A stretch of 64,000 nucleotides of DNA from a candidate division FCPU426 bacterium (lineage in GTDB: Bacteria > Oederibacteriota > Muellerivitia > Muellerivitales > Muellerivitaceae). Each line of letters starts with the position of its first letter. Position 1 is the first letter of the stretch. Of this stretch, positions 1 to 64,000 are shown piece after piece. Under the pieces are notes generated by a model that was not told the origin of the DNA, made no database searches, and was given only the letters and a program-made list of their open reading frames with translations. The position numbers were made by a program, and so were the translations under genes. The stretch is taken from the NCBI GenBank assembly GCA_963771075.1, contig CAVYSE010000026.1, positions 1 to 64,000 of the forward strand, written 5' to 3'.

Positions 1-692
1 GCGAAAAGCCCGTCAAACTCTTCGTTTTGGGCAAGAACGTCTGGCGGGAGGAGGAAGCCTGGCCGCTCGCGCGCGCCAGCGATACCCGCTATTATCTTCA
101 TTCTCTGGGCAAAGCGAACTCACTCAGCGGCGACGGGACGCTCAACACACACGGCTCCGGCCGAGCGAGCCGTCCGATCAGTACGTCTACGACCCGCAGA
201 ATCCTGCGCCGACGCGCGGCGGCCCTCTGTGCTGGGACTCCGCGCACTTGGCTCCCGGCGCGTTGACCAGCGTCCAGTGGAGACCCGCAGTGACGTGCTG
301 GTTTATTCTACGCCGCCGTTCGAAAAGGACATCGAGGTCACCGGCCCTGTCAGCGTTGAACTTTACGCCAGCTCATCCGCCGTGGATACCGATTTCACCG
401 GCAAGTTAGTGGACGTGTGGCCGAATGGATTTGCGCAAAATCTCACGGAGGGAATTCTGCGCGCCCGTTACCGCAACTCCCCGGAAAAAGTCGAGTTCAT
501 GAATCCGGGCGAGGTCTACAAGCTCAATCTAGACCTCTGGGCCACCTCGAATGTCTTCCTCAAGGGGCACAGGCTGCGGTTGGAAATCTCCAGCAGCAAC
601 TTTCCACGCTTTGACCGCAACCTGAACACGGGCGAAGATCAGGGCCATGGCACTCGATGGGTGAAGGCTACCAACACGATTTGCCACACGAT
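1..692 (+). pseudogene. C-terminal fragment of a CocE/NonD family hydrolase (PepX_C-like domain), frameshifted and truncated
   Basis: Stitched frames give EKPVKLFVLGKNVWREEEAWPLARASDTRYYLHS / PSDQYVYDPQNPAPTRGGPLC / DQRPVETRSDVLVYSTPP..VTGPVSVELYASSSAVDTDFTGKLVDVWPNG..GHRLRLEISSSNFPRFDRNLNTG..ATNTICH. At least two frame changes, at ~150-167 and ~262. Homology stops abruptly at ~692. Confidence 0.85.
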
Positions 693-3600
693 TGGGTGGG
701 GGTGTGGGTCCATGTCAAAGACCATGTGAGGGTGGTCGTAGCCGTGTTCGTGAAAGTTTTCGTGAGGGTATGGGTGTTCGTAACCGTGAAAGTGCTTGTC
801 AGGGTTGGGGTATTGGTAATAGTGGGGGAAAATGGGAAGGTGTTCGTCGCGGTCGGTGTGACCGTCGGCGTTCTCGTCACTGTGAGGGTGGGAGTAACCG
901 TGGGCGTATAGGTCCTGGTCGGGGTAACGGTTAAGGTTGGGGTGGATGTCGAAGTGGCCGTGAAAGTATTGGTAGGCGTCACTGTGGGGGTCCAGGTCCG
1001 GGTCACCGTCGGAGTGGGCGTCACCGTGGGAGTATCCGTGATCGTGGGGGTCAGCGGGAAGGTATTCGTCCAGGTCGGTGTGACCGTTGGCGTCCTTGTC
1101 ACCGTGACGGTGGGGGTCACCGTGGGCGTATAGGTGAAGGTCGGCGTGAAGGTTTGAGTGGGGGTTACGGTATTCGTGCGGGTAGGGGTCACGGTTGGGG
1201 TATAGGTAGGGGTGGCCGTGTATGTGTTCGTGGGGCTAATGGTGGGCGTGATTGTATTCGTATTCGTCGGTGTGACCGTGTTGGTATGCGTAGGCGTCAC
1301 GGTGGGGGTGTTGGTGTTAGTCGGGGTCACCGTGGGTGTGATTGTATTGGTAGGTGTCACTGTATTGGTTTTCGTCGGAGTAACAGTAGGGGTATGGGTG
1401 GGCGTTACGGTTGGGGTCACGGTGGGGGTGTTGGTAGGCGAGACCGTGTTCGTGTAGGTGGGTGTAACGGTAGGCGTAAAAGTATTCGTCACGGTATAAG
1501 TATTCGTAGGCGTCACCGTTGGGGTAAAGGTATTCGTCCGAGTGGGTGTAAGGGTGGGAGTGACGGTGGGCGTGAACGTGTTCGTTGGCGTTGGGGTCAA
1601 GGTGGGAGTCCGGGTAGGAGTCATCGTAGGTGTCCAAGTCGGGGTCACGGTGGGCGTTGAGGAGGTCACCGTGCAAAGCATGGTGGTCTGAAACTCCACC
1701 GTGTTGGAAGTCAAGGGAGCGCCCCCCGCGTAGCTCAAGACAGCGTTGTTGAGGACGTTGCAAGGCCCCCCCGGGACAGGGTACCAACTGGAACCAACGG
1801 TAAAAGTGACCGAATCGGAAAAACCATATCCCGGAAAACCTTCGGGGTAAACCCAATAGAAAGCCTCGAAGTTGCCCCCAATGGTCACCCAGTAGAAATT
1901 CGGCCCCAAGGGGGGATTCAACCAAGGATTTTCCCAACCCGGTAAACCTGTGTTCCAATCTTTATAGTAGAAGTTCCATTCGTTGAAATAACCGCCACTG
2001 GATGAGTAATAAAGGGCCGGCCCCGGATTGCCTTCCGATACGGTCACCGGCCCGGTATAAGGCCCCCCGCTGTTGGTGGTTTTTACCACGTAAGTCACGG
2101 GTCCTCCAATTATGCCGGTAGTCGCGCCCAGGATCGACTTTTGGATGGCCAGGGTCGGTTGAGGGGTGGCCGTGGCGCAGGGAGCCGCGCCTCCCACATT
2201 GAAAGTATCCCGGAAGAGATATTCCTGGTATTGGCCTTGGAAGGATGCCCCCGCCGTCGGGCCCAACCAGTCGATCAGGGTTCCGTTTGCGCTCAAAAGG
2301 GCGCTATAGCCCACCGGAACGGGCGGCATGGTATTAGCGCGCGCAAAATTCGCCGTCCATGATCCGTCCAGGGAAAACCCTGGGTAGTCCCATCCCGGGG
2401 GATAGGTTGGGTTATTGGAATACCCGGCGTAATGCCAAAGGATGTCCTCGTCGTTGCTGGTGATTTCCTGGCTTGGACAGCAGGAATAGTTGATGACCAG
2501 GTCCCAGCAGACACCCGAGTCGGAATAGTAGGTATCGGCCAGGTCAACGCCGAGCACGTTTTGGCCCAGGGCCAAGGCGCTGGTCAGGAGCGCCGGGTTG
2601 ATGTTAATGGTCGTCATATTGGCCCAACAGGTGACGGTTCCCGCCGGGCTCGCCCCGGCGGTGGATATGCAACTGCCGAGCAGGGTGCCGTTCATGTAAA
2701 AAGTGGCGTTGTCGTCGTCCAGAAATTTCAAGGTGGCGGAAGTGACCGTGCATCCCGAACTGACGTGGGTCGGCGTGATCGTGAACGTCTGCGTGGGGGA
2801 GCCGATAGTGGGGGTCGCCGAGGGGGAGCCCACGGTAGGGGTGGTTGTGTAGGTAGGCGTGGAAGTGGGGGTGAAGGTGTGGGTGGAAGGGCCGGGGGTC
2901 CAAGTAGGGCCGCAAGGAGGGAACTGGACGTTGCTTGTGGCGAAAAGGCCGGTCTGGCCGGCCACCGATGCGCCCAGGGGGTTGCATTCGTCCACGGGGC
3001 CGAGCGTGACGGAATCACCCCGCACGTCGGTCAGGATAAAGTTATAGGGGCCGGGTCCCATATTGCCGTTATTCGCCGTGTTCTCCCAATATTCGTCGTT
3101 TCCCGCGAAGGTCGTGGCCAGGGATAAGGGGATATAGGCGCCACCGCCGCTACTGACCTGCACCGCGGTGATGGGGAACAAGTAATCCATGAATTGGATC
3201 GGTGAATACCATGTGTTGCACGTGTCCTTAAAGTTGTAGGTGATGTTGTCCGTGGGGTTGGCGCCGCCCACGTTGAGCAGGTTCGCGGGACATTGGACGA
3301 ACGTCCAGGTGATATTGATTTGGCCTGGCATCCCTGGTTCAATGATGGCAAAGGCCGACGGCGACATGTCGATCTGGTCGGGGTTGATGCAAGTGCCGCA
3401 TTGATCCACGACCGTCATCGTGACTGATTTTCCGTTTCCGGTATCATGCACCGCCACGCAGGCTCCGCAAGCCAATCCGTTTTGGTAATCATTTCTTGTA
3501 TGGCCGTCAATGGCGCAGTAGAGATTCGGATCGTAATCGCCGACGGCATATCCGCAATTTCCGGTGCCCGGATACTCAACGAGGTTCTGGTAAAAAGTGC

Positions 3601-3799
3601 CGACGGTTGAATAGGTGGTGGGCCCTCCCGGGTCTTGGGGACAATAGTTGGAAGAGGTCACCACTTGGGCATGAAGAAATGACGCTTCACCTAAGACTAG
3701 GAAAATAGCCGTTAAGAGCCTGGTAACACGCACTATCAAACGAATCAGGGCCGCGCTCCCTATGAGGGGGGGTATGAAATCGTTTTTATAAATCGACAC
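668..3799 (-). CDS. Secreted bacterial expansin (DPBB + CBM63-like) with further beta-sandwich/DUF11-like domains and a Thr/Pro stalk; true C-terminus probably lost at the ~692 junction
   Basis: Signal-peptide-like N-terminus (..SFLHA-QV). Expansin motifs [87 protein letters not shown] resembles DUF11. About 320 aa of TPTxT repeats. GTG start uncertain. Confidence 0.85.
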
Positions 3800-3833
3800 T
3801 TAGTTTCTCTTTTCATCAAAGGGTTAGCTCTTA

Positions 3834-4605
3834 AAAAACTCGTTTTATCTCAAGATGAGAAGTTTGCCCACGGCGCGATGCCCGTTGACTGTCACTACCA
3901 CGTAGTAGACCCCGTTGGCCAGGGGGTTGCCCGACGGGCCCGTCAATTGGATCGTAATGGGCGTTCCCGGCGCCATCGGGCCATAGGAGTGGTCCTGCAC
4001 TTTCCGGAAGGCCAAGGTGTATATCTCCACCCTCACGGTTTGGATTCCCACATAGGGCGGTGGCAGGATTTGAACCGTGGGCCCGGTCGCCGGGTTGGGA
4101 TAGATCCCCACATGGCCCGACGGCACCGTGGCGATGGGAGTGATCGACCAGGTCAGGGTGGGTGTGGCCGAGGCCAAGGGGGTGGCGGTGATGGACGCCG
4201 TGAAGGTGGCCGTGGAAGTCAGGGTCGGGGTCATCGTACCCGTGGGGATCGGTGTTCCGGTCCAGGTGGAAGTGGGGCTGGATGAAGCCGTCATCGAAAC
4301 AGTGGGCGTGAAGGTAAAGGTAGGAGTGGAAGTGGAAGTAAATGAGAAGGTTGATGTGAAAGTGGGTGTGGATGTTGCGGTCAGGGTGGCTGTATTGGAG
4401 GAGGTGGGCGTCATCGACCCAGTGGGTGTTGAGGTGTTCGTCCAAGAGGCGGTTGGGCTGAAGGTGGGGGTGGCGGTGGGTGTCCGGGTTGGGGTCGCGC
4501 TCTCCGTCACTGTCGGTGTCCAGCTAAAGGTCGCGGTGCTTGTGGAGGAGGCCGTCAAAGTCACGGTGAGCGTCAAGGATGGCACCGGAGTTTGGCTGGG
4601 GGTCA
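3834..4605. repeat. 772 bp direct repeat, copy 1 (3' end of the GH30 gene plus 11 bp downstream)
   Basis: Matches 11009-11780 at offset 7175. Both ends read directly; overlapping ORFs in several frames translate identically in the two copies. Confidence 0.9.
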
Positions 4606-7600
4606 ACGAGAACACCGGCGTCAAAGTTAGGGTGCTTGAAACCGTCGAGGTCAAGGTTTCCGTGGCTGTCGCCGATGAGGTCGCGGTGCCTGTAGTGGTA
4701 GAAGACGCGGTTTGCGTTTTCGTCTGGGTTGATGTGGGTGGTAGCGTTGGAGTCCAGGAGGCTGTCGTGCTGGGAGTCGTCGAATCCGTTGGCGTGGAAG
4801 TGTCCTGAACCGTCCAAGTCGATGTAGGCGAAAGGGTTTGGGATGGGCTGAATTGCAAAGTTGCGGTGGGTGTTCCCGAAAGTGTGGGAGTCAAAGTCGC
4901 GCTCGCCGTCGAGCTAGGGGTCCCAGTGGCTGTGTTCGATCGCGTCCAGGTGAGGGTCGCCGTGGAGGTCCAGGTACTGGAAGGAGTGGCGGAATCGGTA
5001 GCGGTTGATGTCGGAACGAGGCTATGGGTCGAAGTGGCCGTGGGGGTGAGGGTAACCGTCGCGCTGAACTGCAAGGTAGCCGTGGGGGTCCCGCTTGGAA
5101 TGGGGGTTCCCGTGGCCGTCTTTGTTGGAGGATTAGTATAAGTGGCCGAGGAGGTGCTCGTTAGAGAGGGGGTTGAGCTAGAAGTAAAGGTTCCGCTGGG
5201 GGTCGGGGTAGAGGAAGCCGTGGATGTGCGCGTGAAGGTTGCCGATGGGGTACTCGTCAAGGTGGCGGAATTCATGGGGGTGTTCGTGATCGTGAGGGTA
5301 TTCACCGGAGTCAACGTGATGGTCGAAGTTAGGGTCGGAGTAACGGTCAATGTGGGGGTCCGGGTCGCCGTTGAGGTCGGCGTGGAAGTGATCGTCGAAG
5401 TCCAGGTCCGGGAGGATGTGGGGGTGGAGGTTACCGAGAGTGTGGCCGTGGAAGAAGCGGTGGAAGTCCGGGTGAGGGTGCCGGTGGAAGTGCTCGTGGC
5501 GGTGTTGGCCACCGTATTCACGGGGGTGGAGCTGGAGGTCGCTGTGGAGGTAGCGGTTAGGGTAAGGGTCGCGGACAAAGTGGGGGTCAGTGTCACCATT
5601 TGAGTCCGGGTAGGAGTTAGGGTCATCGTGCTGGTATATGTCCGTGTGGAAGTTAAGGTAGGCGTTGAAGTAGCGGTGTTGGCAAGGGTCGCGGTCCAAC
5701 TAGCCGTTAAAGTGGTAGTACTCGTCGGCGTTCGGGAGCGGGTGGCGGAGGGAGAGGGACTGAGGGTGACAGTAGATGTCAAGGAGGGTGTTAGGGCGGG
5801 GGTAGAGGTTCGTGTGGGCGTTGCGTTGCCCGTGTTCGTGGGACTCGTTGTGGGCGTGGTCCCGGGGCAGTAATTCCCTATCGCCCGGACGTTATCCACC
5901 TGAAAGTTCATGGTGAGTACGCTGTCATTCGCCCATTGAAGTCCACTGACCTGGTTTTGCCCGAAAGGCTGGGGGGGGGTCCCAAAACCCCTTTGCGCGG
6001 TTTGATTGAAATAAACGGTGACCGCCGTCCAGGCGGCGGGCGCGACAAAGGTTACTCCGTAATGGTCTCCGGTTGTGACCGTGGCGCTTTCAATCTGGAA
6101 CCAGTAGGTTCCCCCGTCCCCTTTCACGTCAAAAGCGATTCCCACATAGTTGGAAAGATCCGTGGTCCCGCTGCTCAAGGGGCAGCTCAAGCCTCCGTAA
6201 CCGCCCGAATCGAGCGTTCCGCTCATGGAGGCGGAATAATTGGAAGTTCCACCCGATCCTCCGGTGGCGATCGAGAAGGTTAAATTACTACCGGTATCCT
6301 CGTAATCGGACCAGGTTCCTCCCCACAAATTCGTGGTACTGTTGGTCGGAAAGTCGTCGATCATGCAGTAGGCGCCCGGGATGGGAGTATGGGTGGCCGT
6401 AAAGGTCGCTGTCGGAGGAAGGGTGTTGGTAGGCGTGGCGGTGGGCCCGAAGGAACTCGTGGACCCCACGAATGAAACCACGCTGGAAACCGGCAGAGAA
6501 TAGGTGAAGCTTCCCCCGGAGACCGCCACCGCCGCCTTCTCCGTGAGGTTGTCGTTGAGGCCCGTCAGCCACGGTGTCACTGAGGTAGCGGTGATCCCCG
6601 TTAGGCTGAAGGTTTGGTTGACTGCCGCAGCGCTTCCATTGATAGCAACGATAATGAACTGACCCGAGGTGGCGTTTTTAAAAGCGGAAACCGAAACACC
6701 CGCCGAAGGGTTTGCCGTAGCGGATATGAGGTAGGAACCCGGACGAACGAATCTGCTCCAATTTCCCATGACATACAATCTTTTTGAGATAGTGCCGTCC
6801 GATTCGACCAGGCCGCCATTGTCCGTGCCGGTGCTCTGGAGCCACCAGTAATGAAAAGCGTTCATATTTGAGTTGACTAAAGATTTGTGAATGAGTCCCG
6901 CGACATAAAGGCCGGATCCCATGGAAGGATCGGGGGAGGCGCTGATTTGATCGTAAATTTCCGTTTCCCAATATTCGCGGGTAACTCCATTGGGCGGGTT
7001 AAGCTGGGTGTCCGCGAAAGAAATCGGGCCTGATCCATAAAGGTGGGTGCCGATAAAAGAAATATAGGTGGCCGCAGCCGCGTCGTCCAAGGTCGTGGTA
7101 GCGTCGCCGTCGCCCGTACTGCCGGAGGTGAGAAGGCTGTTCTTGGAAGGCTCGGGTATCATGATTTTGGTGGTATTGCCTCTAAATGTTGGCCCCATAC
7201 CCTGTGAAATGAAATCGTGAAAAACCTGGCCAGTCCATATGCCGGATTCGTAAGTGACATTTTGATCGGGTTCGTTTTGTGGGGATATGCACATAAGGGT
7301 GACGCCTTGGCTTTGGCAAAAATTGGCATAATTGAGCAGGTATTGGGCGTAGGCGCCGTAATCGGCCGCTAAAAGCATTCCCCCGTTATCCACGTTGCCA
7401 TTGCTCTTCCAGATCCCAGGCGGGGACCATTCGGTGGCCCAGATCTGCGTACAACCCAGTCCCAGGGCCTGCTTCATAACTTGCAGTTCTCCCTGGTCGG
7501 TGACGGAAGTGCCTGTCGTAGGGTTGTCATAGGGAATGTGGCAGCGGAGCATGGACAGCCCCACCCCTGCGGCGCTGGTGACCCCTGCGTTTGTAACGGT

Positions 7601-7795
7601 GTTGGTGGAATCCCAAAAATCGGTCGAGAGTTGCGTGGTAAAAACGCTGGTATGCCAGGCGCTAGAGGCTCCGAATCCGCGGATGAACTGGTAGGTTTGA
7701 GTCGAATCAATGGTGGCGCTTCCCGCCCAAAGGCTGGAAGTGACGCCAAGAAGAATTGATAGGATCAATAATCGAAGGTTTTTTCGCGTCTTCAT
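3845..7795 (-). CDS. Secreted GH30 xylanase-like hydrolase + CIA30/CBM11-like module + ~580 aa Thr/Ser/Pro stalk + C-terminal sorting-like domain
   Basis: Signal peptide. Motifs [35 protein letters not shown] (acid/base), YWETE (nucleophile), [19 protein letters not shown]-like [23 protein letters not shown]. Ends [25 protein letters not shown]. Confidence 0.92.
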
Positions 7796-7814
7796 TTTTT
7801 ACCTGGGAATTCCA

Positions 7815-10800
7815 CTATCTCAAAACCAGCAGTTTCCCGACGGCCCTTCTACTGCTGGTCGTCACTACAACGTAGTAGACCCCGTTGGCCAGGGGGTTGC
7901 CCGACGGGCCCGTTAATTGGATGGTAATGGGCGTTCCTGACGGCATCGGACCATAGGGGTGGTCCTGCACCTTCCGGAAGGCCAGGGTATAGATCTCCAC
8001 CCTCACGGTTTGGATTCCCTCGTAGGGCGGCGGCAGGATTTGAACCGTGGGCCCGGTCGCCGGGTTGGGATAGATCCCCACATGGCCCGCCGGTACCGTG
8101 GGGATGGGCGTGATGGATAAAGTCATGGTTTGCGTAGTCGTGGCCAGGGGCGTGGCCGTAATGGAAACCGTAAGGGTGGCCGTGAAAGTTCCGGTCGGGA
8201 TCATCGTACCCGTGGGGACCGGTGTCCCGGTCCAGCTGGAAGTGGGCGTGAACGAAGCCGTCATCGAAACACTAGGCGTAAAGGTATAGCTAGGCGTGGG
8301 GGTGGTGGTAAACGAGAAGGTTGATGTAAAAGTGGGTGTAGGTGTAAAGGTCAGGGTGGCTGTGTTCGAGTTGGTAGGCGTCATCGACCCAGTAGGCGTT
8401 GAGCTGACCGTCCAGGAGGCGGTGGAGCTAAAGGTAGGGGTGGAAGTGGGTGTCCGGGTCGGGGTCGCTGACTCCGTGACCGTCGGTGTCGAACTCATGG
8501 TCGGGGTGCATGTGGAGCTAGAGGTCGAACTAACAGTGGGCGTCAAGGATGGCACCGGGGTTTGACTGGGGGTTACCGAGAACACCGGGGTCAGAGTAAT
8601 GTTGCTCGAAACCGTCGATGTAAGGGTTTCCGTGGCTGTCGCCGACGATGTCACGGTGCCTGTATAGGTAGAAGACGCGGTTTGCGTATTCGTCTGGGTC
8701 GATGTGGATGTAAGCGTTGGAGTCCAGGAGGCGGTCGGGCTGGGCGTCGTCGAATCCGTTGGTGTGGACGTGACCTGAACCGTCCAAGTCGATGTAGGCG
8801 AAAGGGTTGGGGATGGGCTGAATTGCAAAGTTGCGGTGGGTGTTCCCGAAAGGATGGGCGTCGAAGTCTCGGTCGCAGTCGAGCTAGGGGTCCAAGTGGC
8901 TGTGATCGATCGCGTCCAGGTGGGGGTCTCCGTGGAGGTCCAGGAACTGGAAGCAGTGGCGGATTCGGTAGCAGACGATGTTGGAACCAGGCTATGGGTC
9001 GGAGTGGCCGTGGGGGTGAGGGTGATCGTCGCGCTGAAATGCAAGGTCGCCGTGGGTGTCCCGCTTGGAGTGGCGGTTCCGGTGGCCGTCTTTGTTGGAG
9101 TGTTAGTGTAAGTGGCCGAGGAGGTGCTCGTCAGCGAGGCCGTTGGGGTATGGGTAAAGGTACCGCTGAGGGTCGGGGTAGAGGAAGCTGTGTATGTGCG
9201 CGTGAAGGTTGCCGATGGGGTACTGGTCAAGGTGGCGGAATTCATGGGGGTGTTCGTGATCGTGAGGGTATTCACCGGAGTCAACGTGATGGTCGAAGTA
9301 CCGGTAACTGTGGGGGTCCGGGTAGCCGTTGAGGTCGGCGTGGAAGTGATCGTCGAAGTCCAGGTCCGGGAGGATGTGGCGGTATTCACAACTGTATTGG
9401 TTGGTGTGGAAGTAGCTGTCCTTGTGGCGGTCGAAGAAGGGGTATAGGCGTTAGTCGGCGTGGAGGTGGAAGTCGACGTAGAAGTAGAACTGAAGGTGCT
9501 TGTGGGAGTATGGGTACGGGTAAAGGTCGAAGTGGCGGTTGAAGTATTAGCGACCGTGTTCGTTGGGCTGGAGGTGGCGGTTCTTGTGGAAGTGAAAGAA
9601 ATTGTCTTAGTGGCTGTGGAGGTGGCAACAGGTGTGGGTGTTTTCGTGGCGGTCGAGGTGGAAGTACTAGTCGGAGTGGAAGTTTTGGTGGGTGTGAGGG
9701 TAAAGGTAGGCGTGTTACCGCCGGTACAGGCGGGATGGGTCAAGCCCATCAGCCAGGGATAGACCGTCTGCCCCTCATAGGAGGTCAGCACCCAGCCGGT
9801 AGTGCCGGTGGATACCGGGGCGGAGAGGGTCGAGGACCAGTCCGCAAGCAACATGGGCGACGCTTGGATATCCATGTCCCAAGCCATGCCGCCGTAGACG
9901 TAATTCTTGTCATTGGTGCCGTTAATGAAGGTGATCACGCTGTTCACGAAAGAGCCGCCGTCGGTGGTATTGGCCGAATTCCCGAATTCCTCGATGAACA
10001 CCGGGCCGTAGGTGAGGGCCGGGTCGATATTCTGTTCCCAGAGGGTGTTGCAGTTGCAACCGCCCTTATTGTTGTAGATGTGGGCCGAGTAGACGATGCC
10101 ATTGCCCCCGGCCTTATCCACCACCGGGCTCATGCCCTCGTAATAAAAGGAATACTGCTGGCCGCCGACGATGCAGATATTCTCGGCGTTGGTGCCGCTG
10201 GCCAGGGTGCTGCTGCCGCTGGCCGTGGTGCCCCGGATGGTGTTCACGATGGACTGCAGGCCCGGCGTGGTGAAACCCTCGGAGGTCGTGCCCCCGTCCA
10301 GCCAGACGGTCCAGGAAGTCGGGTAGGGCTCGTTGAAGGTGTCGAAGAGCACGGAGGGGTTGTTGGCGTAACGGGCGGCGACGCTGGCCCAGAAGACCAG
10401 GCTGTTCTCGTCGGGCATGGAATATTGCTCGGTAGCCGTGGCTGTGGAGCCGTCACCGGACCATTGCAGGTCAATGTCGCAGTAGATGTTGTTGGCGTTG
10501 CAATAAGCCACCAGGGAATCCACGAAGCTTTGGTAGGCCGCTTGGCTGGTGGTACCCCGGTTCGTGGGGCTGGTTTGCGCGTTGCCGTCCCACCAATCCT
10601 GGTCCAGGGGAATGCGGACGCAATTGACGTTCCAATACTTCACCGCTTCCTGTAACTGTGTCATGACCCCGTTGCCGCCGGAAGGCCCGTCCCCCGGCTG
10701 GGCTTCCCATTCCAGGGAATCAAGGTTCACGCCGGTTAGGCGCACGGTGCAGCCACCGGATGCGGTGACGATTTGGTTTCCGGAAACTTTCAGCGGGGGC

Positions 10801-10913
10801 GGAGCGGCTCCAAGGGGTGAAAAACATTCCAAATAAAATACAACCAGAGCCAAATTAAATGCCCTAAGCATCAGTTCTTGAAACGTTTTAGTAGATGTTC
10901 GCGTAAAGATCAT
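7815..10913 (-). CDS. Secreted GH5 endoglucanase-like hydrolase + Thr/Ser/Pro stalk + C-terminal sorting-like domain
   Basis: LKVSGNQIV, RLTGVN, VNCVRIPL, FWASVAARYANNPSVLFDTFNEP (acid/base), YSAHIY, PVFIEEFG (nucleophile), MAW. Same C-terminal domain as its neighbours (..VGKLLVLR). Start could be the second Met. Confidence 0.92.
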   Translation of the reverse strand: MIFTRTSTKTFQELMLRAFNLALVVFYLECFSPLGAAPPPLKVSGNQIVTASGGCTVRLTGVNLDSLEWEAQPGDGPSGGNGVMTQLQEAVKYWNVNCVRIPLDQDWWDGNAQTSPTNRGTTSQAAYQSFVDSLVAYCNANNIYCDIDLQWSGDGSTATATEQYSMPDENSLVFWASVAARYANNPSVLFDTFNEPYPTSWTVWLDGGTTSEGFTTPGLQSIVNTIRGTTASGSSTLASGTNAENICIVGGQQYSFYYEGMSPVVDKAGGNGIVYSAHIYNNKGGCNCNTLWEQNIDPALTYGPVFIEEFGNSANTTDGGSFVNSVITFINGTNDKNYVYGGMAWDMDIQASPMLLADWSSTLSAPVSTGTTGWVLTSYEGQTVYPWLMGLTHPACTGGNTPTFTLTPTKTSTPTSTSTSTATKTPTPVATSTATKTISFTSTRTATSSPTNTVANTSTATSTFTRTHTPTSTFSSTSTSTSTSTPTNAYTPSSTATRTATSTPTNTVVNTATSSRTWTSTITSTPTSTATRTPTVTGTSTITLTPVNTLTITNTPMNSATLTSTPSATFTRTYTASSTPTLSGTFTHTPTASLTSTSSATYTNTPTKTATGTATPSGTPTATLHFSATITLTPTATPTHSLVPTSSATESATASSSWTSTETPTWTRSITATWTPSSTATETSTPILSGTPTATLQFSPSPTLSPTSTWTVQVTSTPTDSTTPSPTASWTPTLTSTSTQTNTQTASSTYTGTVTSSATATETLTSTVSSNITLTPVFSVTPSQTPVPSLTPTVSSTSSSTCTPTMSSTPTVTESATPTRTPTSTPTFSSTASWTVSSTPTGSMTPTNSNTATLTFTPTPTFTSTFSFTTTPTPSYTFTPSVSMTASFTPTSSWTGTPVPTGTMIPTGTFTATLTVSITATPLATTTQTMTLSITPIPTVPAGHVGIYPNPATGPTVQILPPPYEGIQTVRVEIYTLAFRKVQDHPYGPMPSGTPITIQLTGPSGNPLANGVYYVVVTTSSRRAVGKLLVLR

Positions 10914-11008
10914 GTTGTAACTTCTAACTCCATTTCTACCGAGACAGCATTTGAACTGGAAACACTTCTTCCGAAATGTTCAAGTTTTAAGCACCATTCC
11001 CACATAAG

Positions 11009-11780
11009 AAAAACTCGTTTTATCTCAAGATGAGAAGTTTGCCCACGGCGCGATGCCCGTTGACTGTCACTACCACGTAGTAGACCCCGTTGGCCAGGGG
11101 GTTGCCCGACGGGCCCGTCAATTGGATCGTAATGGGCGTTCCCGGCGCCATCGGGCCATAGGAGTGGTCCTGCACTTTCCGGAAGGCCAAGGTGTATATC
11201 TCCACCCTCACGGTTTGGATTCCCACATAGGGCGGTGGCAGGATTTGAACCGTGGGCCCGGTCGCCGGGTTGGGATAGATCCCCACATGGCCCGACGGCA
11301 CCGTGGCGATGGGAGTGATCGACCAGGTCAGGGTGGGTGTGGCCGAGGCCAAGGGGGTGGCGGTGATGGACGCCGTGAAGGTGGCCGTGGAAGTCAGGGT
11401 CGGGGTCATCGTACCCGTGGGGATCGGTGTTCCGGTCCAGGTGGAAGTGGGGCTGGATGAAGCCGTCATCGAAACAGTGGGCGTGAAGGTAAAGGTAGGA
11501 GTGGAAGTGGAAGTAAATGAGAAGGTTGATGTGAAAGTGGGTGTGGATGTTGCGGTCAGGGTGGCTGTATTGGAGGAGGTGGGCGTCATCGACCCAGTGG
11601 GTGTTGAGGTGTTCGTCCAAGAGGCGGTTGGGCTGAAGGTGGGGGTGGCGGTGGGTGTCCGGGTTGGGGTCGCGCTCTCCGTCACTGTCGGTGTCCAGCT
11701 AAAGGTCGCGGTGCTTGTGGAGGAGGCCGTCAAAGTCACGGTGAGCGTCAAGGATGGCACCGGAGTTTGGCTGGGGGTCA
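11009..11780. repeat. 772 bp direct repeat, copy 2 (3' end of the GH74 gene plus 11 bp downstream)
   Basis: Matches 3834-4605; the copies diverge after ...GTTTGGCTGGGGGTCA. Confidence 0.9.
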
Positions 11781-14700
11781 CCGAGAATACCGGTGTCAAT
11801 GTAATGGTGGTCGAAAGGGTTGAGGTAAGCGTTTCGGTGCTTGTCGCCGATGAAGTGAAAGTATTCGTGGGGGTATAAGTCGCGGTTTGTGTATGGGTCT
11901 GGGTCGATGTGGGTGTATGGGTTGAGGTCCAGGAGGAGGTCGTGCTGGGAGTCATCGACACCGTTGGTGTGGAAGTGGCGGGGACAGTCGGTGTGGACGA
12001 AGGCGAAAGGGTTGGGGACGGGCTGAACTGCAAAGTTGCGGTGGGTGTTCCCGAAAGGGTGGTCGTCAAAGTCGCGGTCGCAGTCGAGCTTGATGTCCAA
12101 GTCGCTGTGATCGATCTTGTCCAGGTGGGGGTCGTCGAGGAGGTCCAGGTACTGGAAGGGGTGGCGGATTCGGTCGCGGTCGATGTCGGAACCGGGCTAT
12201 GGGTCGAACTGGCGGTCGGAGTGAGGGTAATCGTCGCGCTGAACTGCAGGGTAGCCGTGGGGGTCCCGCTTTGAGTGGCGGTTCCGGTGACCGTCTTCGT
12301 CGGAGTGCTCGTGGAAGTGGTCGATGTAGTGCTCGTTGGAGAAGCAGTTGGGGTGGGGGTAAAGGTTCCGCTGGGGGTCAGGGTCGAGGAAGCCGTGGAA
12401 GTACGCGTGAAGGTTGCCGATGGGGTACTGGTAAAGGTGATGGTATTCACGGGGGTGCTCGTGATCGTCAATGTATTCACTGGAGACTGCGTCAGGGTCG
12501 AACTTAGGGTCGGAGTACCGGTAATTGTGGCGGTCCGGGTCGCCGTGGTAGTGGTCGTCGATGTCCAGGAGGCCGTGGGGGTAGACGTTAACGAGGAGGT
12601 AGCCGTGGAGGACGCGGTGAAGGTCCGTGTGAAGGTAGCGGTTGAAGTGCTCGTGGCCGTGTTGGCCACCGTATTCGTGGAGGTGGGGCTATAGGTGGTT
12701 GTGGAGGATCGGGTAGCGGTCCAGGAAGCACTGGGGGTTGCCGTTATTGAAAGGGTCCAGGTCGGAGTGGCGGTTGGGGTGAAGGAAGGTGTGGAGGTTC
12801 GGGTAAAGGACGAGGTGGGTGTCAGGGTGGAGGTCGCGGTGAAGGTCCCCGTCCAAGTCCGGGTGGGTGTCGCTGAAGGGGTATAAGTATTGGTGCTGGC
12901 CAGGGTTGCGGTTAATGTTGTGGTAAGGGTAGGGGTCATTGAACGGGTGGCGGTTGATGTGGAGGTAGAAGATCTGGTTGGGGTTAAGGTTTGCGTCGCG
13001 GTAAGGGTTGCCGTCGGAGAGTTGGTCGGGGTAGAGGTTCGTGTCCGGGTAGAAGTCGAAGTGGGTGTCGGTGTGGAAGTCGACGCGGTGGCGATATCCC
13101 CGTATAAAATACCGCGGCCGTTTGTGCCAAGGTACATTCGTCCGTAAACCGTTTCGTCACCCGCGCAGAAACTTGGTCCCCCAAATTGGTGGTTGGCGTC
13201 GTTAGTCCTGACCCAGGTCGTCCCGATTCCGTCATCACAACGGAAAAACCCATAGGTTCCGCTGACGGTGCCCACCAGGTAAACCGCTGGATGGGTATAA
13301 CCGGAAGCCGCCTTTCCAAAGCCAACCGCCACCGCGCTGGATATGTTGGCGATTTGGGTGGTGGTGACGGTACCCAGCCCCACATTGGTGTAGCGGTAAA
13401 GGCCGGCGCTGGTCGGCACCCAAACTTCCCCGGCGATCCCAAAAACGGCCCTTGGCCGGTTCGCCCAGGATAAACCACCCGTAAATGCGGTTCCCGCAAC
13501 GGCGAAACTGGCCCCGCTATTGGTACTCATATAAAGATTAGTTCCCGAAACGCCATAAAAAATATTATTGTCCGCGCGGTCGGAACCTATTTGGGCGCCG
13601 TTGGGAAGGCCCGTCGAATTGTTCCAGCCTGTGCCGTTATTGTTGGAATAATACGTGCCGTTCGGCATGGCCCATACGATAACGGTACCGTTGGCGTTCA
13701 CCGAGATTTGGCCGTTGCTGCCGGTGCTGGAAAAACCGCCCGGATTCGTCGGGAACGGGGTCCAAGTTTGGCCGTTATTGGTGGAATAGCCCCCCCCTTG
13801 CGTCGCCACCCAAAGGCCGTCTCCCACGCGGACCACGTAATTGGTGTCCAACTCCGCGAAATCGATTCCGGTGGTGGTGTTCCAGCTTGGGCTACAGTAC
13901 ATTCCGAGGGCCGGGGATTGGGTGATATCGTTGTGCCGCATTCCGTCGATATCCCCCATCGCGCTGAACAATACCCCTCCCGCGACGGAAGAGGTAAAGT
14001 CCTGGATGGCGGTTTCTTCGAGGCCGTAGTCGGTGAAGGTCCAGGTGATGGCGGAGGTAGGGGTTCCTTGGACATTGGTCGTGCTATAGACTCCCTGCCC
14101 GGTCGTGTAAATGGCGTTATTGGAATTGAAAGGGTCGATCTCGATGTCCCCCATCCATCCCGCGCCCCCCGGGTTGGGGTGCGTGCACCAGTAGATCCAA
14201 CTGACCCCATTGTCGTTATTACTGGTTTGATTGGTTCCACTGGTATTGCCGACCGTGGCCCAACTCGATCCCCCGTTGATCGTTCCCCAAATTCTATCCG
14301 GGTTCCACCAATCCAGCGTGGTCACCACCACATGTTGGGGATTTTGCGGGTCCACGCAGATGCCGCCATAACCGCCGGCATTGGCGGGCGGACCCGGCAG
14401 GGTCTCTTGCGTCCAGGCCAGGGTGGTCGTGTTCAACTTCCACACCTGTCCGTTGGTGATGTTGTTCGGGCCGTAACCCCCGCTGTCATAATTGATCCAT
14501 AAATTTCCGTCGGTTCCAAGGGAAGCCCGGGGAGGAACCATGTTGGTGGGGCCGCCCGTCACGAGGGTCCAAGTGCTGCCGGAGTTCGTGGAACGGTAGA
14601 GGTTGCTGTTTCCCGAGTTCATGGCCTCCACCCCGACGTAGATGGTGGCCGAGGCTGTGCCCGTAACGCCGTGGGGATCAAAAATAACAAAACTCAGGCC

Positions 14701-15279
14701 GTAGGGGGAATCACCGGTCGCCGTAAAACCGGCTACCTTCGCCCAAGTCGCCGCCGAGTTGGTGCTGACCCACAACCCGCCCATACGCGAGCCAAAATAG
14801 AGTTTGCTGGTGAGATTGGGGTCCACGGCCAGCCGTTCCCCCGCGTTTCGCCCATCGGCATTGCCTCCCATGATGACTCCGATGGCGTTCTGGGTCCAAC
14901 TGTTGCCCTGGTTCGTGGAAGAGAGGACATACCCGTTCCCATTGCCGTAATTTTGGCCGATGGCCGCGTAGACCACTTGCGCATTTTTAGGATCGGGCGC
15001 GATGCTTTCGATGCCGTATAAGTTCCAGTCGCTTTCGAAGTCGGTGAGGGGAACCCAAACATTGTTGATATTGTCCCAACGGTAGGCCCCGCCCATGTCG
15101 GTGCGCATATAAATGAGACCCTGCTGCACATGGCTATAAGCTATTCCAGAGACGTATCCTCCGGCAGGCACGACGACGTTTTTCCAGGTATAGGTTTGGG
15201 CCAGGGAGATGCCCGTGTTGAGGCAAAACACTAATAAAGACGCTGCCGTAAATCGTTTTTTTAAAAAAAGGGCTTTCAT
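11020..15279 (-). CDS. Secreted GH74 xyloglucanase/endoglucanase + ~600 aa Thr/Ser/Pro stalk + C-terminal sorting-like domain
   Basis: [30 protein letters not shown] (catalytic Asp), [28 protein letters not shown] (second Asp), BNR/Asp-box repeats (STNxGxTW), [15 protein letters not shown]. Confidence 0.95.
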
Positions 15280-15340
15280 TCCTCACCAATTTTCGAATGG
15301 GATGACAAGCAAAGAACCCTTTTCAAGGGTTATTCACTTA

Positions 15341-15356
15341 ATTCAGACGTCTGAAT
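15341..15356. promoter_or_regulatory. LacI-type operator (perfect 16 bp palindrome ATTCAGACGTCTGAAT)
   Basis: Perfect palindrome with a central CG, typical of LacI/GalR operators. Lies just downstream of the predicted -10 of the hydrolase operon and next to a LacI gene. Confidence 0.75.
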
Positions 15357-15357
15357 A

Positions 15358-15386
15358 AACTTACCTAATTAATGGGGAACAATCAA
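15358..15386 (-). promoter_or_regulatory. Putative sigma70 promoter of the GH74-GH5-GH30-expansin operon
   Basis: Minus strand reads TTGATT-N17-TAAGTT. Confidence 0.6.
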
Positions 15387-15413
15387 GAAAACTACAAGTT
15401 TGTTTCAGGCAAT

Positions 15414-16529
15414 TCAAACGTGAAATTTAAACGAATAGCTGAGTTTTCTAGTTTTGTTTCTTTTTATTTTTTGGGAGGGCCAATACTTGTTCCCGTCTCC
15501 TACCCAATTCCAATCAATGAATAGGGTCCGGGGTTTTCCACCTTCTTTTGCCTGCTTGTACAACTCGTATGTTTTTCTTCCGAAATGAACCAAATCGGCT
15601 TCCAACAAACAAAGGGAAGGCGTTGGATATTGGGCGACCCGGGATAAAGGGCCATAGGCGACCATGCTCAAGTCCCGGGGAACTTCCAAACCCATCTCCC
15701 TCAGAACTTGAACGGCAAGCGCCGCTTGATCCGCGGAGACGCATATAACCGCCGTGCAGCCACGCCCAAGAAGACGCTTCAATTGATTCCCGATTCGCAC
15801 GGTATCCCAAATATCCCAATGATCCGAGGCTTCCACCCATTCCTTCTCAAAAACTAATCCTCTCTTCATATATATGTCCGCCATCGCCTCGTGGACGACT
15901 TCATCGTGGAGACCTTCCTCGTAAAAGCCAAGAAACCCGATCCTTTGATGGCCCGCGTCCAGCAATCGCTCAGCGGCCCGTTGGGTGGCTTCGAAGGATC
16001 CCGCCATGAGTTGAAAAAATCCCGGTACTTCTTTTTGCGTACTCACGAGAACGACCGGCAAGGTGGAATTGCGCAGGATGGAGAGATGGTCTTCCTGGAT
16101 CGTCCGGAAGCTTAAGACCACCGCCCCATCCACGCGCCCATCCATCAACTCGTGGATTCCGGTCATCCGGAACGATTGGTGAAGGGGATTCGGATCTTCG
16201 GTCGGTTTCAATTCCGGGAGATAAAAAGCCAGGTGTAAACCGTCTTTTTCGGCGGATTCCGCCAGGCCGCCCACCAACGATCCGTAATAGTAGTTAGAAA
16301 AAAGCCAGGAGCCTCCCTGCCAAAAAATACCCAGGTTATGGCTCTCTTGCAGGCGGAGGGAACGGGCGAATAGATGGGGCTGATAATGTAGTTTCTCGGC
16401 GGCCTTCAGAACCTTTTTCAGGGTCTCGGGGGAAACCCTTTTATCGCCCGCCAGCGCCCGGCTGACGGTCCCATCGGTCACGCCGGAGGCCTTGGCAACA
16501 TCCAGAATAGTAATTCTCTTTTTTATCAT
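15414..16529 (-). CDS. LacI family transcriptional regulator
   Basis: ITILDVAKASGVTDGTVSRAL HTH, YQPHLFARSL hinge helix, VDGAVV, LLDAGHQRIGFL, GLEVPRDLSMVAY. Confidence 0.95.
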   Translation of the reverse strand: MIKKRITILDVAKASGVTDGTVSRALAGDKRVSPETLKKVLKAAEKLHYQPHLFARSLRLQESHNLGIFWQGGSWLFSNYYYGSLVGGLAESAEKDGLHLAFYLPELKPTEDPNPLHQSFRMTGIHELMDGRVDGAVVLSFRTIQEDHLSILRNSTLPVVLVSTQKEVPGFFQLMAGSFEATQRAAERLLDAGHQRIGFLGFYEEGLHDEVVHEAMADIYMKRGLVFEKEWVEASDHWDIWDTVRIGNQLKRLLGRGCTAVICVSADQAALAVQVLREMGLEVPRDLSMVAYGPLSRVAQYPTPSLCLLEADLVHFGRKTYELYKQAKEGGKPRTLFIDWNWVGDGNKYWPSQKIKRNKTRKLSYSFKFHV

Positions 16530-16611
16530 TTGATTATGATTTTACCGCAAGAGAGCATTTGAAAAAAACAATTCCAAAGGAAAGAGAGTTCTTTTTTCAA
16601 AACCGGCATTT

Positions 16612-16755
16612 ATCCGTTGGTACGGGTGTCGCCTACGATCACCTGCCCCCATGGGTCGAAAAGTCTGACGGTGGGCGGTCCAAAGGTGTAACACCACCTG
16701 CCTTCCATGAACATAGGGGTCAGCTTGGTCCCTATGTTTACTTTGCACCAGGGAT
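16612..16755 (-). ncRNA. Candidate structured RNA or leader upstream of the LacI gene (family unassigned)
   Basis: GC-rich island in an AT-rich spacer. Ends pair (ATCCCTGGTGC with GTACCAACGGAT on the minus strand). Internal 9 bp stem AACATAGGG/CCCTATGTT (16710-16738). Confidence 0.3.
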
Positions 16756-16998
16756 CTATTACCTTCCCTAAAATTAGGGTAGAAATCGAACGGTTTATGC
16801 CTTTTTATATTGGATCAGTGGTAGTACCCAAACTTAGAATTGGCTCGTTGAAATGAATTTGTTAATAGGGTGAAGGGGTGCTCCCGATCCCTAGTCTGGA
16901 TTTGCAAGAAAGACCATTCACTTGAAGCGATTGAGAATTTGGTGGTACCCAGACGAAGTCTGGGTGCGCCATGGCGTCATGGAAAGGCGTGAAACCCA

Positions 16999-18912
16999 TT
17001 GACCCCCTCCAACAGCGGGTTCCTGCCCGCCCCACCCACTCCCGCGCGGGGCTTTTTCTCCAACGCGTGGGTTTATCCCTTGTTGGCCTGCCTTCTTTTC
17101 CTACTTCTTGCGTCCTTCAAGAAGAACATCGATTACGACATGGGAATCTTCCTGAAGGCGGGTCAATGGATTGTCCAACACCATTCCATTCCCCAAAAAG
17201 ACCCCTTCACCTTCACGGTCAGCGACCATGACTACCTCGATATGGAATGGCTTTACCACGCGGGGTGCTACCTCCTGTTCCAGGTAGCCGGTTATGAGGG
17301 CCTGTCGCTCCTCCATATCCTCCTGATCCTGGCGGCCTGTGGCCTAACCTTCCTGCGGATGAGGGCTGAAAACCCGCCCCTTTGGACCTACGGCTTCCTG
17401 CTTTTTCCAACCCTCATCGCCCTGGAGACGCGGTTCCTGGCCCGACCCGAGGTCCTGACATGGCTCCTGTTGGTTTTGGATCTTTGGATATTGGACCAGC
17501 GGCAGGCCCGTAAAAGGGATTACCTTTTTCTCCTGCCTTTCATCCAGCTCCTATGGGTCAATACCGAGGGCATGTTCATCTTGGGCTGGGTGGTGATGGG
17601 CGCCTATCTGGCGGGAAATGGGCTGGCCGAAAAAAGATTGGACCCCCGACTCCTGAAATTTTTTCTCATCTCCCTGGCGGTCTCCTTCCTGAACCCCTAT
17701 TTCCTCAAGGGGGTGCTGTTTCCCCTCACCCTCTATACGCGGGTGAACGGTACGGGCGTTTTCGCCAAAACCATCGCCGAGTTCCAGTCCCCCTGGCTCG
17801 GGGACCTCAATATCTTCAACATGGGCAAAAAGATATCCAACCTTTTCGTTTACCGTTTTTTAAGCCCATTCCTGCTCCTGGTCATCGCGGCGACTTTCCG
17901 AAAAAGAAGGCTCCACGAACTGTTCCTGGCCGGCGCCTTTTTCTACCTTTCGGCCATGGCGATCCGGAATATTCCGCTCTTCTTCTACGTGGCCCTGCCC
18001 CTCTGCGCGCAGGCGGTCCCGGACCTGGCCCGTTCCTGGACGTTCGCCCGCAAGACGAGCGAATATTTCATGGCCCGCCGGGTTTTCGCCTTTGGCTTGA
18101 CCTTCGTCATCCTCCTTTTTTGCCTCCGGCTCGTCACCGGCGCCGCGAGCTATCCCAACAAAAAGGACATGGGGTTGGGCCTGAACGACCAATTTCTTCC
18201 GATTCGGGCCATCCAATTCATGGTCGACAACCGGATGGACGGGCAGGTCTTGAACAACCTCGGTTTTGGTGGCTGGCTTTCCTGGCTCAGAAGCGACCCG
18301 GTTTTTATCGACGGGAGATTGGAGGCGGTGGGGGAGGATTTTTTCGAGAACATCTACGGGGAAAGCTTCGTCCCCGGCGGGTTGTCCTCTTTGTGCGACC
18401 AATGGAATATCCGTTATATCTTCCTGAACCCGAGCAAGGATACCCTTTGGATGAACCAACTCAGCTCCATGCCCCAATGGCAACTGGTGTACTTCGACGA
18501 GATCGCGGCGATCTATGCCCGGGCCGGGGCCCGGCTTCCGGCGCGACCGACCCGGTGGGAAGACCGGCTCCAGGAGAATGGGGTGGATCCGGCGGGGTCC
18601 GATCGTTTCCTGGGAGACTGCCTGGGTCTGAAGCCCACCGGGGTGCTGGAGGGTTTGAAGGATTGGTTGGCCCCCGATCCTTTTCCCGTCAACGATTTTT
18701 TGCTCGCCCGGTTCGCGTTCGCGAACGGGAAAATGGAGATCGCGCGCGCCTTTTACGTGGAAGCCTTGCGGCGCGCCCCCACGAACAGGGGCGAGTTGTG
18801 CCTGGAGATCGGCAAGACTTTCGCCAGCTCCGGCAACGGGGCCCAGGCGCAGATTTTTTATAAAAAAGCCATGGAATTGGATCCGAGTATCAAGCTGGCC
18901 CCCCAGCATTGA
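16999..18912 (+). CDS. Polytopic membrane protein, putative GT-C-fold glycosyltransferase, with C-terminal TPR
   Basis: About 10 hydrophobic segments. First-loop acidic motif DYD..GQWI..IPQKDPFTFT..EWL, then ARPE, LWVN, LNPY, VFIDGR. TPR-like AQIFYKKAMELDP. TTG start uncertain. Confidence 0.6.
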   Translation: MTPSNSGFLPAPPTPARGFFSNAWVYPLLACLLFLLLASFKKNIDYDMGIFLKAGQWIVQHHSIPQKDPFTFTVSDHDYLDMEWLYHAGCYLLFQVAGYEGLSLLHILLILAACGLTFLRMRAENPPLWTYGFLLFPTLIALETRFLARPEVLTWLLLVLDLWILDQRQARKRDYLFLLPFIQLLWVNTEGMFILGWVVMGAYLAGNGLAEKRLDPRLLKFFLISLAVSFLNPYFLKGVLFPLTLYTRVNGTGVFAKTIAEFQSPWLGDLNIFNMGKKISNLFVYRFLSPFLLLVIAATFRKRRLHELFLAGAFFYLSAMAIRNIPLFFYVALPLCAQAVPDLARSWTFARKTSEYFMARRVFAFGLTFVILLFCLRLVTGAASYPNKKDMGLGLNDQFLPIRAIQFMVDNRMDGQVLNNLGFGGWLSWLRSDPVFIDGRLEAVGEDFFENIYGESFVPGGLSSLCDQWNIRYIFLNPSKDTLWMNQLSSMPQWQLVYFDEIAAIYARAGARLPARPTRWEDRLQENGVDPAGSDRFLGDCLGLKPTGVLEGLKDWLAPDPFPVNDFLLARFAFANGKMEIARAFYVEALRRAPTNRGELCLEIGKTFASSGNGAQAQIFYKKAMELDPSIKLAPQH

Positions 18913-19055
18913 TAGGTCTTTACCGTCTCGCGAGTTAAACCCAGACGGGGGTCATGATTTTCCATTTCTTTTCAGGTGTCTTTAAGGCTCTAATAGGCCT
19001 TCGCGATGGAAGTTTCTTGGGAATGAATTTCAATTTTCGGGGTCAAGGATGCCGA

Positions 19056-21644
19056 ATGGATAAATCCAGGGTATGGGTGGCCGTTTTTTGGCTGGGCCTG
19101 GCTTGCCCCATTTGGCCGGGTGAGGTCGTGGTGGACGCGAGCCGCACCTGCCAGGTAATACGCGGGTTTGGGGCCTCAAGCGCCTGGATCTCCCCCAAAA
19201 TATCGGACAGCCTCGCGCAGATGTTTTTCGACCCTGAAAGCGGCATCGGGCTTTCCATGCTCCGGACCCGCATCCCGCCGGACTGGAATTGGGATTCGGA
19301 AGTGCCCGCCATGCGCCAGGCCCGGGCCTGGGGCGTGACCCAGATATGGAGCTCGGAATGGACCCCGCCTCCCTCCTATAAGAGTAACCGGGACCCCAAC
19401 CATGGCGGCACCCTCCTGCCGGAACATTACCAGGATTACGCCGACTACCTGGTCCGTTACGTCCAGGATTTGAAAACCCACGACCAAATCGACCTCTTCG
19501 CCCTCTCGCCCCAGAATGAGCCGGATTACTCGACCGACTATGAATCCTGCTTATGGAGCGGGGAAGCGTTCCGGATCTTTGTGCGGGATTTCCTGGGCCC
19601 GGCGTTCAAGGCCCATGGGATCACGGCCAAGATCGTCCTACCCGAATCCTACAAGAACGACCTGGCCCTTTCGGACCCCTCCCTGGACGATCCGGCCGCG
19701 GCGGGCTTCGTGGGCGTCCTGGGGGAACATTTATATGGAGGCGGACCCCTGCCCTATTCCCGCGCCCGGGACCTGGGGAAGGAATATTGGGAAACCGAGG
19801 TCTCGGACTTCAAATCCTTCGACCGGGGGATGGCCAGCGGATTGAAGTTGGCCCTGCAGGTACACCGGTGCCTGTCGGTCGACGGCATGAACGCCTACCA
19901 CTATTGGTGGCTGGTCCCCGGGGGCAATAAAAACGACAACGAGGCCTTGACCGACGCGGTGGGGGGAGCCACCAAGCGCCTCTATTGCCTCGGAAACTTC
20001 AGCAAGTTCATCCGGCCCGGTTTTTTCCGCGTCGAGACGACGCCCGGCAACGACCCGGACCTATGGGTCTCCGCCTATTCGGACGCCACCTCGGGCCGTT
20101 TCGTGGTGGTGGCGGTCAACAACGGGAACCAGCCCTTGACCAAAGTTTTCCGCCTGGAGGGGATGACCCCTGCCTCCGTCACTCCCTGGGTGACCGACGA
20201 AGGCCGCGACCTCGAAAAACAACCGGGGCTGGCCCTGTCGGAGGGGGCCTTCACCTATGTGCTTCCCCCATTAAGCGTGGTGACCCTCAACGGCCAGGCG
20301 TCCCATTTCGTCCCTACCGCCACGCCCACACCGACCCCGCCGGCCTCCCTCTCCACCGCGAATCTTTCCTGCCTGGTCGACGACCTGGAGCAGGGCGGCA
20401 AGGTCAACCGTTGGGGCGGCACCTGGGGCACCTATTCGGGTCCCCGCAGCCATGTCGATTTCGGGGTGGAGAAGGGCGGATCACCCCTTTCCCCCACCTA
20501 TTGCGCCTCGGCCAAGGGCTCCGTTTCGGATTACGGCGGGATGACCTGCCCCCTGGGCGGCGCCGGCTTGCCGGTGAACCTATCGCGCTACAGCGGGGTT
20601 TGCTTTTACACCAAGGGCAACGGGTCCACCTATTGGTTCCAGGCCACCATCCCCTCCATCCAGGACGGGGACCATTACGGTAAGACCTTCCAGGCCGGTC
20701 CGTCATGGAAACCGGTGACCCTTCGGTTCGACGAGATGTCGCAAAGGAATTTCGGGGCATCGAAACCCTTTACCCCGGACCAGGTGATCCTGCTGCAATG
20801 GGGCAATAGCATGGCGGGAGAGATGGATTTCCAGGTGGACGACGTCCGCCTGTTGGGGGCGGATTGCCCCCCGATGGCCGTTCCGGCACCCGCGCGGGTT
20901 CCAGCCAACCTGCCCCTGCGCCGGTTGGACCCCAACTCCATGGCGGCCCATCAACAACTGCTGGAAAAGGCGAAGAAAGGGCGAATTGACATCTACTTTG
21001 AGGGGGATTCCATCGTCCGCCGGTGGGGAGCCACCGACTACCCGGAGCTGCTGGATAACTGGAAGCGTAATTTCTTCGGCTGGAACGCCGCCGATTTCGG
21101 CTGGGGCGCCGACCTGATCCAAAACATCCTGTGGCGCCTCCAAAACGGGGAATTGGACGGCGTGAATCCGAAGGTCATCGTCCTGCTCGCGGGGACCAAT
21201 AATGCGGGCGATCCTTCCCCGGGCGGGGACAACGCCGCCAAGATCCGGGATATCACCGGTGGGTTCGAGGCGCTCCTGGGGACGATGCGCGACAAGGCGC
21301 CGGACGCCGTCATCCTGCTCACGGCGATCTTTCCGCGCAATGACAACCCGGCCCTGATGCCCTTGATCGAGGGGATCAACGAAAACCTTTCCCGCTTGGC
21401 CGACGGCAAAAAAATACGTTTCCTGAATATCAATGACCGGTTGGCGGACAAGAACGGAAAACTTTTCGAAGGGATGATGAACGCCGACCGGCTCCATCCC
21501 GCGCTCCAGGGTTACCAGGTTTGGGCGGACGCGCTCAAACCCCTGTTGACGGAATTGCTCGGTCCTCCCGGCAGGGTGGACCAGGCGCCTCCTGCCACGG
21601 GTGATCCAAGCCTGACGGGAGTGAAGGCTGGGAATAACCCCTGA
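19056..21644 (+). CDS. GH30 xylanase-like hydrolase + CIA30/CBM11-like module + C-terminal SGNH/GDSL esterase
   Basis: ATG 19056 with upstream AAGGA and a signal peptide. [41 protein letters not shown]-like NLSRYSGVCFYTKG..FQVDDVRL. SGNH blocks FEGDSI, FGWGAD, LAGTNN, DRLHP. Confidence 0.9.
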   Translation: MDKSRVWVAVFWLGLACPIWPGEVVVDASRTCQVIRGFGASSAWISPKISDSLAQMFFDPESGIGLSMLRTRIPPDWNWDSEVPAMRQARAWGVTQIWSSEWTPPPSYKSNRDPNHGGTLLPEHYQDYADYLVRYVQDLKTHDQIDLFALSPQNEPDYSTDYESCLWSGEAFRIFVRDFLGPAFKAHGITAKIVLPESYKNDLALSDPSLDDPAAAGFVGVLGEHLYGGGPLPYSRARDLGKEYWETEVSDFKSFDRGMASGLKLALQVHRCLSVDGMNAYHYWWLVPGGNKNDNEALTDAVGGATKRLYCLGNFSKFIRPGFFRVETTPGNDPDLWVSAYSDATSGRFVVVAVNNGNQPLTKVFRLEGMTPASVTPWVTDEGRDLEKQPGLALSEGAFTYVLPPLSVVTLNGQASHFVPTATPTPTPPASLSTANLSCLVDDLEQGGKVNRWGGTWGTYSGPRSHVDFGVEKGGSPLSPTYCASAKGSVSDYGGMTCPLGGAGLPVNLSRYSGVCFYTKGNGSTYWFQATIPSIQDGDHYGKTFQAGPSWKPVTLRFDEMSQRNFGASKPFTPDQVILLQWGNSMAGEMDFQVDDVRLLGADCPPMAVPAPARVPANLPLRRLDPNSMAAHQQLLEKAKKGRIDIYFEGDSIVRRWGATDYPELLDNWKRNFFGWNAADFGWGADLIQNILWRLQNGELDGVNPKVIVLLAGTNNAGDPSPGGDNAAKIRDITGGFEALLGTMRDKAPDAVILLTAIFPRNDNPALMPLIEGINENLSRLADGKKIRFLNINDRLADKNGKLFEGMMNADRLHPALQGYQVWADALKPLLTELLGPPGRVDQAPPATGDPSLTGVKAGNNP

Positions 21645-21798
21645 CATAGCGGGCCTGGGTGAAAAAGGCCCCTCGGGATCGGAAACAAAACCAACCACTT
21701 TCACTGCCACTCGCCTCCATTTTGGGAAAGGTTCCGAAAACAAGGTTTACCTAAAGCAGGTTATTCCATTTCCCTTGGGGCGAACGTTGCGATAGTCT

Positions 21799-21815
21799 GT
21801 GAAATAAAAAATAGG
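21799..21815 (+). promoter_or_regulatory. 17 bp motif GTGAAATAAAAAATAGG, copy 1
   Basis: Identical to 25431-25447; both lie in intergenic DNA upstream of plus-strand lipoprotein genes. Confidence 0.5.
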
Positions 21816-21935
21816 GTCATCTGTATCGTTCCATAAGCAGGATTTTTCGCTTCCCGCCGGTCCCCGGTCGATGAAGTTATAGTGAATCGTCCGGCCTGGA
21901 TTGGGGACCACGCCGGCTAGGAGCCGCATAGGAGG

Positions 21936-22763
21936 ATGGGAATGAAACCCTTTTCGCTGGGGCTGGGCCTGCTGGTTTGCTTGGGGGTTGGGATTTTGGG
22001 CTGTCCATCGAAGAACAATCCCGCCGTTCCCCCCGCCCCCTCCAGTAACGGATCGACCGCGACCTGGACCCCCTCCGCGACCAACACGCTTGTGAATACC
22101 GCCACTGCCACCGCGACCCCGACGGCCACCTCGGCCCTCAGCAGCACCCCGACCCCCACCCCGACCAACACGGTCCCACCCGGGTCCACCGCCACCCTGA
22201 CCCCTTCCGTGACCACCAGCCCCACGAACACGGCTTCCCCTACGATCACCTCGACGCCCGGCCCGGTCGCCACCTATTTCGAGGGCGCGAGTTACAGCCT
22301 GACCGGATGGACGGATAGTCCCACGGGAGCCGTCACGATCACGCCCCTATTCCTGGTCGCGGGAGGATACGGCGCCAGCACGGATGGCGCGGGGGTTAGC
22401 GTGACCTGGAGCGCGCAGAGCCAGAACGTGGCCATTTGGTACAACTATGGCACCTCTTCCAATTGGTCGAGCCTGGGGATCACCGGCTTCCAGGCTTGGA
22501 TCATCGCCAATCCATTGCCATCGGACAATACGGGCATGCAACTGACTTGTGAGAGCGGCAGCGGTTACAATTGGCAGCAAAGCGGTTGGAACAACGTGGG
22601 CGCCGCCAACACCTGGCAGCAAGTCAGCTACACCCCGCCTTTCACGGCGACAGGGTCGGATAACACGAATGTCGAGGGCTTCGCTTTCCAATTCGACACG
22701 GGCGGGGCCTCCACCGCTTACTCGACGGACTTGCTTGAAATCAGCAACGTGGAACTCTATTAA
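21936..22763 (+). CDS. Lipoprotein with Thr-rich linker and CBM-like jelly-roll domain
   Basis: Lipobox ILGC, TPT linker, Trp-rich domain NWSSLGITGFQAWI..NTWQQVSY..ISNVELY, similar to the domains of 34418-35674. Confidence 0.75.
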   Translation: MGMKPFSLGLGLLVCLGVGILGCPSKNNPAVPPAPSSNGSTATWTPSATNTLVNTATATATPTATSALSSTPTPTPTNTVPPGSTATLTPSVTTSPTNTASPTITSTPGPVATYFEGASYSLTGWTDSPTGAVTITPLFLVAGGYGASTDGAGVSVTWSAQSQNVAIWYNYGTSSNWSSLGITGFQAWIIANPLPSDNTGMQLTCESGSGYNWQQSGWNNVGAANTWQQVSYTPPFTATGSDNTNVEGFAFQFDTGGASTAYSTDLLEISNVELY

Positions 22764-22923
22764 GGAAACCTCTATTAATTCACCACCAAGGCACAAAGAC
22801 ACCAAGAAAACTTTATTTTATTGATGTCGGCAAAACCAAAAAGGCAATTTCTAGAGGTGCCTTAATCTGGGTCCGGCCCCCCATTAGGGAATACCAGCCG
22901 GGCCCCGAAGGAACGTTGGATTA

Positions 22924-25401
22924 ATGGCCTCCACCCAAAAAATCCTGACTGGAAAGGCGTCCACCCTGCTTCGAATTCATTTCTTCCTTCTTTCGTGCTT
23001 GTTCCTATCCCCCTCCGCCCAGGCGGAAATAACCCTTCCCGCCCTTTTTGGCGATCACATGGTCCTTCAGCAAGGGAGTCCTTCGGTCTGGGGAAAGGCG
23101 GAACCGGGTAAGGTCATCACGGTCTCCCTGGCCGGCCGGAAGGCGTCGGCGACGGCTGATCCGGCGGGGAAGTGGAAGGCGGTTTTTTCTTCCCTTCGCT
23201 CCGGCGGGCCTTGCGAAATGATCCTTTCCGGCGATGGGGCGGTCACTTTGACCGACGTCCTCGTCGGGGACGTTTGGCTCGGTTCCGGCCAATCCAACAT
23301 GGAGTTTTGCCTCAAGGCCACCGACGATGCCGCCGACCAAGTCCCTAAGGCGGACATGCCCGGGATGAGGCTTTTCACCCTGGCCCACCACGCCTCCGGC
23401 CTGCCGGTGGAGGATGTCCAAGGCTCGTGGAAAGTCTGCACCCCCGATACGGCGAAGGAATTTTCCGCGGTGGCTTACCATTTTGGAAGGCAGATTCAAC
23501 AAACCTTGAAGAAGCCCATCGGCTTGATCGTCAGCTGTTGGGGAGGCACCGCGGCCGAGACCTGGGTTCCCCGGGATGAGTTGGATAAGGTACCGGCCTT
23601 CGCGCCGATCCTCCAGGCCTGGGATAACGACAGCCAGATGGCCCAGGTCTGGGGCGCGGGAGCCCCTTATTCCCTGCGGCTCTCCGGCCTTCGACTCACT
23701 CCCAAGGCGGGGAAGGGCCAACCCCTGATCATCCCGCTTCCGGACGACGCTAAGGCCAAGGCCAATACCTGGAATTGTTCCGTTGCCCCCGGGTCCACGG
23801 GCACCTTTACGGCGGAGGGGAAGGGCCCCGAGGGCGGTCCCGCAGCCCTTTTATCGGGCCTCATGAAGGGAGGATGCTGGATCACCCTGACCTCGGCCCT
23901 CAAGCCGGAAAGCCCTACCGTCTCCCTAGGTGATTTTGACGCTGTGGAATTTTACGCCAAGGGTTCGGGCAAATACCGGATGAAGCTGGGCCAGCCTTCC
24001 ATTGCCGACTACGACTATTACTCCACGGATGTCTTTTCCGCCCCGGACACATGGACGCTGATGCGGTATCCCCTGCTTTCGTTGAAACAGGGGGGATGGG
24101 GCGAAACCAAACCCTTCACGCCGGACGCGGTTCAAAACGTGAATTTCACGGTCGAGATACCCTATTGGCCCGACCTGGCCGGAGTGGCCTATAACGGCAT
24201 GATCGCGCCCCTCACCCCCTTCGATATCAAGGGCGTCCTTTGGTACCAGGGCGAATCCAACGCGGGCCGGGCCTCCGATTACCATTTGCTCCTTTCGACC
24301 CTCATCCGGAGTTGGCGAGGGGCTTGGGGAAAGGACCTGCCCTTTCTCATCGTGCAGCTCCCGAATTACATGGCGGTCAAACCCCAGCCTTCCGAGAGCG
24401 GTTGGGCCGAGCTTCGGGAAGCCCAATACAAGATTTTGGATGTCCCCGGGACGGCCGTCGTGACGACCATCGACCTGGGCGCGGCGGACAACATCCATCC
24501 GAAGAAAAAGACCGAGGTGGGACGAAGGTTGTCCCTGGAGGCCCTGGGGATGGTTTACCACCAAGGGAAGGCCGCCTCCGGGCCCCGGGTGGACAGCCTG
24601 GATGCGTCCAGTGGCGCGATGCGGTTGAAGTTCAAAAATGCCGGCGGCGGCCTGGCCACGGCCGATGGCGGGCCCGTGACGGGTTTCGCGTTATGTGACG
24701 CGGATGGGAACTGGGCCTGGGCCCAAGCGAAGATCACGGGCCGGAACCGCTTGAAAGTATGGAATGACGCCATGAAAGACCCCGTCGAGATCCGGTATGC
24801 CTGGGCGGACAACCCCCTCTGCAACCTGGTCAACCAGGAAGGGCTCCCGGCTTTCCCCTTCCGTTACCGCACCGTGCCGGAGCCGCCCAGCGACGGGAAA
24901 GCTTATTTCGAAAATTGGAAAATATTGGACGGTTCGAACGCGGGGACCTACGCCGACACGAAGGGTTCCAAAATTTTATACGCGGTGGAAAAGGGACCGG
25001 CCCAGGGCTTGCGGGCGATTCGCCTGACCTACACCCTGGCCGGGTCCGGCTTTTGCGGCCTTTGGCACAACGCGGCCTATGACCTTTCCAAGGGTGCGGC
25101 GATCCTTTTCCAGGCCAAGGGAACCTTGCCGGGTCAAGTGCAAGTTGCCCTGAAGGATAAATGGAACGTCCAGTATGTGGCCATGGGAACCGTGCAAAAG
25201 GATTGGACCCAGGTGCGCGTTCCCCTATCCGCTTTCGTGAAAGACCCCTATTACACCCCCGATGGCGCCCAGCCCGGCCACCCGATGGATCTTTCGCGGG
25301 TCCAGGGAATCAATTTCGGCCCGCAAGCACCGGGAGAGGGAGACCTGTGGGTGGGGCCGCTCTCCCTGGAGGAAAGTCCGATCGGTCCCGCTTCCCGATG
25401 A
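22924..25401 (+). CDS. Sialate O-acetylesterase (SASA/DUF303)-family carbohydrate esterase with inserted and C-terminal CIA30/CBM11-like modules
   Basis: LPALFGDHMVLQQ, VGDVWLGSGQSNM, FSAVAYHFG, YNGMIAPL..IKGVLWYQGESN, PFLIVQLPN, DNIHPKKK, IRYAWADNP..NLVNQEGLPAFPFR. Confidence 0.9.
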   Translation: MASTQKILTGKASTLLRIHFFLLSCLFLSPSAQAEITLPALFGDHMVLQQGSPSVWGKAEPGKVITVSLAGRKASATADPAGKWKAVFSSLRSGGPCEMILSGDGAVTLTDVLVGDVWLGSGQSNMEFCLKATDDAADQVPKADMPGMRLFTLAHHASGLPVEDVQGSWKVCTPDTAKEFSAVAYHFGRQIQQTLKKPIGLIVSCWGGTAAETWVPRDELDKVPAFAPILQAWDNDSQMAQVWGAGAPYSLRLSGLRLTPKAGKGQPLIIPLPDDAKAKANTWNCSVAPGSTGTFTAEGKGPEGGPAALLSGLMKGGCWITLTSALKPESPTVSLGDFDAVEFYAKGSGKYRMKLGQPSIADYDYYSTDVFSAPDTWTLMRYPLLSLKQGGWGETKPFTPDAVQNVNFTVEIPYWPDLAGVAYNGMIAPLTPFDIKGVLWYQGESNAGRASDYHLLLSTLIRSWRGAWGKDLPFLIVQLPNYMAVKPQPSESGWAELREAQYKILDVPGTAVVTTIDLGAADNIHPKKKTEVGRRLSLEALGMVYHQGKAASGPRVDSLDASSGAMRLKFKNAGGGLATADGGPVTGFALCDADGNWAWAQAKITGRNRLKVWNDAMKDPVEIRYAWADNPLCNLVNQEGLPAFPFRYRTVPEPPSDGKAYFENWKILDGSNAGTYADTKGSKILYAVEKGPAQGLRAIRLTYTLAGSGFCGLWHNAAYDLSKGAAILFQAKGTLPGQVQVALKDKWNVQYVAMGTVQKDWTQVRVPLSAFVKDPYYTPDGAQPGHPMDLSRVQGINFGPQAPGEGDLWVGPLSLEESPIGPASR

Positions 25402-25430
25402 TCTCGCGGGAAAAGAAGATTTCCGAGCGA

Positions 25431-25447
25431 GTGAAATAAAAAATAGG
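25431..25447 (+). promoter_or_regulatory. 17 bp motif GTGAAATAAAAAATAGG, copy 2
   Basis: Identical to 21799-21815; starts an AT-rich promoter-like stretch upstream of the barrel operon. Confidence 0.5.
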
Positions 25448-25656
25448 ACAAATGATTAATATTTAAAAGCCTTCTTTTAATTTCAATATCCAAAGAACCC
25501 CAAAGGGGATAGATTACTTTCCGCCGGCCCCTCGTGGATGGGGAGGAGAGGGTTTTTCCAATGGCGCCGGGTGGAGGATCACCGGGGCGCCCGAACCGGG
25601 CCCTGTTTTTTTCGCCCGCATGAAATCATTCGAGGACGACCATTCATCCATTCCCA

Positions 25657-26436
25657 ATGAAGAGACAGTCCCTCTTGAAAGCCGCCTTGATCCTGTTCGG
25701 GTTGACGGCCTATTTGCATTTAGCCGGCTGTGGGGTGGTCTTCGTCAACCGGGGATCGCAAGACGAACCCTTGAGGGACGGGTTGGAAAAACCCTCGGAC
25801 CATCGGGTCGCGGTCACGGTTCCGTCCGCACAAAAGGTGATCTGCGATTTCGAGGACGGCACTACCCTCATGAATCCCCGGCTTTGGGGCGCCCCGAACG
25901 GAAGCTGGTCAGCCTATTCCTACGCGGGCAACACCGTGAACTATCCCTTCATCGTCCCGGGAGGCGCCAATGGCACCCGGGAGGCCGCCCATGTGTCCGG
26001 GACCCTGGTCAACAAGGGGGACGCCACCTATCCCGCCTTCATCCTGGCGGGCAAATTCAAGCCCAACGGCACCTATGACGCGAGCGCCTTTACCGGCATC
26101 CGTTTCTATTACCAATGCCCCTCCAGTGACCAGGCCCTGGCCAGGAGATTCGCAATTCCCATCGCTCCCACGGTCCCCTCTTCCAGCGGAGGGACCTGCG
26201 CCAGCGACTGTTACAACCATTTTGGGCAGGACCTGACCGTGACGGATGGCTGGGTCTTGAAAACGGTCCCGTTCAAGGATTTGCAAAGGGTGGCGGGATG
26301 GGGTTCTCCCGTGGGTTCGCCCGAATTTCCGGACCATTTGACGGAGATCATCGATATCGAGTGGAACCATAACTCGGCGAATACCGCCGGCAAGTACAAC
26401 ATCGATTATTGGGTGGATGAGGTTGAGTTCTATTAA
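25657..26436 (+). CDS. Lipoprotein with CIA30/CBM11-like carbohydrate-binding domain
   Basis: Lipobox LAGC; ICDFEDG, YDASAFTGIRFY, CASDCYNHFG, VPFKDLQRVAGWG, YWVDEVEFY. Paralogue of 33629-34363. Confidence 0.8.
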   Translation: MKRQSLLKAALILFGLTAYLHLAGCGVVFVNRGSQDEPLRDGLEKPSDHRVAVTVPSAQKVICDFEDGTTLMNPRLWGAPNGSWSAYSYAGNTVNYPFIVPGGANGTREAAHVSGTLVNKGDATYPAFILAGKFKPNGTYDASAFTGIRFYYQCPSSDQALARRFAIPIAPTVPSSSGGTCASDCYNHFGQDLTVTDGWVLKTVPFKDLQRVAGWGSPVGSPEFPDHLTEIIDIEWNHNSANTAGKYNIDYWVDEVEFY

Positions 26437-26528
26437 GAACCTCAAGCCGAAAGCTTTTACCACGTTCGCCTTCGGCATCCCGGCGGGCAGGTAAAGGGTT
26501 GGATTTGGAAATTTTTTTAAGGAAAGAA

Positions 26529-29051
26529 ATGAATCCGCGGATCCTGAAATTTAAAACCTTCCTCGGCCTGCTGGCGGTTGGATCGTTCCTCATCGCGGGC
26601 GCCCCGGGCCTGTCGGCCCACCCGCTGGATAACGTCACGCCCGACGACGCGCTTTACCAACGGGTCCAAAAACTGGGGGACGCCGGGCTCCTGGACCCGG
26701 GTGACCAGGCCCTTTTGGACCAGGGGAGGATCGTGACCCGGTTGGAGCTGGCTTTGTTCGTGGAAAAATCCGAATCCCGCCTCGGGATCGGGCCCGAGAC
26801 GGGGTCCAACCCATCCCCCCTCGTGGTCGCCCAGGCGCCTCCCGCGCCCGAACCGGTCCTATCGACCCCGGCCTCCGCGAACACGCCTTCCGCCTCCCCC
26901 CTTTCTCCCTCCGTCGGCCCCGCCCTTCAAAAGGAGATCCGGGAACTGCTGAAGATATTGGAGGAGGAATCATCCTACCTGCGGACGAGGTTGAGCCTGG
27001 ATGACGTGCGCGTCCACCAACAGGAAAAGGAACTCGAGAAACTCCAGGCCGCGCAGGCCGAGGTCGACGCCACCTTCCGGAAAGCCGATGAATCGACCGG
27101 AAGCCCGCATTTCACCTCCATTTCCAACCTGCGGGTCGAGAACCTGGACCTGTCGGGGATCACGGCGGTCAGCGCCTCGCGGATCCAGGAGGAAGTGAAC
27201 CTGGGGGCCTGGAGCGACCTGGGCGGGAAGGGTTCCATCAGCGTGGGCCTGGGCGGTTACCTGTTCGGGTCCAACGCCTCCTCCAGCCCGGTCTCCATCT
27301 ACCAATTCTCGCCGGTCGTCAATTACAACCTGGACGGGAAGCTGGGCCACTGGAGCGCCACCGTGGCGGTGGAGGACTATACCTACGACACGGACCTGGG
27401 GGTCTTCACGCGCGGCCAGGCGCCCGGGATCCTCCGGTTCGAGGATCCCTTCGACATCAAGAAATATTCCGCCGATAAGGACCTGAAAAACTGGGACGAT
27501 TACATGACCAACCTGGGCTATGTCCCGAGCGCGGTGGCCTGGCAGTCCCAGAACAGCTCCACCAAGGTCTTTGACGGCCTTTATATGATCGGAAGCCAGC
27601 TGCCCCTGGTCAGCCCCGACGCGCGGGCCACGATCCTGCTCGGCCGGATGGGAAGCAGCGTGGAACCCAACGAATGGGAGGAAGCCCTCAAGTACAGCCA
27701 ACCCTGGCTGGGCGGCGCGCTCATGACTTCCTTCTCGACCCTTTGGGTGAACGACAACGACGGGATCGTCCCCGCCGAAACCGCGGCCATCGACATGAAG
27801 GATTACGCGGCGAATATCGGGATCGATCTGCACCCCGTCTTCATCGGGCTGGACGCGGCCTTCTCCGATTTCTATACCGGCATGGACTCCCAAAACCCGC
27901 TGGATCCCCAGGTCTTGTCCGCGCCCGCCGGCCAGGCCTCCCTTTCCCTCTACCCCCTGACCTTTTATTACACCGCCATTAGCGACGGATACGCCAATAT
28001 GCAAAGCAAGGTGGTCCTGGCCGGCATCAACTCGCCCCGGTTCGGATTGCCCAATATCGTCGGCACGACCCAAGCCTCCGGCGTCGGGGCCAGCAATGCC
28101 GGCGTCTTCGACAATCCGGGATATGTGGGCATGGTGGACGACTTGGTCAGCAACCGCTACGGCTGGCGCGCCAACCTGGGGTGGAAAGGCCGGCAGGAAA
28201 GCTGGTCCAAGGATCTGCCCGCGTTCCTGGACGATATTTTGGTCAATTTCGACGTGGCGCAAAAGACCGAATATTCCGTTTTGCCGGACGAGGTGGGGCA
28301 TAACGTGGTTCAGGTCAACGACATCCTCACCGTTTACTACCCGGAGGACACCGGCCTTTGGGGCAACAGCCTTTGGGGGGGATACAACGGGTTGCAGTCC
28401 GTCGGGACGGAGTACGTGAACCATCTCACGGCGCAACGCAACGACGGAATCTCCGATGAAGTCTATATGATGGTGGGGAATGGCACCACCCAAAGGGTGC
28501 CCTTCATGCTTCCGGTCTATTCCTCCCCGGGAGTTCTGGCGACCTCCGGAGGCGAAAACCTTTACACCCTCTTGGACCACCTCAAGACCTATCACTACCT
28601 GACCCTCACCACGAAAATCCAATTCAACAAATGGTTCAATCTGTCCAGCCCCTTCTATGGCAGTTTCTTTTTCACGGACAATGGTGTTTCCGGGAACACG
28701 GCCAATCCCGTCCTTTCCGCCATGCCCGACCCCAACCGGCCGGGACAAACCCTGGGTTCCATCCCCAGCCTGTTCGACCAGACCGTCTACGATGGCTCCT
28801 TGATGGTCCAGGTGGTCCGCAACGTGCAAGTCATGGGCGATTATGGCTTGGAACTTTGGAAATCGGATTACACCTATCCCCTGGTCGATCAGCGAACCGA
28901 TTCGGTCGGCCTGGGGCTGGCCTATGACCTGCCCTGGGGCGGCGGCAAACTGGAAGCGCGTTACAAGCACCTGGTTTTCCAGGACACCTACGTGCCGGCC
29001 AACAATTACCAGGCCGACCAGGTCTACACCTATTTCCTGTTTGGCTTTTAA
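26529..29051 (+). CDS. Outer-membrane beta-barrel protein 1 with N-terminal SLH-like domain and coiled coil
   Basis: Signal peptide; SLH-like DNVTPDDALYQRVQKLGDAGLL..IVTRLELALFV; coiled coil LQKEIRELLKILEEE..LEKLQAAQAEV; amphipathic beta-strands; C-terminal YTYFLFGF. Confidence 0.75.
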   Translation: MNPRILKFKTFLGLLAVGSFLIAGAPGLSAHPLDNVTPDDALYQRVQKLGDAGLLDPGDQALLDQGRIVTRLELALFVEKSESRLGIGPETGSNPSPLVVAQAPPAPEPVLSTPASANTPSASPLSPSVGPALQKEIRELLKILEEESSYLRTRLSLDDVRVHQQEKELEKLQAAQAEVDATFRKADESTGSPHFTSISNLRVENLDLSGITAVSASRIQEEVNLGAWSDLGGKGSISVGLGGYLFGSNASSSPVSIYQFSPVVNYNLDGKLGHWSATVAVEDYTYDTDLGVFTRGQAPGILRFEDPFDIKKYSADKDLKNWDDYMTNLGYVPSAVAWQSQNSSTKVFDGLYMIGSQLPLVSPDARATILLGRMGSSVEPNEWEEALKYSQPWLGGALMTSFSTLWVNDNDGIVPAETAAIDMKDYAANIGIDLHPVFIGLDAAFSDFYTGMDSQNPLDPQVLSAPAGQASLSLYPLTFYYTAISDGYANMQSKVVLAGINSPRFGLPNIVGTTQASGVGASNAGVFDNPGYVGMVDDLVSNRYGWRANLGWKGRQESWSKDLPAFLDDILVNFDVAQKTEYSVLPDEVGHNVVQVNDILTVYYPEDTGLWGNSLWGGYNGLQSVGTEYVNHLTAQRNDGISDEVYMMVGNGTTQRVPFMLPVYSSPGVLATSGGENLYTLLDHLKTYHYLTLTTKIQFNKWFNLSSPFYGSFFFTDNGVSGNTANPVLSAMPDPNRPGQTLGSIPSLFDQTVYDGSLMVQVVRNVQVMGDYGLELWKSDYTYPLVDQRTDSVGLGLAYDLPWGGGKLEARYKHLVFQDTYVPANNYQADQVYTYFLFGF

Positions 29052-29090
29052 GGAATGGTTTCGAAAGGCGGAAGAGTGTTGAGGAAAAAA

Positions 29091-31254
29091 ATGAAACTCC
29101 TATTCTTCTCCTGGCTGGCGGGCCTTTTCTCGGCCGTTCCTGGCCTGGCTTTCGCGGACCACGGAGCGACCGCTTCCACGCAACGGGACCCTTGGATTGA
29201 CCTGGCCTTCGACCACCTGGTCCTGGCCGGGTTGGCCTCGCCGTCCGCCAAGCCTGTCGATCAAATGACCAATTTGGAGATGGCCCAAGCCACCGCCGGG
29301 GCCGCCCAAAAGTTAATGGACCCGAACACACCCGCCCCGCCGGAGGAAGGGATCCGGGCGCTCAACCGTTTGGTGGATGAATTCGACGACGAGCTGGCGG
29401 TGATGGGCGTTTACGCGACCATGGTGGAGGACCGGATCCGGGACGAGGAGAGGCGAAACGAGGAATTCGGCACCCTGCAAAAGGGGCTCCTGACGCAAAC
29501 CGGGACCCAATTGTCGGGTTACGCCAGGGGTTATTTCGACCTGTACCGGGGTTTCGGAGTCAACGCGATCTACGCGCCCATGGATAACAACGACATCATG
29601 TTCGAGGACTTCAAGCTCAAGAGCGTTCCCGTGCCCTTCGTGCTTTTCAACGCGGATATCCGCCTGACCCGCACCATCGGTTTGTATTACGCCGACCCGG
29701 TCAATCCCACCTACAACCTCCGGTGGCTTTCCTTTTCCAACGTCAATGACGTGGCGAACCTGACGGCCGGCGACTTTTACCGGCATTACACCCCCTTGAC
29801 CCTTTGGAACAACGATGTTCCTCTTTACACGATGATCGAGCCCGAGTCCTACGCCCGGGTCCGAAAGGACGTGGAGGAACTGGCCTACCTGGACCACGGG
29901 CCCGATTGGCATATGCGGGGTTTCGAGGCCACTTCGGACCAGGCCGTGACCCTGGTGCAACCCCTCGATTCCTTCCACCTCCAGGCCATGGCGGGAGAAC
30001 TGCAGTCGGCGGCCCAATACAGCTTCGCTCAGGATTACGCCGGGGGCGAGGCCGCATTGGATTTCCTGGACGGCCAATTGGAGGTTAAGGGGACCGGCCT
30101 GCTTCTATGGGATGACAGCCAGGCGTCGGACGTACCCTATATTCCCGGGCTTTTTACCACCTACTCGAAGCAATACCAGGTCGGCAGCCTATCCGCCCGC
30201 GGGACCTGTCCCATCCAGGAGGATACCCAGCCTGACGGCATCGGTGGAGTGGGCCGGAAGCCTTTACCAGGATGACAGCACCCAAAGCCAAAGCGTCCTG
30301 CAGGATTCGGCGATCCTGGGGAATGGGACCCTTCATCTAGGAAGCGCCCAAGTGACAGTGAAGTACATCCATACCGGGGCCTATTTCTATTCTCCCGGAG
30401 CCCAAACCAACCGCTACACCCCCGCGATGGGCGGAGTGGGATACCTCAGCAACAACCAAAACCTGGACGACGCCCTCCCGGGATACCTGGACAATTACGT
30501 TTTCCAGGATGTCAACCGGCCCTCCTTCGCGCCCTATGACCGGATGGCGGAAAACATCCTACCCTATGGCGATGCCACCCCCAACCGGGAAGGTTTCGTC
30601 CTGGGCGGATCAGCGGAACTGGGGAAGGAAGGCTGGCTCAAACCCCAGCTCTCCGTGGACCTGGGCATGCGGGAGCTCCAACCCAACCTGGCCCTCACGG
30701 TGACGGGACCGGTCGCGGTGGACAGCGGGACCAATACGGCCAATGCCCGGACCTTCACCGGGGTGGAAGGGGCCCTAAAGGCGGATTGCAACAAGGTCCT
30801 GGACGGACTTCCCTCCACCTGTTCCATCGCCCTGGATTACAAACACCAGACGACGGACCTGGGCTTGGGGGCGGCGCCCTTCTCGGTGGATACCTTCATC
30901 CTTTCCGCCGACGCGGGGCCCTTTCCGGACATCCCGCTTTTGGAAGGCATGGTCCTCTCGGGGGCTTACGAGTTGAACCAGGGGAGCGGAAACGAATACA
31001 GCCTCAATAACCTGGGAACTCCCCCGACCCTGGCCGAATACCCTTTTTACCTGGACCCCTCCCTCATCGGCCAATACACCTACCAGACCCTGGATATTAC
31101 CCGGACCTCCTGGTCGTTCGGATTCAAATTGCCCTTGAGCCAGTCCGCTAACCTGCACGGGGATTGGTTCTATCATCAATACACCTGGGCCAGCGAACCC
31201 GGATTCGACCGGCGGGAAGAAATATGGAGGGCGACCTATGAACTCTCCTTCTAA
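29091..31254 (+). CDS. Outer-membrane beta-barrel protein 2 with SLH-like domain and coiled coil; one frameshift (extra C at 30226-30228)
   Basis: DPWIDLAFDHLVLAGL..MTNLEMAQ; LNRLVDEFDDELAVMGV resembles the OmpM/cyanobacterial porin coiled coil. ORFs 29055-30275 and 30112-31254 join into one protein collinear with barrel 3. Ends TYELSF. Confidence 0.75.
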
Positions 31255-33645
31255 TAATAGGCAAAGAACCGCCCGCAAGGCTCGGAGGGGCCTTTCCAGG
31301 TCGTTTTTCTTCCTCGTGATTCCCGTGGTCCTGTGGGCGTCGGGTTCCAATGGCCTTTTTTCTGTGGTGCCCGCGCAAGACAAGACCTACGTACAATTGG
31401 AACAGTTGGTGGAAGCCGGTTTGTTGAACGCGGGGGATGTCGCCTATCCCCTATCCCGGTATGACGTGGCCAAACGCATCCTGGCGGCCCAGGACCAATA
31501 TGACCAAAGGGTCATGGCCCAAGCCGGTGGTGAGATACCTCCCCCGCCCGACGCGCTGGTTACTTCGACCGCCGATTCGGCGGTCCCTCCTCCTTCGGCC
31601 GAAAGGCCAGGTCTGGCCGCAACGACAGGTCTCGCCGGAACGCCGGTACCAGTCCTAACTTCAATCCCAGATGGGACCCCTGTCCCGTTCGGGACTCCTG
31701 TTCCCCCCCATGGGATTCAAAAAGCCTTGAAACCCTTGACCAGTCTGAAGGAGGCTTACCAATACGAATTAAAAGAAGTGGTGAAGGCCAAGCTCCTGAA
31801 GGTCCAAAAAGAGGCCGATGAGCTGGATTCCAAGCAATACGACCTGCGCAAGAAGATCGTGGGAGTGGGGGAGTACCCGACCCTTGCCATCCATGGGTTG
31901 GGACGGGCTTTTGGATTGTCCCAGTTATACACGGGAGCCATGCCCGGGTACGTGACCCAACCCGGAACCCAGACCTTCTCGGGTTACCTGGATTTGAACC
32001 CGGAGGGAGTCGTTTCCAAGGAGGTGGGATGGAACACGATCTTGAGGTTGGAAACTCCCATGCAGCCCAACGCCGATTCGGTGATCACCTTCCGGAGCGC
32101 AGCGATCCACTTTGACCCTTCCTGGATGTCGGCCACCCTGGGTGATTTCGAGGAATCCTACACTCCCCTCGTGATGTGGAATCGAAACACCCTGGACCTT
32201 CGTTATGTTCCGGAGATGATGGCCCGCCAGGATGATACGGCCAAATACGAAAGTTTCCTCAACCACGAGCCGGATTGGCCATTGCGGGGTGTCAAGATCG
32301 GCACGGAACTCATGTGGCCGGATTCCCCTATTGTGGAAAGATTCCAAGTTTCCGCTTTCGCCGACATGGTCCACGATAGCCTCAACGATTACGGCGGTTT
32401 CATCGGTCCCGGCCAATATACGGACTGGATTTTCGGGGGAAAGGCTTACCTCCAGTCCCCCAAGCAATATTGGGAGGACGGTTCCTGGCAATGGGACTTG
32501 AGCGCCTGCGGACTGGTCATGGACGAGCCCCTCGACTCCAACCCCGGCCTTGCCTATGATCCCTACAACGCCTCGACCTGGGCACACCAGTACCTGATCG
32601 GGAGCGTCCAACCGGGTTTGAAGGTGACGCTGGGGGGGAACTCACCTTGGGGGCCACCGCGGAATTCGCTTTTTCCAGCTACCAGGACGACAAGCTCAAC
32701 TCCAACCGGATCTTCAACGACAACGCCTTTTTGGGCGGCGCCTATATCGGAATCGGCGATTCCCGGGTCACCTTCAACTACCTTTACGTGGACCCCTATT
32801 TCTATTCGCCGCTGGCCCAAACCCGGCAGGACGCGGTCACGAACCTGTCGGGACTTAGCTCGATGGCCAGTTCAGGACTTTTCTCGTCCCCGCTCCGGGG
32901 ACAATTTTTCCTTCCTTCCATCCCTCGGGCCGGGGGGATCTTTGGCTACTATGACCGGACCCAGGACAATACCTTCCCCTACGGGTTGGCGACCCCCAAC
33001 CGGGTGGGCGTGGGAATGGAAGTGGATATCCGGGCCTTGGAACAACGCGCCTTGCGGATCCTGGGGTCGGCTTACCTCATGCAGGAAGTGGAGGACAATC
33101 TGGTCACCAACGCGGCCTACACGGCTCTGGTCCCCGTGGACGCGCCCCTGGGGACCGGTTCGGTCCCCGCACGGCAATTCACCTATATCAATGCCGGACC
33201 CTCCCTCAACCTGGGGCCGCTGATCGGATGGGACCGGGACCTGGAGATCGGGACGAATTTACGGATGGAACAAACCACCAGCGGTTTGGGAAACCTGACC
33301 AGCACCTGGATCCTCGGAGGATTCCGCGTGGATGTCCTTCCGGTATGGGAGGTTTCGGCCTATTACGGCAACCAAACCGCGCAAGGCACGGAGGAGGGCG
33401 TGGATGGGACCCTTTGGGCCCGGTACGCTTACGTCTTCGACGGATCCGACCTGGGACAATACCAGCCCTTCACCGTGAACGGAACCAACCAAAGTTGGAT
33501 GTTCACGAACCTTTTCAAGGTGAACCGCAACTCCAGCATCGATTTGGACCTCGATTGGACCAGCGGAAACCTGCTGCCCGTCCGTCCCGCCCCTGGGACT
33601 CTCAACAGCCTGTTTTATGAGGTGACTTATGAAGTCCGGTTCTGA
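31238..33645 (+). CDS. Outer-membrane beta-barrel protein 3 with SLH-like domain and coiled coil; one frameshift (G7 run at 32632-32638, G8 restores frame)
   Basis: DKTYVQLEQLVEAGLL..PLSRYDVAKRI; coiled coil LTSLKEAYQYELKE. Shares GDFxxxYTPLxxWN, PDWxxRG, YFYSPxAQT and YDRxxxNxxPYGxATPNRxG with barrel 2. Ends TYEVRF. Confidence 0.75.
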
Positions 33646-34363
33646 GGGGAAAAGCGCAATCCGTTTGGGGCTCCTCGCCCTGTTGGGAGCCATCGGGTGG
33701 AGCTGCCAAACCCAGGCGCCCACGAATTACCTTTCCGTGCCGGCGGGAGGAGACGCGCCCTCGATGATCATCAACTTCGAGGGTTCCCCGGCCACCGTCG
33801 TGAATTCCAACCTGGCCGAGGCCGGGGTGGCCCATCACGTCGTGGTGAGTCCCGGGTTCGCGAGCCTCAATGGCGGAGGCAGTTCCATGCTCGTTTCCAT
33901 GCCCGGAGCCGCCGGGACAGGCCATGCGCTCAGCGTTTCGGGCATCGTGACCGGCACCCTGCTCCAGCTGACCATCAGCTTGGACACCAATTCGCCGACG
34001 GGATATTACGACGCCAGCCTGTTCAAGGGTGTCCGGTTTTACCTGAGGGTCATGGGGGATGACCAAACCACCCAGAAGTTTTTTTCAATTCCCATCGCCC
34101 AAACCATGCCGATCGGGAACAAGGGCACCTGCCCCGCCAACTGTTACGACCATTTTGGCTACACTTACTCCGGCACCCACGGGCAATGGCAGCAGGTTTC
34201 GCTGGATTTTTCGTCCCTGAAACGGCACGGTTACGGGGGCCCCGTGACACCAAGCACCCTGACCGGGACCAATCTCCAGCAATTCGTGCAGTTGCAATGG
34301 CAGGAAAACAGCGACGGCACCAACATGGCGGATTTTTCGGTGGATGAGGTCCAATTCTATTGA
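33629..34363 (+). CDS. Lipoprotein with CIA30/CBM11-like carbohydrate-binding domain
   Basis: Lipobox-like GWSC; IINFEG, YDASLFKGVRFY, CPANCYDHFG, WQQVSLDFSSL, FSVDEVQFY. Confidence 0.8.
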   Translation: MKSGSEGKSAIRLGLLALLGAIGWSCQTQAPTNYLSVPAGGDAPSMIINFEGSPATVVNSNLAEAGVAHHVVVSPGFASLNGGGSSMLVSMPGAAGTGHALSVSGIVTGTLLQLTISLDTNSPTGYYDASLFKGVRFYLRVMGDDQTTQKFFSIPIAQTMPIGNKGTCPANCYDHFGYTYSGTHGQWQQVSLDFSSLKRHGYGGPVTPSTLTGTNLQQFVQLQWQENSDGTNMADFSVDEVQFY

Positions 34364-34417
34364 CCGTAGGTTCGTTGGAAGCGGTTCACCGTAAAAGGTT
34401 TCGCGGGAGGGTTTGGC

Positions 34418-35674
34418 ATGAATAGAAAATGGTTGGGTTTTTCCGTGATGGCGCCGGTCCTCACGGCCTTCGCCCTTTGGCTTGCCCAGGGCTGCGCCCA
34501 AAAGCTACCGAGCTTGGCCAGCGTGGCCATCCCGCCCACTCCCACTCCCCAAACCAGCTGGTTTTTCGAGACGAACACCAATATCGGCGCCGGAAACGGG
34601 AATTGGAACGACACCGGGCTCAATGTCTACGCGGGCACCCCGGTCACGGGCGTTGTGAGCTGGAGCCAACCCGGGTATAACGGTTCGGTCGGTTGCTTGA
34701 GTGATAACCTTACCTTTTCCGGGTCCGCCCAATCGGATACCCTCCAGTACACCCCCCTCTCCCCCCTGAATTTCACCGCGCTGGGACTCAATGGGCTGAG
34801 CGCTGAAATATGGGTCGATTCATCCTTGGATAGCGCCCCGTCCGTCCAGATCTATTTTCAAAGCGGTTCGGGAACTTGGGAATGGGGGAACCAGGTTTCC
34901 GTGACTCCCAACGCATGGACCAGCATCGGGTTCATTCCCACTTGGTCCAATAACGGGGAAGATCCGACGAAAGTCCAGTCCTTCTGGATCACGGTCAAGT
35001 CGGGTTCGGGCGGCACCTTGGGGAGTGGGAACATCAAGCTGGACAATATCGTGCTCAACGCAGGCGCCATTATTCCGGTGGCCACCCCCACCGTGACCTC
35101 CCTTCCGGCATCCCCGACACCCACCTTTACGCCGGTGGCCGCCGACAGCTGGTATTTCGAGAGCAGCACGATGGGCGCCGCGGGGAACGGCATTGGCACC
35201 GCGGCGAACCAGTCGGACACCTGGTATGACAACGGGGCCGGCTCGGTTTCGGGCGTCATCAGCTGGGCTTCCCCCGGTTACAACGGTTCCGCGGGCTGCC
35301 TGGTCGATTTCCTGACCTTCACCGCCCAGGGGCAAACTGATGAGATCCAATATTCCCCCTCAAGCCCGATGAATTGGACAAGCCTGGGGATTGTGGGGAT
35401 GCGGGGAGAGGTGTGGGTTGACGGCAGTTTGGATACGAACGGCAGTCCCGTGGTTCAGCTTTTCGCTTCCAGCGGTTCGGGGACAGTCTGGGAATATGGG
35501 GGTTATGACAATTTGACCGGAAACGCATGGACGGAAGCCGCCTGGGTACCCCCCTTTTCCACTTCCGGAACCGATCCAACCCAGGTCCATGAAATCTGGT
35601 TCAAGATCGTAACGAATACGGGTTCCTCTTTCGGGAGCGGAAACATCAAGCTGGACAATATCGAGCTTTATTAG
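34418..35674 (+). CDS. Lipoprotein with two tandem CBM-like jelly-roll domains
   Basis: Lipobox AQGC; internal duplication SWxFE..ISWxxPGYNGSxGCL..EIWVD..WExG..NAWT..DPTxV..GSGNIKLDNI, separated by a PT linker. Confidence 0.8.
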   Translation: MNRKWLGFSVMAPVLTAFALWLAQGCAQKLPSLASVAIPPTPTPQTSWFFETNTNIGAGNGNWNDTGLNVYAGTPVTGVVSWSQPGYNGSVGCLSDNLTFSGSAQSDTLQYTPLSPLNFTALGLNGLSAEIWVDSSLDSAPSVQIYFQSGSGTWEWGNQVSVTPNAWTSIGFIPTWSNNGEDPTKVQSFWITVKSGSGGTLGSGNIKLDNIVLNAGAIIPVATPTVTSLPASPTPTFTPVAADSWYFESSTMGAAGNGIGTAANQSDTWYDNGAGSVSGVISWASPGYNGSAGCLVDFLTFTAQGQTDEIQYSPSSPMNWTSLGIVGMRGEVWVDGSLDTNGSPVVQLFASSGSGTVWEYGGYDNLTGNAWTEAAWVPPFSTSGTDPTQVHEIWFKIVTNTGSSFGSGNIKLDNIELY

Positions 35675-35714
35675 CGGTTTCAACGATGGATTCTTCTCCC
35701 CTTAAAAGGCGGTC

Positions 35715-37706
35715 ATGAAAGTTCATTCATATGCTGGGGGCGGCTGGTTCGTTACCGAAGGCAAGGCGATCGTCTGCTCGCAGGTGTTTCCCTTGGAAAT
35801 GGCAATAAAGGGAAAGATCTATCAAGGAAAGATGGAACGGGGCCTCCGGGGGACCTTTTCGGGCCGATTGGCGGATGGAAAGGGAGATTTCCTTTCTTGC
35901 GACGCTTCCTTCCGAAAAAGGACCCTTCATGGACTGGAAGTGCTGGAGGAAAAAAGGGTCTATCGGGCCCTGCGGGATATCCCGAAAGCTTTATTGACCG
36001 TCCGGTATTTCCTCCAACCCGTCCCGAAACAGGGAGACGGCTTCCTGGCCATTCCCGCCCTTTGGTACGGGGACAACGAGGGTTGGCAGAAGAAGATCCC
36101 CTATCCCAAGGGGATCGAAAAGGACTGGAGTTTCCGGGCGGATGGGTCTTCCTGCCCGGCGGTGATCTGGATCACGCCCCTCTCTTCCTATGCCCTGGCA
36201 ATCGATCCATCGGTCCGGTTCCCGGTGAAACACCAAGGGTTGGACGACATCCTGGGCATCGGGTTCGCCCGGATGGAGGATCGGCCCCAGGCCCTTTTCA
36301 CTTTCCCGGCCCAGGAAATTCCCAAAAGTTTCCCCTGGGGCCGAAAGCTCCGGGCGCCCCTCCAACCCCGTATTGACTGGAAGAAAGGGCAGGGCCTGAC
36401 CCTCACCCTTTACCATTCCGCCTCCAGGCCGAACCGGGCCTTCCACGTCCGGGTATGGCGGGCCCACATGGACCGGGTTTCCAAGCCCTTCCGGTACCGG
36501 ATTGATCGCTCGAAGCTTGAGAAAACAGCCGGTCTCTTCACCCACTGCCTGAAAGAAAGCCATTTTCTGGAAGGAAAGGGGTTTTCCCACCGGCACGATA
36601 TCCCCGAGATTTTCACAGGATGGTGCGGAGGGTTCGCGGCGGCCTACGCGGCAATCAAATGGGGCGACCTGTCCGGCGATCCGAGGCTCCGATCGATGGG
36701 TGAAACCATGTGCGATTACATCTGCCAAGAGGGGGTTTCGCCCTCGGGGCTCTTTTATTCCGAGAACGCCAAGGGAATTTGGCTGGAAAAGGTTTTTTGG
36801 GGAGCGGCCCGGGGCATTCACATGCGCAATCCCTCGGAGGGTTCCTGCTACCTGGCCCTGATCCTGGAATACGAGCGCCAAAAGGGAAGGACCCGGCCGC
36901 TCTGGGACCGGGCCCTGCGCTCGAACCTGGACCGGGTGGTCGCCCTCCAGCGGCGGGACGGCGCCATTCCCCACGAGGTGGATGGAAAGACCGGCAAACC
37001 CCTTTCCTGGGTGGGGGCCACGAGCGGCGCCTGGGCGGGCGCGCTGGCGGTTTATTCACGGATCGACGGGGACAAATTACGGTCCCGGGGCTACCTCCGC
37101 TCGGCCGAAAAGGCCGCGGCTTACTACCTGAAGCATTACGTGGAGAGGGAACGGTATATCGGCGGGCCTTACGACACCTACATGGCCCCCAATATGGAAG
37201 ATCCCTACAACCTGCTTTTGGCCTACTCGGAGTTGTTCCAGGCCACGGGTAAAAGGAAATGGCTGGGGGCGGCCCAAAGGGTGGCCGACCATCTCCTGTC
37301 CTGGCGATATCTCTACGACGCGCGGTTCCCGGACGGGACCGTCTGCCGGAAAAATAAGGTGAAGACCTTCCACATGTCCCCCGCGTCGGTCTCGAACAAG
37401 CATATCCAGAACTGGGACACCCTGGCCGATCCCTACCTGATGAGGCTCAGCCGATGGCTGGGGGATCCCTTTTACGCCGACTGCGCCCGCCAACACCTGG
37501 CGGCTTCCACCCAATTGGTGCAGGTTGGCCAGCTTCCCAAGGGTATTCCCTACGGCGGCCAATCGGAGCAGTGGTACGCGACGAATTTCAACTGGTTCGG
37601 GAATTGCGGCAAGTACTCCAAGGGTAACCTCTGGCAGATCACGGTGGCCCTGCCGAAGGCGGGATTCCTTATTTCCATGGCGGAATTGAGGGCCGGGGGA
37701 AAATAA
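35715..37706 (+). CDS. Uncharacterised cytoplasmic protein, probably an (alpha/alpha)6 six-hairpin glycosidase-like fold
   Basis: No signal peptide. Helical repeats such as LVALQRRDGAIP, YLRSAEKAAAY, LLAYSELFQATGKRKWLGAAQRVADHLLSW, and GGQSEQW. Located inside a carbohydrate locus. Confidence 0.55.
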   Translation: MKVHSYAGGGWFVTEGKAIVCSQVFPLEMAIKGKIYQGKMERGLRGTFSGRLADGKGDFLSCDASFRKRTLHGLEVLEEKRVYRALRDIPKALLTVRYFLQPVPKQGDGFLAIPALWYGDNEGWQKKIPYPKGIEKDWSFRADGSSCPAVIWITPLSSYALAIDPSVRFPVKHQGLDDILGIGFARMEDRPQALFTFPAQEIPKSFPWGRKLRAPLQPRIDWKKGQGLTLTLYHSASRPNRAFHVRVWRAHMDRVSKPFRYRIDRSKLEKTAGLFTHCLKESHFLEGKGFSHRHDIPEIFTGWCGGFAAAYAAIKWGDLSGDPRLRSMGETMCDYICQEGVSPSGLFYSENAKGIWLEKVFWGAARGIHMRNPSEGSCYLALILEYERQKGRTRPLWDRALRSNLDRVVALQRRDGAIPHEVDGKTGKPLSWVGATSGAWAGALAVYSRIDGDKLRSRGYLRSAEKAAAYYLKHYVERERYIGGPYDTYMAPNMEDPYNLLLAYSELFQATGKRKWLGAAQRVADHLLSWRYLYDARFPDGTVCRKNKVKTFHMSPASVSNKHIQNWDTLADPYLMRLSRWLGDPFYADCARQHLAASTQLVQVGQLPKGIPYGGQSEQWYATNFNWFGNCGKYSKGNLWQITVALPKAGFLISMAELRAGGK

Positions 37707-37829
37707 GGCGTCCGGGGGGTTGGGGCGCGGGCCCCGTCGGCGGTTCGGATTGACCGGGCTGGATCTCGCCAGGCAAGCCTCTCCGGTCGGGTGCCTCTTT
37801 TTCGGAAAGAGAGTGGATAATAACAAGCT

Positions 37830-39683
37830 ATGGCGCCTAAGACGGGAAAGTCCCCCACTGAATTCGAGTCCTTTCTCGGACAGGAAATTTTCCTGTCCAT
37901 CCTCAACTACTATGTCGACCTGAATTGCTTCATCATTCCCGTTTCCCCCATCCAGCTTTTTCCGAAGGACCACCATCGTTATCCTACTTCCTGGATCAGC
38001 GTCCATTACCACCGACGGCTGGTTTCCATATTCGATTTCGAGAAGGATTGGGGTGCCATCTCGCGGTTGAGCCAATCCGTGGAAGGATATTGCCGTAAGG
38101 TCCGGAAGGAAAAACGTACCTTTCGGGGCGATCACCTGGGTTTTTACGACTTTTACGTGCCCGTTTTGAACAAAGGGGATTGCATCGCGATCCTGGTTTC
38201 CGGAGCCTTTTCGGACCGGGAGATCACCTCGGAGCAATTGAGCCGAAGCTGGCACCTCTTGACGGGCCAGACGGCCTCGCCCGTGAACGACGAATTCCGG
38301 GAATTCGCCCGTTGCCTCCTGCAAACTCCCGTACTGGAAGGAAAACTTTTGGAGGCCTACCAGGGGGCCTTGGAAGTTTTTGCGGCGATCCTGGGAGGCA
38401 ACCCGGATTGGCGGGACAATGCCCGCCAGCTTCGGGAATTGATGCTGGGTGTTTTTTGCAAGGGAATGCCCCACAGTTATTTCGTGGATTGGGCTTTGGG
38501 CCGCCCCGGAAGCCAGTCCACGCCCCCCTGGGGCCGGGACATCGAAAAGTGGGATTTTATTCGGGAAGAGATCGGGTTGACCCGGATCCCCACCACGGCC
38601 ATCACGGTCCTTCCGCGCCGTTCCCTGGGCCGGAAAGAGGAAGCGGTCGATGAAATGCTGAGGATCTACCGTTTCCAGAGGGCCTGTTTCCGCTTCGCCA
38701 AAACGATCCCGCAGACGGTGGCGGGGCCGATGGAGGATTATGGGGCCGTTTTCGTGACTTCCGCGGAGCCGAGAAAAAACAAGATCCAACCCCGAAAGCA
38801 GATCGAGGATATCGCCCGCCAGATTCAAAAGTTCGCCACCCTCCAGCTGGGAGGACCCGTGCAGGTTGGAGTTGGACGGACCTTGGCCCCGGGGCAGGTC
38901 TTGAGGGATTCGTACCATGAGGCCGTATTGGCGCTTCATTTGGGAAAGGAAACGGGAAAGGATATCGTGTTCTATTCCTCCGGGCAGTCGGAAGGAAAGA
39001 AGGATGGGTTCGCTTCCGCCCGCCGCCTCCTATTGGAACTCGCCCAGGCCTTCCGGACCTCCACCCTCTCCGACATCGGCCTTCTCCGGGAAAGGTTCTT
39101 AAAGGAGATCCTGACCCTCGCCTTCCAGGACCCGGATGAAATCCATGTGCATTTTGAATATGCCCTCCTGGTGTTGGTGGAAGCCCTGAGGGCGAAACCA
39201 GGGGTCGGCGACGCCGGGGCGGACCGGCTTTTTTCGGCCCTTTCCTCCTTCCTGACCTCCGCCAGTACGGTCCAGGAAAAAGTGCTCGCCTTCCAGGAAA
39301 TGATCGACCGACTTTGCGCGCATGCCTTGAAACCCCTCGCCCTCTCGTCCGTCTTGTCCCTGGAGAGCCTCCGGTCGCATATCGACGAGCAGTTCCAGGA
39401 ACCCCTGAGGATTTCCGACCTGGCCCGCCGGGCCCGGATGTCACCGGCCACTTTCAGCCGTAAATTCAAGAAGTTGACCGGCCAGGGCCTGGGCGACTAC
39501 CTCCAGGAAAAACGCATCCGGGAGGCGAGACGCCTGCTCCGGGTCAGCCATCTGTCGGTTTCCCAGGTCAGCCGGCAGTGCGGTTTCCTGTCGGAAAATT
39601 ATTTCCGGACCCTTTTTAAGGCCAAAACCAAATTGACCCCCCAGGAATTTCGAGAAAGGCCCCTCGCCAATGATAAAGATTGA
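37830..39683 (+). CDS. AraC family transcriptional regulator with PocR-like N-terminal sensor
   Basis: C-terminal double HTH LARRARMSPATFSRKFKK..RIREARRLL..VSQVSRQCGFLSENYFRTLFK..TPQEFR. HLGFYDFYVPV..ILVSG is PocR-like; central GVGRT..SYHEAVLAL. Confidence 0.9.
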   Translation: MAPKTGKSPTEFESFLGQEIFLSILNYYVDLNCFIIPVSPIQLFPKDHHRYPTSWISVHYHRRLVSIFDFEKDWGAISRLSQSVEGYCRKVRKEKRTFRGDHLGFYDFYVPVLNKGDCIAILVSGAFSDREITSEQLSRSWHLLTGQTASPVNDEFREFARCLLQTPVLEGKLLEAYQGALEVFAAILGGNPDWRDNARQLRELMLGVFCKGMPHSYFVDWALGRPGSQSTPPWGRDIEKWDFIREEIGLTRIPTTAITVLPRRSLGRKEEAVDEMLRIYRFQRACFRFAKTIPQTVAGPMEDYGAVFVTSAEPRKNKIQPRKQIEDIARQIQKFATLQLGGPVQVGVGRTLAPGQVLRDSYHEAVLALHLGKETGKDIVFYSSGQSEGKKDGFASARRLLLELAQAFRTSTLSDIGLLRERFLKEILTLAFQDPDEIHVHFEYALLVLVEALRAKPGVGDAGADRLFSALSSFLTSASTVQEKVLAFQEMIDRLCAHALKPLALSSVLSLESLRSHIDEQFQEPLRISDLARRARMSPATFSRKFKKLTGQGLGDYLQEKRIREARRLLRVSHLSVSQVSRQCGFLSENYFRTLFKAKTKLTPQEFRERPLANDKD

Positions 39684-41817
39684 ACATCCGGCAAACTCCC
39701 GAGGGGAAGCGTTCGGGGTCCGCTCGGGATCCGTTCCTTTGCAAGCCGCGCTACTGGGGTTGATTCTCCTCGCGGTGATCGGACGGGCGGCCGCGGAAGA
39801 CGGCTACGACCTATGGCTTCGCTACCTGAAGGTAGATGATCCCGTTGTTCTTTCCGCCTATCGGAAAAAGATCACATCGATTGTGGCCCAGGGAAAATCG
39901 GAAATCGCCCAGGCCATTCAACAAGAGCTTCGGCGGGGTTTGGAAGGCCTGTTGGGAAAAAATATTCCAATCGCGGATTCACCCCCGGGACCGGGGGCGA
40001 TCCTTGTGGGCACTCCCGAAGACTCGTTCAAGGTCGCCCGCTTGGGATGGGGAAGGGTCCTGAAGAAACTGGGCCCGGAGGGATACCGCATCCATACGGC
40101 CCAGGTCGACGGCTATCCCGTTTGGGTGATCGCGTCCCAGGGCGAAAGGGGCGTCCTTTACGGAGTTTTCCATTTACTCCGTTTACTTCAGACCCATCGG
40201 GCGTTGGATCGCCTGGAATGCGAGGATAAGCCGGCCTATCCCCTGCGTATGCTCGACCATTGGGACAACCTGGACGGTTCCATTGAGCGGGGTTACGCCG
40301 GAAAGTCCCTTTGGCGTTGGAAAGAGTTGCCGGAAAGGGTGGATGCACGCCTGACGGATTACGCCCGAGCCTGCGCCTCCATCGGTTTGAACGGGGTGGT
40401 GCTGAACAATGTCAACACCGATCCCCGGATATTGACGCGCGATTACTTGGTCAAGGCGGCGGCGGTGGCGGGAGCGTTCCGGCCCTACGGTTTGAGGCTT
40501 TACCTGTCGGCCAATTTCGGTTCGCCCAAGGCGCTGGGGGAATGGCCCACGGCGGACCCGCTTGACCCGGGAGTGGGGAAGTGGTGGAAAAAAAAGGCGG
40601 ATGAAATCTACTCGCTTATCCCGGACTTCGGCGGGTTTCTGGTGAAAGCCAACAGCGAAGGCCAACCGGGCCCACAGGATTACGGGCGCACCCAGGCCCA
40701 GGGCGCCAATATGCTGGCACGGGCCTTGGCGCCCCACGGGGGAAGCGTCTTATGGCGGGCCTTTGTTTATTCGCCCGAAGTGGATCCGGACCGGATCAAG
40801 CGCGCTTATAAGGAATTCATCCCCTTGGATGGGCAATTCTTGCCGAATGTCCTGGTCCAGGTGAAGAACGGGCCCTTGGATTTCCAGCCCCGGGAACCCT
40901 TCCATCCCTTGTTCGGCGCCATGAAGCAAACGCCCCTGATGGCGGAACTGCAGGTCACCCAGGAATACCTGGGGCAATCCACGCACCTGGTTTACCTGGC
41001 CCCGATGTGGAAAGAGTTCCTGGATTCGGATACCCACGCGCCGGGCCCGGAGACCCTGGTCCGAAACCGGGTGAGGGGCATGGCTGGGGTGGCCAATACG
41101 GGCGATGACCGGAATTGGTGCGGCCATCCTTTTGCCCCGGCCAATTGGTACGCTTTCGGAAGGCTGGCCTGGAACCCTTCCCTCAAGGCGGAGGATATCG
41201 CGGAGGAATGGATCCGCATGACCTGGGGCAACGATCCGGATTTGGTGCGAACCCTGATCCCGCTCATGATGGGCTCGCGGGAAATCTTCGCGAACTATTC
41301 CTCCCCGCTGGGGTTGAACGGAATGTATGGAGGAGACCATTACTCCCCCATGCCCTGGAGCGTCTTTCCCGGGCATGAGGACTGGTCCTCCCCCTATTTC
41401 CACCGGGCGGCTCTCGATGGCCTGGGTTATGACCGCACTCGCCAGGGAAGCGACGCAGTGGACCAGTATTACCCACCCCTGAACGATCTTTGGAACGACC
41501 TCGCTACCTGTCCGGAGGAATACCTGCTTTGGTTCCATCGCCTGTCCTGGAACTACCGCTTGAAATCGGGACTTACCCTTTGGGAGGGGTTGTGCCAGAA
41601 GTACGGCGAGGGCGCGCGAGGGGCCCGGGAAATGGAAGGGCTTTGGGGGAAGGTGAAGGGAAAGGTGGATGCTGAGCGGTTCGGGAAAGTGGAGGATAAG
41701 CTGCGCCAGCAAGCCCGGGACGCCCAAGATTGGCGGGACGCCTGTTTGGGGTATTTCCAAACCTTCAGCCACCAACCCATTCGGAAGGATGGGGAAGCAG
41801 TGAAGGGCGGGTCTTGA
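39670..41817 (+). CDS. aguA: GH67 alpha-glucuronidase
   Basis: AEDGYDLWLRY, RMLDHWDNLDGSIERGYAGKSLW, YARACASIGLNGVVLNNVN, FLVKANSEGQPGP, WRAFVY, QVKNGPLDFQPREP, ELQVTQEYLGQ. Signal-peptide-like segment precedes AEDG. Confidence 0.97.
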   Translation: MIKIEHPANSRGEAFGVRSGSVPLQAALLGLILLAVIGRAAAEDGYDLWLRYLKVDDPVVLSAYRKKITSIVAQGKSEIAQAIQQELRRGLEGLLGKNIPIADSPPGPGAILVGTPEDSFKVARLGWGRVLKKLGPEGYRIHTAQVDGYPVWVIASQGERGVLYGVFHLLRLLQTHRALDRLECEDKPAYPLRMLDHWDNLDGSIERGYAGKSLWRWKELPERVDARLTDYARACASIGLNGVVLNNVNTDPRILTRDYLVKAAAVAGAFRPYGLRLYLSANFGSPKALGEWPTADPLDPGVGKWWKKKADEIYSLIPDFGGFLVKANSEGQPGPQDYGRTQAQGANMLARALAPHGGSVLWRAFVYSPEVDPDRIKRAYKEFIPLDGQFLPNVLVQVKNGPLDFQPREPFHPLFGAMKQTPLMAELQVTQEYLGQSTHLVYLAPMWKEFLDSDTHAPGPETLVRNRVRGMAGVANTGDDRNWCGHPFAPANWYAFGRLAWNPSLKAEDIAEEWIRMTWGNDPDLVRTLIPLMMGSREIFANYSSPLGLNGMYGGDHYSPMPWSVFPGHEDWSSPYFHRAALDGLGYDRTRQGSDAVDQYYPPLNDLWNDLATCPEEYLLWFHRLSWNYRLKSGLTLWEGLCQKYGEGARGAREMEGLWGKVKGKVDAERFGKVEDKLRQQARDAQDWRDACLGYFQTFSHQPIRKDGEAVKGGS

Positions 41818-41870
41818 GGGTGCATTCAAGTTTCAAGGGTAATTTTTAATAAAGTCGAAAGGGGTTGCTC

Positions 41871-43160
41871 ATGAAAAGAGGGATATTTTTAACCGCGATT
41901 TTGATGCTGGCTTGGTTTCCCATGGGATGCGCCAAGAATACCGCCCTGCCGGTGGTCCACCTGGCCCAATTTTTGACCGATCCCGTACTTATCAGCAAGC
42001 TCACGGCCGTGGTCGCCGATATCCAAAAACGGCACCCGGATTTTAAGATCCAACTGGACAACATCCCCTATAACGAATACCAGCAGAAGATCATGACGCA
42101 AATCGCCGGGAATGACGCGCCGGACGTGATCTTCGTGGAAGTGAATAATTTCGTGGATCTCTTTCTCCGCGGTGCCTTTGAGGACCTGACGCCCTATTGC
42201 CAGAAGGACGGCGTGGACCTGAAGGGTTATTACGCCGGGGTCATTCACCGCTTCAGCCCGGACGGAAAAATTTACGCCATTCCGCAGGACACGGCGCCCT
42301 CCGGGCTTATCTTTTACAACCGGAAAATGTTCCGCGACGCGGGAATCCCCTATCCCAAGGGAGATTGGACCTGGCCCGAACCCTTCCTGTCGATCTGCCA
42401 AAAGCTCACCCAGAAGAACGCCTCGGGCAAGATTACCCGGTTTGCCTTTTGCGACGCCTATTCCACGCAGTACGAGAACTTCCTTTTCGGCAACGGCGCC
42501 AACTACGTGGACGACACCGACCATCCCACGCGCCTGGCGTTGGATGACCCGAAGGCCTTGGAGGCGATCCACTTCCGTTGGGCCCTGATCCAGCAATATC
42601 ACGTCTCGCCGGACCCTTCCCAACTTCAAACCTTTAGCATGGCGGAGGGGCAGATGAACATGTTCCTTCAGGGGCAGGTGGCCATGCTTTCTTCGGGGAT
42701 TTGGCAGACCCCGCGCTTTTTGGAGAAGAAGGACTTGGACTTTGACGTGGTGGAATTTCCCCACGGGCCCCAGGGCGGCAAGGGGTGGGGCACGGGCGGC
42801 TCCGGTTACGCCATTTCCAAGAGCTCCAAATACAAGGACCTGGCCTGGCAAGTGATCAAGGAGATCACCAGCGCGGAGTCCTTGTCCCAAATGGCCCAAA
42901 CCGGCATGATCCAGCCCGCCCTGGTCTCGTTGGCCCAATCGGACACCTTCCTGAAGGCTCCGGGCGCGGACCACAAGTCGATCCTCCTGGATATGCCCAA
43001 TTCATCCTATTACCAGCCCTTCATGTCCAATTGGTCCGAGATCTTTTATGGGGTATTGACGCCCGCATTGGACCCTGTGTGGATGGGCGGTAAAACGCCC
43101 GAAGAGGTGATTCCTGATATCACGCGGAGGGTCAACCAAAAATATTTTGTAAAGAAATAG
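41871..43160 (+). CDS. Sugar ABC transporter substrate-binding lipoprotein
   Basis: Lipobox PMGC; HPDFKIQL, IAGNDAPDVIF, LTPY, GKIYAIP, IFYNRKMFRDAGIPYP..WTW, FLQGQVAM..GIW, YAISKSSKYKDLAW. Confidence 0.93.
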   Translation: MKRGIFLTAILMLAWFPMGCAKNTALPVVHLAQFLTDPVLISKLTAVVADIQKRHPDFKIQLDNIPYNEYQQKIMTQIAGNDAPDVIFVEVNNFVDLFLRGAFEDLTPYCQKDGVDLKGYYAGVIHRFSPDGKIYAIPQDTAPSGLIFYNRKMFRDAGIPYPKGDWTWPEPFLSICQKLTQKNASGKITRFAFCDAYSTQYENFLFGNGANYVDDTDHPTRLALDDPKALEAIHFRWALIQQYHVSPDPSQLQTFSMAEGQMNMFLQGQVAMLSSGIWQTPRFLEKKDLDFDVVEFPHGPQGGKGWGTGGSGYAISKSSKYKDLAWQVIKEITSAESLSQMAQTGMIQPALVSLAQSDTFLKAPGADHKSILLDMPNSSYYQPFMSNWSEIFYGVLTPALDPVWMGGKTPEEVIPDITRRVNQKYFVKK

Positions 43161-43542
43161 TCGTTGAGTGGGTGCGGTTTGCCCTTGAGAAGTGATCGAT
43201 GCCTTGCCGGATGAACCGGACTTTCATCCCTGGAAATCGCCGTCGAGCCTGGGGTGGAAAATGGGGTCGATCGGAACGGGGGGCAAGGTTAGGTTTGTCC
43301 GGGGTTGAGTCGATTTTCAAATGGCAGAGGGGCTTTTCAGGTTTACGACCAAGAGATGGGTTAGGTAAGTAGCCGTCCAATCACGAGAAAGATTAAAAAT
43401 GGTTAAAGGTTAAAACCGAACCGTTTTCTTAACCCGTCATTTTTTTTGGCCAATTCGGTACAGATCAGGACGAGCGACGGGAAGTTCCGTTAATATATAC
43501 GGGTTGAAGGATCTTTAAAACGTTGTGAGTCAGGAGTCAAAA

Positions 43543-44565
43543 ATGAAGTCTATGATCCCGGTCGCGATGGTTTTCTTTCTTCTCGCATCCTATCACCCGG
43601 TTGAGGCCATGGGACCCACTACTGTGGGCGATTCAATTACCGCTTCGACCACTTGGACCAGGGACAATAGTCCTTATGTCGTTCAAAAAGACCTGGTCAT
43701 TCCACAGGGTGTCATCCTAACCATCGAACCGGGGGTGCAGATTCAATTCAGTGTGCCCGGCGGGGCCAAGCCGGGCTCGGGGCCGAACCTGGTGGTCAAG
43801 GGCGGGTTGAAGGCGGTCGGCAATTCCATGACCCCCATTTCCTTCGGCCCTTCCACCCCGGGTTCCCTTTGGGGAGCCCTCTATTTCTACAATAGTGATA
43901 GCCTGAACTGCGTGCTCCAAGGATGCCTGATCAAGGGTGGGCGTATCGTTTGCGGCGGTTCCTCCCCCACCATCACCCAATGCGCCATTTACGGGGCGAA
44001 GAGCGGCGTGGAAGTGGCCGCGAACTCCCAACCCCAAATTATCGGAAATCGAATCACCGCCAACGGAGTGGGGATCGTTCTGTTGTCGGACACCGCCAGC
44101 CCGGTGGTTTCCCGCAACGAGATCTACAACAATAACTTCGGGGTCTATTTCAAGGATTTTGGGACGCCTAACCTGACGGGCAACAAGATCTACGGGAACC
44201 TGAAATACAACATGGTCAATTATTCGGCCAAACCGTTGGATATCCCCAACAACGATTTCCGTTCCGCGGACGCCCAGCAGATTACCCGCACCATCTATGA
44301 CGGAGCCTATAATCCCAGCTATGGCCGCTTGAACTTCATTCCCTTTGCGGGCATGGTGGCCGGTGGGCCGACCCAGGCGATGGCCAGCGCGACTTCGCCA
44401 GCCCAGCCGACGATCCAGGAAGAGGATTTCTGGAGCTATGGCCGCCCCTTCGACGCCATGAAGGTCAGCCAGCTCGGGACAGCGAAGAAAAACACTTCCG
44501 GCGCGGTTAAGGTTTTGGCGGTGGGTGCCACGGCGGTGGTCTCGGTGGTCTTACTCCTGCTTTAG
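43543..44565 (+). CDS. Secreted right-handed parallel beta-helix protein with hydrophobic C-terminal tail
   Basis: AGGAG then ATG; TWTRDNSPYVV..LTIEPGV..LVVKGGLKAVG..PISF..WGALYF; repeats PxIxxNxIxxNxxG; ends VLAVGATAVVSVVLLLL. Confidence 0.75.
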   Translation: MKSMIPVAMVFFLLASYHPVEAMGPTTVGDSITASTTWTRDNSPYVVQKDLVIPQGVILTIEPGVQIQFSVPGGAKPGSGPNLVVKGGLKAVGNSMTPISFGPSTPGSLWGALYFYNSDSLNCVLQGCLIKGGRIVCGGSSPTITQCAIYGAKSGVEVAANSQPQIIGNRITANGVGIVLLSDTASPVVSRNEIYNNNFGVYFKDFGTPNLTGNKIYGNLKYNMVNYSAKPLDIPNNDFRSADAQQITRTIYDGAYNPSYGRLNFIPFAGMVAGGPTQAMASATSPAQPTIQEEDFWSYGRPFDAMKVSQLGTAKKNTSGAVKVLAVGATAVVSVVLLLL

Positions 44566-44663
44566 ACTTGTCAATGGGTACGTAAAAGTCACCCCGATCT
44601 TTATTTTTAACCTGATAAAATTCCATTAAGCGTTTTTTTGAAAGTATTTTCCCCAATGGTCCG

Positions 44664-44686
44664 CCCCTTTGGAGCCGAGGGGTTTT
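44664..44686 (+). terminator. Possible intrinsic terminator
   Basis: CCCCT-N9-AGGGG followed by TTTT, ~100 bp after the beta-helix gene; the stem is short. Confidence 0.3.
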
Positions 44687-44844
44687 CTTCGTTTGTCGCG
44701 GATCCGGGAATGGGCCTGGAACTTCGCCCCTGAAAAATGACGGAAAATGCGCCCTCTTACGGATTAACTGGATGGTTTTCCTCGTTAAAAACCGGTAATT
44801 TATCCCAGTTAAGGATTCCAAATTAAGATTCGAGAGTGATTCGG

Positions 44845-45774
44845 ATGAAGTTGAAAACCATTTTAAACATTGTATTCCTGGGATTAGGTTTGTTATTCAG
44901 ACCCCTTCTTTTCGCGGGAACACCGACGGAGGATTACAACACTGCCCTGACTGAATACCGGCAGGGGAATTACGAGGCGAGCCTGAGCCTGTTGCAATCC
45001 GTCATTTCGGCCGATTCGAGTTTTTGGCAAGCCTATCAGTTAATTGGGAACGCCGAACTGAAAACCCGGCACTTCCCTGAAGCCTACGACGCCTATCAAA
45101 AAAGCCTCTCGATCAATCCCGACAACCCGAGTGTTGCAGAGGCTGTCGCCAATTTAAAAAGCCTACTCCCGGCCTCCCGCCTTACTATCACCCCGACGCC
45201 ATGGATGGCGACACCCACTCCCGAACCTATCCCGAATCCAACTGCGGTGGCAACCCTTGAACCCCTGGGTGAGACACCGATGACCAAGCCGGTCAGGGAA
45301 AACATCGTCCGGCCGTTTTTTATGGAAGTGGGTCTTGGTGTCGACCTGCCGGGGCAGGGCTGGTCCCCGGCCTACTCCCTGGGCGGCGGATGGAAATTGG
45401 CATTGGGGTCCGACTTGGGGTCGGGTTTTGTGGGGCAGGTGGATTTACAAAACATCTATTTCGCCGGCACCCTTATTCCGGTCGCGGTTTCGGACGACGA
45501 GGTCAGGTTTCTCCCGACGATCCGGTATTATCTTGTTTCGGGAGACATCCGGCCCTACATCGCCCTGGGCGCGGGGATAGACTTGCAGTTCCTGGCGGCC
45601 GGAAATACCACATCCTCCAACGTATCCCCCGACATCGGTTTGGGCTTTGGCATGGAGCTTCAAGCGGATTCCCGAACGTGCCTTTTTGTCGAAGGTCAAT
45701 ATAATCTTTCGTTCGGCTCGAGCGATTCCCCCCAGGATACCCCCTTGTGGGTGGGGCTTCGTATCGGGCTCTAG
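44845..45774 (+). CDS. TPR + Pro/Thr linker + small outer-membrane beta-barrel protein
   Basis: Signal peptide; TPRs (AYQLIGNAEL..AYDAYQKSLSINPDN); barrel motifs IRYYL..RPYIALGAG..GLGFGMEL..LFVEGQY; ends WVGLRIGL. Confidence 0.75.
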   Translation: MKLKTILNIVFLGLGLLFRPLLFAGTPTEDYNTALTEYRQGNYEASLSLLQSVISADSSFWQAYQLIGNAELKTRHFPEAYDAYQKSLSINPDNPSVAEAVANLKSLLPASRLTITPTPWMATPTPEPIPNPTAVATLEPLGETPMTKPVRENIVRPFFMEVGLGVDLPGQGWSPAYSLGGGWKLALGSDLGSGFVGQVDLQNIYFAGTLIPVAVSDDEVRFLPTIRYYLVSGDIRPYIALGAGIDLQFLAAGNTTSSNVSPDIGLGFGMELQADSRTCLFVEGQYNLSFGSSDSPQDTPLWVGLRIGL

Positions 45775-45915
45775 TGCGGGACACAAGATTCCCACGCCCG
45801 CATCTTTTGCCCTAAAATAACCCATCCCCGATCGCGAGGCCTGAACCTGCAATCCACCAACGAAATTTTCAGCCACCTGCGCCGGGTCCTCGAACAGGCC
45901 TACTTTCTGAATGCC

Positions 45916-46302
45916 ATGAGCCCGAAGGAATTGGACCAATTGCTGGCATGCCTGCGGGCTATGAGGGTTTTCAAGGGTTACGAGATCATTCGCCAGGGTG
46001 ATCCGGGGGATGCCTTTTATCTCATCGCTTCGGGCCGGGTCTCGGTTTGGGCGAAAAAGGGTTCGGGCCGGGTGAAACTCGCCGAACTCAAGGCGGACGA
46101 TTATTTCGGTGAAATGGCCCTCCTGTCCAACGCGCCCCGTAACGCCACCGTTATCGCGGATGGGCTCACCGAGCTTTTCATTTTGGAAAAGTACAATTTT
46201 GACAAGACTCTCATGCGCAATCCCGCTATTGCCCAGAAACTCCGCAAGGCTTACGAGGAAAGACACGAGAAGAATACGAACTTTACCCGCTCGGAAGGAT
46301 AA
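45916..46302 (+). CDS. Stand-alone cyclic nucleotide-binding domain protein (true start may be upstream, e.g. CTG 45847)
   Basis: IIRQGDPGDAFYLIASGRV..DYFGEMALL..PRNATVIA. Confidence 0.9.
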   Translation: MSPKELDQLLACLRAMRVFKGYEIIRQGDPGDAFYLIASGRVSVWAKKGSGRVKLAELKADDYFGEMALLSNAPRNATVIADGLTELFILEKYNFDKTLMRNPAIAQKLRKAYEERHEKNTNFTRSEG

Positions 46303-46450
46303 CCCATCGGCTGCAGCCCCGGCTGCAGGAGCGGCTCATTCCCTTAGGAATAACAACATGGATTGTCGGAAAAGCCAGGGTCTGGACACAAACAGGAAAT
46401 CCAATGGGCGCTTACAAATTTAGCGGACTTTGCAAGGAAAAGTTATGGGA

Positions 46451-47347
46451 ATGAAAATTTTTGTGACCGGCGGAAGCGGCTTCATCGGCCATTGGGTGGT
46501 GAAGGAACTGCTTTCCGAGGGACACGAGCTGAGGCTTTTAATCCGTGACAAAGGGAAGATCCCCTCCCTGCAGGCCTTAAAAAACGTGGAGACCGTGGAG
46601 GGTACCCTTTACGACCGTTCCGTGATGGCGGATGCCCTCAAGGGAAGCGAGGCCTGCGTGCATATTGCCCTGGGATGGGGCGAAACGCCCACTTCCATGC
46701 TGGAAAGGGATACGGCTGTCACGGCCTTTTTGGCGGAGGAGGCGGAAAAGGCGGGGGTTAAGCAGTTTCTCTACACCTCCTCGACCGCGGCGGTAGGGGA
46801 ATTCCGCCCGCTCATGAACGAAGAAATCGGTTTGAGGCCCATGGATCTCTATGGCGCGACCAAGGCCTCCTCGGAGGCTTATCTTTTAGGGTTCTCGGCG
46901 AAATCCGAAATGCGTTGCAATATCATCCGGCCCGGCTATACCTTTGGCAACCCCGCCTATCCGGACGGCGTCACCCAGCCTGACAAACGGTTCCGGGAAA
47001 TCGTGGCGGCAGCGAAAAGGAACGAACCCATTACGGTCACGAAACACGACGGTACCCAGTTTATCTGGGCCGGAGACCTGGCCCGGCTTTATGCCGCGGT
47101 GCTCAAGGGGGACTATGACCGGGAAGTCTTCTTCGCACTGGCGAAAGAGTTTGTGACCTGGGAGAAGGTGGCCCTTAAGGCGGTTGAGATCACAGGCTCG
47201 AAAAGCATGGTCAACGTGGAGGACAAGGGCTGGGACGCCAAGCCCATGCTCTTTGACCTGACCAAGATCAAAAGGGAGTTTGGTTTTGAGTTTCTTGGCA
47301 CCCCCGAGATTGAACGGCATTTGGAGTATTTGGTCCGCATTTTGTAG
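46451..47347 (+). CDS. NAD-dependent epimerase/dehydratase (extended SDR)
   Basis: MKIFVTGGSGFIG, FLYTSST, YGATK. Confidence 0.92.
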   Translation: MKIFVTGGSGFIGHWVVKELLSEGHELRLLIRDKGKIPSLQALKNVETVEGTLYDRSVMADALKGSEACVHIALGWGETPTSMLERDTAVTAFLAEEAEKAGVKQFLYTSSTAAVGEFRPLMNEEIGLRPMDLYGATKASSEAYLLGFSAKSEMRCNIIRPGYTFGNPAYPDGVTQPDKRFREIVAAAKRNEPITVTKHDGTQFIWAGDLARLYAAVLKGDYDREVFFALAKEFVTWEKVALKAVEITGSKSMVNVEDKGWDAKPMLFDLTKIKREFGFEFLGTPEIERHLEYLVRIL

Positions 47348-47577
47348 GCTTATTGGAAAAGATTGCTCGGATCACTATGATTTTTTTGATAACCCCATCT
47401 TTGACGGTCAATAGGCGATCCTGAAAGAATTTGATACCGGGTGATTTCCCTCCCCGGGTTCGCCTGGAGCCCAGGGGAGCTGAATTGTTTGACCCTCCAT
47501 TTGAGAGTGGAGATGGTCAGCGGCTTTTTATTGAAGCCCGTGTGGAATCGTGCGGTTGGAGCGCAGAAGGGGCAATA

Positions 47578-47859
47578 TTACGGGTTCTTGCGAATGGGAC
47601 GACCTCGCCTGGATTTGGATTGACGGGGCTGTTTGAAAAGCGTTTCCACTTGGCAGTCCAAGGCTGCTGCGATAAAAAATAGGGTTTTCAGGGTAAAGTT
47701 CCGGCCCCTTTCCCATTCCTGGACAACGCTGATGGATCGTTCCACCATTTCAGCGAATCGGGCTTGGGTGATTCCCAGGCGGTGCCGGGTTTCCCCGATC
47801 CTTCTTCCCACCCCTCGTAAGCGCGACAGGTATTCTTTCTCGTAATGTTTTTTTAACAT
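47578..47859 (-). CDS. XRE/Cro-C1 helix-turn-helix regulator
   Basis: VGRRIGETRHRLGITQARFAE..VQEWERG.NFTLKTLFFIAAALDCQVETLF. Confidence 0.85.
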   Translation of the reverse strand: MLKKHYEKEYLSRLRGVGRRIGETRHRLGITQARFAEMVERSISVVQEWERGRNFTLKTLFFIAAALDCQVETLFKQPRQSKSRRGRPIRKNP

Positions 47860-47893
47860 GGCCGCATTTTGTTTAATTTAGCGCCCGAATAAA

Positions 47894-47911
47894 ACGGGGT
47901 CTTAACCCCGT
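47894..47911. promoter_or_regulatory. Palindrome ACGGGGT-CTTA-ACCCCGT, candidate operator of the XRE protein
   Basis: Perfect 7 bp arms, 35 bp upstream of the XRE start; related AGGGT-ATTTG-ACCCT at 48113-48127. Confidence 0.5.
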
Positions 47912-48322
47912 GTTTACTTTGGTTTTTCATGTCTCGACTGGGGATGACCCTTGAGGTCCGACGCTAAAAATTTCCGGGCCGGCACCGCGCTAAATGAAAA
48001 TCCTCTGGTCTAATCAAAAGAATAAGGTCGAAAAAAATCAATATCCCGTCCCAGGATGGTTTTTGGACGTCAAAAATGAAGGTATGCACAATAATTGACA
48101 ACACCTCAAAATAGGGTATTTGACCCTCTTTTAGAGCCGTTTAACCGCCATTAAATTAATGCCAAGTCGTTTTGGCTTGGGCCTCTCGAATGAGCGGATT
48201 AATGACCAGGCCCATTTATATCCCGAAACCGCACAAATTAAGAGCAAGGATTTGCCATTCATTTGATTATCTTCCGTAAAAAATACGACGGGTTCGTTCC
48301 ATCCCAGTTCAAAAGGTTATGA

Positions 48323-48835
48323 ATGACCACGGCCGATCATCAGGGAGAGTCTTTGGGAAATGAACACTCCGAAGGGGTCGTTCCACCTGAAGGGGTGGCA
48401 TCCAATGACCACAAACCCCTGGAAAATTCAGGTCCCCTCCCGCATCTGATCCCCCCCCTAAAGACCTCGAGGATCCTGATGGTGGAAGACGATGAGTCCA
48501 TTTTGAGGATCATGACTTTCGTCATGCGGGAGGCTGGATATGAGGTCCTACAGGCGAGGGACGGAGAAGAGGGACTGGCTATTGCGACCCAGCATCTGCG
48601 GGAAATCGACCTTTTGGTGACTGATCAGGTGATGCCCCTGGTTAGCGGGAAGGAATTGGCGGACAAACTTTTACGCAAAAGGGCTGACCTGAAGATTATT
48701 ATCACCTCCGGTTATCAGTGCGTTGAGATCATCGAACCGGGGGAGGAGAACCATAGGATCCATTTCCTCCAAAAGCCCTACGGTATTGACGCATTTCTGT
48801 CCAAGATCAGGGAAGTCATGAATGGTGAAGTTTAA
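48323..48835 (+). CDS. Stand-alone response regulator receiver domain protein
   Basis: ILMVEDD, GYEVLQARDGEE, IDLLVTDQVMP..SGKELA, IITSGY, FLQKPY. Confidence 0.88.
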   Translation: MTTADHQGESLGNEHSEGVVPPEGVASNDHKPLENSGPLPHLIPPLKTSRILMVEDDESILRIMTFVMREAGYEVLQARDGEEGLAIATQHLREIDLLVTDQVMPLVSGKELADKLLRKRADLKIIITSGYQCVEIIEPGEENHRIHFLQKPYGIDAFLSKIREVMNGEV

Positions 48836-49007
48836 AGGCCCGGTTATCCAATCGGATTAACTCTTCGTCCCGCCAAGGTATATGGGTTGGTTTGGATGGA
48901 CTGACCGATGATTCAAAATGGCGCTTGACATGAAGCCTTGAGATTGGCGGTCTGAGGTATGTATACCGGACCCTGGTCTGTATGATCCGTTTAATGATAT
49001 GGGCGGG

Positions 49008-49529
49008 TTAGATCCAGCCGGAACCTGAAAGGCCCTTGGGATCTTTCGATTTTTCTTCCTGGATTTTCTTTTCCAGCCATCCCACGTGATCACTTTCCAT
49101 TTCCCCAAGCGAGTTGAAAAGACCGGCTAGGTCTTGGTTTTGAGCCGCCATGGAAGCCCTCCGGTAGTAGTCCTTGGCACGGTTCTCGGCGATGAGGGCC
49201 AATTCAAACACTTTCTGGGCCCTGTCAAACTCGTCGAATTTCGCGTCTTTCATGAATTCCAGGTGGAATTTTTTCTCGGCCTCATCCAAGTCGACCTGGA
49301 CTTCCAGGCTCGGCGACGTGCCGTAGAGGGCCTCGTATTTTTTCAGCAAAAGAGCCTCATGTTCAATCTCCTCGCTGGCGAGTTCGATAAACTTGAAGGC
49401 AGTGTCCAATTCGTGGCGGCCTTCGAAATATTGGGAGAAAGCCTTCAGGGACAAGAAGTTGGACCGCTCGAGAGAGATGGCGAGGGTGAGTAATTCCTGG
49501 GGGGTCAGTTCATGGATTTTTCGGGTCAT
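49008..49529 (-). CDS. Rubrerythrin/ferritin-like diiron protein
   Basis: LAISLE..FIELASEEIEH..LALIAENRAKDYY..LFNSLGEMESDH (paired ExxH motifs). Confidence 0.85.
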   Translation of the reverse strand: MTRKIHELTPQELLTLAISLERSNFLSLKAFSQYFEGRHELDTAFKFIELASEEIEHEALLLKKYEALYGTSPSLEVQVDLDEAEKKFHLEFMKDAKFDEFDRAQKVFELALIAENRAKDYYRRASMAAQNQDLAGLFNSLGEMESDHVGWLEKKIQEEKSKDPKGLSGSGWI

Positions 49530-49815
49530 CGGGCAAACCTTTCAGGTTTATGGATGGGAGCGGTTGCCGCCGCGGGAAGAAATTTGAGCCAAACTAAGCC
49601 CCGCTGGCAATATTTACCTGCGTCTTTATACACGATGTTATCACGGTCAATTATTGTGCGAAATGAAATTGACATTAATTATGCACAGTGAATAAGACGA
49701 AAAGGTTTTGCGGGAGGCAAGCGCCTGGCTTGTTTAAGTCCTGTTGGGAAGGGTTTCGCGGTTTTGGAAGCAAATACGCCTAAATACGGTTTAGTTTGAT
49801 GAATTGTTTTCTGAG

Positions 49816-50484
49816 TCAGCCTTCCGCCCGGTCCCTCAAACCTTCCGTATCCTTCAGGCTCACTTGATGCTTTTTGTCGATAGAAATCAACCCCTCCGTT
49901 TCCAGCCGGGTGAAGGCGCGTGAGACCACTTCGCGGACGGAGCCTAGCCGGGCGGCCAAAACCGAATTATTGGGCAGGGTAAAACTTTTGCCCTTTTTTT
50001 CCGTGAATTCCTGAAGCAGGTAAACCGCCAGCCTTTGGTCCACTTCCTTCAAAGAGAGGGATTCGGCTAAGGCGGCAGCCTTGCGAAGTCGGCCCGCCAG
50101 GAGTTTTACCGCCGCGAGGGCTATTTCAGGGTGCTTCAAAAAGAGACGCTTTACGTTTTCCCTGGAAATAAAAAGAACCTCGCTGTCTTCCTCCGCCATG
50201 ACCGTGGAGGGGTAGGGGTTATCGTCGAACACGGGGACTTCGGCGATGGTGGTGCCTGCTTTTTCCACATGGATGATCTGTTCCCGCCCCTCGGCGTTGC
50301 CCCGGTAGGCCCGCAAGGAACCCTGGGCGATCACATAGAGGCCCTTGGCGGATTCGCCCGCGCTGAAAAGGATTTCCCCCTTGGAGAGGCACCGGCTTAC
50401 GCAAACTATCGCCAGGGCATTTAATTGGGAGGTCGAAAGGCCACCGAAAAGCTCGGTTTTTTTTAAGGCGTCGATCTTGTTCAT
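49816..50484 (-). CDS. Crp/Fnr family transcriptional regulator (HcpR/Dnr-like)
   Basis: KGEILFSAGE..LYVIAQG..GREQII..AEVPVFD..YP; HTH LAARLGSVREVVSRAFTRLETEGLI. No FNR-type Cys cluster. Confidence 0.93.
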   Translation of the reverse strand: MNKIDALKKTELFGGLSTSQLNALAIVCVSRCLSKGEILFSAGESAKGLYVIAQGSLRAYRGNAEGREQIIHVEKAGTTIAEVPVFDDNPYPSTVMAEEDSEVLFISRENVKRLFLKHPEIALAAVKLLAGRLRKAAALAESLSLKEVDQRLAVYLLQEFTEKKGKSFTLPNNSVLAARLGSVREVVSRAFTRLETEGLISIDKKHQVSLKDTEGLRDRAEG

Positions 50485-50527
50485 GCCTTCATCATCCCAT
50501 GGGAATCGGCGGCCATAAAGCCCCTTA

Positions 50528-50541
50528 GTGACTTAAGTCAC
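50528..50541. promoter_or_regulatory. Crp/Fnr-family box GTGA-N6-TCAC (GTGACTTAAGTCAC)
   Basis: Perfect 14 bp palindrome between the divergent Crp/Fnr and ric genes. TAAAGT at 50564-50569 fits class II promoter spacing. Confidence 0.8.
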
Positions 50542-50602
50542 GGCCCAATATCTCTTTGGGCATTAAAGTCATCCCATCAAATCAGGCAAAGGGGAGGGTA
50601 GC

Positions 50603-51319
50603 ATGAAATACGAACCAACCAAAACGGTCGCGGAAATCGCCATTGAGATGCCCCAATCTATCCCGATGTTCGAAGGAAAAGGCATTGATTATTGTTGCGG
50701 GGGCCAGAAAAGCCTGCGGGAAGCTTGCGCCAAGGCGGGCGCGGATGTGAACGAGGTGGTCCGGGCTTTGGAAACAATGGGGCCGCAAAGGGAAAGCGGG
50801 GAAAGTACGGCCTCCTGGAACCGCCTAGGCCCCCTCATCCAGCACCTTTTGGACAAACACCACGCCTTTACCCGGAGCCAATTGGCCTTGTGTTCCAAGC
50901 TTGGAAGTAAGGTCATGATGGTGCACGGTCTAAAACGTCCTGAACTGACTGAAATCATGGGGCTTTTCAACCCCATGGCGGCCGAATTGGAGGAGCACTT
51001 ATTAAAGGAAGAACAGGTGGCATTCCCCTTTTTGCTGGCTTTGGAAAAACCGATAGGGGTGCCTCCCTTTCCCTTCGAGGTTTTCAAGAACGGCCCGGAG
51101 CGGGTATTGAAAGCGGACCATGAGACGGTCGGGGAGCAGTTGAGGCGCCTGAGGGCCTTGACCAAGGACTATGCTCCTCCCGAAGGCGCTTGCGTGACCT
51201 TTCAGGCTTTCTATAAATCCCTGAAAGACTTGGAAGAAGACCTGCACTTGCACATCCACCTGGAAAATAACGTGCTTTTTCCACTGGCGGAAAAAGCGGT
51301 GAAACAGGTAGCGGTTTAA
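50603..51319 (+). CDS. ric: Iron-sulfur cluster repair di-iron protein (Ric/YtfE/ScdA)
   Basis: GIDYCCGG, LDKHHAF, VHG, HLLKEEQVAFP, DHE, PPEGACVTF, LHLHIHLENNVLFP. Confidence 0.95.
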   Translation: MKYEPTKTVAEIAIEMPQSIPMFEGKGIDYCCGGQKSLREACAKAGADVNEVVRALETMGPQRESGESTASWNRLGPLIQHLLDKHHAFTRSQLALCSKLGSKVMMVHGLKRPELTEIMGLFNPMAAELEEHLLKEEQVAFPFLLALEKPIGVPPFPFEVFKNGPERVLKADHETVGEQLRRLRALTKDYAPPEGACVTFQAFYKSLKDLEEDLHLHIHLENNVLFPLAEKAVKQVAV

Positions 51320-51337
51320 CAAATAGGGATGGGGCCG

Positions 51338-51457
51338 ATGAAACGGGAGAAATACTTCTGGCCCTTGACCCAATCCCACCACCGGGCCCTCTTGGCCTCC
51401 CGGCGGGTGAGGGAGGGGCTTTTGGCTTGTCCTCCCCTGAATTGGAACGTGTTTTAA
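51338..51457 (+). pseudogene. Probable remnant of a hemerythrin-like domain gene
   Basis: MKREKYFWPLTQSHHRALLASRRVREGL resembles the N-terminus (MKRxxxLxPLSxxHHxxL) of small hemerythrin-like proteins, but stops after 39 aa. Confidence 0.5.
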
Positions 51458-51538
51458 GGAAACTGTCGATGGTGAAGGAATCCAGGGTATTGAGGATATA
51501 CTGGGGTATGGTTCCGGTTCGAATTAGGCAGGTGAAAC

Positions 51539-52327
51539 TTGTTGCCTAAAGAACACGGGGCCTGGAATGTGCTACTGGTTTGCCTGGCGGCGGGATGGGC
51601 GCTGATGGCCCGCTGGGATTGCGCCGCGCTGGCGGTCTCCCTCTTCTGGATTTCCAGCTTCATCCTCCGCGCGCCCCTGTCCACCGCCCGCCAGTACCGG
51701 ATCGCCAATCCCCCTACGGCCCGTAAAGCGTTAGCTTTCTCCCTTTTTCTCCTCATCGTTCTTGCCTTAACGGGAACCTATTTCTGGCTCAATGATCCCG
51801 TCCCTCGGTCCAAATGGATTTTTCTTGCCTCATTGCCCCTGGGGGTAGGCCTGATGATACGATCTTGGGTTGAGAAGAACATGAGGGCCATTCTGGTGGA
51901 AATGTTGGGTTTTGCCGGGATTTGCCTGATCGTGCCGATCCTTTATTATTTCAACTCGGGGGCGGATGATTCCCGAGCCTTTCTCCTTTATATTCTTTTC
52001 GCGGGTTATTTCCTTCTATCCCTTCTATATATAAAGATCCGGCAGGGATGGCTGCAACGAAGCAAACGTAATGAACAACTTGGTTTAAAAGCGAGAATTT
52101 GGGAAGGGAAGTGGATTCTTCTTTTAAATCTGGTTTTTACTTACCTTGTGTTCACTTGGCCCGGGGCGGGGTTGTGTTGGGTGGCTCCCTTTCTCGCACT
52201 AATACGCCTGTCCGTGGGATTGACGGTGGGGCGGATGGCTTTACCCATCATGAAACTGGGTTTGCGTGAAATGGCCCATTCCATTCTTTTCTTGGCCCTT
52301 GTCGTTGGATCTTTTTGCCTTTCTTGA
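51539..52327 (+). CDS. YwiC-like membrane protein
   Basis: N-terminal LPKEHGAW, about 8 TM segments, C-terminal IMKLGLRE. Confidence 0.8.
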   Translation: MLPKEHGAWNVLLVCLAAGWALMARWDCAALAVSLFWISSFILRAPLSTARQYRIANPPTARKALAFSLFLLIVLALTGTYFWLNDPVPRSKWIFLASLPLGVGLMIRSWVEKNMRAILVEMLGFAGICLIVPILYYFNSGADDSRAFLLYILFAGYFLLSLLYIKIRQGWLQRSKRNEQLGLKARIWEGKWILLLNLVFTYLVFTWPGAGLCWVAPFLALIRLSVGLTVGRMALPIMKLGLREMAHSILFLALVVGSFCLS

Positions 52328-52353
52328 CCCGATATTATTGAGGAGGTGAACCG

Positions 52354-53535
52354 ATGCGCAAACCGAAACAGGGTTTTTCCACGATGTGCGTGCATTCAGG
52401 GGAGGCCCGGGACTCGCAGGGCGGGTTGCACGCCCCCCTTTACAACCATTCAACCTTCGCTTTTCCCAACACCCGGGCCTTGTTGGATGTGGCGGAGGGG
52501 CGGGTTCCGGGAAACCTGTACACCCGTTACGGGTCCAATCCCACCGTCCGGGCGTTGGAGGCCAAGTTGGCCGCCCTTGAAGAGGGTGAGTCTGCCCTGG
52601 CTTTTGGGGCGGGGATGGCGGCGGAAACCGCGACCCTTCTCGCGCACGCCCAGCAGGGGGAGGTGCTCTGCCTGGGGGAGGTGTACGGCGGAACGTTTGA
52701 GCTTTTGAGGGAGTTTCTTCCGAAATTGGGCATCCAAACCCGGTTCGTCCACGCCTCCCAATTCGGTTTCCAGACCGATCATGTCACCCGCCGGACCAAA
52801 ATTTTGTTCTTTGAGACGCCCTCCAATCCGAACATGGAAATCATCGATATCGCCCCGGTCGCCCGGTTCGCTAAAAAACACGGGCTTCTATCCGTCATGG
52901 ACAACACCTTCGCCTCTCCCGTGAACCAGAATCCCCTATCGTTGGGGGTGGACCTGGTGATCCATAGCGCGACCAAGTACCTGGGCGGCCACAGCGACCT
53001 GACGGGAGGGGCCGTCATCGGGCCCCGAAAGCTTCTGGAACCCATTCGGCTCTGGAGAAAGTTTTTCGGCCAGGTCATGGCGCCGGACGTGGCTTTTCTG
53101 TTGCTACGCAGTTTGAAGACCTTATCGGTACGCGTGGAGCGGCAGAACCAAACCGCCCTTTCCATCGCCAAGGCCTTGAAGGGCCACCCCCGGGTCCGGT
53201 CGGTGAAGTATCCTGGCTTACCCGGCCATCCGGGTCATAAAACCGCGAAAGAACAAATGAGGGGTTTCGGTGGGATGCTAAGCTTTGAGATCAAGGGGGA
53301 CCTGCGAAGGACCGTGAGGTTCGTGGATTCGCTGAGGCTGTTTACCATCGCCCCCAGCCTGGGCGGGGTGGAAAGCCTCGTGACCCAGCCTGTCACGACC
53401 ACCCACCATGGTTTGACCCCGGCCCAAAGGGCCGAACGGGGGATCACCGATTCACTGGTCCGCCTTTCCTGCGGTTTGGAGGACGCGAAGGACCTGATGG
53501 CGGATTTGAAAAGGGCCTTAGACGTTATCTCGTGA
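52354..53535 (+). CDS. PLP-dependent Cys/Met metabolism enzyme (cystathionine gamma-synthase/lyase or methionine gamma-lyase family)
   Basis: YTRYGSNPT, FETPSNP, MDNTFASP, HSATKYLGGHSDL, SLGGVESL, LVRLSCGLED. Confidence 0.95.
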   Translation: MRKPKQGFSTMCVHSGEARDSQGGLHAPLYNHSTFAFPNTRALLDVAEGRVPGNLYTRYGSNPTVRALEAKLAALEEGESALAFGAGMAAETATLLAHAQQGEVLCLGEVYGGTFELLREFLPKLGIQTRFVHASQFGFQTDHVTRRTKILFFETPSNPNMEIIDIAPVARFAKKHGLLSVMDNTFASPVNQNPLSLGVDLVIHSATKYLGGHSDLTGGAVIGPRKLLEPIRLWRKFFGQVMAPDVAFLLLRSLKTLSVRVERQNQTALSIAKALKGHPRVRSVKYPGLPGHPGHKTAKEQMRGFGGMLSFEIKGDLRRTVRFVDSLRLFTIAPSLGGVESLVTQPVTTTHHGLTPAQRAERGITDSLVRLSCGLEDAKDLMADLKRALDVIS

Positions 53536-53823
53536 ATGTTTTGTCCGACTCCCCTCGTTACCAAGGGTTACCAAATAATTTCCCCGGTTTGGGCTGATTT
53601 AACCCGCCCATGAGCGTTTAGGGCAAGTAATCCATTACCCTTAGCCTTGAGGGCCTTTCAATCAAATCAGGGTTTCCAACGGCGAGTAGCTCCTGGATGG
53701 TTCCCCTTTTATATTTTTGTTAATTGTTGAAAAAACCTTAAAGATTATGGTTTTATTTGTTATTGTCATTGTCCTGGCAACAGCAAGATGAACCATGCCT
53801 GGGGCTTATTAGGGGAGGAAGTT

Positions 53824-54078
53824 ATGGTCCGTTTAAGGTTTTTGGCAGCGTCAGCGTTTTTTGTTTCATGGGTTTTGACGTCCGCGGCTTGGGCTCAATC
53901 GAGTTCGAACGCGGCGCCCTTGGGAAGCAAGTCCAATCCCATCCCGGTAGTCGCGGTTGGAACGCCTATCGCGTCTTCCACTCCGGGAGCCAAGGGGGCC
54001 AAGCGGGGTTCCAAATTAAATCCCATCAAGGGCCAAGCCCATCCCCGAAAAGCAGCAACCCCTAACCCCTTTCATTAA
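53824..54078 (+). CDS. Small secreted hypothetical protein
   Basis: GGGGAGGA then ATG, signal peptide ending AWA-Q, repeated GSKxNPI. Confidence 0.5.
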   Translation: MVRLRFLAASAFFVSWVLTSAAWAQSSSNAAPLGSKSNPIPVVAVGTPIASSTPGAKGAKRGSKLNPIKGQAHPRKAATPNPFH

Positions 54079-54273
54079 TTCCTAAGGCCGTTTTTTAATC
54101 CCACGCCGGTCCGGCTTTCCTGTTCGAATCGGCCGGCAGCTTTCGCTGATGAAACAGCTGTAGCATCCATATCCACTTTTGGGAAACCGACCGGGATGAA
54201 CCGGGGTTCTCCGGAAAACACCGCCTCCCATCCAGAAATATATTGAGGGACTCGATTTGAAGACAGGCAAGCC

Positions 54274-55221
54274 GTGAGACGGTCCAACCCTCTATTGCCG
54301 CTGGCCCTTTTCCTGGCCTTGGGATCCCTATCGGTTCTATGGGCGGCCCCGGAGGAAAAGGCCTACTTGAACACGGTCATCGGCCTGGTTCACGCGGTGA
54401 ACGCGGAAGGGAAGGCTCGGCGGGTATTCGACGGCCAATGGGTCCATGCGCTGGAAACACTCCAGGTGGGGGAGAAATCCGAGGCGGTCCTTGTCTGCCC
54501 GGACGGCACCCTCCTCAGCCTGGCCTCCGGGACTCAAATGAAAATCGCGTCCCTCAAACGGCCTTCCCCCCAGGAGAAAAATTTCCTGTTCAACCTGGAC
54601 GCGGGCCGGATTTTCGCCCAAGTGAAGAAACTTTTTTCGGCCAAGTCCTCCTTCGAGATCAACGCGGGAGGTTTGATCTGCGGGGTGCGCGGCACCCAGT
54701 ACACGGTCGACTATGACCCCAAAACCAAGGCCATGAACCTGGATGTTTTTGACGGCGCGGTAAACGCCTTCAATCAAAGCGTGACCCAGCTTTTTACCGC
54801 CGGGCAGGCAGGCCATTTCGTGAACGGCCAATGGGACGGGAAGGTCGGCCAGGCCCCTCCCGCACCCAAGGGATTCGCGAAGGCGGCGGGTATCGCGGGT
54901 GGCAATGGGGGAGCGGGGAGCGGCGGTGGTTCCACCGGCAACGGAACGGGCGGCGCCGGAACCGGCCAGAATGGCGGGGGTCCTTTGGGTTCAGCCGGGC
55001 CGGGGTCGGGAAACAATGCCGCGAATTTTTCGGTCGTACCCGGGTCAGGGCAGGGCTACCAACCCAACAGTTCCCTCGGCTCCCTGAGTAACCTGAGCCT
55101 GGGGGACTTGAACACCCAATACAACCAGTTGGTTGTCATTAACCAGGACAACAACCTTTCCTCAACCCAGCTGCCAGTCCATATTCAAGTGGTGGTTCCG
55201 GCCGGGGAGGCGGTGCCATGA
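54274..55221 (+). CDS. Secreted FecR-domain protein with Gly-rich C-terminal region
   Basis: Signal peptide; VGEKSEAVL..PDGTLLSL..TQMKI..LDAGRIFAQV..FEINAGGLICGVRGTQYTV..VFDGAV. Confidence 0.85.
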   Translation: MRRSNPLLPLALFLALGSLSVLWAAPEEKAYLNTVIGLVHAVNAEGKARRVFDGQWVHALETLQVGEKSEAVLVCPDGTLLSLASGTQMKIASLKRPSPQEKNFLFNLDAGRIFAQVKKLFSAKSSFEINAGGLICGVRGTQYTVDYDPKTKAMNLDVFDGAVNAFNQSVTQLFTAGQAGHFVNGQWDGKVGQAPPAPKGFAKAAGIAGGNGGAGSGGGSTGNGTGGAGTGQNGGGPLGSAGPGSGNNAANFSVVPGSGQGYQPNSSLGSLSNLSLGDLNTQYNQLVVINQDNNLSSTQLPVHIQVVVPAGEAVP

Positions 55222-56528
55222 CCGCGCCCCTAATAAGGAAGGTTAAGTTAACCGCTATGGGTTATGAGTTGTGGAAGTTTTTGAACCTTCCGTTCAAAAA
55301 CATCAACCGCTTAATACCCGCTACTCAAAACTTAAAATTTCTTTTTCTTTTTCTTTTCGTGGTTTCGCGTATATGGGCCCAAACGGCTGACTCGACTCCG
55401 TCGGAATCAACCGCTCCAACCCCAACCGGCACAACCTCAACGGGTTCCCCCCACAAACCTTCCTGGGGATCGATGGACCTGGGAGCCCAATACGTCGGTT
55501 GGAGTTCCAGCAGTGCCTACCCCTTCAACGGCTCCGAGCTTTTGGCGCCCCTGTCCCTCGCGGTAACCCCTTGGAATGACGCCCGCCTTTACGGCCAAAC
55601 CGAGTTCGCAAACGGAAACTACACCGACTCCGTGGCGGGGACCCAGACCTTCAACCTTTCGAACCTGAGCGATACGGTCATCGGCCTGGAGGCGGGATTC
55701 AAGAGCTTTTCCATGCCTTCCATCGCCAACATCGCGGTCAACCTTCCCACGGGAAACCCCTCCTGGGAATTCGAGCAGACCAATTCCATCGTTCCCATCG
55801 AGTTCATTGACAGCGACTACCGGGGCCGGGGGTTTGGCATGAGCTTTTTATACGGCTTTTCACTGCAGGCGGGGAACGAGCAATACGGTTTCGCCGCGGG
55901 TTACCTCTTCGCGGGCGCCTTCAACCCCAATTACGGGATTTGGGCTCCGGGGGAAGCCTTGAAGCTCGGGGATTCCACCTTCCTATCCCTGAACCGCGTG
56001 GTGGACCACGGCGGAGGGGAGAATGACATCATTCGCCTCTCGGCCTTTTATTTCCTGCCCACTGAGGCCAGCGGGACCGACCTGCTCCAGATGGGGCCCA
56101 ACGTGAACGCCTCCTTCGCCTGGAACAATCCCCGGGCCTTTTCCTTCGAAGTGGGCGGGCAATATTATTTTCCCACCGCGAACGCGGACGTGAATGGGAC
56201 CCTGGTTCCCGAACCCCAAAGCGCCCTCGCCCCGCGGTTTTATTTTTATCCCAGCTACGGCCTCGGGGACCTCACCCTTTCGGGCCGGGCGAAATATATC
56301 CTGGCCAACGGCTTCGACCCCGCCAACCCGCTTTATGACGGCGGGGGTTTCCTTTTGGGAATCGGGCCTTCCTACCGGTTCAAATTGGACGCCTCTTCCG
56401 CCCTTCGGGTGAACGGGGGTTTCGATTACGTCCTATGGCAAAACGGCGGTTTTGATGAAAACGGCGGCCGGGTGAACCTTTCCTATGCCCATTGGACCTT
56501 CGGGACCCATTACGAGGTGAACCTTTGA
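55218..56528 (+). CDS. Putative outer-membrane beta-barrel protein
   Basis: Hydrophobic signal ending IWA-Q, many amphipathic aromatic strands, ends WTFGTHYEVNL. Start codon uncertain. Confidence 0.65.
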   Translation: MTAPLIRKVKLTAMGYELWKFLNLPFKNINRLIPATQNLKFLFLFLFVVSRIWAQTADSTPSESTAPTPTGTTSTGSPHKPSWGSMDLGAQYVGWSSSSAYPFNGSELLAPLSLAVTPWNDARLYGQTEFANGNYTDSVAGTQTFNLSNLSDTVIGLEAGFKSFSMPSIANIAVNLPTGNPSWEFEQTNSIVPIEFIDSDYRGRGFGMSFLYGFSLQAGNEQYGFAAGYLFAGAFNPNYGIWAPGEALKLGDSTFLSLNRVVDHGGGENDIIRLSAFYFLPTEASGTDLLQMGPNVNASFAWNNPRAFSFEVGGQYYFPTANADVNGTLVPEPQSALAPRFYFYPSYGLGDLTLSGRAKYILANGFDPANPLYDGGGFLLGIGPSYRFKLDASSALRVNGGFDYVLWQNGGFDENGGRVNLSYAHWTFGTHYEVNL

Positions 56529-59500
56529 AACCTCGTAAGAACACAAAAAACATCTCTAAGTCCTTGGTTCGGGGTTCCGGGTTTTGGAAAGGTTTGAGCC
56601 GAAGGCTCGTAAATCCCCATCCCATAAAACTTAAATCTCCCAACCTCAAACGGGTTTTCGGAATTTCGCTTTTTGCATTGGGCCTAGCCATCCTATGGGG
56701 TTGCCAGAGCAAACTTTCCCCGACCTCCCCCACTATTCCGGCCAAGACCTATAACCTGTCCCTGTCCGTGCCCTTGACGAGCCAGGTCCAGGCCAGCCTG
56801 TTGGGGGTAACGAACAATGTGGTCGATTGGAGCGTGTCGGGCCCGAGCATGGCCACCACAACGGGTTCGACCGGCTCCCTCTCCACTTCCTCCATGGGCT
56901 CGGGAAGCTTGAACCTTTCCCTTGAGGTCCCCCAGGGGTCCGCCCGGCTGATCTCCCTCCAAATGAACAACGCCAATACGAGCCAAGTGTTGGCCTTGGG
57001 AGCCTTGCAGGCGGATATTTCCGCCGGAGGCGTCAGCAACCTATCGGTAACCCTGGGATCGGTCGTTCGCAACTGCAACACCGTGGACTCCTCCTCCTTT
57101 GGGAACACGACCAGTTATTACACCTTTCAATCCGGCACCCTCCTATCCACCGCGGCGGGCGCGGACCTGGCGATCGTCCCTTCGGGGTCCAGCTTTACCC
57201 TGGCGGCCCAAGGTTCCAACAGCATCGCCTATTTGGGCAACGGACTGATCGTGAATTACGATTTTATCCCTCCGGCGGCCGCCTTCGCCTCCACCTCCAA
57301 TGGTTCCAAACAGGCGGCAGGGGCCACCCCCGCCTACCTTCAAGCCGGGGATGTCTATTGTCTTTCCCTCGGAGCAGGGGCGGCGAACGGCCATGCCTGG
57401 CTGCAGATCGAGAATCCCAACCAAAATTTCGGTTATAACGCCCCGGTCCCAACGGGCCCGGCCTTTTATTACCGGTGGAACACGACCCTTCCTTATTATG
57501 CGTACGACTTGGCGACCGCCAATAACGGCGTCACCTGCCCCACCCATGTCTTTACTCCCACCACCATCCCGACCAATACCTTTACCCCCACGGCCTCCTT
57601 TACCCCGACCTCGAGCTATACCTCGACCCTCACGCCCACCATCACCCTGACCCCGACCGCGACCTTGACGCCGACCTCGACCCTTTCCCCCTCGCCCTCC
57701 GCCACGCCTTCCGTTACCGGCACCTACACCTCCTCGCCGGTTTATACCCCCAGTTGGACGCCCACGAATAGCGCGACTCCCACCGGCACGGTGACCGGGA
57801 CCGTCACGAAAAGCCCCACACCCACTTGGACGGGTACGGAGACCCTGTCGCCCACCCTAACGGCCACCTTTACCGCTTCCGACACCCATACCACTACGCC
57901 GGTGAACACCTCCACACCGACGGCCACCATGACATCTACCTTGACGGGTACCACCACCCTGAGCCCCACGGTCACCTCCACACCCACCGTGACGCCTACC
58001 CCAACCCTGTCGCCGACGATCTCGTCCACATGGACGGTTACGGCCACCCCAACCGTTACGTCGACGGCCACGATCACCACCAGCGCCACCCCGACCTTGA
58101 CCCTCGTGAATACATCCACCCCGACCCTGGACCCGACCGCCTCCCTAACGGAAACGATCACCCTTTCACCAACCCTGACCGGAACCTTTACGCCGACGCC
58201 GTCCATTACGGCAACGCCTTCGGTGACGCCGAGCCCGACCCTGAGCGCCACCCTGGTGAACAGCCCGACCCCGACGGACACCCCAACGGCTACCCTGACG
58301 GGCACTATTACCCTGAGCCCCACGGTCACCTCCACACCCACTGTGACCGATACCCCGACCCTGTCGCCAACGGTTTCGCTCACATGGACCGTTACGGCCA
58401 CTCCCACCGTCACCTTGACCGATACCCTAACCCTTACCCCCACCTCAACTCCCACGCCGGTGAACAGCTCTACCTCTACGGCCACCCCGACCCCCACGCT
58501 GACGGAAACAATCACCCTGAGCCCGACCATTACCTCGACCCCCAGCCCGACCCAGACCGTGACGCTCACCCAGACGATATCGATGAGTCCAACGGCCACC
58601 GTAAGCGCGACTCAGACCACGACCCCCGTGAATACCGGCTCCTTTACTCCCACCCCCACCGCGACGCTGACGGGGACGGTCACCTTGACCCCCACGGTCA
58701 CTTCCACCCCCACCCCGACGAATACCGCGACCCTGTCCCCGACCCTAACCCTGACCCCCACGATCACGTCCACCCTCACCGGGACATCGACGGGTACCCC
58801 GACCCTTACCCCGACGGTCACGAATTCCCCCACCTCCACGGGAACACCGACTCCAACCGGTACGATCACCCTCACGCCCACCGTGACCAATACTTCCACC
58901 CTGACGAACACTCCTACGCCCACCCCTAGTCCCACCCCGACCGGAACGGTCACCCTGACCGAAACGGTCACCTTGACCGAAACGAACACCTTGACCGGCA
59001 CGGTGACTCCCTCTTTGACGACCACGCCCACGATCACCTCTACCCCCGCCAATTCCGCCACGGTGACCCCCACGATCACCCCCACGGCGACCGTCACTTC
59101 GACCGCGACCTACAGCCCCACCCCGGTCCCCACGCCCTCGCTGGCTTCCGCCGCGGTTTCCTGCGTCAATACGGACGGGGGCGACGGGGCCTGCCGGGTC
59201 TTCGCCCTATCCATCGCCGCCAACGGGTCCACCGGGTTCCCGGACACCAGCTACGCCCTCGTCAAGGACGTGACCAACGGCCAGAGCGTTTATGTGGGGC
59301 CCTGGTATTACAACGGCGCGGGCACGACCTTCACGGCCGACCTGAGCGGGGAATCGTTCGGGGTCACTTCCACCTCCAGCCCGGTCTCCGCGCTCCTGAG
59401 CGTGGTCCTGACGGACGCCACCAAGGGCGTCACCTACGGGGTCGTGAACCCCTCGGGCTCACCCCTGAACCTGGAGGCCCCGCCCGGCTTCCTCTACTCC

Positions 59501-62500
59501 GCCACGAACGTCTCCTGCGGCACCGCGCTGGAAGACGGGAATTGCTCCCTCTTCAACCTGACCGTCTATCCCTATAACCCGGTTTGCGGTTCGGTCACCC
59601 AGATCAGCAAGATCAAGCTCACCGACCTGAACGACGGCAGCTCAACGATATTCGGGCCGGTCACCTACACCTGCACCAATTTCAACTTCCTGGTTCCGGC
59701 GGAGGCCATGGGGGTGGCCGCGGGCACGCCGCAACTCAACGCGATGTTCCGGGTGGACCTGTACGATTCCACGGGGACCACCGTCTGGGATTCCAGGACA
59801 CTGGGGCCTCTCAACCTGGAATACCCGGGCAACTCCATCTCCTCCTGCTCGGTGAACTGCATCACATCCGACCCCAATAACGGGGCCTGCCAGGCCTTCG
59901 TCCTGAACCTGGACGCCAACGGCCCGCCGGGGGTCCCCTCGGTCAGCTATGCCGGGGTGACGGATACCACCAACGGTATCGGGGTCGTGGTGGGCCCGAT
60001 CGACTATACCGGGACCACGGGCAGTTTCTCCGTGACCCTCCAGCCGGAGGATTTCGGCCTGACCAGCGCCGCCTCCCAGATAAGCTCAAATTTCGTCGTT
60101 AGGCTCCTGAATGAGCCCCAAAACACGGTGTTGGACAGCGCCGTGCCCACCGGGTCGCCCCTGATACTCGAAGGGCCCAGCGAATACATCTACAACAACA
60201 GCCTCAATTGCGTGACCCCCTTGACGGACGGGAACTGCGCCTATTTCACCTTCAACACCGACCTTTTCAATCCCTCCTCCTCGGCGGTCACTAGCAAGGT
60301 GACGCTGACGGATCGGACGAGGAACTACTCGGTTTACCTGGGACCCTTTGTCGATTCGGGAACCGGCAATTACGCCTTCGCGGTCACGTTGGATGGGGAA
60401 CTGATGGGCCTCTCGGCGGGCCAAACCGCCCTGAACGACGCCTTCGAGGAAACCTTGACCGATCCAAGCGGGGTGACGGTCTATGACAGCCAGCCCCTGG
60501 CCAACCCCTTCAGCTATGAATACGCCCCCAATTACCTCGCGGGCAGCGCCGTTTCCATCCTCTTTACCGACTCCCAGAACGGGGCCTGCCAGGGTTTCCA
60601 GTTGACGATTGACGCCAACGGCCAGGCGGGCCTGCCTTCCACCGGGGAAGCTTACGTGACCGACACGAACAACGGATACGGCGTCTGGGTAGGACCCTGG
60701 ACCTACAACGGGACGGGCGACAGTTTTGCCGTGACCCTTCTGGGCAGTGATTTCGACCTTCTCTATAACGCGGCGCCGGTCACGGCCAACCTGACGGTCA
60801 AACTATACGACGGGACGGGTACCGTCCTGCTGGATTCGGACACGCCCGCCGGGTCGCCCCTGACCCTGGAAGCCCCCGCTGAATATATCAACAGCCAAAC
60901 CTTCGGCTGTTCCACGGTCGGGGAGGACGGCAATTGCGAGGTCTTCACCTACAGCACCCTCCTCAGCAATCCTCTGGATATGCCCATCACGTCCCTGGTC
61001 GGCCTCCTGGACACCACCCAGGGCGTCACGGTTTATTTGGGCCCCGTCACCAACCCGGGAGGGAACAATTCCTACGGCGTGACCCTCCACCCCGAGAATT
61101 TCAACCTCGCCCCGGGCCAGGAGGCGGTCAGCCATGTCTTTAGGGAATTCCTGTTCAACGCGGCGGGCACCACCCTCCTCGACCAGCGGCCCGCCACCTT
61201 CAGCTACGAGTACCCGGCGAATTATTTCAACTCGGCCTCGGTTTCGGTGCTTTCCACCGACACCAACGGGGCCATCCAGCGGTTCCTCCTGACCCTGGCG
61301 ACCACGGGTCCGCCCGCCCTCACCTCCACCAACGTGGCCAACGTGATCGACAACCAAAACTCCGCCGCCACCCAGGTGGGCCCCTGGACCTACACCGGCA
61401 CCGGCAGTTACTCGGTGACCTTGAACGGGTCCGATTTCGGTCTGGACACCAACGCGGCCCCCTCCACGGTCAATTTGACCGTCAATCTTTACAACCCGCA
61501 GCTCCAATGGCTGGATACGATCGTCCCCGCGGGTTCGCCCATCACCTTGGAGGCTCCCTTCGAGTTCATTTACGGTACCTCTTACAATACCTTCAGCTGC
61601 CAGACGTTCGCCGAGGACGGGAACTGCACCTACTTCACCTACAACACCGACCTGGAAGCGCCTTACGGGGCGACGACACCGGTGACCTCCCTGGTGCGGC
61701 TCATCGACGTGACCAGCGGCGCTTTCGTGACCCTGGGTCCCTTCGTGAACAGCAACAACTCGATCACCGGCCACTCGGTGACCTTAAACGGGGCCAGCTT
61801 CGGCCTGGCTCCGAACGGGACGGCGGTCAACCACCAGTTCCAGGAGCAGTTGCTCGACGCCACCGGGGTGACCCTGCTTGACCAGCAGGCGGCCCAAACC
61901 TTCAGCTACGAGTACCCGGCCAATTATATTTCCTCCGCCGCGATCTCCGGTAATAGCCACCGACGGGGGCAACGGGGCGGTCCAAAGGTTCCTCTTGACC
62001 CTGGGGACCACAGGCCCCCCGGGGATCAATTCCACCAACTACGCCAATGTCATCGACAACCAAAACGGCAATTCCATCTCGGTGGGGCCCTGGAGCTACA
62101 CCGGCACCGGCGGTTACTCCGTGACCCTGATCGGGTCTGATTTCCAATTGACCACCAACGCGGCGCCGGTTACCACGGGCTTTACGGTCAAGCTTTATAA
62201 CCAGCAGAACCAATGGCTGGATACGAGGGTTCCCGCAGGGTCCCCCCTAAGCTTCGAGGCGCCCCCCATCTTCATCTACAGCCCCGCCGACGACACTTTC
62301 TCCTCCCAGACCACCGCCGAGGACGGGAACAGCACCTACTTCACCTACAACACCTACCTGGAAGCGCCTTACGGGGCGACGACCCCGGTGACCTCCCTGG
62401 TGCGGCTCATCGACGTGACCAGCGGCGCTTTCGTGACCCTGGGTCCCTTCGTGAACAGCAACAACTCGATCACCGGCCACTCGGTGACCTTAAACGGAGC

Positions 62501-64000
62501 CAGCTTCGGCCTGGCTCCAAGCGGGACGGCGGTCAACCACCAGTTCCAGGAGCAGCTGCTCGACGCCACCGGGGTGACCCTGCTTGACCAGCAGGCGGCC
62601 CAGACCTTCAGCTACGAGTACCCGGCCAATTCCCTTACCTCCGCCGCCATCTCCGTAATGGCCACCGACCCGGCCAACGGGGGAGCCGTCCAGCGGTTCC
62701 TCCTGACCTTGGGCACCTCCGGGCCCCCGGGGATCAATTCCACCAACTACGCCGAAGTGATCGACAACCAAAACAGCGAGGCGGTCTCGGTGGGGCCCTG
62801 GAGCTACACCGGCACCGGCGGTTACTCCGTGACCTTGATCGGGTCCTATTTCGGGCTGACCACCAACGCGGCGCCGGTTTCCACGGGCTTTACGGTCAAG
62901 CTTTATAACCAGCAGAACCAATGGCTGGATACGGCCATCCCGACCGGGGCGCCCTTTAATTTCGAGGCTCCCCCCGCGTTCATTTATGTCGGCGATAACG
63001 CCTTCAGTTGCACGACGGCGGACGAGGACGGGAACTGCGTTTACTTCACCTACAGCACCGTCCTGACTGCGCCCTTCGCCAATACCACCCCCGTGACGAC
63101 CCTGGTAAAACTGGAAAACCTGACCAGCTCGGTCACGGTGACAATGGGGCCCTTCGTGAACATCAACGGCGGGAACATCGCGCACGCGGTGACCTTGAAC
63201 GGCGCCAGCTTTGGGCTAGCGCCTGGCGGGACCGCGTTCAACCAGCAGTTCCAGGAGCAGGTGTTCGACGCCACCGGGGTCACGCTATTGGACCAGGGGG
63301 CGGCCCCGACTTTCAGCTACGAATACCCCACGAACTATATCTCCGCCAGCTCGCTCTCCTGCGGACAGACCGCCGCCGACGGGTCCTGCCAGGCCTTCAC
63401 CCTCACGATCGACGCCGACGGGGCGCCGGGCATCACTTCCACGAATTACGCCTACGTCTCCGACACCTCGAACAATGAATCGGTTTATGTGGGGCCCTTC
63501 AGCTACACGGGCGCGACCAGCTATTCCGTCACCCTTTTCCCCGACGATTTCCAGGTTGTCTCAACCTCGCCCGTGACCGCCAATTTCACCGTTCAGCTTT
63601 GGGATGAAAGCCTCACCCGCAATTTTGGCGCCTACGTGCCCGCAGGGTCGCCTTTGACCCTGGAGACGCCCCCGGGATACATTTACTCCAACGCCTTCAG
63701 CGGCTACGTATACGCCGAGGACGGCAACAGCGTCACCTTCACCTTTAGCACCACCTTGGACACGCCGGGCGGGGCCACCCAAAATTTCGAATTCGCCCTG
63801 GCCGACCTTTCCGATTCGGTCACTCAATTTTTCGGGCCGGTCCCCAACCCCGTCGGCAACCACCCCTATTCCGTGACCGTGACGGGAGCCCAATTCCTCC
63901 CCTCGCCGGGCCAGGAAGGGGTCAGCCAGGTGTTCGAGGAATTGCTGTTCGATTCCAGCGGGACGACCCTTTTGGGCCATTTGGACGCACCGACCTTGAG
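56525..64000 (+). CDS. Giant surface lipoprotein/adhesin-like protein (>2400 aa, runs off the window): N-terminal domains, ~530 aa Thr/Pro stalk, tandem ~235 aa two-domain repeats; one frameshift (extra G at 61949-61950)
   Basis: Lipobox-like LAILWGC. After removing one G the frame continues VIATDGGNGAVQRFLLTLG.. and keeps the repeat pattern to the window end. Start uncertain (TTG 56525 overlaps the upstream TGA). Confidence 0.8.
59140..64000 (+). repeat. About seven tandem ~700 bp coding repeat units (alternating A/B domains)
   Basis: A domains end GSPLxLEAP, B domains end FSYEYPxN. 61630-61924 is near-identical to 62336-62630 (offset 706). Confidence 0.85.

Follow-up and report, generated by a model that had tools for sequence, protein, structure and literature searches.

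In V. parvula, the outer membrane protein OmpM1 acts as tether and porin in one (PMC10628300). OmpM1 (PDB 8bym, 8bys, 8bz2) consists of an N-terminal SLH head, a coiled-coil stalk and a C-terminal barrel of 16 strands, and OmpM is, as described in that source, not found in Gracilicutes (PMC10628300). A combination of SLH, coiled coil and large barrel is also described for D. radiodurans SlpA/SDBC (PDB 7zgx, 8agd; PMC9388160). SusC/SusD importers (BT1762-1763, PDB 5t3r) have a barrel of about 22 strands, adjoining lipoprotein genes and a setting in polysaccharide-utilisation-type loci. Outside the SusCD scheme, the ‘atypical PUL’ chu_1276-chu_1280 of C. hutchinsonii comprises, according to its description, two outer-membrane proteins, hypothetical proteins, a glycanase and an SGBP-B-like protein with CBM-like domains (PMC12016534).

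A five-gene cassette with three OmpM-like proteins

The window, that is, the whole stretch of 64,000 nucleotides that was analysed, holds a five-gene cassette at 25657-34363 on the + strand:

25657..26436, + strand: lipoA, a 259-aa lipoprotein with lipobox LAGC, first gene of the cassette
26529..29051, + strand: gene 1, predicted OmpM-like protein of 840 aa, ORF unbroken
29091..31254, + strand: gene 2, predicted OmpM-like protein, 720 aa as P0073; one extra base breaks the frame
31238..33645, + strand: gene 3, predicted OmpM-like paralogue of gene 2, 802 aa as P0151; a missing G breaks the frame
33629..34363, + strand: lipoB, a 244-aa lipoprotein homologous to lipoA, last gene of the cassette

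The first-pass annotation had described three consecutive proteins here. Three + strand genes do follow in succession at the position it claimed, but only gene 1 is a single ORF (26499-29051, with the start likely at 26529), genes 2 and 3 being split in the assembly. The gene 2 pieces span 29055-30275 (frame 0) and 30112-31254 (frame 1), and those of gene 3 span 31238-33223 (frame 2, in which homology stops near 32638) and 32647-33645 (frame 1). Genes 2 and 3 share 17 nt at their annotated ORF ends, as do gene 3 and lipoB. The bacterium's own genome carries the cassette three times, and the order lipoA, gene 1, gene 2, gene 3, lipoB is constant across copies. In related loci with DNA reaching far enough, gene 1 was found 5' of gene 2 in 23/23 cases and gene 3 was found 3' of gene 2 in 22/22, an order that supports the earlier treatment of the three genes as one unit. 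The source organism is a soil bacterium.

The modules discussed below lie as follows:

Gene 1 residues 1-29, + strand: leader
26619-26783, + strand: SLH-type head of gene 1 (residues ~31-85)
26919-27095, + strand: stalk helix of gene 1 (residues 131-189)
27108-29048, + strand: barrel of gene 1 (residues 194-840), last residue Phe
29160-29318, + strand: SLH head of gene 2
29343-29495, + strand: stalk of gene 2
From 29505, + strand: barrel of gene 2
30559..30588, + strand: LPYGDATPNR family signature in gene 2
~31358-31522, + strand: SLH-like head of gene 3
~31718-31867, + strand: stalk of gene 3
32974..33003, + strand: FPYGLATPNR family signature in gene 3, from alignment to gene 2

Judged by sequence profiles and structure models, the products of the three genes are OmpM-like outer-membrane proteins whose family has no name. 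Sequence inspection identifies a hydrophobic N-terminal leader in all three, and OmpM1 is the best PDB sequence match for all three families, with E-values in PDB profile searches of 1.9e-5 for gene 1 (8bys), 2.7e-4 for the gene 2 stalk and 9.2e-4 for gene 3 (8bz2). In structural comparisons with the SLH domain of 8bz2, the gene 1 head gave Z 12.9 and rmsd 2.1 Å with 81/83 residues aligned, and the gene 2 head Z 9.7 and rmsd 2.3 Å; identity was 30-32%. The AF2 models of gene 1 (pLDDT 75.3, ~22-24 strands) and gene 2 (pLDDT 89.0, pTM 0.77, ~22 strands) both have a long stalk helix, their N-termini forming SLH head and stalk with no plug. The OmpM1 profile matches, the 8bz2 superposition and these models thus agree with the OmpM-like reading of SLH, coiled coil and barrel made in the first-pass annotation, and the features that it had assigned to each protein (leader, SLH-like head, coiled coil and C-terminal Phe) were recovered for all three. 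The C-terminal Phe is found in 49/49, 85/85 and 58/60 members of the gene 1, 2 and 3 families, respectively. The Pfam SLH model did not match the heads, Pfam and NCBIfam provided no family name for any of the three proteins, and none of the 52 gene 1 homologues has a functional name or a Pfam domain over the region. The gene 1 family comprises 60 representatives in 1.84 billion.

Genes 2 and 3 are homologous over their full length (hhalign prob 100, E 1.8e-73), whereas the gene 1 barrel has no detectable sequence relationship to theirs, so the earlier description of three paralogues applies to genes 2 and 3 and not to the barrel of gene 1. At their N-termini, genes 1 and 2 do share homologous modules (hhalign prob 97.2, E 3.7e-11). 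The heads carry different motifs (TR.E, TN.E and TR.D/E), each fixed within its family, and the gene 2 head has Asn in 85/85 sequences at the position expected to hold the Arg that binds the wall. Head and stalk are joined by linkers (Pro-rich in gene 1) of very unequal length in the three proteins (~10, 43 and 65 residues).

The loop motif that barrels 2 and 3 had been said to share is invariant or nearly so in both families: P491, Y492, G493, P497 and R499 are invariant in the alignment of 85 gene 2 sequences, and P581, Y582, G583, P587, N588 and R589 in that of 60 gene 3 sequences. LPYGDATPNR sits in a long loop of the gene 2 AF2 model (429-498), with predicted strands 13 and 14 on either side, and motifs of this type also occur in Bacteroidota OMP-B and a Spirochaetia homologue.

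Structural matches to the barrels are generic (Foldseek TM 0.2-0.37), and include the usher barrels FimD/PapC (Z 11.4-12.7). For gene 2, the top match is the SusC-like 5t3r_D minus its plug (Z 14.4, rmsd 4.3 Å, 386 aligned), tied with other porins that lie within 1 Z. The cassette has in common with SusC/SusD importers the predicted ~22-strand barrel, the adjoining lipoprotein genes and the type of locus. Unlike SusC, its barrels lack both plug domain and TonB box and carry an SLH head and a stalk at the N-terminus; unlike SusD, its lipoproteins are of ~250 aa and have no SusD match. Pfam TonB_dep_Rec, Plug and SusD models gave no matches to the cassette proteins. D. radiodurans SlpA, a homotrimer with a 30-strand barrel, ranks 40 and 38 in two Foldseek barrel searches and fits the gene 1 barrel loosely, given an rmsd of 13.4 Å (Z 12.2); it is encoded by a single gene rather than a three-gene cassette, and has no sequence-level match to the cassette proteins. 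OmpM differs from the cassette in its 16-strand barrel, against ~22 strands predicted in genes 1 and 2. Unlike OmpM, the cassette co-encodes three divergent chains and two lipoproteins, its heads are missed by the Pfam SLH model, and its host also possesses OmpA-domain proteins and TonB-dependent receptors.

Flanking lipoproteins

Lipoproteins bracket the three genes, as proposed: both flanking genes have a lipobox, which is kept in 17 aligned lipoA orthologues and is present in lipoB orthologues, and the two are homologous to each other (hhalign prob 100, E 1.4e-58). Pfam, NCBIfam and PDB sequence searches yielded no match for lipoA; a language model places CBM30/SGBP_B_XBD clusters among its look-alikes (0.91), which is no more than a lead. 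For lipoB, matches to CIA30 and SGBP_B_XBD are weak and under the Pfam cut-off. Neither lipoprotein has a significant CBM match (Pfam below cut-off, PDB sequence none), and comparison with the CBM11 domain of a neighbouring gene gave an hhalign prob of 0.8.

Distribution and genomic context

The carbohydrate-locus setting was confirmed. The window copy lies among xylan enzymes (two GH30, GH5, GH67, a SASA esterase with CBM11 and a GDSL esterase), together with LacI and AraC regulators and an ABC binding protein at 41865-43160, and a second copy in the same genome (C24) has GH44, GH2, LacI and a binding protein as neighbours. The claim that the three proteins are dedicated to oligosaccharide uptake was not upheld, as 13/24 related loci share the housekeeping synteny lepA-lepB-hemN-hrcA-grpE. 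The proposed linkage of homologue neighbourhoods to CAZymes stands for the 7/24 loci with carbohydrate contexts and fails for those 13, which lie outside CAZyme loci; the family as such is therefore not glycan-specific. In the tree, a single clade holds 12/13 housekeeping-context copies, and the window copy clusters with carbohydrate-context copies. All 30 genomes of f1, the family to which the organism itself belongs, carry the cassette, at 1-4 copies (gene 2/3 in 30/30, gene 1 in 29/30), and gene 1 and gene 2/3 are both present in the one genome of family f2 (1/1). The ancestral role of the cassette looks like a core envelope function. With 9 TonB-dependent receptors and 5 OmpA-domain proteins encoded in the host genome, the cassette is not the sole means of either import or tethering.

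Through distant relatives, the gene 2/3 barrel family reaches Spirochaetia, where homologues adjoin a CBM11-like protein, a binding protein and a BNR protein, and Bacteroidota, where they adjoin a CBM30-like protein in clusters made up of OMP-A, OMP-B, a 349-aa protein, a 391-aa CBM30-like protein and a 425-aa GH2-like protein. Unlike the cassette proteins, the Bacteroidota barrel relatives have no SLH head and stalk. Their clusters are alike in composition to chu_1276-chu_1280 as published.

A possible wall-tethered channel for glycan fragments

We tentatively suggest, at somewhat less than even odds, that the OmpM-like proteins jointly form a channel, tethered to the cell wall, through which glycan fragments would pass, and that accessory copies have become specialised in taking up glycans. 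If they work as V. parvula OmpM1 does, the heads would bind the cell wall, the stalks would bundle and the barrels would conduct solutes; we infer that the stalks of the three different chains would join into a single heterotrimer, whose non-equivalent heads may imitate the set of three SLH repeats, likewise unequal, found in S-layer proteins. LipoA and lipoB could be exposed on the surface, where they would bind glycans and feed or cap the barrels in the way that SusD and SGBPs serve SusC. The housekeeping-context copy would serve as general tether and porin, and duplicated copies would be tuned to oligosaccharides freed by the enzymes of their own locus. For the window copy, these would be the xylan-type products of GH30, GH5, GH67 and the esterases, destined for the ABC binding protein at 41865-43160.

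Alternatively, all cassettes could be envelope parts only, acting as tethers and non-specific porins, with the carbohydrate-locus copies as extra or condition-specific isoforms that have no specificity for glycans. This would fit the universal presence of the cassette in the family (30/30), the sufficiency of a single copy in several near-complete genomes (e.g. G068, 99% complete, with 2 gene 2/3 matches), the housekeeping synteny at 13/24 loci and the description of OmpM1 as a general porin (PMC10628300). However, several genomes have accessory copies next to GH44, GH31, GH2, GH30, GH67, binding proteins and LacI, the tree has these accessory copies long separate from the core clade, and CBM-like proteins adjoin barrel homologues in two further phyla, and we consider this explanation unlikely.

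The function could also be as we suggest but the assembly different, with one homotrimer per protein and hence three channels per cassette. The solved relative OmpM1 is homotrimeric (PMC10628300), the gene 1 barrel shows no sequence relationship to the barrels of the other two genes, and the three proteins differ strongly in linker length, which would count against the heterotrimer channel; a symmetric trimer needs no such difference. We nevertheless doubt this arrangement, against which stand the strict 1:1:1 co-inheritance of the genes in an order unchanged across every duplication, the overlap of annotated gene ends and the head-motif differences fixed by family, including the gene 2 Asn.

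It seems improbable that the large plug-less barrels move lipoproteins or polysaccharide outward for export or surface display: although their size matches that of ushers and TonB-dependent transporter barrels, with FimD/PapC among the matches, and two lipoproteins are invariably co-encoded, no secretion-system partner genes were found within the cassette or in the conserved regions beside it, and the genes around it (glycoside hydrolases, binding proteins, LacI) belong to catabolism and not to biosynthesis.

Frame breaks in genes 2 and 3

The two frame breaks occupy homologous positions of the paralogues:

30226..30232, + strand: gene 2 frameshift site, with a surplus base at 30231 relative to other assemblies
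32632..32638, + strand: gene 3 frameshift site, a G7 run that is G8 in other assemblies

We compared the window with contigs from 7 public runs, restricting counts to contigs that bridge each site. The surplus base at 30231 is absent from the contigs of 3/3 bridging runs (X1, X2 and X5), and an extra G at 32631 is present in those of 2/2 (X1 and X4); the X1 contigs are otherwise identical to the window, with 0 differences over 668 and 1114 nt. P0073, an intact gene 2 product of 720 aa, is 100% identical to both gene 2 pieces, and P0151, an intact gene 3 product of 802 aa, is 100% identical over a 467-aa N-terminal query. P0150, on a 3230-nt contig, is a shifted form of gene 3 of 661 aa. Runs of at least 7 G/C are common in the genome (725). 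Since the bridging public contigs are unshifted and intact P0073 and P0151 exist, the breaks are probably assembly errors or rare variants and not real. A decaying locus, in which real frameshifts would make this copy a pseudogene pair or a phase-variable pair, is very improbable: both shifts are present in the window sequence at homologous positions, one within the G7 run, the shifted P0150 exists in databases and the C24 gene 1 paralogue is likewise fragmented, but all bridging contigs are intact at both sites, both intact proteins are known, G/C runs of this length are frequent, the shift outside the G7 run has no long homopolymer, and the downstream pieces of both genes are similar over their full length to intact paralogues.

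Coding content and two frame breaks

On the forward strand between 26499 and 33645, the window holds the ORF of gene 1 and four further ORFs that pair into genes 2 and 3. With a small lipobox-bearing gene on either side, these make up a five-gene cassette:

25657..26436, forward, lipoA, small lipoprotein gene
26529..29051, forward, gene 1, a single intact long ORF (26499..29051) with probable start at 26529, 840 aa
29055..30275 plus 30112..31254, forward, gene 2, two ORFs
31238..33223 plus 32647..33645, forward, gene 3, two ORFs
33629..34363, forward, lipoB, small lipoprotein gene

The annotated ORFs of gene 2 and gene 3, and likewise those of gene 3 and lipoB, overlap by 17 nt. The first-pass annotation had described three proteins of 720-840 aa in this region; the three genes are there, but genes 2 and 3 reach full length only if two frameshifts are read through. 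Their N-terminal pieces are 24% identical (E 1e-10) and their C-terminal pieces 30% identical (E 5e-26), and the frame breaks fall at an equivalent place in both paralogues, just upstream of a common ...YQDD stretch.

We then compared the region with contigs from seven public soil and bog metagenome runs. At position 30231, one base fewer was found in all three bridging runs (X1, X2 and X5, from two studies), and at position 32631 one extra G was found in both bridging runs (X1 and X4, both from a single study); a contig from run X3 stops within the G-run at 32632-32638 and is thus uninformative there. Both changes restore the reading frame. The X1 contigs otherwise showed no differences from the window across 668 and 1114 nt, and X1 may be the source sample. 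In the protein collection, an intact 720-aa record (P0073) is identical to both pieces of gene 2, and an intact 802-aa record (P0151) is identical across the 467-aa gene 3 query, which comprised the N-terminal piece only; the 661-aa shifted form of gene 3 is also present (P0150). Taken together with the abundance of long G or C runs in the genome (725 of at least 7 nt) and a fragmented gene 1 paralogue in a second cassette, on contig C24, the frame-restored contigs and intact records lead us to conclude that the frameshifts in genes 2 and 3 are consensus errors of the assembly or rare variants. Reads from paralogous cassettes were possibly misplaced onto the conserved stretch. Phase variation at the gene 3 G-run was set aside, as the bridging contigs all read G8, the X3 contig ends in the run and such runs are common.

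The C24 gene 1 paralogue (C24:58049-60926) is broken up into three matches to the gene 1 profile; the third (60516-60926) lies in a different frame, which makes this a likely third frameshift within the cassettes of this assembly. Elsewhere, gene 3 is split at L024:3621-5841, on a contig labelled with 3.5x coverage, and the cassette genes at G048:C52:15486-22703 are in several pieces with stops; these are either low-coverage assembly errors or decaying copies. In addition, the X2 bog contig carries an 18-base insertion behind window position 31674, which lengthens the Pro-rich linker of gene 3 without disturbing the frame.

Architecture of the three proteins

Searches of Pfam and NCBIfam returned no family for genes 1-3. 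Homologues among 5.8 billion clustered proteins numbered 52 for gene 1, 96 for gene 2 and 70 for gene 3, none with a functional name (those named at all are 'hypothetical protein'), and a profile search with gene 1 found no more than 60 representatives in 1.84 billion, with fragments common among them. When the three family profiles were run against PDB sequences, the first match in each case was OmpM1, the tether-porin of Veillonella parvula. The gene 1 head matched 8bys (E 1.9e-5) and the gene 3 head 8bz2 (E 9.2e-4); for gene 2 it was the stalk that matched 8bys (E 2.7e-4), its match to 8bz2 reaching just E 0.038. The Pfam SLH model PF00395 did not match the heads.

AF2 models of genes 1 and 2 (residue numbers)
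Gene 1: mean pLDDT 75.3, pTM 0.68; leader 4-23; head helices 41-84; disordered, Pro-rich linker 88-126; stalk helix 131-189; about 22-24 strands in 194-839
Gene 2: mean pLDDT 89.0, pTM 0.77; leader 1-21 (pLDDT <50); head helices 34-76; short linker; stalk helix 85-135; about 22 strands in 139-719

The crystal structure of the OmpM1 SLH domain (8bz2) superposed on both models, covering 81 of its 83 residues on gene 1 (Z 12.9, rmsd 2.1 A, 30% identity) and 78 of 83 on gene 2 (Z 9.7, rmsd 2.3 A, 32% identity). Each stalk is modelled as one long helix, which would bundle into a coiled coil. In line with the first-pass annotation, the profile matches, superpositions and models thus agree on an OmpM-like plan of SLH head, stalk and barrel.

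The barrels of genes 1 and 2 resemble outer-membrane barrels generally, with Z scores of 11-14 and Foldseek TM values of merely 0.2-0.37. The longest barrel alignments (350-397 residues, rmsd 4-5 A) were to 22-strand TonB-dependent or SusC barrels and to 24-strand ushers. The first-ranked match of gene 2 was the SusC-like chain of BT1762-1763 (5t3r_D, barrel part only, chain residues 211-1016), which is tied with ordinary porins to within 1 Z. We found no plug domain or TonB box: the Pfam Plug and TonB_dep_Rec models did not match, and the N-terminus is taken up by leader, SLH head and stalk. The monomer models of genes 1 and 2 are of barrels of about 22 strands that lack a plug.

Sequence families add detail to this picture. 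The terminal Phe noted in the first-pass annotation holds in 49/49 members of the gene 1 family, 85/85 of gene 2 and 58/60 of gene 3. Its description of three paralogues applies in part: gene 3 is homologous to gene 2 over its full length (hhalign prob 100, E 1.8e-73), but the homology of gene 1 to gene 2 is confined to the module of head, linker and stalk (prob 97.2, E 3.7e-11, 161 columns), and BLASTP of gene 1 against the gene 2 pieces gave nothing significant. The ..PYG.ATPNR motif, also picked out earlier, is invariant or nearly so in the gene 2 and gene 3 families. In the gene 2 model the motif falls within a 70-residue loop that joins predicted strands 13 and 14 and is modelled with confidence; given a periplasmic N-terminus, this loop would be an outer one. 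The wall-binding motif comes in family-specific versions, namely TR[LM]E in gene 1 (34/49), TN[LF][EQ] in gene 2, with Asn in 85/85 replacing the TR.E type, and TR[FY][DE] in gene 3 (54/60). The genome has one gene of the PF04230 pyruvyl-transferase family, considered as a candidate CsaB and rejected because the family is too broad to be diagnostic.

The cassette as a unit

The genome that carries the window (4.39 Mb in 28 contigs, 96.7% complete) has the five-gene unit three times, on contigs C26 (the window), C24 and C28, and genes 2 and 3 are unbroken single ORFs in the C24 and C28 copies. Gene order was counted in 24 closely related loci of other MAGs (L007-L030), taking for each pair only those loci with DNA long enough to show it. 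Gene 1 precedes gene 2 in 23/23 and gene 3 follows gene 2 in 22/22, while a lipoA-like gene precedes gene 1 in 19/22 and a lipoB-like gene follows gene 3 in 17/20.

Across 99 species genomes of the phylum, relatives of genes 2 and 3 occur in all 30 genomes of the same family and in the single genome of the sister family, with only weak partial matches elsewhere (7/67). Gene 1 is found in 29/30, 1/1 and 0/67, respectively, and the one genome of the family that lacks it is 84% complete. Genomes have from 1 to about 4 copies. The cassette is universal in one uncultured soil and bog lineage, with duplicates in polysaccharide loci.

The two lipoproteins form a homologous pair (hhalign prob 100, E 1.4e-58). 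No Pfam or NCBIfam family was found for them, matches to CIA30 and SGBP_B_XBD being sub-threshold; their profiles had no matches among PDB sequences, and lipoB, compared by hhalign with the CBM11-like end of the esterase nearby, scored prob 0.8. Language-model similarity to CBM30/SGBP_B_XBD clusters was 0.91. From the sub-threshold matches and this likeness, which are hints only, lipoA and lipoB may be surface glycan binders.

Genomic context and phylogeny

The window copy sits among two GH30 genes, GH5, GH67, a SASA-type esterase with CBM11 and a GDSL esterase, together with genes for an ABC binding protein and for regulators of the LacI and AraC types; this is a xylan-type locus. The C24 copy is accompanied by GH2, GH44, a binding protein, a LacI-type gene and ABC permeases. 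A carbohydrate setting, as first described for the window, extends to 7/24 of the related loci, where the neighbours are GH44, GH31, a GH42-like gene, CBM11, binding proteins and galactokinase, but 13/24 instead share with the C28 copy one conserved housekeeping neighbourhood. There, an ORF of about 1400 aa with TRAM and tRNA-methyltransferase domains lies upstream, and lepA, signal peptidase, a hemN-like gene, hrcA and grpE lie downstream. The context of the remaining 4/24 is uninformative. A promoter and terminator scan of window positions 21500-38000 gave counts at chance level.

In a quick maximum-likelihood tree of 25 gene 2 sequences, rooted on three gene 3 sequences and excluding L018 and L027 as partial, 12 of the 13 housekeeping copies and one unclassified copy form a single clade (SH-aLRT 100); the thirteenth (L030) is on a long, deep branch. 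The window copy is sister to that of L007 (100), within a loose group of seven carbohydrate-context copies (94). Judged from these clades and contexts, there is therefore one core cassette, alongside older duplicated cassettes that travel with glycan loci.

Relatives in other phyla

In a Spirochaetia MAG, a 711-aa protein homologous to genes 2 and 3 (hhalign prob 98.4, E 6.8e-15, 574 columns) has head, stalk and barrel, and its head carries the canonical ..TRAE.. motif. The genes that follow encode a 216-aa protein resembling CBM11, an ABC binding protein and a Sortilin/BNR protein; the upstream ORF scored prob 0.8 against the gene 2 family.

Many MAGs of Flavobacteriales, Crocinitomicaceae, Saprospiraceae and Cytophagales contain a conserved five-gene cluster, seen here in marine MAGs (L034-L067, e.g. 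L035:6685-13821):

OMP-A, about 631 aa
OMP-B, about 585 aa
349-aa protein
391-aa protein, CBM30-like (E 5.7e-6)
425-aa protein, weakly GH2-like

No Pfam or NCBIfam match of these proteins reached the curated cut-off. OMP-B, which has no head or stalk, is a homologue of the gene 2 barrel (prob 99.35, E 5.4e-21, 490 columns); between OMP-A and the gene 1 family, hhalign detected no relation (prob 3.7).

Comparison with known systems and proposed function

OmpM-type proteins are viewed as the ancestral tether of the outer membrane in diderm Terrabacteria, and those of V. parvula as general porins encoded by single genes. In OmpM1, SLH heads tether the outer membrane to the wall and barrels conduct nutrients, and Gracilicutes are described as lacking OmpM (PMC10628300). 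The head-stalk-barrel plan is common to OmpM and genes 1-3 (for gene 3, from sequence only). Unlike the V. parvula system, with its 16-strand OmpM1 barrel and single genes, the cassette is an obligate triplet with about 22 strands in the gene 1 and gene 2 models and two dedicated lipoproteins. Genes 1 and 2 match SusC and other TonB-dependent transporters in 22-strand barrel size but lack their plug and TonB box. The 'atypical PUL' chu_1276-1280 of Cytophaga hutchinsonii (PMC12016534) comprises two outer-membrane proteins, CHU_1278, the SGBP-B-like CHU_1279 and an endoglucanase; the Bacteroidota OMP-A/OMP-B cluster resembles it in composition. In the limited literature collection searched, we found no published description of the five-gene cassette. 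New with respect to OmpM are the obligate triplet, the barrels of about 22 strands, the paired lipoproteins and the duplication into polysaccharide loci; also new is the unnamed barrel family that the cassette has in common with Bacteroidota and Spirochaetia.

By analogy with OmpM1, the heads would bind the wall, the stalks would bundle and the barrels would form channels. Three features suggest that the three chains form one mixed trimer: they are inherited strictly 1:1:1, gene ends overlap, and each family has its own version of the wall-binding motif. Linker lengths differ greatly among the three proteins, which is compatible either with this or with three separate homotrimers, an arrangement that we consider less likely. 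The cassette is a natural test case for heteromeric SLH heads. The window copy would take up xylo-oligosaccharides from the neighbouring enzymes. A purely glycan-specific reading is weakened, however, because the core copy lies in housekeeping synteny and because 9 TonB-dependent receptors and 5 OmpA-domain proteins are also encoded in the genome.

Tentatively, and as a reading that we ourselves regard as rather doubtful, the cassette may encode an undescribed machine for glycan import, a TonB-independent counterpart of SusCD: a peptidoglycan-tethered heterotrimer of three plug-less, SusC-sized barrels with two CBM-like surface lipoproteins, its barrel family (LPYGDATPNR) being present in at least three phyla. 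If so, OmpM-type tethers would exist as obligate triplets in a lineage that also carries OmpA-domain proteins. Should the accessory copies import glycans, they would add a third type of gate for glycans in the outer membrane, alongside SusCD and specific porins. In that case they would also provide a way into the unnamed barrel family whose genes accompany those of CBM-like proteins in marine Bacteroidota and in Spirochaetia, and perhaps into the cellulose cluster of C. hutchinsonii, which has yet to be explained.

Other ORFs near the cassettes

The TRAM ORF is 1265-1541 aa long and directly upstream of the housekeeping cassette in 11 loci within L013-L030 (e.g. L014:1723-6348). Its first ~540 residues hold the TRAM and tRNA(U5)-methyltransferase domains, and the remaining ~750-1000 have no Pfam match at E <= 1e-7. 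Directly downstream of lipoB in the window are two ORFs with no Pfam or NCBIfam match (34418-35674, 418 aa; 35715-37706, 663 aa), and in L007 the orthologous cassette is followed by an ORF of 413 aa that has no match in Pfam. The window also holds two very long ORFs, one of 1419 aa on the reverse strand (11020-15279), with no Pfam or NCBIfam match, and one of 1882 aa on the forward strand (56492-62140).
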